NCBI GenBank assembly: GCA_963835065.1
Contig: CAWIEK010000020.1
Location: forward strand, 1-32,855
Origin: an uncultured Chthonomonadaceae bacterium
GTDB taxonomy: Bacteria > Armatimonadota > Chthonomonadetes > Chthonomonadales > Chthonomonadaceae
DNA length: 32,855 bases
Direction: 5' to 3'
Shown: one piece after another, positions 1 through 32,855 of the stretch
Layout of the letters: each line of letters begins with the position of its first letter
Numbering within the stretch: position 1 is the first letter of the stretch
Position numbers and translations under genes: made by a program
Notes under the pieces: generated by a model
The model's input: only the letters and a program-made list of their open reading frames with translations
What the model was told of the DNA's origin: nothing
Databases searched by the model: none

Positions 1-43
1 TTTGCTCAGTCTATCTCCGCCCACCTGACGTTTCCACCCACAT

Positions 44-94
44 AAAACGCCTTGTTCTGCTGCATTTTACTGCATAGGCACAACAAGGCGTTTT
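44..94. terminator. Inverted repeat, possible terminator downstream of the beta-barrel gene
   Basis: AAAACGCCTTGTT (44-56) and AACAAGGCGTTTT (82-94) form perfect 13-bp arms with A/T tails; the loop is long. Confidence 0.4.
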
Positions 95-209
95 TATATC
101 AGCCATCACGCGCAAAGCGCTGTCTGACCACCAAAAATCAACACGCCATTTACATCTATTTGCGTTCATTCGCGTGTATTTGCGGCTAATTCTTCTCTAT
201 GTGGCGCGG

Positions 210-1232
210 TTAGAAACCGAGGGACACGCTGAGAAGGGTTTCGCCGGGGCCATACGCGATGTTGAAATAGTGCCCTGCGCCCACGCCCAATGTCACGCGG
301 TTGCGGTACAGGCCGATGCGTCCCTGCACGTAGCGGAACGGGCTGTACTCCGCGCCCAGATTAAGCGCGGTATTGTTGCCGCCGATTTCGCCAATGTCGG
401 CGGCGAAAAGCAGCTTGCGGTTGCTGGTGCGGTACGCGGCTCCAACCGAAAGATTGGTCGGCATCACGTCCTGCCCGTTCATGCGCAGGTTAGGATGGAA
501 CACATCGCGCAGGGTCGCGCCCACAGAAATAGCGGGTGATACATGGTGCAGAACGCCCACATCCGCGCCAAACGCAAGGCTGGTGCGCCCGGTTGTCGTT
601 GTGACGGGCAGGGTGGCGTTGGTTCCATCGAAACGGACATTGATGCTTGTCGGCTGGTAATTGGTCAGCTTCAAATTAATGCCCGCTGAGGTGCGCGAAT
701 CAGTTTGTATGGCCGCGCTGGCAACGGTCTGGAACGCGATCACGGCATTGATGTTGGCCTGGCTGCCCGGTTCGGGAACCTGCTGCCCCTGAAAATTGAG
801 GTAGCGAAAGCCCACACCGCCCTGCGCATTGCGCGGAACCACCTGCCCGACCGCAAACGGCACAAACGACAGCGCGAAGCGGGGCGCGACAACCGCCGCA
901 TCTCCGCTTACATCCGCCTGCGTGATGCCGTTCCCCGCTCGCCGCGCAAACGCGATCTGCCCGGCGGTACTGGAGGGGAAGTGATTGAGCAATGTATCGG
1001 CGGAAAGCGGCCCGGTCAGGCGGGCGTTCAAATCCGGCAGGGCGGCATGAAAGTGGTGCAGTTGGGCAAGCCCCGCCGGGTTCCAGTAGGGCGCATACGC
1101 ATCATCGGCGACAGCGGTATACGCGCCGCCCATGCCCAATGCGCGAGCGCCCAATCCAAGCTGCGCAAAGGACGGCAGTGACAAACCAACCAGGCTCAAA
1201 GTAAGCAGGGAAAGCAAGACAAATCGGGACAT
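210..1232 (-). CDS. Outer-membrane beta-barrel protein (PorV/PorQ/TraF/FadL-like N-terminus)
   Basis: Signal peptide from ATG 1232 (MSRFVLLSLL...SFAQ), the motif GARALGMGGAYTAVADDAYAPYWNPAGLA, alternating beta-strands and a C-terminal Phe. Confidence 0.8.
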   Translation of the reverse strand: MSRFVLLSLLTLSLVGLSLPSFAQLGLGARALGMGGAYTAVADDAYAPYWNPAGLAQLHHFHAALPDLNARLTGPLSADTLLNHFPSSTAGQIAFARRAGNGITQADVSGDAAVVAPRFALSFVPFAVGQVVPRNAQGGVGFRYLNFQGQQVPEPGSQANINAVIAFQTVASAAIQTDSRTSAGINLKLTNYQPTSINVRFDGTNATLPVTTTTGRTSLAFGADVGVLHHVSPAISVGATLRDVFHPNLRMNGQDVMPTNLSVGAAYRTSNRKLLFAADIGEIGGNNTALNLGAEYSPFRYVQGRIGLYRNRVTLGVGAGHYFNIAYGPGETLLSVSLGF

Positions 1233-1371
1233 GACAACTCCTGAAGCGGCAAAGCAAAAGTAGCGAACCAAGCTCGTCCATGAGGTAGCGAACTACAACG
1301 TGGTTCAGAAACGGGGAGGAATGTAAATCAACATTCCATTATCGGCAGGTCAAATCAAAAACTGGAGTCAC

Positions 1372-1515
1372 TATTCACCACCAAGACACCAGGAACACCA
1401 AGAAAGACGAGAAGAAGGACGTTGTAAATTGCAGAAGATGTCAAGCACTTCGCGCGTTATGATCCTTTGTTGTTATCTGCTTTACTTGGTGTTCTTGGCG
1501 ACTTGGTGGTGAATA
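1372..1515. repeat. Palindromic MITE-like element, CACCAAG family, copy 1
   Basis: TATTCACCACCAAGACACCAGGAACACCAAG ... CTTGGTGTTCTTGGCGACTTGGTGGTGAATA; the same arms occur at 19856-20006. Confidence 0.85.
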
Positions 1516-1606
1516 ATCAAAAATTGGCGTTGTCTTTTCGTTTATTTCGCGTCTTTAGCGGTTCCGTCTCCCCTTCCCCTCTTCTCCTTTTCTCCTTTTC
1601 TTCCTT

Positions 1607-4412
1607 TCACTGTGGGTTGAGAGCCGCGCGCAGGGCGGCGTAGGGAGCGGTCACGGACGCGCAGTATTGGGGCAGGCGCGCGTACTGTTTTGCCGGATAC
1701 AGGCATTGCCACGGAGCGCCTGCCGCCTGCCGCGTTTGCAGGGATTGTACGAACTCGTCAAGCATCTGTTCGGCGGCGGGGCGATCCACGCGCATCAGGG
1801 CAGCGATGTACCAGCCGGCGGGAAAGCCCCAGTACGCGCCGTTCTGGTACGTATCGGGCGGCGTCGAAGTCTGCTCCCAATAGCCCCCGTACGGACCGGA
1901 CGGCAGCAAGGGGCGCACATGCCCTTCCACAACCGTTCCACCGGCCTGATACACAATCCGCAAGTGCTGCGCGACGGCAACCGCGGTGCGCGTCCGTACC
2001 GCGCCAATCGCAACCGCGTAGGCCGACGCCCAAATGTCGTCTTTATGTCCCTGCCCCGTTGCCGAGTACAGCATCCCCACGTCCTTGCCGTTTTCCTTGT
2101 CCAATGGGTGATAAAAGGCGTTGGCGATGGCAAGGGGCAGATCGCGGGCAATCTGGTCGTATTTGGCGATCTGAGTCCGGTCATTCAGGGCGGCAAACAG
2201 CAGCACCAAATCTTTGGCCGCGCGCCACCGCAGCACGGAAGGCATCAGGCACGCCCCGGTTTTGTGAACCGTGTCGGCAAATCCCCAATCCACGCGCCAG
2301 TCTGTCGGCCCGTTCCCTACCACGACCAGGCCGTTCGCGTCCACTTCCACGCTGTCAAAAGCGCGGGTGCAGGCTTCGGCAACGGTTTCGGTTCCCCACG
2401 CCGTTTTCACCTGTGACCCAAGCAGCGCCCCGTTCCCGGTCTGGCGCAGGTGTTCGCGTACCATTTGTATAAAGTAGAACGGATTGTCGGCGGGCGGCAG
2501 AAAGCCGAACTTGCCATCCCCCTGATCGTAGCCCGCGCCCGCCCCCGGAAACCAGCAGGGTTCACCCGACAGCGTTAAATGGTCGGGGATGCTGTACGGC
2601 GGCACGGACAGGCCGTTGGCAAGTTTTAGGCCGTCCGGCCCCGCCTGCGTGGAAGCCACCAGCCGCGCCCACCCCGCAACCTCGTCAGCAGCGATCAAGT
2701 CCGGCCCAAGCATCAGCGCGGCGTCTCGAATAGAAAACACTTTTTGCGTTTGACCGCCATCGGGCAGGCGAACGGTGAGGATGTTGGGTGTTGGGTATTG
2801 GGTGTTGGGAGACGAACTTTTTGTTGATGGCTTCTCTGCTGTTCCCTGTTCCCTGTCACCTGTCACCTGTGCCCTGTTCCCTGTTCCCTCTCTTCCTGCA
2901 ATCGTAGTGCGGGCGGCGGCGAGGGTTGTTTTGGCGATGGCAAGCAATTTTTCGCTTTGGGCGGTCAGATGGTCGGCTTGCTGCGCGGTTTGCTGGACGG
3001 TTTTGTTCACGTCCAGAGTGGGCGGGCGAACCACCGTAATGTTGTTGACCGCCGCGTTGAGCAGGGCGGAATTGGCGGTGTTGAGCGCCAGCAAAATTTG
3101 CGGCGTTCGCGTGGGTGACAGCGAAAAGGGGGCTTGCGTCGGGTTGTTCGGGTCGTACTCCCAGGACCAGAGCGCGACAAGCGGCGCATCCGATGTTTGG
3201 GCGCGGCGCAAATAGTCCAGCAGCCAGGGCGCGGCCTGCTCCTTGCCTCCCGCGACCACTTTCTGCCCGACTTCCCCGATGAACAACGGTTTTTTCAGGC
3301 TGTCCGCCGCGTACTGCGTCCAGGGCATCCGCAGGGCGTGAAGGCCGTCCTCGACAAGCCACGATGCCCCCCCGTTGTAAGTGGCCGTATCGGGCTTATC
3401 GGGCGGGTATTGGTGGGCACTGAGAATGTCCACGTTCGGCGGATTAAAAAAACCGAAAATTTGCTGGTACTCCGCGAACGTGTCCGAAGTCCAGTCGGGA
3501 GTGAAATCAAGCGCGTGGCCTGCGTTGCGTCCCGCCAGCATCGCTTCGCGCAGATGCAGGGCGGACGGGCGCATATCGCCGTTGCCGGACGTGACATAAT
3601 GCTTTTTGTCAAGGGAATGGATTCGGGCGGCAATCTGCGCGAGAAACGCCCGCACCTGATCTGACGTAACCACATCACCGGGAGCGCGATTGTTGACTTT
3701 CGTAGACAAATCAGCTTCCAGATTGTACTCGTTGCCGATTTCCCAGAACAACACGCGCGGGTCGTTCTTGTAACGAGTCACGATGGCGGTCACATACTCC
3801 AGCGCAAGATCGTTGGAGCGCGTACCGGGCGTCAGATATTGCGACAGGGATTCAGGCTTGCCGTTTGCGCGTCCCACATACTCGCGCAGCATGTTGACGT
3901 TGAACAGCAGTGAGGGTACGATTGCCATGTCCGCGTTGTCCGCCGCTTCCAGCATCCGGTCGAACGCATTAAGCCAGCCCTCCCGATTGGTTTCAAACGC
4001 GCCGAAACCTGCCGCGCTCCACGTCGTGCCCCAGCAGCGCGCCAGATGGACGCCCGCCCCTCGCGCATCCGCCAACGCCTGCACTCCGCTCGCGTCCTCG
4101 CCGCGTAAAAACCGCTCGAACAAATCCGGGATATTGACTCCGACATTGCGATACGCCACTTTGCCCAGGTTCAGGCGCGTCTTGACCTTCAATTTTCAGG
4201 AAAAAGCGCGGCGTCTGCTTGTCCAGCGTCGGTGACTTCCCCGCCTGCGTTCGCGCGGTTGTGCCTTTTGGCGCGGTTGTTTCTTTTTGTCTCGCTGAAT
4301 TCGCCGGCTTTTCGGGCGCGGTCTGAGCCAGAGCCAGAGCGTTTGCGGCCTGCCAAAATAGAATAAGGAAAAAGCAGAGGGAAAAGCGAATGATTGGCGT
4401 ATGTTTGTTCAT
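1607..4412 (-). CDS. Secreted GH5-like glycoside hydrolase fused to a C-terminal six-hairpin glycosidase-like domain; frameshift near 4185
   Basis: A signal peptide ORF from 4412 (…FFLKIEG) joins ORF 1607-4192 (RLNLGKVAYRNVGVN) through a one-base shift. Clan GH-A motifs WEIGNE and FIGEVG are present, with YQNGAYW in the C-terminal domain. Confidence 0.75.
2782..2887. repeat. In-frame heptamer tandem repeats inside the GH5 gene
   Basis: (TRTTGGG)x4 at 2782-2809 and CTGTTCC-like x7 at 2839-2887. Confidence 0.85.
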
Positions 4413-4450
4413 GCGAAACAGGCTATCCTTTTATGTATAGGTTTGCGGGT

Positions 4451-4588
4451 TGGGCGATGGGCTGAACCCCTTCGCTGTATGGCGTTCCGCCGACTGTCCT
4501 TCGGACAGAACCCTCTTTTAGAAAACAAGCGTGTCCGAAGGACACTGGGCCGCAGGCCATACAGCGAAGGGGTTCAGCCCGTCGCCCA
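4451..4588. repeat. REPIN/MITE-like nested palindrome
   Basis: 33-bp outer arms TGGGCGATGGGCTGAACCCCTTCGCTGTATGGC with one mismatch, plus inner arms TGTCCTTCGGACA/TGTCCGAAGGACA. Confidence 0.85.
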
Positions 4589-4639
4589 CTACGCTAAACT
4601 TGTGATCAAGTGTTGTATTTATCTGTAAGAGAAACGCCC

Positions 4640-7273
4640 ATGCAGAAAATCTACTCTTCTTTATCGTGTACGCTGCTATTTACGCTGCTTTGGAGCGGGC
4701 TGTTTGCAGGGCTTGCTTTTGCCGCGCCGCCTGCGCCCGTGACGGCAACGGAAGACGCCGCCCGCATTGTTATGGACAACGGCATCGCGCGACTGGAAGT
4801 TTCCAAAGCGAAGGGCAATATCGTGTCGGTTCGGTATCGGCACGACGGGCAGGATACGGAAATCAGCAAAACCATGTACACGTCGGCCAGCGCCGGTCCG
4901 ACGGATCGCAACGCGCCCCAGCCGCCGCGCGGCTCCATCCAAACGCAGCAAAATCGCCCGCCCCATCTGGCGCAAAATACGCCCGAAATCGCGGACGTTC
5001 AAATAGAAAGCGGCCCCAATCCGACGTTCCCCTTCCATACGGAAACGCACTACCTTCTAATGCGCGGTCAGAGCGGATTTTACGCCTATCAGATTTACTC
5101 GCGTACCGCCGACTTACCGGCAGCCACGATTGGCGAGGCGCGGTTCGTTATCAAAGGCTTGCCCGGCACGAGCGTTTTCACCGACCATGTTGTGGATGCG
5201 CAGCGTATGGGGCCGGTCAACACATCGCCCGTCGCGCAGCAGGTTTCGGACGCGACGTTTCTGCTTCAGGACGGCTCCATTTACACCAAGTACGACAATT
5301 CGGCGTTCATGGCCGACCACTATGTTCATGGCATGACAGGGCACGGCATCGGGCTGTGGATGCTCAACGCCAGCAACGAGTTCGTCAACGGCGGGCCGCT
5401 GAAACAGGAATTGACGGTACACGCCGACAACACCCTCCTCAACATGCTGCAAGGGGCGCACTTCGGTTCGGGCGTCCTGAACTTCAAGGCGGGCGAAACA
5501 TGGACGAAATTTTACGGCCCGTGTTTCGTGTATCTGAACAGTGGCGCGACCACGCAGGCGATGTATCAGGATGCGCTGCGCCGCGTGGAAACCGAACGCG
5601 CCCAATGGCCGTATGCGTGGGTCAGCCATCCCGCGTATCCCATTCTGCGCGGCAGCGTGACGGGGCAAATCAAACTCACGGACGGCACAAGCGCAAGGGG
5701 CGCGTGGATCGTTCTCGCGGCGGCAAGCGATTCGCCGCAAACGGATTGGACGCAGCAGGGCAAGGGCTATGAGTTCTGGACGCGGGCGGGTGCGGACGGC
5801 AGATTCACCATTCCCAAAGTGCGCCCCGGCGCGTACACGCTGTACGCCTGCGGCGCAAACCAGTTCGCGCAGTTCCACAAGGATGGGGTTACCATTCAGG
5901 CCGGGGAAACGAACACTCTGGGCGTCTTGGATTGGCAGCCCGTCACGCATGGCAAAACGCTGTGGCAGATCGGCGTGGCAGACCGGGGCACAACCGAGTT
6001 CCATGACGGCAACAATGTCCGTCACTTCGCCAACTACCTGCGCTACGCCAGAGATTTTCCCGGCGACGTGACGTTCACCATCGGCAAAAGCCGCGAAGAC
6101 CGGGACTGGAATTACGCGCAATGGACGTGGTACAGCAAGCGGCCTTACTGGGCGATTGATTTCGACCTGCCGCAATCGCAAACAGGCACAGCCACACTCA
6201 CGTTCGGCATTGCCGCTTCCAATCCTGCGCATGGCGGGTCGAACACCATTCAAATCAAAGTCAACGGGCGCGATGCGGGAACCTTGCATCTTGCCAAATC
6301 CGGCCCCGCCGCGTATCGCAGCGGCGGGCAGGACAGCCTGTACCGCGTGGAAACCGTCACGTTCGACGCCGCGTTGCTCAAAGCCGGAGCCAATGAAATC
6401 ACGCTCGGCCACGCCGACGCGCAGCCGCTTCCCACCCCGGAGGAGCAGAAAAAAGGGCAAGTAGGCGCGGTAATGTACGACGCGATCCGGCTGGAAGTGG
6501 AACCGAAGGAAGGCGAAGCAAAGACCACGCAGGAAAGCGGAAATTTGCCCGCGAATACGCGAAGATTGCCGACCCTGTTCCTCATCGGCGATTCGACAGT
6601 GAAGAACCATACGAAAGGCTTGGCGGGGTGGGGCGATTCGATTGGAGCGTGGTTCGATACGTCGCGCCTGCGCGTGGAAAACGAGGCGTTGGGCGGGCGC
6701 AGCAGCCGGACGTTTCTCACGGAAGGCTTGTGGGACAAGGTTCTCGCCAAAATGCAGCCGGGAGATTTCGTGCTGATGCAGTTCGGGCACAACGACGGCG
6801 GCAGCATCGCCACAAGTTACCGCGCCTCCCTGAAAGGCAACGGCGAGGAAACGCAGGAAGCGACGGACGCCAAAACCGGCAAGCAAGAAACCGTCCATTC
6901 CTATGGCTGGTACATGCGCCGCTATATCGCCGACGCGAAACGCAAGGGCGCAACCCCCATTGTGCTTTCCCTCGTGCCCCGCAACATCTGGAAACCGGAT
7001 AATACGATAGGCCGCGCGTCCAATGATTACGGCAAGTGGGCGCAGGAAGCCGCCCTGTCCGAAAACGTCGCCTTTGTAGACTTGAACGACATTGTAGCCA
7101 AGCATTACGAGGCGCTCGGCCCGGACAAAGTGAAGGCAATGTACTTTCCCGGCGACCACACCCATACCAATCAAGCGGGCGCGGAACTTAACGCGGCTTC
7201 GGTTGTGGAAGGCTTACGAATGCTCAAGAACTGTCCTTTAGCCCCATACCTGCGGGAGAAACTCCAGCATTAG
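4640..7273 (+). CDS. Rhamnogalacturonan endolyase (PL4) fused to a GDSL rhamnogalacturonan acetylesterase (CE12)
   Basis: Signal peptide; PL4-like motifs TKYD, NEFVNGGPLKQEL, GAHFG, WQIG and YDAIRLE; C-terminal SGNH blocks LIGDSTV, GRSSRTF, QFGHND and DHTH. Confidence 0.85.
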   Translation: MQKIYSSLSCTLLFTLLWSGLFAGLAFAAPPAPVTATEDAARIVMDNGIARLEVSKAKGNIVSVRYRHDGQDTEISKTMYTSASAGPTDRNAPQPPRGSIQTQQNRPPHLAQNTPEIADVQIESGPNPTFPFHTETHYLLMRGQSGFYAYQIYSRTADLPAATIGEARFVIKGLPGTSVFTDHVVDAQRMGPVNTSPVAQQVSDATFLLQDGSIYTKYDNSAFMADHYVHGMTGHGIGLWMLNASNEFVNGGPLKQELTVHADNTLLNMLQGAHFGSGVLNFKAGETWTKFYGPCFVYLNSGATTQAMYQDALRRVETERAQWPYAWVSHPAYPILRGSVTGQIKLTDGTSARGAWIVLAAASDSPQTDWTQQGKGYEFWTRAGADGRFTIPKVRPGAYTLYACGANQFAQFHKDGVTIQAGETNTLGVLDWQPVTHGKTLWQIGVADRGTTEFHDGNNVRHFANYLRYARDFPGDVTFTIGKSREDRDWNYAQWTWYSKRPYWAIDFDLPQSQTGTATLTFGIAASNPAHGGSNTIQIKVNGRDAGTLHLAKSGPAAYRSGGQDSLYRVETVTFDAALLKAGANEITLGHADAQPLPTPEEQKKGQVGAVMYDAIRLEVEPKEGEAKTTQESGNLPANTRRLPTLFLIGDSTVKNHTKGLAGWGDSIGAWFDTSRLRVENEALGGRSSRTFLTEGLWDKVLAKMQPGDFVLMQFGHNDGGSIATSYRASLKGNGEETQEATDAKTGKQETVHSYGWYMRRYIADAKRKGATPIVLSLVPRNIWKPDNTIGRASNDYGKWAQEAALSENVAFVDLNDIVAKHYEALGPDKVKAMYFPGDHTHTNQAGAELNAASVVEGLRMLKNCPLAPYLREKLQH

Positions 7274-7351
7274 AGCCTATCCCGATAGGCTTGGTATCCG
7301 CGTCCGCAGGACGCTTGCACTTTCCTGCCGGGTATTTTCAATGCCCGGCCT
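7273..7351 (-). repeat. Partial copy of the GAGCCTATCC/CCGGG-ATTGAAAAT-CCCGG MITE family
   Basis: Reverse-complement match to about 17222-17300; it supplies part of the TAG stop of the PL4 gene. Confidence 0.8.
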
Positions 7352-7364
7352 GCTGGTTCTTCCA

Positions 7365-7688
7365 TTAGTTGGTGGGGCGAAGTTTGTAGGTCAGATGATT
7401 CAGGCTGGTGAGCAGTTCCGGCAACTTGGAGGAAAGATGGCCTTCCTGCTCCCCCGACGGCAGCGCCTTCCATTGAATGACAAGCGATTCCAGCATCCTG
7501 TCGGGAACCTGCTTTTGCTGCTCCATGGGAAGCCGCTGCAGCAGCGTCCGGCAGCGTTTCAAAAAGTGCTGTTCGCACAGGCGCTTGCCCGGTTCCAGCG
7601 GCAGCGCGGTAGCAAGGGGCTGCCAGCTTCCCTCCTGCTCCGAGGCGGAAGGCAGGTAAAAATCATAGTGAGCGGGTGTCGTGTCCAT
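7365..7688 (-). CDS. Hypothetical protein (107 aa)
   Basis: ATG start with AGGAG upstream; helical composition; no recognised motif. Confidence 0.55.
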   Translation of the reverse strand: MDTTPAHYDFYLPSASEQEGSWQPLATALPLEPGKRLCEQHFLKRCRTLLQRLPMEQQKQVPDRMLESLVIQWKALPSGEQEGHLSSKLPELLTSLNHLTYKLRPTN

Positions 7689-7868
7689 AAATATAGTGTT
7701 CTCCTGCTTTGTATACGCGCGCAGCAGGCAGAAGGTTGTTAATAAGTAACCACAAACGTGTGGCTTCGGTTCTATAACCGGGTAAGCGGCAATTCATCTC
7801 AACTCCGAAAAAGGCCAAAGTCCAGATAATAGGGAAGTCATGATGGAGCATCGTGGAGGAAATATGTG

Positions 7869-8183
7869 ATGGCGCAAGTAACATCCAGTACGACTACACC
7901 GCGTCAAGTTCCTCAAGACTATGACCGGAACAGTTCTGTTGTTATGGAGAACGTTGGCAAGGTAACAGAGATGAACCGGGAGTTCGATATGGCCTTCTGG
8001 CAGGCACAGGATGCTTCCGCGCGGTTCCGGGCGGCTTGGGAGCAGGTTGAGTTTTATTACTCCCTGAAGGGTTTACCGAAAGATGAACTCCGACTTCAGA
8101 GATATGTTGAAGCGCTTCGAGAAAAATCAGGTATAGGTATCTTACCGCAGGAGTTGAAAAATGGCACAAGCAAAAATTTTTGA
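7869..8183 (+). CDS. Small hypothetical protein of the type often found before nucleotidyltransferases (antitoxin-like)
   Basis: GGAGGA RBS; motif FDMAFWQAQ..ARFRAAWE...LRLQR. The family assignment is from recall and unverified. Confidence 0.55.
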   Translation: MAQVTSSTTTPRQVPQDYDRNSSVVMENVGKVTEMNREFDMAFWQAQDASARFRAAWEQVEFYYSLKGLPKDELRLQRYVEALREKSGIGILPQELKNGTSKNF

Positions 8184-8427
8184 AGGAACCTGGGAAGAGT
8201 TGACGGCTCATGCGAACGAGTTTCGGGGTTATCCGAAGTTGACACTGATTGCTCCTGAACCAAGTGCGCAGGCTGCAAATCATTATCAGGCCGAGATTAC
8301 CCCCGAACAGCGAATACGGATGCTGGACGCCCTCGCCGAGCGTAACCGCAACCTTCCGGCCCTCCCTGAAGAAGCATTTGACCGTGAGAACCTGTACGCT
8401 GACGAAGAGGAGCAAGGCGTGTGCTGA
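8161..8427 (+). CDS. Putative antitoxin of a VapBC-type pair
   Basis: AGGAG RBS; 88-aa acidic protein ending in AFDRENLY; overlaps the start of the PIN gene. Confidence 0.65.
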   Translation: MAQAKIFEGTWEELTAHANEFRGYPKLTLIAPEPSAQAANHYQAEITPEQRIRMLDALAERNRNLPALPEEAFDRENLYADEEEQGVC

Positions 8428-8645
8428 TAGCTTATCTTGCCGATACCAATGTCGCTACCCGGCGCGTCCTTACGCAAGACCCCGCTCATGGTGAGATTAA
8501 GCGCGCTGTAGATACACTGCTTCTGCGCGGCGAAACGGTTGTTATCAAAAATGCCCTTCTTCTGAAACTTAATCATCTCGATACCTGTCTACTAACAAAG
8601 AGAAACATCTTTGTTGAGGGATGTGCAGGAGAGCAAGGAAGTTGA
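8421..8645 (+). pseudogene. vapC: Truncated PIN-domain (VapC) toxin
   Basis: N-terminal YLADTNV motif and first helix up to GETVVI (~8546); the remaining PIN acidic residues are absent and AT-richer DNA follows. Confidence 0.7.
8564..8591 (+). promoter_or_regulatory. Putative ECF sigma (sigmaE-like) promoter for the HNH operon
   Basis: GAAACTT-N16-GTCTA about 30 bp before ATG 8621. Confidence 0.5.
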
Positions 8646-9638
8646 ATAGGAACAGAGAACGGAAAAAGCGGTTATACGATACATTCGCCGCAAATCTGGC
8701 GCTATATTGGGGCGACAGCAACGACCGATTTATTTGTCCGCTTTGCATGCGGCTTTTTGATCGTGATTCCATTGATCATCTCGATCTAGCGCATATTGTT
8801 CCCAATGCTCTCGGAGGTAGTAAAGTTACGCTAACCTGTAAGCAGTGTAATAATCGTATTGGTGAAGAGATTGAGTGTCATGAAGTAGAAGCGGCCCGTA
8901 TGGAACAAGCCTTCAAGAGCAAGGAGAGCAAGCCCATGCTAGGACGTATTCGGCTTCGCTATAATGGGCAAGAAAGTGGAAGCGTTGGCATTACCATGAA
9001 CGGTGTCATGGGTGATACTATGCCCGAGCTCTACGTAAAACCCGTTGATAAAATGTCTGATCCCGCTGAAATACAAAGAATTCATCAGATGCTCGAGCAG
9101 GCGGCGAAGAACGGCGGAGATTGGGGAATAGAACTTGAATGGCGCAACCGTGTTGACCCACACAGGGCACAACTCACGTATCTGCACATCGCTTATCTAT
9201 ACCTGTTTCACCAGTTCGGTTACGAGTGGACGCTCGACCCCTGTACTGTCCTGATACGGGAGCAATTTCAGCGGCACGGATGAGGAACTTATCAACGTCC
9301 GTCTATTAAAGGCAACTCCTGATCAAGAACACCCGCAAACGTGGGGAGTAAACATCATTTACGCTCCTGAAGAGGCACTTGGATTGTTGGTCACAGTTCC
9401 TCCTATGCAACATCTGGGAGCATGGGCAACCGTTTGGATGCCGCTATTCGGATGCAGTTACAATCCGCCAGCGACGTTTGCAGGCTCGTTTTCACTAACT
9501 TCACTTGCAGATTTACATTCGATGTTAAACGAATCTGATGCCAGGCTCAGAGGGCATCGTGTAATTACGGATGTAATCCGTCGAAAAGCGCCTGATTTGT
9601 TTGCCCGTCTGCAAAGTACGCAATCAGCGAGAACATGA
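8621..9638 (+). CDS. HNH endonuclease with a long C-terminal extension; frameshift near 9276
   Basis: CPLC...HIVPNALGG...TCKQCNN. Removing one base at ~9276 gives QRPDEELINV… and an open frame through ORF 9384-9638. Confidence 0.75.
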
Positions 9639-9656
9639 CTTGGAACGGAGGGTAAA

Positions 9657-10808
9657 GTGGGACCGATAATCATCTTAGACAAGTCAGTGCTGCAATCTTT
9701 ATCTTTTGAGGAGATAAAATTCCTACGCCGTCACTACCTTGTTAATATTGTGCCTGTCCTCGTAATTGAAATTCTTGGAAACCTCAAGAAGTATGCCGAC
9801 GATGAAGCGCGTTCACAGGATATAGTAAAACAGCACGCAGACAAATTCAGTCCACTAGATTCTGTGGTAAATGGAAGCTACCAAGTTCTTGCGACAGCTT
9901 CCTTGTTAGGTGCTAAATTCGAGATGGACGGGCGACCCGTTGTAACAGGGGCTATTTCGTTTACTGATTCAAATGGCGACAGAGGAGTAGTGGTAGATGA
10001 ACGCCCTGAAGAGGAAGCCTTACGAAGGTGGCGGAGGGTCAGTTTACAGAAGCCGAGAAAACTCTTGCTCAACGTTGGCGGGATGTGAACTCGTAGCCTT
10101 GATCTAAAGGGTTTCCGAACCGAACTGTTGAAGGCGAATACGGATATTCCAAAGGTAAAGACCCTTGATGAGTTGAAAGTACAAGTTGACAATCTCCTCA
10201 GCGCGGAAAGTTCGCAATTGTTCTATTTGCAGTGGCTAATTGCTCGTCTTAACCTCCCGTTCCAACGTGCCACTATAGTGGCACGTTGGAATATAGGCCG
10301 GTTTACTTCCTTGCGTCACTTCGCTCCCTACGCTTTTCACTGTCTGCGGGTAGAAACCGCGTTCATGCTCGGTTTGATGCATGGAGTAATGAGCGGGATG
10401 ATTGCTGCACGTCCAACCAACAGAGTAGACTTGGAATATTTATTCTACCTTCCCTTCTGCCATGTATTTTCATCAGGCGATAATTTCCAAGGTCCTTTTT
10501 GTAAATTATTCTTGGCGGACTACCAACAATTCATTCCTGCAAGTGACCTCAAGACTGATCTTCACAATATAGCTACAGCATGGAAGGCTCTGACTGAAGA
10601 TGAGCAGAAGGCGCAGCGAAGAGAATACAGTTGCTATCCACCTGTGAACGCAACCTCCTTCACTCACCAAATGTGGTTGAAGCATATGAAGCCGTGGCGT
10701 CCAGGCATACATGATGTACAAATCAGCCCGGAACAGGAGCGAGTCATGTTAGAGCGGGCGCGAGCTGCCCAAGCAGCACTAAAAGGCAAAAGAGATAAGA
10801 CTACTTAG
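9657..10808 (+). CDS. Hypothetical protein with PIN-like motifs; apparently one gene with two compensating indels (~10034 and ~10088)
   Basis: GGAGG RBS with GTG start. ORFs 9657-10088 and 10128-10808 share a frame, and the alternative frame GQFTEAEKTLAQRWRDV bridges them. Motifs IILDKSVL and DLEYLFYLPFCHVFSSGD. Confidence 0.7.
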
Positions 10809-10834
10809 GGGCTGTGGTTTTTATCTTCCTGAAC

Positions 10835-10858
10835 GTAGGGGCGTTGCTTGCTGCGCCC
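10835..10858 (+). repeat. GTAG-type REP
   Basis: GTAGGGGCGTTGCTTGCTGCGCCC; reverse complement of the units at 23604-23716. Confidence 0.8.
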
Positions 10859-11008
10859 TTTTGCGCATTGCGCCCGCCGGGAAGAGAATAGATGTACAGC
10901 CCCAGGCAAGCGCCCCTCCCCGTTCCTCACACGATGCCAACAGCAACCATCCAGCGCAACTCCCGCAAAAATAAACAGAAAAAAAGAGCCAAACAACCCG
11001 AAAACAGC

Positions 11009-11036
11009 GAACCTTTTGCTCCGTTCCTCCTGTCTA
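11009..11036 (+). promoter_or_regulatory. Putative ECF promoter upstream of repeated element copy 1 and the macroglobulin gene
   Basis: GAACCTT…GTCTA (AAC-N19-GTCT), followed by ACAAGTGTCTACTA, which is shared with copy 2. Confidence 0.5.
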
Positions 11037-11121
11037 AATAGTACAAGTGTCTACTAACCAGACACAAAGGCTGAACGTTCGTAGTTCCTATCAACTATCA
11101 ACTATCAACTACTTACTCAGG

Positions 11122-11271
11122 AAAGGAGGTACAGGCCCATGTCCCACCCCTCCCGTTCGCCCTGACGCTTTCGAGGCCACGACGCCTCTCTCCTACAATT
11201 TGACACAACGAGACATCGGGCTGGAAGCGCTGCATTGCCAAGATTTCGACGATGACTCTACATATCCTTTT
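11122..11271 (+). ncRNA. Unassigned structured RNA / 8-codon uORF element, copy 1
   Basis: Ungapped match to 23285-23435 (-), with 9 mismatches over ~133 nt from the ATG. AAAGGAGG SD; ATG 11139 to TGA 11165 (MSHPSRSP). Confidence 0.55.
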
Positions 11272-11388
11272 TTCTATAGGCAGGTACTTTCAGTAGGCCG
11301 CGCTTGTGCCTCAGTAACCATCTTTGCGCGGTATCCGTCTAAACATCAACATTCACCCCGATTACATTGTTTAGAGGAATACCACGCC

Positions 11389-14300
11389 ATGCGACGTTTA
11401 CGACCTTCTTTCTATTCTCTGCTGCCCGCGTTCGGTATAACGACGGTGTTTGCCGGACTGTTTGCCACCTCTGCGCAGGCGCAAAACGCAAGGCGCGTGT
11501 TTGCGTTTCGGCGGGACAATACGCCTTCCACTTTTAACCGCAAGGATTTTGACGTTTCGCCGCTGGAAACGCGCGTGTTGGGACAGCGAACGTGGCTGCG
11601 GGGCGGGCCGGCTTCGCTGCGTATCCTTGTGGGCAACCATCTTACGGGCAAATCCGTGCCCGCGTCCGTGTCGCTTGGATTGGCGAAGATGGAAAACGGC
11701 AAGCCGGACGCCAACAGCCTGCCCCTGTACGCAGGGCAGACCAACGCGCTCGGCACAATGGACGCGCAGTTTCACGCGCCCAAAGTCGCGCCCGGTCCGT
11801 ATCAACTCACCATCAGCGTCAAGTCTGCGCTTGGCGAGGACACCATTACGCAGCCGATACAGATTGAAGAGTCCATGCAGTTGATGTTGACGGCGGACAA
11901 GCCCCTGTATCAGCCGGGACAGACGATGCACCTCCGCGCCCTCGCGCTGGATATGGCGACGCGGGAAGCGCTTGCCGATCAGCCGATTACGTTTGAAGTG
12001 GAGGATGCGCGGGGCAACAAGGTGTTCAAGAAACATCAAACGCTGTCGCGCTACGGTGTCGCGTCCGCCGATTTCATTCTGGCCGATGAAGTGAATATGG
12101 GAGCGTTTACCCTTCGCGCTATTTTGCCGACCGGGGAAACCGAAAAGAAGGTGCGGGTGGAGCGCTACGTCCTGCCCAAGTACAAAATCGCCATCACGAC
12201 GGACAAGCCGTACTATCTGCCCGGCGAAGAGGTGAAGGGAACGGTCAAGGCGACGTACTTTTTCGGCAAGCCGGTGGGGGATGCGCAGGTCACGGTTGCC
12301 ATCAATACCTTCGATGTCGGCATGACCAAACTGGCGGAACTGAAAGACAAGACCGACCCGATTGGCGTGTACACCTTCCGCTATACCCTGCCCACTTCGT
12401 TTGTCGGGCAGCCGTTCGCGCAGGGCAAGGCGCAGGTTGAGTTTGCCGCCACCATCAAGGACAAGGCCGACCACAAGCAGGAAGCGCATCAAAGCGTACC
12501 CGTTGTCAAAGAGCCGGTTTCGGTTGTCGTCGTGCCGGAACATCGCGTGCTGGTCCCCAACGTGGAAAACCGGGTGTACATCGCGGCGGCTACGCCCGAC
12601 GGGACGCCGCTCCAAAAGTGCCGCGTGTTCGTGTACCGGGGCAAGCCGCAGCCGCTTCATGGCGCGAGGGATCAGCGGGGCTATGACCTGCAAACCGACG
12701 AGTTGGGGCTGGCGACGTTTACATTCCGACGCCTCGCCGGACGAGAAAACCGGTGTCGAGTGGACGATGGAAGTGACGGACAAGGCGGGGCATACGGGCG
12801 TGGGAACCGTAAGCCTGCAAAACGCGGGCGGGCAGGACGGCCTGATTTTGCGCTCCGATAAAACCATCGCCAAAGTGGGCGAACGCCTGAATTTGTCCGC
12901 GCTGTCGTCCGTCAAGGGCGGAACCGTTTACTTCGATGTGATCCGCAACAAGCAGACGATTGTGACGCGGGCGGAAAACGCGAACGGCGGCCAGGCGAAT
13001 CTTCTGCTTCCCCTCACGCACGATATGGTGGGAACGCTGCAAATCCGCGCCTACAAAATCCTGCCCGACGAGAACATCCTCCGCGATTCGCGGACGCTGA
13101 TCGTCACGCCCGCCGATGATTTGAATATCCACGTCACGGCGGACAAAGCGCAGTACAAACCGGGCGGGGAAGCCGTACTGAAGTTTGCCGTGCAGGACGC
13201 GCAAAAGCATCCCGTACAGGCGGCAATCGGGCTTGCGGTTGTGGATGAAAGCGTGTTCGCTCTTTCGGAATTGCAGCCGGGGCTTGAGCGCGTTATCTTC
13301 ACGCTGGAAAAAGAGTTGATGGAGCCGAAGTACGAACTGCACGGCCTGACGCCTTCCAGTCTGATGCAGCCCAACCCGGTTCAATTTCAGCGCGAGGATG
13401 AGCGACAGCGCGCCGCTGCCCTGATTCTGGCTGCCGCGCCCGAACCCGCTAACTTCGATATTCGCGTGGATACGTTCGCGCAAAAATGGGCGAAAGTGGC
13501 CGTAAAAACCATTCAGTACATGATGGAAGCCAACCGCAAAATCGTCAACGCCGCGCAAAAGTACAAAGCCGATACCCACACTTCACTGACGGCGGAAGAG
13601 GGCGCACCTTATCTGGTCAGCAAAGGCTACCTGCGGGAAAGCGACCTGCGCGATCCGTGGGGACATGCGTACAAAGTGAACATGATGGGCGGCAAGAACT
13701 TTGACAACAACTATTTCACTCTCAGCAGCGCGGGGCCGGACGGCAAGTGGAATACCCCGGACGATCTCGCCAACGTATCCATGTACGGCTGGAATGACGC
13801 TAATAGAACTCGTTCGCGCGGGAGGAGAGGCGCAGCGCAAGGCTTTCTCGACGGAATATCGCCACAGGATATTTTCGCGCTGGATTCGGACAACAGCCTG
13901 ATAGTGGAGGCATTGGAAAAAGAGATGCCGCAGGCGAACAGGGGATTGGGAGCAGGCGGCGGTTTTGGCGGCGGCAGAGTGTTCAATGCCCCGGGAGCAG
14001 GAGCGCCGAGGCCGCTGATGCTGATGGCGAAAGCCAAAATGGACGACGCCAAAAAAGACAAAACGGAAACGGTAACTGTCGGCGCAGGCGGCAGTGACGC
14101 GCCCCGCGTCCGCTCGTTCTTCCCCGAAACCATGTACTGGAACCCCGCCCTGATTACGGATGAGCAGGGAATCGCGCAACTCACGGTTCCGATGGCCGAC
14201 TCGATTACGACGTGGCGGTTGAGCCTGCTTGCCAATTCCACGCGGGGGCAGTTGGGCAGTACGACCACACCCCTGAAAGTGTTTCAGGACTTCTTTGTGG

Positions 14301-16207
14301 ACATTGACCTGCCGGTTTCGCTAACGCAGCATGACCGTGTGGACGTTCCGGTTGCCATTTACAACTATCTGGCTGCCCCACAGCAGGTAACATTGACCTT
14401 GAAGCAGGAGCCGTGGTTCGCGCTGCAAGGCAGGGCAAGCCAAACGGTTCAGGTGGCAGCCAATTCCATCAGCGTCGTATATTATCCGCTCACGGCGAAC
14501 GCTATCGGCCAGCATAGTTTGGAAGTGACGGCGAAAGGCAGTAAATTGTCGGACGCTATGCGCCGCGAAATCGCCGTCACGCCGGATGGCAGATTGCTGG
14601 AAACAACCATTAATGACCGTCTGGAAGGCCGGGCGGAAAAATCGGTCACGTTTGCCGCTAACAGTTTGGAGGGCGCGAGCAGTCTGTGGGTGAAACTGTA
14701 CCCCGGCGCGTTCAGTCAGGTCGTGGAGGGTCTGGACGGTGTGCTGCGGATGCCCAACGGCTGCTTCGAGCAGACAAGTTCCACCACGTACCCCAACCTG
14801 CTCGTGCTGGACTATCTGAAGAAAACCAAGCGCATCAACCCCGAACTGCAACTGAAAGCCGAAGGGTACGTCAACATCGGCTATCAGCGATTGGTTACGT
14901 TCGAGTGCAAGAATGGCGGCTTTTCGTGGTTCGGGAATGAGCCTGCCCATCAGGTGCTGACCGCGTATGGCCTGTTGGAATTCAGCGACATGGCGAAGGT
15001 GCATGACGTAGACCCGAACGTGATTGCCCGAACACAGCAATGGCTTGCGGGCAAACAGCAGGCGGACGGCTCGTGGGAAGAAAAAACGCAGGGCATCGCG
15101 GAAGGCATCATCAACCGGCAAACCGGCGCTCTGCGCACAACGGCGTACATCGCGTGGGCATTAGCGGAAAGCGGCTACACCGGCCCGCAGTTGACAACCG
15201 GCGCGGCGTATGTCAAAGCGCATTTAGAAGAAGCCAAAGACCCGTACACGCTGGCCGTCATTCTCAACCTGCTCACCAGACTGGAGCGCGACAGCGACAC
15301 AACTACCAAAGTCGCCAACGCCTTAATTGCGCTTGCGAAAACAGCGGACAAGGACGCCTACTGGCAGACCGACACGCAAACCTTTACCGGAGCAAAGGAA
15401 CGGGGCGCGGATTTGGAAACAACGGGACTGGCCGCTTACGGGCTGTGCAAGTGGGGCCATAATGCCGCATTTGCCAACAAAGTCCTGACGCATCTGGTGC
15501 AAAGCAAGGACAGTTTCGGGACGTGGGAATCCACGCAGGGAACCGTCTGGTCTATGAAATCCCTCCTGTTCGCCAGCCAGAACGGCGTCGGGAGCGGCAA
15601 GGGCAAAGTGACCATTCTCGCCAACGGACAAAAGGCAGGCTCGTTCGCAATCACGCCCGAAGACAGCGACGTGATGCGGCAAATCAGCCTCGCGGAACAT
15701 CTCAAAGCCGACGCCAACGCGATTACATTGGAATACGAGGGCGACGGGTCGCTTCTGTACCAGATCGTCGGCAGATGCTACGTGCCGTGGAGCCAAGCCG
15801 GACAGCCGCAGCCCGGACAGGAACCTATGTCCATCAAGGTCGCTTACGACAAAACCACTCTGGCGCAGGACGACACCGCAACCGTCACCGTCAGCATCCA
15901 CAACAACACAAACGCAGTGGCGGAAATGCCGCTTGTGGATGTGGGCGTACCGCCCGGTTTCACCGTGAACCCGGAAAAACTGGAAGAGGCGGTAACGGCG
16001 AAAACCATCAGCAAGTACACCGTCGCCGCCCGCCAGATCATCGTGTACATGGAAAAACTGGAACCGGGTCAGACCGTCACCCTGACCTACCAGATCAAGG
16101 CCAAGTACCCGATCAAAGCGCGAACGCCCCTGAGCAAAGTCTACCCCTACTACAACCCGGAAAAAGTCGCCGTGTCCGCCCCGCAGGACATTCTGGTACG
16201 GAAGTAG
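11389..16207 (+). CDS. Alpha-2-macroglobulin family protein (thioester); frameshift near 12727
   Basis: Signal peptide, MG-domain motifs DKPLYQPG and YVLPKY, VRSFFPETMYW, DSITTW, thioester GCFEQ and C-terminal YYNPE. The two ORFs join on removal of one base. Confidence 0.9.
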
Positions 16208-16232
16208 ACGCGGGGTTGAACATACCCGCAGT

Positions 16233-16355
16233 GCCGGGGATTGAAAATCCCCGGCAACACAAAACAAGCGTCCTTACGGACGCGAATTCTCCAAATCAAA
16301 ATTCCCGCGTCCGCAGGACGCTTGCACTTTCCTGCCGGGGATTTTCAATCCCCGG
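16233..16355. repeat. REPIN-like palindromic element (same family as 7273 and 17208)
   Basis: GCCGGGGATTGAAAATCCCCGGC ... GCCGGGGATTTTCAATCCCCGG with inner GCGTCC/GGACGC hairpins, between convergent genes. Confidence 0.85.
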
Positions 16356-17185
16356 AACCTTGTAAACCGTTCCCGTTCCCACGCATCAATTATTTGGCGG
16401 GAAAGGCTGAGGGGCGGGGGAAGCGGGGGCAGGTCGCGTACATCGAACCATGCGGCGTGATCCAGTTCTTCCTCGTCCAAGCGAATGTCGCCGCTCACGT
16501 AACGCGCCGTGAAGCCGACCATCAGTTGATGCGGGAAGGGCCAGGGCTGACTGCCTTCGTACACGATGTCCGTAACCTGGAACCCGACTTCTTCCTCCAC
16601 TTCGCGCCGAACGCACTCTTCCAGCGACTCGCCCGGCAGCACGAAACCGGCCAAAATGCTGTACCGCGTTCCCCATCCCGGCTTGTGCGCCAGCAATACC
16701 CTGTCCCCGCCGTCATGCACGAGGGCGAGGACGGCGGGGCTGACCTGCGGGTAACGGTCATGCCCACAGTTCGGACAATGGCGCATCCACTCCTGCCGCA
16801 TCAGTTCCGTCGCGCTTCCACATACCGGGCAAAATTGGCTGACGCGCTGCCAGTGCAGAATTTGCGCAGCGTAGCCTGCAATCTGCCATTCGGTTTCGCT
16901 TATTCGCCCGTACAGGCTGCGCAGATTGGCAGTTTGCCAGCCGTCGGGAAGCGGCATGTCTTCGGACACTTCGCAGGTTACATACGTCGTCTCCGCAACC
17001 CTGCCAAGCGTGAGAGGCGTAAACGCCGCAAGCGCCTGCCGGACAACAGCATTGTCCGGCAGGAGTTCCACGCCATCCCCGGCTGCCTGAACCAACACAT
17101 CGGAGCCGCGCAAGGGCAGCCAGCGTATCGGGCCGACAGGCAAATCCGACACATACACCCGTTCAAAATCGGGATACAAAGACAT
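16274..17185 (-). CDS. nudC: NAD(H) diphosphatase (Nudix)
   Basis: Zinc ribbon CPVCG…CPNCG, Nudix box GFVLPGESLEECVRREVEEEVG and the SQPWPFP signature. Confidence 0.93.
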   Translation of the reverse strand: MSLYPDFERVYVSDLPVGPIRWLPLRGSDVLVQAAGDGVELLPDNAVVRQALAAFTPLTLGRVAETTYVTCEVSEDMPLPDGWQTANLRSLYGRISETEWQIAGYAAQILHWQRVSQFCPVCGSATELMRQEWMRHCPNCGHDRYPQVSPAVLALVHDGGDRVLLAHKPGWGTRYSILAGFVLPGESLEECVRREVEEEVGFQVTDIVYEGSQPWPFPHQLMVGFTARYVSGDIRLDEEELDHAAWFDVRDLPPLPPPLSLSRQIIDAWERERFTRFRGLKIPGRKVQASCGRGNFDLENSRP

Positions 17186-17207
17186 ACGCGCTGTTCTTTC
17201 TGCCTTA

Positions 17208-17300
17208 GAGCCTATCCTCATAGGCCGGGCATTGAAAATACCCGGCAGGAAAAATCAAGCGTCCTGCGGACGCATATACCGCGCCTATTGGGATAGGCTC
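17208..17300. mobile_element. 93-bp MITE with terminal inverted repeats and a TTA direct repeat
   Basis: TTA-GAGCCTATCC…GGATAGGCTC-TTA, with an internal REP-like hairpin. Confidence 0.7.
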
Positions 17301-17373
17301 TTATGCGCAGGGGCCAGCCCGTCGGGCCAAGATGCGGTAACAATAGGGTTTTCTATGCCGGGTTACACGACAA

Positions 17374-18696
17374 TTACTTTCGGCGCTTCAAGCGGTCAAT
17401 CAGCACCGCGCCCAAAATCACTAATCCGAGTACCACTTTTTGGGTGTAGGGTTCTACGTTCATCAGGTTCATGCCGTTGCGGATCACGGCAATGATGAAC
17501 GCGCCGATGAGTGTGCCGAAAATATAGCCCTGCCCGCCCGACAGACTGGTTCCGCCGACAACGACTGCCGCAATCACATACAGTTCGTACATATTGCCGT
17601 AAGTGGGCGACCCGGCTTTCAATTGCGAAACGGTAATCACGCCGCCGATGCCCGCCATCAGGCCGGATACCAGATAGGCGAACAGCAGCGTTTTGCCGAC
17701 GCTGACGCCCGATAAGCGCGACGCTTCGGGGTTGCCGCCCACCGCGTATATCTGCCGCCCGATGCGCGAACGGGCCATCACGACATGCGCGACGATGTAA
17801 ATGAGCAGCATCAGCACGACCGTATTGGGGATACCGAACAGCCCCGTTCCCCGTCCGAGCCAGGTGAAGGAGGGGGAAATGTCGTACAGCGATTGCCCCT
17901 GCGTGATGATAAACGCCAGCCCGCTCGCCACCTGCATCATTGCCAGCGTAGCGATAAACGGCGGGATGCGAAAGCGGGTAATCATCAGGCCGGAAAACAC
18001 GCCCACCGCGCCGCTCAAAGCAATGGCGGTAAGGCTTGCCCCAAGCATGATACCGGCAGAAGCGTTCGCGCCCCCGCCCGCGTGGATCAGCCAGGCGGTT
18101 GCCACCGCAGACAGGGCGATTAAACTGCCGACGGACAAATCTATGCCACCCGTTAAAATCACCAGCGTCATGCCGACCGCGAGAATGGCGATCACGGCGA
18201 TCTGGTCAGCGATGTTGCGCAGGTTGCCGGGTGACAGAAACGTGGAGCGCTTGCCGCCTGTGGGGGAAATGATTTTTGTTTGCGCAAAGGCGGGGTATTG
18301 AGTTTTCAGGGCGTTCCAGACGGCCCAATCCCGCGCTTGAACCGTTGTGGCGACCGTATCGGGAACGTGTCCCGCAGCCGCCAGTTTTTCCAGTTCCTGC
18401 CGCGCGTCCGGCGGGTTGCCCGCAATGCGCGCGGCAACGCCTAAATGCTCCTGCGCGAAACGCTTTTCCAGCGCGTCGGCAAACTCTTTGTCGCTGTCTC
18501 CCGGCGTGACCACAATTACCACGCTTGCCGGACGGGGCTGTAATGCCAGAATATCCGTCGCCAGCGATTCGCCGCCCTCCTGCCCTACCGGAACTTCCAT
18601 ATGGTAGGTAGCGACGGCAAAAAAGCCGCACAAAACCAGCAGGACGCCCAGCATCCCATACGCCAGCAGAAATTGGCGCACATCCGCTTTTTTCAT
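17374..18696 (-). CDS. Sugar ABC transporter permease (RbsC-like) with an extra extracytoplasmic domain
   Basis: GGIDLSVGS, PPFIATLA, GGNPEASRLSG and VVVGGTSLSGG motifs; ~120-aa soluble insert after TM1. Confidence 0.9.
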   Translation of the reverse strand: MKKADVRQFLLAYGMLGVLLVLCGFFAVATYHMEVPVGQEGGESLATDILALQPRPASVVIVVTPGDSDKEFADALEKRFAQEHLGVAARIAGNPPDARQELEKLAAAGHVPDTVATTVQARDWAVWNALKTQYPAFAQTKIISPTGGKRSTFLSPGNLRNIADQIAVIAILAVGMTLVILTGGIDLSVGSLIALSAVATAWLIHAGGGANASAGIMLGASLTAIALSGAVGVFSGLMITRFRIPPFIATLAMMQVASGLAFIITQGQSLYDISPSFTWLGRGTGLFGIPNTVVLMLLIYIVAHVVMARSRIGRQIYAVGGNPEASRLSGVSVGKTLLFAYLVSGLMAGIGGVITVSQLKAGSPTYGNMYELYVIAAVVVGGTSLSGGQGYIFGTLIGAFIIAVIRNGMNLMNVEPYTQKVVLGLVILGAVLIDRLKRRK

Positions 18697-18762
18697 GAAA
18701 CCTCTTCTATCAATCCCCGCAAATGCGGCAAGCCCTGTCTCATGCAGACTTAGGAAAAAGGG

Positions 18763-19761
18763 CTATTTGACGGTTGCGTCTTTCTCGGCTTCGGCCTTGT
18801 GGTAGAGTTGCGTCGGTATCAGCACTTCGGGGGGAACCGTTTCGCCGGCCATGTATTTTGTAATCGTGGCTATCGTCATTTGGGCGATTTTGTCCGGGTA
18901 CTGAATGGCGTCGGCGTAGATTTTGCCGTCCTTGATCGCTTTGCGGGCTTCCAGTTGGCCGTCGAAGCCGATGACTTTCACTTTATCCGCCCGTCCCGAT
19001 TTTTCCAGCGCGGCGACTGCGCCCAGAGCGGACGGGTCGTTGATGGCGAAAATGCCGTCCAATTGCGGGTTGCCCTGCAAAATATCCTGCGCCGCGCTGA
19101 AGGATTTGTCCCGGTCGCCGCCGCCGGGCAGTTGCGCGACAATGGTAATGTCCTTGTGGGCGCTGAGAACTTCCTTGAAGCCTTTGGTGCGCTGAATCAC
19201 GGACTCGACTTCGGGATAATCCAGAATAGCCACTTTGCCCTTGCCGCCAATCGCCTCGACCATCGCTTCCCCGGCCAGTTTGCCGCCGGAGTAGTTGTCG
19301 GTTGCGACATGCGCGGTTACTGTGGCGGTCTTGTCAAGGCAGGCAATATCCACTGTGAACACGGGAATGCTCGCTTTGTTGGCGTCCTGAATGGCCGTGC
19401 CGATGGAGCGCGAGTCACACGGGGAAAGCACAATTGCGCTGACTTTCTTGACGATAAAGTCCTTCACCTGATCTTTCTGGCGGGCGGGATCGTTTTCCCC
19501 GGCAACCACAACGACCTCATACCCCTGCTTCTTCCCCTCTTCGGTCATCACATCGCCGATGGTCTTGAAGAACGGGTTTGTCAGCGTGAGCAGTGATACG
19601 CCGATAACGCCTTTGGACTTGCCGCCCCCACTGTCAGGCGCGGGCGTGGCGGTTCCCGTCGTGCCGGGAGTGGGCGCGGAAGCGGTTTCAGTCTGCTTGC
19701 CGCAGCCGAACAGCACCGCGCAGCAAAGCGTGGCAAACAGCGCCACAAGTGATTTTTTCAT
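18763..19761 (-). CDS. Sugar ABC transporter substrate-binding lipoprotein (RbsB-like)
   Basis: Lipobox LFGC; motifs TLTNPFF, TDNYSGG, INDPSALGA and IGFDG. Confidence 0.9.
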   Translation of the reverse strand: MKKSLVALFATLCCAVLFGCGKQTETASAPTPGTTGTATPAPDSGGGKSKGVIGVSLLTLTNPFFKTIGDVMTEEGKKQGYEVVVVAGENDPARQKDQVKDFIVKKVSAIVLSPCDSRSIGTAIQDANKASIPVFTVDIACLDKTATVTAHVATDNYSGGKLAGEAMVEAIGGKGKVAILDYPEVESVIQRTKGFKEVLSAHKDITIVAQLPGGGDRDKSFSAAQDILQGNPQLDGIFAINDPSALGAVAALEKSGRADKVKVIGFDGQLEARKAIKDGKIYADAIQYPDKIAQMTIATITKYMAGETVPPEVLIPTQLYHKAEAEKDATVK

Positions 19762-19855
19762 GAGTCAGGCTCCAAAAGGTAGGTGTCGGCGGCGCGTCTC
19801 GTTACGCAACTTCGCCGCAAGCGTCTGCGTAAAAACCCTGTCTGGAAAGAAACTA

Positions 19856-20006
19856 TTCACCACCAAGACGCCAAGAACACCAAGAGAAAACAGGCAACAC
19901 AGTAGGTTTAGAATCGAAGACAATTTCGTTCTCTCCTGTAATTTCACAACGTCTTTCTTCTCATTCTTCTCGTTCTGCTTGGTGTTCTTGGCGTCTTGGT
20001 GGTGAA
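19856..20006. repeat. Palindromic MITE-like element, CACCAAG family, copy 2
   Basis: TTCACCACCAAGACGCCAAGAACACCAAG / CTTGGTGTTCTTGGCGTCTTGGTGGTGAA are perfect arms. Confidence 0.85.
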
Positions 20007-20046
20007 CAAATACTATGAATAGACAGTAATTCGGGAAGGGTCTACG

Positions 20047-21111
20047 ATGGCGCATTTGTTTTCACCGCTTGCTATTCGCGGGGTCGGGTTTCGCAACCGT
20101 ATCATCGTGTCGCCGATGTGCATGTACAGCAGCGAGGACGGGTTTGCCAACGAGTGGCATGTCGTGCATCTGGGCAGTCGCGCCGTTGGCGGCGCGGGAT
20201 TGGTGCTGACCGAAGCGGCGGCGGTGGAAGCGCGGGGCCGCATCAGCCCGCAGGATTTGGGCTTGTATCAGGACGCGCACATCGAACCCCTGCGCCGCAT
20301 CAACCGCTTTATCCACGAACATGGCGCGATTGCGGGCGTTCAACTGGCCCATGCCGGACGCAAGGCAAGCACCGCCCGTCCGTGGGAAGGCGGCAAGCCT
20401 GTCGGCGTTGAACAAGGCGGCTGGCAGCCGGTTGTCGGGCCAAGCGCGATTCCATTTACGGAGGGTTATCAGACGCCGCAGGAATTGGACGAGGCCGATA
20501 TTCAAACCCTCGTTCGCGCCTGGGGCATTGCGGCGCAGCGCGCTTTGGAAGCCGAATTTCAGGTCATCGAAATCCACGCCGCGCACGGCTACCTGCTGCA
20601 CGAGTTTTTATCCCCTCTCAGCAACCGGCGCACAGATCGCTACGGGGGCAGTCTTGCCAACCGCGCCCGCCTGCTTTGCGAGGTTGCTCAGGAGATTCGA
20701 CGCCACTGGCCGGAAAACCTGCCCCTTTTTGCACGACTTTCCGTAACGGATTGGACGGAAGGCGGCTGGGACGCAGAACAGTCTATGGAAGTGGCGCGGC
20801 AATTGAAGTCGTTGGGCGTGGATTTGATAGACTGCTCTTCCGGCGGCAATGTGCCCCGCGCTGAGATTCCCCTCGGACCGGGCTATCAAACCGAGTTTGC
20901 CGCCCGCATCCGGCGCGAGTCGGACATTTTGACGGGCGCGGTTGGCATGATTACCGCGCCCGCGCAGGCAGACCATATTATCCGAACCGGGCAGGCCGAT
21001 ATGGTGCTGCTGGCGCGCGAACTGCTGCGCGATCCTTACTGGCCGTGCCGCGCCGCCCAGGAACTGCGTCAGGAGATTCCCTCACCGCCGCAGTATGCGC
21101 GTTCGTGGTAA
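20047..21111 (+). CDS. namA: NADH:flavin oxidoreductase, YqjM/NamA-like Old Yellow Enzyme
   Basis: SPMCMYS, QLAHAGRKAS, IHAAHGYLLHEFLSP, RELLRDPYW and C-terminal QYAR. Confidence 0.9.
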   Translation: MAHLFSPLAIRGVGFRNRIIVSPMCMYSSEDGFANEWHVVHLGSRAVGGAGLVLTEAAAVEARGRISPQDLGLYQDAHIEPLRRINRFIHEHGAIAGVQLAHAGRKASTARPWEGGKPVGVEQGGWQPVVGPSAIPFTEGYQTPQELDEADIQTLVRAWGIAAQRALEAEFQVIEIHAAHGYLLHEFLSPLSNRRTDRYGGSLANRARLLCEVAQEIRRHWPENLPLFARLSVTDWTEGGWDAEQSMEVARQLKSLGVDLIDCSSGGNVPRAEIPLGPGYQTEFAARIRRESDILTGAVGMITAPAQADHIIRTGQADMVLLARELLRDPYWPCRAAQELRQEIPSPPQYARSW

Positions 21112-21141
21112 TCGCTTTATAAATTTTAGGAGACAACCATC

Positions 21142-22095
21142 GTGCCGCCTGCTCCTGTATTATCTCCGACGCTGCCGTTTCTCTCGTTTTCGCGGGAGGA
21201 GTGGGCGCAGTTGCGGGCGTCTACGCCGCTGACGCTGACCGAAGCGGATTTGAACGCCCTGCGCGGCATCAATGAGCGCATTTCGTTGCAGGAAGTGGAA
21301 GCCATTCACCTGCCGATTTCGCGCCTGCTGAATCTGTATGTCACGGCCACGCAGCAACTGCATCGCGTCACGTCCACGTTTTTGGACAGCCCCGCGCCAA
21401 AAGTGCCGTATGTGATCGGGTTGGCGGGCAGTGTGGCGGTGGGCAAAAGCACGACCGCCCGTATCCTGCAAGCCCTGCTGTCGCGCTGGCCCGCGCATCC
21501 GCATGTGGATTTGGTGACGACGGACGGCTTTTTGTACCCGAACGCGACCCTCAAAGAGCGCGGCATTATGCACCGCAAAGGCTTTCCCGAAAGTTACGAT
21601 TTGCGGCGACTGGTGCGCTTTGTGCGCGACGTGAAATCCGGCGGCGAACCTGTGACGGCTCCCATCTATTCGCACCTGCGCTATGACATTGTGCCGGACA
21701 AATTGCAGACCGTAAACCAGCCCGACATTCTGATTCTGGAAGGCTTGAACGTTTTGCAGCGCGGCGAGTCGAGTGGCGAATCGTCGCGCGTTCTGGTGTC
21801 CGACTTTTTCGATTTTTCGCTGTACGTGGACGCGGAAGAAGCCGACATCGAGCAATGGTTTCTGGAGCGTTTCTTCCGCCTGCGCGAAACGGCCTTTCAA
21901 GACACGGCTTCGTTCTTCCACCACTACGCCGAATTGTCTGCGGAACAAGCCGAAGATACCGCCCGCGACATTTGGAAGCGCATCAACGGCGTAAACCTGC
22001 GCGAAAACATCCTCCCCACCCGCGAACGCGCCAACCTCATCCTGCAAAAGAGCGCAAGCCACGCCGTTCAGCGCGTGTGGCTGCGCAAACTCTAA
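21142..22095 (+). CDS. coaA: Type I pantothenate kinase
   Basis: [33 protein letters not shown] and NILPTRERA. Confidence 0.96.
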
Positions 22096-22179
22096 TTTTC
22101 CACATAAACGCAGCCTCTTTGAAATTCAAGCAGGAATTGTCAGCCTGTCCATGCAATAGATACGGCAATTACTGTTTCG

Positions 22180-22284
22180 TTGTCTTGAACCATGATTTCA
22201 CATGATTGTTGTGATTACCATGAGGACGTGCCTCCTAAAATCATGTTAATCTCATAAATCATGTGAAATCATGGTTCAAGACAA
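22180..22284. repeat. Palindromic element with perfect 28-bp arms
   Basis: TTGTCTTGAACCATGATTTCACATGATT / AATCATGTGAAATCATGGTTCAAGACAA. Confidence 0.85.
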
Positions 22285-22315
22285 GGAACTGCATCTTTAT
22301 CCCCGGAGGACTGCT

Positions 22316-23224
22316 ATGAACCTGTTCCTGCGCTGTTCTGCTCTGCTTGCCGTTTTCTTTTGCTGTGGTATTGTTCCCTTGTGTGCGCAGCAGAAGGAAG
22401 ACGGCGGCAAAATCGTTGTGGAAAACGATGTGGAGTACGCCAATCCCGACAATCAGCATTTGATGGTGGATATGGCGCGGCCTGCGGAGGGGAAGGGGCC
22501 GTTTCCCGCCGTGCTGTGCATTCACGGGGGCGGGTTTCGGGCGGGAGACAGACACGGCTATGACGGGCTGATACGGGAATTTGCCAGGCGGGGCTATGTG
22601 GCCGCAACGGTGGAGTATCGCCTGACGCCCAAGTACCCGTTTCCCGCTGCGATTCACGATGTGAAAGCGGCTGTGCGCTGGCTGCGGGGCAATGCCGCCA
22701 AATACCACATTGACCCGGAGCGCATCGGCGTGACGGGCGGTTCGGCGGGCGGGCATCTGGCGCAGTTTTTGGGCGTGACAGCGGACGTTGCCGAATTCGA
22801 GGGCAGGGCAGAAAACGAGGGCAACTACGATCAGTCCAGCCGCGTGACGTGCGTGGTCAACAATTACGGGCCGAGCGATTTCACCAAATCCTACGGCAAA
22901 AGCGTGGACGCGGCGGAAGTGCTGCCCATGTTTTTGGGCGGCAATCTGGAGCAGGCGCGGCAAAAGCATATTCTCGCCAGTCCGCTCTACTGGGTCACGC
23001 CCCACGCCGCGCCGACCCTGTGCGTTCACGGAACCAAAGACAATTATGTGGCTTACGAGCAGGCCGTGTGGCTTGTGGACAAATTGAAAGCGGCGGGCGT
23101 GGAAGCCGAACTGCTCACATTGGAAGGCGCGGGACACGGTTTCAGCGGCGAAGCCGCGCAAAAAGCCGACGCCGCCATGTTCGCTTTCTTTAACAAACAT
23201 CTCAAACCGCAGCCGTCGCTATGA
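22316..23224 (+). CDS. Secreted alpha/beta hydrolase (family IV / BD-FAE-like esterase)
   Basis: GGAGG RBS, signal peptide, HGGGF, GGSAGG nucleophile elbow, HGTKD and GHGF. Confidence 0.9.
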   Translation: MNLFLRCSALLAVFFCCGIVPLCAQQKEDGGKIVVENDVEYANPDNQHLMVDMARPAEGKGPFPAVLCIHGGGFRAGDRHGYDGLIREFARRGYVAATVEYRLTPKYPFPAAIHDVKAAVRWLRGNAAKYHIDPERIGVTGGSAGGHLAQFLGVTADVAEFEGRAENEGNYDQSSRVTCVVNNYGPSDFTKSYGKSVDAAEVLPMFLGGNLEQARQKHILASPLYWVTPHAAPTLCVHGTKDNYVAYEQAVWLVDKLKAAGVEAELLTLEGAGHGFSGEAAQKADAAMFAFFNKHLKPQPSL

Positions 23225-23284
23225 ACAAAACTGTTAAAGCGGGGAGGGTTTCAGCGCATTTGCATGCAGCCGTGAGGGCGTTGG

Positions 23285-23435
23285 AAAAAGGATATGTAGA
23301 GTCATCGTCGAAATCTTGGCAATACAGCGCTTCCAGCCCGATGTCTCGTTGTGTCTGATTGTCGAAGAGAGGCGTCGTGACCTCAAAAGCGTCAGGGCGA
23401 ACGGGAGGGTTGGAACATAGGTATGCACCTCCTTT
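23285..23435 (-). ncRNA. Unassigned structured RNA / 8-codon ORF element, copy 2
   Basis: Match to 11122-11271; SD, ATG 23418 to TGA 23392 (MFQPSRSP); no downstream gene on this strand. Confidence 0.55.
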
Positions 23436-23461
23436 GCGGAATAGTAGACACTTGTGCTTTA

Positions 23462-23490
23462 TAGACTGCGTTTGTGGGGCAAAGGTTTCC
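23462..23490 (-). promoter_or_regulatory. Putative ECF promoter for element copy 2
   Basis: GGAAACCTT…GTCTA (AAC-N18-GTCT) on the minus strand. Confidence 0.5.
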
Positions 23491-23603
23491 TGTTTTCGCG
23501 TTGTGAGGCACTTTTTTTTAGATATTTTATGCGGCATGGCTGCTGTTGGGATTGCGTGGGAACGGGGAGAGCAGCGGGCAAAAAACCGACACCACCTGAA
23601 GTT

Positions 23604-23716
23604 GGGTGCAGCAAGCAACGCCTCTAAAGTTGGGCGCAGCAAGCAGCGCCCCTACGAACGCAAGCGCAGCAAGCAGCGCCCCTACGAGCGCAAGCGCAGC
23701 ACGCAACGCCCCTACG
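23604..23716 (-). repeat. Four tandem GTAG-type REP units
   Basis: GCGCAGCAAGCAGCGCCCCTAC-like units at 28-30 bp period, immediately before the lactate permease start. Confidence 0.85.
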
Positions 23717-23735
23717 AGCGCAAGGAAGCGTTTCT

Positions 23736-25421
23736 ATGATCTATACCCAAAACTACCATCCGCTTTCCTCGGTTCCGCTGTGTATTCTGCTGGCCGCTCT
23801 GCCCGTGCTGGTGCTGTTCGCGCTGCTGGTGGTCAAACGCGCCCCTGTGCCGATTGCCGCTGCGGGTGGAGCGTTGGCGGCGTTTGTGGTTGCCATTGCG
23901 GTTTATGGGATGCCCGTTGGCATGGCGACGATGGCGTTTATGAATGGGGCTTTGTTCGCCCTGCTGCCTATCGGGTATGTGCTGGCGGGGGCGATGCTGC
24001 TGTACAACATCACGGTGGAAACGGGCTGTTTTGCGCGGATTAAAGAGTCGGTTGCGGGCTTGTCGCCGGATCATCGGCTGCAGGCCGTGCTGATCGCGTT
24101 TTGTTTCGGGGCGTTTTTGGAGGGCGCGGCGGGAGCGGGTACGCCCGTTGCCATCTGCGCGGCCATGCTGGTCGGGCTGGGGTTCAAGCCATTTCAGGCG
24201 GCGTTTTTGTGTTTGATTGCCAATACCTCGCCCGTTGCGTATGGCGGGTTTGGGACGCCCCTGCTCACGCTGCAAGGCGTCACGGGACTGGACATTCGCG
24301 CTCTGAGCCACATGGCGGGCAATCAACTGCCCATTCTGTCGTGCATCATTCCCCTGTGGCTGGTGCGCAGCATGTGCGGCTGGCGGGAAACGCGGGAAGC
24401 CCTGCCTGCCATTGTGGTCGCGGGCGGCTCGTTCGCGCTGTGCCAGTTCCTATTCGCGCACTCGCCCTATTACGCGCTGACCGATCTGGCGGGCGGCTTG
24501 ATTTCGCTTGTGCTGACGGGCGGGTTTTTGCGCATCTGGAAACCCCGGCGGACGTGGCGCTACGAGGCGCGTAATCTGGAGGGGCGCGAAGACGAGATTG
24601 CCGCCGTACACCAGATTGGCGAAAACATCGCGCCCCGCGTCAGTCTCAAAGCAACGCTGTCGGCGTGGATGCCGTTTATCGTGCTGTGCGTGCTGATGGT
24701 GGGTATCGGAACCAACAAAGCAAGGCTGGACAGCCTGCAAATCGGGCCGATCCGGGGCCTGTACGAACTGCATCTGCACGGACTGGACAGGCAGGTACAG
24801 CGCACTCCGCCCGTTGTGGAAACGAACACGCTGGAGCCTGCCGTCTTCAAATTGAACTGGATTACCACGCCCGGAACTTCCGTTCTGCTGGCTGTCCTGC
24901 TCGTATTGAAACTGCTGAAAGTAACGCGCCTGCAATTTCGCGCCGCCCTGAAACGCACCACGCTGCAAATGCGGGTTCCCATTCCCACCATTATCTTCAT
25001 GCTCGGTCTGGGTTCCATTACGCGGCTTGGGGGATTGGACGCGACATTGGGCATGGCGTTCAAGAACACGGGCGTCTTTTATCCGTTTTTCGCGGCCCTG
25101 CTCGGCTGGCTCGGCGTGTTTCTGACGGGCACGGACGCGGGCAGCAACGCCCTGTTCGGCAGCCTGCAAAAGATCACGGCTTTGCAGTTGCATCTCAGCC
25201 CGATTTTGATTTGCGTGGCGAACTCATCCGGCGGCGTAATGGGCAAAATGATTGACGCGCAATCCATCTGCGTCGCCACCTCGGCAACGGAACAGGTCGG
25301 CACGGAAGCCGACATTTTCAAAGTCGTGCTGCGTCACAGCATCGTTCTGGCCGCGATCATGGGCCTGATCGTCCTGCTGCAAGCCTACGTCTACCCCTTT
25401 ACCTTGATGGTTCCGCATTGA
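23736..25421 (+). CDS. lctP: L-lactate permease
   Basis: FGAFLEGAAGAGTP, ANTSPVAYG, FLTGTDAGSNALFG and GGVMGKMI; many TM segments. Confidence 0.92.
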   Translation: MIYTQNYHPLSSVPLCILLAALPVLVLFALLVVKRAPVPIAAAGGALAAFVVAIAVYGMPVGMATMAFMNGALFALLPIGYVLAGAMLLYNITVETGCFARIKESVAGLSPDHRLQAVLIAFCFGAFLEGAAGAGTPVAICAAMLVGLGFKPFQAAFLCLIANTSPVAYGGFGTPLLTLQGVTGLDIRALSHMAGNQLPILSCIIPLWLVRSMCGWRETREALPAIVVAGGSFALCQFLFAHSPYYALTDLAGGLISLVLTGGFLRIWKPRRTWRYEARNLEGREDEIAAVHQIGENIAPRVSLKATLSAWMPFIVLCVLMVGIGTNKARLDSLQIGPIRGLYELHLHGLDRQVQRTPPVVETNTLEPAVFKLNWITTPGTSVLLAVLLVLKLLKVTRLQFRAALKRTTLQMRVPIPTIIFMLGLGSITRLGGLDATLGMAFKNTGVFYPFFAALLGWLGVFLTGTDAGSNALFGSLQKITALQLHLSPILICVANSSGGVMGKMIDAQSICVATSATEQVGTEADIFKVVLRHSIVLAAIMGLIVLLQAYVYPFTLMVPH

Positions 25422-25460
25422 TGAGATAACCCTCCTACGCAGATTAGGGATCAAGCGGTG

Positions 25461-25529
25461 TGCCATGTGCATCCGCTGATAGTGAATCATCTGGCAGATG
25501 TCATTTCGCCTAATCAGCCTACTGTAATG
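25461..25529 (+). pseudogene. Degenerate fragment of an anti-sigma factor gene
   Basis: Translates CHVHPLIVNHLADVISPNQPTVM versus CHVRSLMVNHLADVASSNQHTVK at 30472-30540 (53/69 nt identical). Confidence 0.75.
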
Positions 25530-25538
25530 GGGGCTATT

Positions 25539-25937
25539 TCATGCGCTTAGGTTACTGAGTTGCTGAATCAGCGTACGCACCGGCTCTGCCTGCAAAAACT
25601 CCTTTAACGTTGCTTTCAGTTCAACCTCATCGGCACACTCCTGCATATTGTTGCCACCCGGAAACACGCGAATCGGCTTCCCGGAAAGCGGAACATAGGC
25701 GCGCAGCAAGGTTTCCTCATAGCTGCGCGCGCTTGAACTGATAATCACCCGGTACTCCTGACCGTACTCCACATTGGGGAAGCCTTTTTCGAGCCAACTG
25801 CGTACCGTATGATCCGTCGCGATTTCGATAGCTTCCGACACTTCGCGCAAGATGTTGACGGCGGGTTGCGTGTTGTCCGGCATCGGATTGCGCAAGACGT
25901 CGACAAACTCATTCGTATTGATCATTTGTGTCTCCAC
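25539..25937 (-). CDS. Hypothetical protein (132 aa) downstream of the EEP nuclease
   Basis: Protein-like ORF co-oriented with the EEP gene; the start may be the ATG at 25925. Confidence 0.7.
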   Translation of the reverse strand: METQMINTNEFVDVLRNPMPDNTQPAVNILREVSEAIEIATDHTVRSWLEKGFPNVEYGQEYRVIISSSARSYEETLLRAYVPLSGKPIRVFPGGNNMQECADEVELKATLKEFLQAEPVRTLIQQLSNLSA

Positions 25938-25987
25938 GTACTTCCACTCTGTGTCTTTAAGGGTCTGTAAATCTATAACTTCCCGGA

Positions 25988-26023
25988 GGGCACAACATAG
26001 GACACAACATGTTGTGCCCCTAC
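25988..26023 (-). repeat. GTAG-type REP variant
   Basis: GGGCACAACAT…ATGTTGTGCCC followed by CTAC. Confidence 0.7.
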
Positions 26024-26126
26024 AATCGGGAACTTATACTTTTACGAACCCTAAGCAGAGGGGCGCTGAAAGTTCGTAGTTCCTGCATCCCTATCCACTA
26101 CGAATTATCACCTATCAACGGTTTAG

Positions 26127-27062
26127 TTACTCATTCGTCTCGAAAATCGCTCCAATAGCCATGTGGTCCGAACAATTTCCTATAGGCATGGTTCTGGTCA
26201 AAGAGGATTCGAGGAAGCGCAAGAAACCTCCTTCTGCAAGCGCCTCCTCGGAAACCATAAGTTGATCGAAAACACGCCATTCATCGTTGCAGTAGGTTCC
26301 GGGCGGCAGGGAAGTTTCGCTGTCTGCTGTGTCCTGCGACAGATCGTGCAGCCAGCGCCATGTCGGATTGTAAAAATACGCTTTCCTGTTGCTTGGGCGC
26401 GACACGAGGCTTCTATCGCGCACAGCGCGCAGGTCATTCTCCGGCAGTCCTCGGAAGGGACGATCAAACGGCTCGCAGTTGAAGTCTCCAATGAGCAGCA
26501 TCGGCTGATCGCGGTACTCAGGTTTGATTTTGAGTTCCAATCGCAGTTTGCCGATTTCGCTCGCGCTCTGAACCCGCTCCGGTTCCGTTGTATCGGGTCC
26601 AAAACGAAACGCAGATATCCAATGGTTGAGAACCAGCCAGAACTGCAAAGGCGTGTTGAGTTGCTGTAGCGTGAAATGAACCACAATCCATTTCGCGCGT
26701 TGCTGCGTGTTTTGCGGGTTGATATTATACCGGTTCGCTTTCGGGTCTATGCGTACTGTTAAAGGATTGTACAGCAGCATCAAACCCGTTTCCGTATTCC
26801 TGTTTTCGCGTGTGGGAACACCACTCCACATCGTGTTATAGAAGTGGGGTTGTATCGCTTCCGCAAGTTGTTTTCCCAACTCTTCTGTAGCAACTTCACA
26901 TAGCCCCATGATTTCAGGCGGCCTACCATCGAAAAGCGCGTGAATCGTAGCGGCTAACTGCGCGATACGTGTGTCGAGCGCATCCTGAGTTTGTGAACTT
27001 CGGTCGCGCAAGCCAACCGGATAAAGGTTCATGCAGTTGATAAACCCGATGCGAAATTTCAT
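26127..27062 (-). CDS. Endonuclease/exonuclease/phosphatase (EEP) family protein
   Basis: N-terminal FINCMNL, GLCEV, NHW, IGDFNCEP, FDQLMVS and SDH motifs; no signal peptide. Confidence 0.9.
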   Translation of the reverse strand: MKFRIGFINCMNLYPVGLRDRSSQTQDALDTRIAQLAATIHALFDGRPPEIMGLCEVATEELGKQLAEAIQPHFYNTMWSGVPTRENRNTETGLMLLYNPLTVRIDPKANRYNINPQNTQQRAKWIVVHFTLQQLNTPLQFWLVLNHWISAFRFGPDTTEPERVQSASEIGKLRLELKIKPEYRDQPMLLIGDFNCEPFDRPFRGLPENDLRAVRDRSLVSRPSNRKAYFYNPTWRWLHDLSQDTADSETSLPPGTYCNDEWRVFDQLMVSEEALAEGGFLRFLESSLTRTMPIGNCSDHMAIGAIFETNE

Positions 27063-27179
27063 TGTAACAGAACAGTCGAAATTAGAAACGCGTCTAAGAA
27101 GTATGCGCGATGGGAAGCCGGAGAATGGTCAACTCACAGCATAGTATACACGGTTTTGACCTATAATTTCTCTAACGGC

Positions 27180-27317
27180 GCAACGGAACAGGTCGGCACG
27201 GAAGCCGACATTTTCAAAGTCGTTCTGCGTCACAGCATTGTTCTGGCAGCGATTATGGGCTTGATTGTCCTGCTGCAAGCCTACGTGTACCCCTTCACCC
27301 TGATGGCTCCGCACTAA
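27180..27317 (+). repeat. Duplicated 3' end (46 codons) of the lactate permease gene
   Basis: 138-bp ungapped match to 25284-25421 with 12 differences, 11 of them synonymous. Confidence 0.95.
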
Positions 27318-27396
27318 CGTGTATTTCGCGTGTTGCGAGAATTTCGAGTAGGTGGTACTATGGGATCAGGATTACGTTTGTGTAAGGAGAAACCCT

Positions 27397-27867
27397 ATGT
27401 CGAACCTACTTGCCGGCTCTGTCCGTCCCTTGTCTTTGCCGGAACAAGAAACGATGCTCGCCCGTAGTTCCAGCAACGCGCTCGCGGATTTCGATGCAGC
27501 CGGCCCGCCCCTGACGCTCAAATTTGAAAATCCGCAAACCGGGCAGCAGATCGAAACCCTCGTTCCCGCCACAGCGGTTCGCGTTTTAGCGGATGTACTC
27601 GCCCGCATGGCAGAAGGGCAATCGGTGACGCTCGTTCCGCTTCTTGCCGAACTCAGCACCCAACAGGCCGCCGAACTTTTGAATGTTTCCCGGCCTTACT
27701 TCATCAAGCTGCTGGAAGAAGGCAAGATGCCGTTTCGCAAAGTAGGCGAACAGCGGCGTATCCGCTACCAAGATTTGCAGTGTTACATGGAAGCGTATAA
27801 AAAGGCGGCGAACGCCACACTGGAAGAGATGACGGCAGAAGCCGAGAGTATGGGATTGTACAAATGA
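27397..27867 (+). CDS. Excisionase-family HTH protein (putative antitoxin)
   Basis: AAGGAG RBS; ELSTQQAAELLNVSRPYFIKLLEEGKMPFRKVG; ATGA overlap with the PIN gene. Confidence 0.88.
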   Translation: MSNLLAGSVRPLSLPEQETMLARSSSNALADFDAAGPPLTLKFENPQTGQQIETLVPATAVRVLADVLARMAEGQSVTLVPLLAELSTQQAAELLNVSRPYFIKLLEEGKMPFRKVGEQRRIRYQDLQCYMEAYKKAANATLEEMTAEAESMGLYK

Positions 27868-28064
27868 CGGCGGCGGTTTTGGATGCGTGTGTGCTGTATT
27901 CGGCCTTCCTGCGCGACCTGTTCATGCGCCTTGCCATTGGCTTCGTGTTTCAGCCCAAATGGACGGCGCAAATACAGGACGAGTGGATACGTAACGTTCT
28001 GCTGAACCGCCCCGATTTGACGCGCTCCCAATTGGAGCGTACCCGCGTTCAGGAGAAAATCTAA
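27864..28064 (+). pseudogene. Truncated PIN-domain toxin
   Basis: AVLDACVLY..LRDL..RLA…PKWT..IQDEW matches the N-terminus of PIN proteins paired with excisionase-like HTH; it stops at 66 aa without the C-terminal Asp motifs. Confidence 0.75.
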
Positions 28065-28072
28065 CAGCAGTG

Positions 28073-28156
28073 CTACTTCGGCGCCCTGATCGAGTGAACG
28101 AACGCGGTCAGCGCTTTGATGTCAACTGCTTTGAATTTACTGCCGAACGCGGGCAT
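28073..28156 (-). pseudogene. C-terminal remnant of a c-type cytochrome
   Basis: MPAFGSKFKAVDIKALTAFVHSIRAPK*, resembling the distal Met-ligand segment and last helix; no CxxCH. Confidence 0.55.
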
Positions 28157-28163
28157 TTCTCCC

Positions 28164-29204
28164 CTATGCCAGGGAAGAATCGACAATCGCCAGGTTGTGT
28201 TTGCCTGCGACGTAGTTGACGGTAGTGATACCCAGCGCCTCGCGCAGCTTCTCCGCCGGCACTTTCATCGGGCCGGGGCTGGCGGCCTTACCGGGTTCCG
28301 GCTGCGGAAAGGCTGTAGAGGCCGCCGTGTGAAACGTGACAGCGCCTTCCACTTTCTGCATCGTCTGGTGGATATGCCCGTTGAGTACCGTCACGGAGCC
28401 GAACCTCTTGAGCAAGGCAAGGACCTGCGCGCCATCGCTCGTGCCCCAGCCCCAATCCGGGTAAACCATCCAGAGTGGGATGTGGGCGAAGACGATGATG
28501 GGCGTACTGGCGCGCTGACCTTTCAAATCCTGCTTGAGCCATGCCACTTGCTTTTCCCCCAGGCTGCCCAGGCCGTTCGTCTTGAAGTCCATCACGTTCA
28601 CCAGGCCGATGAAATGAACGCCCTTCTGGTCGAAACTGTACCAGCCGTCCCCCCGCGTTTCCTTCGCGTAGCGCTCTCTGTAGAGCTTGCCGTCGTCGCC
28701 GGTCACATCGTGTTCACCCGGCACATAGAACACGCGGTCAACTTTTGATGCCTTCAGCAGTTGATCCGATGTATCGAACTGTTCCGCAGTGGCGAGATGG
28801 GTAATGTCGCCGGTATGGAGCAGGAACGAAGGCGTGACCGGCAGGGCGTTGATTTTCGCGATGGCTGCCTGCAAAGTGCCCGTCACATCCGGGTTGGCAG
28901 GCTTGCTGAACCCCAGGTGGCTGTCGCTGAGCTGCACAAAACTCAGGTCGCCCTGCGGGGCCGCTTTTACGCGCGGGTCCGCCAGACTTCGGGAGGAGAG
29001 AACGCCCCCGGTAATCGTGCAAAGCAGGCCGGTTCCGGCCCACGCCATGCACTCCAAAAATCCGCGCCGATCAATGCCGTCCGCCTGCTCGGTGTTTTCC
29101 AGCCCGGCGTTTTCCGGTTCGCGGTTTTGCTGTTCCGCGTCTTCTTTTTCCCTGTTCCCCTGCGCTTTATTTCCCCGCGCTTCTTTTTCCGTTCGGTTGT
29201 GCAT
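28164..29204 (-). CDS. Tat-exported metallophosphoesterase (Icc/CpdA-like)
   Basis: DRRGFL Tat motif; DSH, TGD, GEHD, AHIP and GHIH motifs; AAGGAG before ATG 29204 (alternative start 29228). Confidence 0.88.
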   Translation of the reverse strand: MHNRTEKEARGNKAQGNREKEDAEQQNREPENAGLENTEQADGIDRRGFLECMAWAGTGLLCTITGGVLSSRSLADPRVKAAPQGDLSFVQLSDSHLGFSKPANPDVTGTLQAAIAKINALPVTPSFLLHTGDITHLATAEQFDTSDQLLKASKVDRVFYVPGEHDVTGDDGKLYRERYAKETRGDGWYSFDQKGVHFIGLVNVMDFKTNGLGSLGEKQVAWLKQDLKGQRASTPIIVFAHIPLWMVYPDWGWGTSDGAQVLALLKRFGSVTVLNGHIHQTMQKVEGAVTFHTAASTAFPQPEPGKAASPGPMKVPAEKLREALGITTVNYVAGKHNLAIVDSSLA

Positions 29205-29274
29205 CCTGTCGCTCCTTGTATTGGACATCGCCCTTGTTGCGCCGCATGGAAGTGTCTCCTCCCATGTTCCCTCC

Positions 29275-29303
29275 AGACTGATGTAAGCGCCGGTTTATTC
29301 CCG
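29275..29303 (-). promoter_or_regulatory. ECF promoter for the metallophosphoesterase
   Basis: CGGGAATAAAC-N12-CAGTCT on the minus strand. Confidence 0.75.
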
Positions 29304-29331
29304 GCAAGCAAAAACAAAAAACGCCACAACG

Positions 29332-29360
29332 CGGGAATAAACGCGCCTGCAAGCCAGTCT
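29332..29360 (+). promoter_or_regulatory. Autoregulatory ECF promoter for sigma/anti-sigma
   Basis: CGGGAATAAAC-N12-CAGTCT, with boxes and spacing identical to the divergent copy. Confidence 0.75.
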
Positions 29361-29453
29361 AAGCAGTGGATAGTGGATAGTTCGTAGTGGATAAAAGAGG
29401 CAGGAACGGCGAGTTTTCAACGCCACGCCGCTCAGGGAATACAAATAGGAGTT

Positions 29454-29496
29454 CCCCTTCTTCCAACTTTGGGAGAAGGGGTCAGGGGTTGAGGGC
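29454..29496. repeat. CCCCTTCT..GGGAGAAGGGG..GAGGG palindromic repeat
   Basis: Hairpin CCCCTTCTTCC/GGGAGAAGGGG followed by AGGGGTTGAGGG; single copy in the window. Confidence 0.5.
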
Positions 29497-29532
29497 TACC
29501 TGGGAGCCGTAACAAGGATTGAGGACGCGCTC

Positions 29533-30073
29533 ATGGCAAAAACGAAGGATACCGCGCGCTACGAGACGCTGATATTGCCGCACCTGAACGCCGCCTATAA
29601 TCTGGCGCGCTGGATGACGCGCAACGATCAGGATGCCGAGGACGTGACACAGGAAGCCTGCCTGCGCGCCTGCAAGTTCTTCGACAGTTTTCGTGGCGGG
29701 GATAGCCGCGCCTGGCTGCTGCGCATCGTACGCAATACCTGCTACACCTGGCTGCAGCAAAACCGGGCGCATGAGCTGACGCTTTCATTTCACGAGGAGA
29801 CATTCGACCTGCCGCATGAGGCGTATAACCCGGAGACGATTGTCCTTCAGCAGGCGGACGCGGAGCAGATACGGCGGGAAATGGAAGCCTTGCCGGTAGA
29901 GTTTCGGGAGGTACTGATTTTGCGGGAACTGGAAGATTTTTCGTATCGCGAGATCGCGCAGATCGCCGACATTCCGCTTGGAACAGTGATGTCGCGCCTT
30001 GCGCGGGGCCGCAAGCGACTTCAGGAAGCGCTGGGGGTTCAGCCTTCCTCGACGGCAGGGAGGCGCGGCATGA
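29533..30073 (+). CDS. ECF RNA polymerase sigma factor; reads in frame into the anti-sigma factor as assembled
   Basis: DAEDVTQE, AWLLRIVRN and SYREIA…GTVMSRLARGR. The TGA at 30071-30073 is in the +1 frame, so this end is inferred. Confidence 0.85.
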
Positions 30074-30861
30074 ACTGTAAGGAAGCGAAAGGCTATCTGC
30101 ACGGCTATATGGACGGCGAACTCGACCTTGTGCGCAGTCTCGCCATTGAAACGCATCTGCAAAGCTGCCCGGATTGCGGACAGGAATACCGGAACCTGCA
30201 GTTGCTGCGCGGCGCGATGCGCGCGGCTTCGCTGAACTATACGCCCCCGGATCGGCTGCGGCAGAAATTGGAAGCCGAAATCAGCCGAAGGGACGGCAAT
30301 CGCTTCTCATGGGTTCGCTTCCCGCAGTTCAAGCTGCCGCCTAATGCGCGGCGATGGCAAAGTGTCGGCTTTACGACGGCAGTAGCGTGTGTATGCCTGC
30401 TGCTGGGGTTCATTGTCCGGCAGGGTCGTCCCGCCGCGTCGGAGAGCCTGCTGTCTCAGGAAGTGATCGCGTGTCATGTGCGCTCGCTGATGGTGAATCA
30501 TCTGGCGGATGTCGCCTCATCCAATCAGCATACCGTGAAGCCCTGGTTCAGCGGTAAACTGGATTTTGCCCCCCCCGTTGTTGACCTGGCCTCAGACGGT
30601 TTTCCGCTCAAGGGTGGACGGCTGGAATACGTCGCCGAACGTCCGGCAGCCGCGCTGGTATATGCGCGTCAGAAGCATACGATCAATCTGCTGATCTGGC
30701 CGGACAAGGCGGAAAGCAGCCGGGAACTTCACCCGGAAACCCGGCAGGGCTTCCATCTGGTTCATTGGGCGCAGGGCGGCATGACCTTCTGGGCCATCTC
30801 CGACCTGAACAGCGCGGAATTGCAGGACTTTGCCGCCAAAATCCAACGCGCCACTCCCTGA
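30070..30861 (+). CDS. Zinc-finger transmembrane anti-sigma factor
   Basis: GGGAGG RBS, MNC…HLQSCPDC (HxxxCxxC), one TM segment, HTVKPWF and LKGGRLEY. Confidence 0.88.
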   Translation: MNCKEAKGYLHGYMDGELDLVRSLAIETHLQSCPDCGQEYRNLQLLRGAMRAASLNYTPPDRLRQKLEAEISRRDGNRFSWVRFPQFKLPPNARRWQSVGFTTAVACVCLLLGFIVRQGRPAASESLLSQEVIACHVRSLMVNHLADVASSNQHTVKPWFSGKLDFAPPVVDLASDGFPLKGGRLEYVAERPAAALVYARQKHTINLLIWPDKAESSRELHPETRQGFHLVHWAQGGMTFWAISDLNSAELQDFAAKIQRATP

Positions 30862-30959
30862 CCGCCAAAACGGAGCGCATGGGCGCAAAGCCGGCATCTA
30901 CAGCGTCTGCCCGATGGCATACGGCGTTTTGCCCATGTCGCATTTGTGCCGGTGATTAA

Positions 30960-32219
<1,260 letters not shown>

Positions 32220-32221
32220 AC

Positions 32222-32855
32222 ATGATCCCTTACAGCCGCCAAACCATAGACGACGACGACATACAGGCCGTGACGGACGCGCTGCGCTCCGATTGGCTGA
32301 CGACCGGGCCGCGCGTGGACGCTTTTGAACAGGCGTTTGCAGCCCAGGTGGGCGCAAAATACGCGGTTGCGGTTTCCAACGGAACGGCGGGTCTGCATCT
32401 GGCGTGTCTGGCTGCGGGCATCGGGACGGGGTCGGAATGTATCACCACGCCGATTACGTTTGCGGCGACAGCGAACGCCGCGCTGTACGTGGGCAGCCGC
32501 CCCGTCTTTGCCGACGTGTGCGCGGATACCGTCAACCTCGATCCCGAACAAGCGGCGCGGCACATCACGCTCAAAACGCGCGCCCTGCTGCCCGTGCATT
32601 TCGCGGGACACGCCTGCGACATGCCTTCCTTTCATTCTCTGGCGCAGCGGCATGGCCTGACGATTATCGAAGACGCCTGCCACGCTCTGGGCGCGACAAT
32701 GCCGGACGGAATTGTTGGCGATTGCCGTTACAGCGACATGACTGTGTTCAGCACCCATGCGGTCAAGGCGATTGCAACCGGCGAGGGCGGCGTAGTTACG
32801 ACCAACAATCCACATCTTAATGACAAACTGCGCCTGCTCCGCTCGCACGGCATTA
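32222..32855 (+). CDS. pseC: PLP-dependent UDP-4-amino sugar transaminase; partial, runs off the window
   Basis: Translated by hand from ATG 32222: MIPYSRQTIDDDDIQAVTDALRSDWLTTGP, SNGTAGLH, IEDACHALG and FSTHAVKAIATGEGG; follows pseB. Confidence 0.9.
   Translation, partial: MIPYSRQTIDDDDIQAVTDALRSDWLTTGPRVDAFEQAFAAQVGAKYAVAVSNGTAGLHLACLAAGIGTGSECITTPITFAATANAALYVGSRPVFADVCADTVNLDPEQAARHITLKTRALLPVHFAGHACDMPSFHSLAQRHGLTIIEDACHALGATMPDGIVGDCRYSDMTVFSTHAVKAIATGEGGVVTTNNPHLNDKLRLLRSHGI

What the first reader, a model, noticed from the sequence alone, without database searches (positions are those of the whole stretch)
8547..10808. AT-richer two-gene module (extended HNH nuclease plus PIN-like protein): candidate anti-phage system
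Seen: two co-oriented genes 18 bp apart, visibly more AT-rich than their flanks, starting where a vapC gene breaks off and ending beside a REP. Gene 1 has a zinc-binding HNH domain plus ~250 unassigned residues. Gene 2 has IILDKSVL and DxxYxxYxPxCxxFxSxD motifs that resemble PIN ends separated by a large insert. Established: HNH and PIN nucleases are common defence effectors and cluster with TA loci. Inference: a DNase/RNase defence pair that I cannot match to a named system.
Basis: partly seen in the sequence, partly recalled or inferred. Interest (0 to 1): 0.7.

Follow-up and report, generated by a model that had tools for sequence, protein, structure and literature searches.

The report
Stacked solo HNH and split-PIN nucleases
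Two foreign-looking genes, a predicted DNA cutter and a predicted RNA cutter, sit side by side here, but their relatives turn up separately, so this is likely not one new two-gene defence system; the RNA cutter belongs to a large unnamed family that likely protects bacteria from viruses on its own.

Summary
There are two co-oriented genes 18 bp apart, 47% GC against 57%, starting where a vapC remnant breaks off (8547) and ending beside a REP-like hairpin. Three single-base indels are absent from independent contigs, so they are probably assembly errors. Gene 1 (331 aa) is an extended Zn-HNH nuclease. Gene 2 (383 aa) has a PIN fold split by a ~175-residue insert, with all four acidic catalytic positions conserved.

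The two-gene system is not supported. No other locus held both genes (0 of 39, 0 of 12, 0 of 4), no other of 400 same-phylum genomes held both, and a 95%-identical relative keeps gene 1 without gene 2.

Gene 2's family is large (906 clusters) and is missing from Pfam, PADLOC and NCBIfam. It often lies beside defence genes (11 of 39 loci), five times inside type I restriction operons. It is built like the validated single-protein system DS-3 but shows no sequence homology to it. Best reading: two separate cassettes stacked at a variable site, gene 2 likely a stand-alone anti-phage RNase. The scan probably met this PIN family before on other DNA (e1-997183), with the same verdict.

The parts
7738..7738 (.). 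Left edge of a strain-variable site
   Evidence: Contig C44, a 99%-identical copy of window 1-7738, ends here. The run X2 contig leaves the window at 7737 and rejoins at 8548.
7866..8183 (+). Small orphan gene; its two paralogues overlap a downstream nucleotidyltransferase-like ORF (label recalled from its motif), which is missing here
   Evidence: tblastn 42-48% to C41 and C53; neighbouring frames
8161..8427 (+). Putative vapB-type antitoxin, intact
   Evidence: 58-77% identical to the gene directly upstream of vapC in 4 of 4 family loci checked
8427..8547 (+). vapC remnant: about 40 of 145 codons, start codon decayed, cut at 8547
   Evidence: 56-83% identical to N-termini of intact genes; homologue is Pfam PIN, E 1e-10; the join is also in run X1
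8642..9638 (+). Gene 1: extended Zn-binding HNH nuclease, 331 aa, one frame break at 9276 in this assembly
   Evidence: Pfam HNH_5 E 1.3e-7; 45% over 307 aa to intact P0055; family profile E 7e-132; break absent in X1 and X2
9657..10808 (+). Gene 2: split-PIN predicted ribonuclease, 383 aa, frame breaks at 10032 and 10088 in this assembly; acidic residues D8, E38, D258, D275
   Evidence: 45% over 379 aa to intact P0082; model of P0082 pLDDT 96 matches PIN folds; conservation; breaks absent in X1
10835..10858 (+). GTAG-type REP-like hairpin at the right edge
   Evidence: 103 matches to the pattern in the genome

Best explanation
The stretch holds two low-GC genes whose relatives occur separately, so it is likely two independent single-gene cassettes stacked at a variable site, with gene 2 a predicted RNA-cutting PIN enzyme that likely defends against phage by itself and gene 1 a predicted HNH DNA-cutting enzyme of less certain role. 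Shown: the genes, the junction in vapC, strain variation at the site, and the lack of co-occurrence elsewhere. Predicted: gene 2's PIN core is assembled from an N-terminal part (about 1-71) and a C-terminal part (about 250-291) around a ~175-residue insert, bringing four acidic metal ligands together. Inferred by analogy with DS-3 and VapC: with no antitoxin gene, the insert or C-terminal helices would keep the enzyme quiet or act as sensor; infection would switch on cleavage of tRNA, rRNA or mRNA and arrest the cell before phage is made. My odds by step: not an obligate pair 0.88; gene 2 an active PIN nuclease 0.9; gene 2 anti-phage 0.65; gene 1 anti-phage 0.4.
For: No pairing: 0 of 39 genome loci and 0 of 4 viral loci of gene 2 hold a gene 1 relative. 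0 of 12 metagenome loci of gene 1 hold gene 2. In 400 other same-phylum genomes, strong gene 1 hits are in 6 and strong gene 2 hits in 2, with no overlap. Only 1 of 39 gene 2 genomes has a family-level gene 1 hit anywhere, on another contig. Run X2 covers gene 1 in one contig at about 95% identity (23 synonymous and 11 non-synonymous codon changes among the 34 listed), diverges 12 bases into gene 2, and has no cover of gene 2. PIN fold: the best VIA hit is a PIN protein (1y82, Z 8.6, rmsd 3.6, 141 of 147 aligned over model residues 1-307); by their titles most of the next 38 rows are VapC or other PIN proteins. The Atlas gives VapC/PIN at TM 0.66-0.69 by target. D8 is kept in 147, E38 in 148, D255 in 150 and D272 in 148 of 150 rows, in the positions described for PIN active sites (PMC5499597, passages). 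Defence context: 26 of 146 nearest-neighbour proteins, in 11 of 39 loci, are clear PADLOC hits (type I and IIG RM, BREX/Ssp, AbiE, Uzume, PDC candidates), against 6 of 146 mostly generic-domain hits in control regions. Five genome loci and one viral contig place the gene between hsdS and hsdR. Precedent: DS-3, a one-protein split-PIN system that needs its catalytic residues (PMC13092281, passages).
Against: No activity or phage test exists. The model is of a 45%-identical homologue, not of this protein, and its best Z of 8.6 is modest; Foldseek on PDB found nothing. 28 of 39 gene 2 loci show no clear PADLOC neighbour among the nearest four genes. Five of the 11 positive loci are one related Bacteroidota RM cassette. 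The locus-level test is not significant (11 of 39 against 1 of 15, p 0.14; protein-level p 2.5e-4 overstates because kin are not independent), and the control comes from one genome. This locus has no known defence system nearby, only toxin-antitoxin remnants. Gene 1 relatives mostly sit among housekeeping genes. X2 retains the first four codons of gene 2, so the two genes were already adjacent in the ancestor of X2 and this genome. Gene 1 sampling is thin: five of the 12 metagenome loci have under 1.2 kb downstream, and many are closely related.
Confidence: 0.6

Rival explanations
1. Both genes are selfish or neutral mobile cargo (an orphan toxin-like RNase and a stray HNH nuclease) that gather at a permissive site with toxin-antitoxin debris and have no anti-phage role.
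For: Most gene 2 loci (28 of 39) lack a clear defence neighbour and several lie by integrases, IS elements or conjugative genes. Gene 1 relatives sit among housekeeping genes. The site holds decayed TA genes here and a different PIN TA pair at the same lyase flank in a same-genus genome.
Against: The catalytic residues are almost invariant across a family of over 900 clusters, with no conserved antitoxin neighbour. The gene is repeatedly embedded in type I RM operons, once beside a Piwi gene. DS-3 has the same design and is defensive.
Confidence: 0.22
2. One reading: a true two-gene defence system in which the HNH DNase and the PIN RNase depend on each other.
For: Co-oriented, 18 bp apart, same low GC. 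Both genes are covered in run X1, and X2 keeps the start of gene 2, so the adjacency is older than this strain.
Against: No co-occurrence in any other locus set or in 400 genomes. X2 keeps an intact gene 1 without gene 2.
Confidence: 0.08
3. The frame breaks are real in this strain and both genes are already dead, as the vapC beside them is.
For: Three breaks in 2.2 kb; neighbours are decayed. X1 is a relative at about 96-99% identity, not shown to be the source strain.
Against: All three are single-base changes absent in X1. The flanking alpha-2-macroglobulin gene is also broken by one frame change, which fits a general indel error rate in the assembly.
Confidence: 0.1

Closest known systems
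DS-3 (working id PIN8; E. coli WP_022645725.1, 340 aa), DefensePredictor, PMC13092281
   Same: Single protein, PIN domain split between N- and C-terminus (halves 1-75 and 276-327 in the paper's Table S8), no antitoxin, essential acidic residues at matching positions (D7 and E42 there, D8 and E38 here).
   Different: No sequence or profile similarity: hhalign probability 0.1%; family HMM 0.1 bits, within the shuffled range. The insert here is shorter (~175 against ~200 aa). About half of the relatives carry a C-terminal SEC-C zinc motif (92 of 194 fetched). DS-3 is validated; this family is not.
VapC-type PIN ribonucleases (VapBC toxin-antitoxin systems; PDB 1y82, 3zvk, 5sv2)
   Same: Same core fold and acidic active-site layout.
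   Different: Three times longer, core interrupted by a large insert, no conserved antitoxin gene upstream.
RM-embedded defence genes (PrrC; PDC candidates of Payne et al., bioRxiv 10.1101/2024.01.29.577857, passages)
   Same: Gene 2 relatives sit between hsdS and hsdR in 5 genome loci and 1 viral contig, next to PDC-M04 and PDC-S66 candidates.
   Different: Gene 2 matches no PDC model. It has a PIN core, not the ABC-ATPase/HEPN build of PrrC (recalled). This copy is not in an RM operon.
HNH_5 (PF14279) zinc-binding HNH nucleases, e.g. Septu PtuB, McrA, Cap5 HNH domains
   Same: Two CxxC pairs with the His and Asn of the HNH site conserved; weak fold hits to Cap5, IscB, McrA and ZRANB3 HNH domains (Z 3.3-4.9).
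   Different: About 250 extra residues (beta hairpin module and C-terminal barrel-like part) with no clear solved match; no ATPase or SAVED partner; PtuB scores only E 0.02.

Membership tests
PIN domain superfamily (gene 2) | Alpha/beta PIN core with strands S1-S5 and crossover helix | tested here: met
   Model of homologue P0082 (pLDDT 96); VIA best hit 1y82 Z 8.6, rmsd 3.6, 141 of 147 aligned; Atlas TM 0.66-0.69 by target
PIN domain superfamily (gene 2) | At least four acidic residues: after S1, after S2, on H4, after S4 (PMC5499597) | tested here: met
   D8 147/150, E38 148/150, D255 150/150, D272 148/150; present in the window gene; positions fit the model's strands and helices. Spatial clustering not measured.
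PIN domain superfamily (gene 2) | Metal-dependent nuclease activity | not testable with these tools
   Needs an assay
DS-3 | One protein with a split PIN domain and no antitoxin | tested here: met
   DS-3 description
DS-3 | Sequence homology to WP_022645725.1 | tested here: not met
   hhalign 0.1% against the single DS-3 sequence; HMM 0.1 bits, shuffles up to 3.8
DS-3 | Same fold of the inserted domain | not tested
DS-3 | Phage protection | not testable with these tools
   Needs a phage challenge
VapBC type II toxin-antitoxin | Small cognate antitoxin gene upstream of a ~130-aa PIN toxin | tested here: not met
   No small neighbour family recurs across the 39 loci; protein is 383 aa
HNH_5 nucleases (gene 1) | Pfam PF14279 above cut-off, with CxxC / His / CxxC-Asn motif | tested here: met
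   31.9 bits against 27.5; residues at least 90% conserved in 16 rows
Septu (PtuAB) and HEC-03 (ATPase + PIN) | Partner ABC ATPase gene | tested here: not met
   None in the window; none recurring beside gene 2 relatives
   0 of 39, 0 of 12, 0 of 4 loci; no overlap in 400 genomes
Named systems in PADLOC 2.0, Pfam, NCBIfam 20.0 | Profile match of either gene beyond HNH_5 and SEC-C | tested here: inconclusive
   No match; DS-3 itself has no NCBIfam model, so these libraries miss recent systems; DefenseFinder was not available

The most novel reading that the evidence does not exclude
Gene 2 defines a widespread, undescribed family of self-silenced split-PIN ribonucleases that reached the DS-3 design independently. 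Its ~175-residue insert is a new phage sensor, and its members inside type I restriction operons act as guards that fire when phage disables the restriction enzyme.
Probability: 0.2. Interest if true: 0.68.

Novelty: new variant of a known kind. Interest (0 to 1): 0.4.

Why it matters
It removes a false two-gene system from the candidate list. It puts forward instead a large (906 clusters at 50% identity, many phyla), unannotated single-gene PIN family that is easy to test. If the family protects against phage, it would give a second, apparently unrelated case of a split, antitoxin-free PIN effector. Comparing its insert with DS-3's would show how such enzymes stay off and what turns them on.

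Tried and rejected
Libraries: Pfam, PADLOC and NCBIfam on the pieces and on intact homologues gave only HNH_5 and SEC-C. PDB sequence search gave only SEC-C hits. Foldseek on PDB found nothing for either model; BFVD gave only weak HNH rows. No clear solved fold for the gene 1 extension; this does not show the fold is new.

Other collections: no gene 2 relative in the phage collection, one partial in plasmids. Two gene 1 relatives in plasmids, none in viral contigs.

DS-3 membership was rejected on sequence. A motif search of the paper's validated-protein table found no member of either family, but long cells there are cut at 400 characters.

Mobility signals: no flanking repeats or promoter/terminator excess. 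A clean empty site was not found. Same-genus G261 has another TA pair after the lyase. G406 has a transposase-like ORF before the macroglobulin gene, at a contig end. The apparent duplicate of ORF 7365-7688 is a contig overlap, not a mobile copy. Joints that skip 7350-10980 in runs X1 and X2 rest on common repeats and were not used.

Runs: no RNA holder listed. Runs X3 and X4 barely touch the stretch.

No complex prediction was run: the proteins here are broken and their intact relatives come from different hosts.

Literature searches found no description of either family; the library lacks most subscription papers, and bioRxiv supplements were closed.

Full report
Observation. The window is a whole contig, C20, of an 8.0-Mb genome with 57% GC. 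Between a rhamnogalacturonan-lyase gene (Pfam) and an alpha-2-macroglobulin-like gene (label recalled) lie a small orphan gene, a putative vapB, a vapC remnant and the two genes in question. The stretch 8547-10808 has 47.0% GC, the lowest 2.26-kb stretch of the window, with GC3 0.39-0.49 against 0.72-0.73 in the flanks. Gene 1 runs 8642-9638 and gene 2 9657-10808, 18 bp apart. Read through with X at the breaks they give 331 and 383 residues without stops and score E 7e-132 and 5e-145 on their family profiles.

Edges. DNA similarity to intact vapBC loci ends at 8547, and an intact homologue is a Pfam PIN protein. A contig of run X2 matches the window to 7737, has 145 other letters, and rejoins at 8548. 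Contig C44 of the same assembly is a 99%-identical copy of window 1-7738 and ends there. So 7738 onward is a strain-variable site, and 8547/8548 is a real junction. A GTAG-type hairpin with 103 pattern matches in the genome sits at 10835-10858.

Frame breaks. Run X1 (about 96-99% identical) covers both genes in five short contigs, none bridging the two genes, and lacks all three single-base indels; X2 also lacks the gene 1 indel. The macroglobulin gene is likewise broken once. Assembly error is the likely cause, but source reads were not seen.

Gene 1. It matches HNH_5 above the cut-off. Intact relatives of 309-337 aa span both pieces. The two CxxC pairs, the His and the Asn are conserved. A model of homologue P0055 from 16 rows (pLDDT 87.6) gave only weak HNH matches (Cap5, IscB, McrA, ZRANB3; Z 3.3-4.9) and nothing clear for the extension. 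The Atlas places it among unnamed ~300-aa HNH clusters. Neighbours of its relatives are mostly housekeeping genes, with a few exceptions: a TIR gene, a DUF4365 gene and an IS element.

Gene 2. The family is large: 906 clusters at E up to 1e-30 and 1577 up to 1e-10 among 1.84 billion representatives. The 39 genome loci come from many lineages by their record titles, and there are 4 viral contigs. Of 194 fetched relatives, 92 carry a SEC-C-type motif; the window copy does not. No Pfam, PADLOC or NCBIfam model covers the core. A model of the closest intact homologue P0082 (45% over 379 aa; 150 rows, pLDDT 96, pTM 0.92) shows strands at 4-7, 28-31, 69-71, 267-270 and 288-291, with about 175 residues inserted after the third. 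Foldseek found nothing. The alignment against 48,161 chains put a PIN protein first (1y82, Z 8.6, rmsd 3.6, 141 of 147 residues over model range 1-307), followed mostly by VapC and other PIN proteins down to rank 39. The Atlas agrees. Four acidic residues are nearly invariant (147, 148, 150, 148 of 150), match the layout given for PIN active sites (PMC5499597, passages) and are present in the window copy.

Do the two genes belong together? No other locus held both: 0 of 39 genome loci and 0 of 4 viral loci of gene 2, and 0 of 12 metagenome loci of gene 1, of which 7 have at least 1.2 kb downstream. Among 401 same-phylum genomes including this one, 13 match the gene 1 profile (6 others strongly, 6 weakly on the HNH motif only) and 4 match gene 2 (2 others strongly, 1 weakly); only this genome has both. 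Of the 39 gene 2 genomes, 3 match the gene 1 profile, 1 at family level, on a different contig and without gene 2 beside it. Run X2 carries gene 1 whole (23 synonymous and 11 non-synonymous codons among 34 listed changes), diverges after four codons of gene 2, and shows no cover of the rest. Against my reading, that remnant shows that the adjacency predates this strain; it is one contig with a 45-base loose end.

Is gene 2 defensive? I scanned the two nearest ORFs on each side of the 39 loci with PADLOC (146 proteins; one enolase fragment of the 147 used was left out). 28 hit. I set aside two partial hits (a sigma factor and a half-length match), leaving 26 in 11 loci: type I and IIG RM, BREX/Ssp, AbiE, Uzume, PDC-S39, PDC-S66 and PDC-M04. 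A control of 146 of 163 ORFs from random regions of this genome gave 6 mostly generic-domain hits. Protein-level p is 2.5e-4, but locus-level p is 0.14 when only one of 15 control regions is counted as defence-like; five positives are one related cassette. In those five and in viral contig L112 the gene lies between hsdS and hsdR, in L112 next to a Piwi gene. Integrases, IS elements and conjugative genes are also common neighbours. This is moderate support, not proof.

Known relatives. DS-3 is a validated one-protein system with a split PIN domain and no antitoxin (bioRxiv 10.1101/2025.01.08.631726, passages and outline; PMC13092281, passages, part of the references, and rows of supplementary tables; its supplementary PDF and Table S1 could not be read). 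The DS-3 gene from an E. coli genome shows no similarity to the gene 2 family. So gene 2 likely works like DS-3 but is not shown to be a member. Payne et al. (10.1101/2024.01.29.577857, passages) show that genes embedded in defence operons are often defensive and list type I RM as a frequent host; their PIN system HEC-03 needs an ATPase that is absent here. Other papers were seen as search listings only. Eight searches found no description of either family.

Earlier scan notes. e1-997183 shares 3 of 99 words with the gene 2 homologue and reports a ~410-aa PIN-fold gene beside an HNH gene, judged to be stacked solo genes. The gene 1 homologue found no look-alike there, so its HNH is probably of another family; I could not check its sequence.

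Verdict. What remains is a real, unannotated, widespread split-PIN family with moderate defence association, plus an unnamed extended HNH family. New variant of a known kind; interest 0.4.

Noticed in passing
window 10260-10291: A perfect 32-bp palindrome inside gene 2, at the spot where this assembly is one codon shorter than run X1 and its homologues; possibly a template-switch event or an assembly artefact.
   Followed up: no
window 1-7738 and 16370-32853: These parts are duplicated at about 99% in contigs C44 and C8, so the window looks like a strain haplotype; only 7739-16369 (variable site plus macroglobulin gene) is unique.
   Followed up: partly
window 11389-16207: Alpha-2-macroglobulin-like gene broken by one frame change near 12720; an intact 1577-aa relative exists in G036.
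   Followed up: partly
L112:1017-11102: Viral contig with hsdM, hsdS, two unknown genes, a gene 2 relative, a 764-aa Piwi protein, another unknown gene and hsdR in one run.
   Followed up: partly
P0173; P0001, P0003, P0015 and similar: Gene 2 relatives with long C-terminal additions: an 863-aa fusion without Pfam match and a ~565-aa Bacteroidota subgroup with an extra ~130-aa domain after SEC-C; candidate sensor swaps.
   Followed up: no
L085:5098-9086 (G170): A distant gene 1 relative lies divergently beside a DUF4365 gene and a 481-aa ORF that resembles a short Argonaute from recall only (no Pfam match).
   Followed up: no
L080:4521-5185 (G261): A same-genus genome has a different PIN toxin-antitoxin pair just after the same lyase gene, so this flank may attract such modules repeatedly.
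   Followed up: partly
L012:10257-11189 and L024:9682-10587: Related ATP-grasp (RimK/MvdD-like) genes lie just downstream of gene 2 relatives in two unrelated genomes.
   Followed up: no
L113:1-11000: A gene 2 relative in a filamentous-phage-like contig among IS fragments.
   Followed up: no

Follow-up and report, generated by a model that had tools for sequence, protein, structure and literature searches.

Intact, mutually spaced copies of a mini-gene with a micro-ORF and a conserved predicted RNA fold in one genus of Chthonomonadaceae

The window analysed here, a stretch of 32,855 nucleotides from an uncultured Chthonomonadaceae bacterium, contains two copies of a small element, at 11122-11271 on the plus strand and at 23285-23435 on the minus strand, which align without gaps (BLAST E 3.5e-56) and reach covariance-model scores of 159 and 150 bits. 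The gapless alignment and the nine mismatches that the original prediction placed after the ATG were borne out, with five C>T and one T>C among the latter, and the other parts that it listed were found at both copies: a Shine-Dalgarno sequence (SD), the short ORFs MSHPSRSP and MFQPSRSP, an AAC-N19/N18-GTCT box and the shared ACAAGTGTCTACTA. The genome to which the window belongs (G000; 8.0 Mb, 71 contigs, 57% GC, 92% complete) was studied together with two congeners, G001 and G002. The features of both copies, in window positions, are the following.

10834..10960, plus strand: upstream shell remnant of copy 1, which includes a 5' segment common to many copies
10834-10858, plus strand: GTAG-type REP within the shell remnant of copy 1
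10878-10903, plus strand: decayed look-alike of an ISAzo13-MITE end at copy 1 (a likeness by eye, unscored for this copy)
11009..11037, plus strand: ECF-like promoter of copy 1, with -35 GAACC at 11009-11013 and -10 GTCTAA at 11032-11037
11049..11055, plus strand: second -10-like box of copy 1 in the initially transcribed region, a candidate sigma-dependent pause site
11088..11111, plus strand: tandem repeat of a heptamer, an insertion in the variable 5' leader, outside the core
11122..11130, plus strand: Shine-Dalgarno of copy 1, able to pair over 9 nt with the 16S rRNA 3' end of the same genome
11139..11165, plus strand: micro-ORF of copy 1, MSHPSRSP-stop
11173..11188, plus strand: hairpin P1 of copy 1, starting 10 nt beyond the first stop-codon base
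11210..11258, plus strand: long irregular hairpin P2 of copy 1, with an invariant 15-nt tip at 11226-11240
11261..11274, plus strand: conserved CATA and pyrimidine-rich 3' tail of copy 1, where the conserved core ends
11314..11343, plus strand: separate promoter-like site of the macroglobulin gene, outside the element
23461..23489, minus strand: ECF-like promoter of copy 2, with -35 at 23484-23489 and -10 at 23461-23466
23443..23449, minus strand: second -10-like box of copy 2
23427..23435, minus strand: Shine-Dalgarno of copy 2
23392..23418, minus strand: micro-ORF of copy 2, MFQPSRSP-stop
23369..23384, minus strand: hairpin P1 of copy 2
23299..23347, minus strand: hairpin P2 of copy 2, with the invariant tip at 23317-23331
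23285..23296, minus strand: 3' tail of copy 2; a convergent esterase gene ends about 62 nt away

Upstream of copy 1 lie a gene for an HNH_5 endonuclease domain (8621-9283) and a gene without Pfam match (10128-10808), both surrounded by short inverted-repeat elements. Downstream, an alpha-2-macroglobulin gene (11389-16207) with an internal T2SS-G-like segment is split into two frames, at 11389-12861 and at about 12767-16207; the contigs of two related organisms have one base fewer near 12730, so the split reflects either an assembly error or a strain-specific frameshift. Further along the window, at 29533-30861, an ECF sigma factor shares a single frame with a zinc-finger anti-sigma domain, which is either a natural fusion or a frameshift artefact. 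At copy 2, a 151-nt contig from a sequencing run guessed to be RNA joins the 3' end of the element to the end of the esterase gene, and is uninformative on transcription or strand.

The position of copy 1 had suggested in the original prediction a possible leader of the macroglobulin gene. A cis-acting leader, that is, an attenuator or a riboswitch with a leader peptide controlling the downstream gene, would suit a layout of leader peptide plus hairpin and the 115 nt that separate copy 1 from the macroglobulin start. Nevertheless, a promoter-like site that belongs to this gene itself lies between it and the element, and its motif is also kept upstream of the G002 orthologue, where the element is absent, and no covarying terminator/antiterminator pair was seen. 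Across the genome, the next downstream gene is on the same strand for 61/161 copies and on the opposite strand for 100/161, at a median of 87 nt, a distance to be taken as approximate since the gene calls come from a custom hexamer model that missed some genes, such as the first macroglobulin ORF. A leader function is in consequence largely refuted, and we consider it most improbable. What did stand was the idea of a stand-alone unit with a promoter-like site and a micro-ORF. The neighbours are unrelated and mostly convergent: no recurring gene family and no common function were found among them, and 37 copies lie between convergent genes against 17 expected.

This arrangement raises the alternative of an antisense or 3'-end regulator, in which stress-induced transcription would enter the end of the convergent neighbour. 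In its favour, besides the frequent and close opposite-strand genes, coding sequence within 4 kb downstream is biased against the strand of the element (0.42), but the bias is gone beyond 4 kb, which leaves a 25-kb zone around the copies (see below) unexplained, and it would also be expected if promoters that fire into sense genes were selected against. Given moreover the sizeable share of same-strand neighbours and their lack of a common function, such a regulator seems very unlikely.

The element had been described as present twice, which proved wrong. A genome-wide BLAST gave hundreds of matches in G000, and an nhmmer profile of the core delimited 162 full-length copies, every one of which spans 110-122 of the 122 core positions, whereas a maximal-sensitivity search of the same genome gave no further element fragment at E<1. 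The cores are distinct in 157 of the 162 cases, with a mean identity of 90%. A covariance model built from 46 copies and applied to congeners and phylum detected 13 matches in G001 and, in G002, 46 full ones along with a fragment, and did not find the element in 39 other genomes of the family and 150 of the phylum, many of them incomplete. Titled records carrying the element pattern come from uncultured Chthonomonadaceae. Among the genomes searched, the element is a genus-restricted mini-gene. Contig depths summed over the core exceeded those of the flanks several hundredfold in each of two independent metagenomes, as would be expected if related organisms carry many copies; this speaks against an artefact of assembly. 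Viral contigs gave no element match, and the plasmids and phages searched matched the heptamer repeat but not the element. Four matches in metagenome contigs, lying in other contexts, were judged by inspection to be due to chance. In a genome collection, 10 of 37 pattern-matching stretches came from other taxa; nine of these (L078 among them) look like chance matches and were excluded from the alignment. The tenth, L097, carries a real element core from its ATG on, fused to unrelated DNA of high GC content; the contig is assigned to another phylum and represents either a chimeric assembly or a rare transfer.

As for known RNA families, Rfam 15 gave no match at gathering score across the window and none at E<=10 for 10950-11400, so the earlier view of an RNA of no known family holds; likenesses to guanidine-II, ZTP, T-box and ribozyme motifs were dropped for want of an Rfam match. 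The literature searched yielded no description of the element, and a related motif may sit in the supplementary lists of PMC11109978 and similar surveys, where multi-copy motifs of inconsistent orientation are classed as mobile or repeat candidates; the phylum of the Chthonomonadaceae is absent from the main text of PMC11109978.

The putative promoter is almost private to the element, as 141 of the 164 ECF-like promoter motifs of the genome lie within 260 bp upstream of a copy. Its spacer measures 16-18 nt in 139/161 distinct copies, and phased A-tracts precede it. The ECF label follows the general consensus of such promoters and is tentative, and some congener subfamilies show other promoter-like motifs ahead of the same core. 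One subfamily of G001 (L007, L010, L013, L016, L019) has a longer structured leader and a 15-16-codon ORF starting at GTG, CTG or TTG, with a premature stop in one copy; its promoter region is different and bears a motif that we take to resemble an NrdR box. A second -10-like box follows the -10 by 15-21 nt in 142 of 152 promoter-bearing copies. Promoter-proximal repeats of this kind make the polymerase pause in a sigma-dependent manner, as shown for sigma70 and sigma38, most alternative sigma factors being described as unexplored in this respect (PMC5389655). The element resembles these promoter-proximal pause elements in having a -10 copy within the first 20 transcribed bases, but its promoter is ECF-like and pausing here would be an extrapolation from the sigma70 and sigma38 cases (PMC5389655).

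The micro-ORF has 8-11 codons in G000 and ends in x-x-Pro-stop. All 162 copies keep the Pro codon and the stop 9-12 nt before P1, a distance of exactly 10 in 157 of them. An in-frame ATG is found in 155/162 copies, with ORF lengths that vary in steps of three, while five copies are frameshifted by +/-1 base and two start with ATT. The ORF ends are RSP in 115 copies, RPP in 25, HPP in six, LPP in five and RAP in four. Among 43 copies from the congeners, the stop codon is TAA in 25, TGA in 17 and TAG in one, Pro(-1) is kept in 41 with all four codons used, and Arg(-3) in 35, also through four codons. Since the stop alternates and both residues are each spelled by four codons, what is constrained at the end of this predicted ORF is the peptide, and codon usage thereby indicates a constraint at the protein level. 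The C-terminus is an uncommon one, as out of 5,676 predicted proteins 8.5% end in Pro and 0.6% in R-x-P. The N-terminal part, conversely, varies freely. Long reading frames across the core were also considered and rejected; in the +1 frame 14/162 copies have a stop-creating change, and changes fall mainly at first and second positions. A bacterial SECIS or a programmed +1 frameshift was discarded too, because UGA is not required, as the TAA stops of the congeners indicate.

Type I toxins are hydrophobic peptides of about 18-60 residues, paired with an antisense RNA. The peptides of the element have 8-11 residues in G000, up to about 16 in G001, and are mostly polar and Pro-rich, which led us to reject, on the peptide side, a type I toxin-antitoxin system. 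A likeness of some of them to Pro-rich antimicrobial peptides was left unused, as the motif occurs 0 times in the text searched of PMC7544508. A closer parallel is offered by arrest and leader peptides. A C-terminal Pro at the stop is associated with slow termination and tmRNA tagging, and the leader peptides TnaC and PheL end in Pro-UGA (PMC3082878), whereas in the RAPP/RxPP arrest peptides ApdA, ApdP and SecM the R-x-P occupies the P site with a Pro (or Gly) codon in the A site (PMC10951233). As in these systems (PMC10951233, PMC3082878), position -3 is Arg or His and position -1 Pro, counted from the pause position, and the short SD-led ORF of the element precedes an RNA structure; unlike in the RAPP peptides (PMC10951233), a stop and not a Pro or Gly codon follows the R-x-P in all intact copies.

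An alternative is a dosage device acting in trans, in which the many copies would under stress absorb ribosomes, release factors or the ECF sigma, or else release a short Pro-rich peptide, their spacing being incidental. Nearly all ECF-like motifs belong to copies, the SD is near-perfect, Pro before a stop is a known context of slow termination and tmRNA tagging (PMC3082878), and no gene family is linked to the element. We regard this proposal as fairly unlikely, though, because it has no need for dispersed, self-avoiding copies, the congeners manage on 13-46 of them, some subfamilies use other promoter types and the N-terminal part of the peptide is free to vary. Beyond the SD, moreover, no long complementarity to 16S or 23S rRNA was found, the longest being 10 nt.

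The suggestion of a structured RNA was upheld by the covariation analysis of 46 homologues, among which the predicted hairpins P1 and P2 are conserved and covary. In both stems together, 88% of cells are paired with 26 two-sided changes; none of 500 shuffles reached as high a pairing and slid controls gave 36-54%, although two of five covariation measures were not above shuffles. Since the sequences are kin, coming from three genomes of one genus and few subfamilies, the two-sided changes are not independent of each other. One-sided changes keep the P1 and P2 pairs through G-U on the plus strand, which points to that strand as the RNA, and single-sequence energy minimization yields the same two hairpins, with an ordinary stability (z of -0.65 for the core and +0.59 for the whole, against shuffles). 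The covarying stems P1 and P2 make up, in sum, a conserved predicted fold, crowned in P2 by an invariant 15-nt tip whose 15-mer occurs 162 times in G000, always within copies. The further pairings proposed at the outset fared unevenly: GAGGC/GCCTC is paired in 99% of cells, while CGCTTTC/GGAAGCG (63% paired, with 100/500 shuffles as high) and the GCCC/GGGC pseudoknot (72%, without any two-sided change) fail across the 46 homologues, and the pairing of the 5' SD with the 3' pyrimidines is weak (72%, against 69% for a version slid by +1). An IS110 bridge RNA, which goes with a cognate DEDD recombinase and has loops complementary to donor and target DNA, was discarded, with no PF01548 match in G000 and the invariant 15-mer confined to copies, and so was a retron or other RT-linked RNA, as neither of the two reverse transcriptase loci of G000 matches the element. 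These two genes (Pfam RVT_1; L110:132-1614 and L111:683-2113) presumably correspond, by eye, to an RT behind a Cas2-like ORF and to one resembling myxobacterial retron RTs.

The element has travelled with transposons. Members of subfamily B are enclosed in a shell measuring about 460 bp, whose inverted ends, of ISAs1 type, are 19 bp long; both ends are present in 15/162 copies, the window copies having no complete shell. In eight of the 15 shelled copies the 10-bp target duplications match at 9-10 of 10 bases, whereas cross pairs reached eight or more in 0/210 cases; a generic scan gave no target-site duplication in the other 147 copies. The same TIR bounds transposase-coding ISAs1 (PF13808) elements of G002, while no ISAs1 transposase was found in G000 at its 92% completeness. 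One subfamily has thus moved as cargo of an ISAs1-type MITE. ISAzo13 (PF07592) ends flank other copies: a right end lies downstream of 30/162, in a single orientation, against 1/400 background windows, and ends on both sides were found in four, whereas 124/162 score no ISAzo13 end, the window copies show remnants only and none of the 13 copies of G001 scores one. Full ISAzo13 elements are present in G000. The cargo is dissimilar to the interiors of both ISAs1 and ISAzo13, these insertion sequences acting as vehicles only, and while shells decay, the cores remain whole. A plain MITE with a decaying IS-derived interior was accordingly rejected, given the absence of interior similarity and of fragments and the constraint at codon and pair level. 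MITEs with promoters or small RNA products are known from other bacteria, the Correia elements among them. The Coxiella QMITE1 and QMITE2 (PMC5896051) likewise have dozens to hundreds of intergenic copies of 300-470 bp, with a subset showing TIRs and target duplications, an internal promoter and the same loci in relatives. Our element departs from such promoter or small-RNA MITEs in that the same cargo, unrelated to the transposon interior, sits in two unrelated shells or in none, and in that it is never fragmented, has an SD-led ORF constrained at the protein level and its copies avoid each other over about 25 kb.

Many copies are old. At 8 of 28 loci of the G002 group with a traceable flank, one match of mere shell similarity having been excluded, G000 has a copy at the matching place, and a related strain (metagenome run X1) has one at both window loci; no metagenome contig skips a whole copy, nor was an empty site found in them for either window copy. 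Copies at matching loci carry cores that are genome-specific, and four gametes occur in 533 of 666 pairs of variable sites, with linkage falling with distance, so the family evolves in concert by recombination. Recombination among copies, as read from this variation, could keep them alike without selection acting on each one. In a separate matter, copy 2 with at least 1.5 kb on each side (22000-24900) is near-identical to a region of G000:C8 near 7419, and a similar duplicated pair is G000:C1:4560 / C28:5033; these repeats represent either segmental duplication or strain redundancy of the assembly.

The element could consequently be viewed as a selfish or neutral MITE passenger, whose promoter, ORF and fold would be kept alike by gene conversion and whose close copies would be purged as they recombine. 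True TIRs with target duplications in one subfamily, the single-orientation ISAzo13 right ends, the strong recombination signal, the genus-only distribution with a tenfold range of copy number and the enrichment between convergent genes, which many repeats show, would all agree with it. We still find this account unlikely, since the same cargo, unlike the interior of any of its transposons, occurs in two unrelated shells or in none, whole cores stay within decaying shells and the constraint on peptide and base pairs extends across diverged subfamilies.

The distribution of the copies along the chromosome bears on the same question. Only 4 of 105 gaps between neighbours are below 10 kb, against 26.2 +/- 4.2 expected for random intergenic sites, and the coefficient of variation of the gaps is 0.74 against 0.99 expected; seven other repeat families show no such deficit of short gaps, and among the 35 gaps of G002 none is shorter than 13.7 kb. 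Between -15 and +10 kb of a copy there are 0.06-0.26 other copies per 50 kb, and about 1 beyond these limits, with 9/162 copies inside the zone of another one against 42% of intergenic sites. Empty ends, on the contrary, are found within these zones (ISAs1 5/10, ISAzo13 8/31), and because they are not clearly excluded and most copies lack ends, exclusion follows the cargo. Each copy is thus surrounded by an exclusion zone, reaching about 15 kb upstream and 10 kb downstream, which affects copies but not empty shells. The only close pair (G000:C30:36972 and 38064; 1.1 kb apart, direct) consists of two diverged copies with an ATT start.

The spacing has, moreover, a polarity. Convergent neighbours are separated by a median of 21 kb, direct ones by 36 kb and divergent ones by 48 kb (strand permutation p=0.0006), and with context-matched nulls the effect had p=0.027 without exclusion and 0/600 with hard exclusion, being weaker when only contigs longer than 150 kb are considered (p=0.04, or 0.07 with three groups). 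The medians of G002 follow the same order. Leading and lagging strands carry 34 and 48 copies, an unconvincing bias. Neighbouring copies are no more alike than random pairs, apart from a weak core signal (p=0.026); as neighbours are not sisters, local hopping fails to explain the spacing. The purging of close copies proposed for a passenger does not predict these patterns either, because inverted neighbours are also excluded, and convergent and divergent pairs differ, and deletion by recombination accounts for neither. In Tn7 target immunity a resident copy repels new copies over tens of kb, and a resident element from which other copies are kept away is what we also observe, but immunity in Tn7 rests on transposase-bound ends (PMC4321384), whereas exclusion here tracks the cargo. 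In the literature searched, we found no description of an exclusion tied to cargo instead of transposon ends.

Altogether, we tentatively favour, at somewhat less than an even chance, a selected mini-gene with 162 intact and spaced copies, some of them in MITE shells, which would give rise to a ribosome-loaded RNA acting in cis on the surrounding DNA. In such a model, built on sequence patterns, an ECF sigma holoenzyme would start an RNA of 150-250 nt, with a possible pause of the polymerase where the second -10-like box lies. The SD would recruit a ribosome, which would be slow to leave the Pro-stop; given the fixed 10-nt spacing, the leading edge of the ribosome would come to lie at about P1, so that P2 with the invariant tip could bind a partner. 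As the most speculative step, the paused complex of polymerase, ribosome and RNA might delimit a topological or tethering domain of about 25 kb around the locus, within which a second copy would be harmful or useless. Transcription twin domains of 23-25 kb were measured at the rRNA operons of E. coli (PMC9071471), but those are nearly symmetric, while the RNA of the element would be about 150-250 nt long and its zone is asymmetric, the scale alone being matched.

High-copy bacterial repeats are usually filed as selfish, and they are clustered or random and include many broken copies. The element contrasts with them in its lack of broken copies, its constraint on peptide and RNA, its changes of vehicle and its directional spacing. 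A further step, possible although doubtful, would be to see in it an element of a new kind that tiles the chromosome, namely an RNA gene that is translated and holds a ribosome, with a polar action in cis over about 25 kb, which would have recruited at least two transposon families and come near saturation at one copy per 40-50 kb. If the spacing does reflect a local function, it would amount to a genetically encoded division of a bacterial chromosome into domains by transcription-translation complexes; if the element is selfish, there would still be an exclusion effect bound to cargo and not to transposon ends. In either case, the 162 natural variants are available for the study of termination stalling at Pro-stop and of pausing with ECF sigma factors. 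The window also contains other repeats, namely an empty ISAzo13-type MITE with a REP-like interior (25950-26060) and three members (7267-7351, 16231-16358 and 17186-17322) of another family with a palindromic core, which has 141 randomly spaced sites in the genome.
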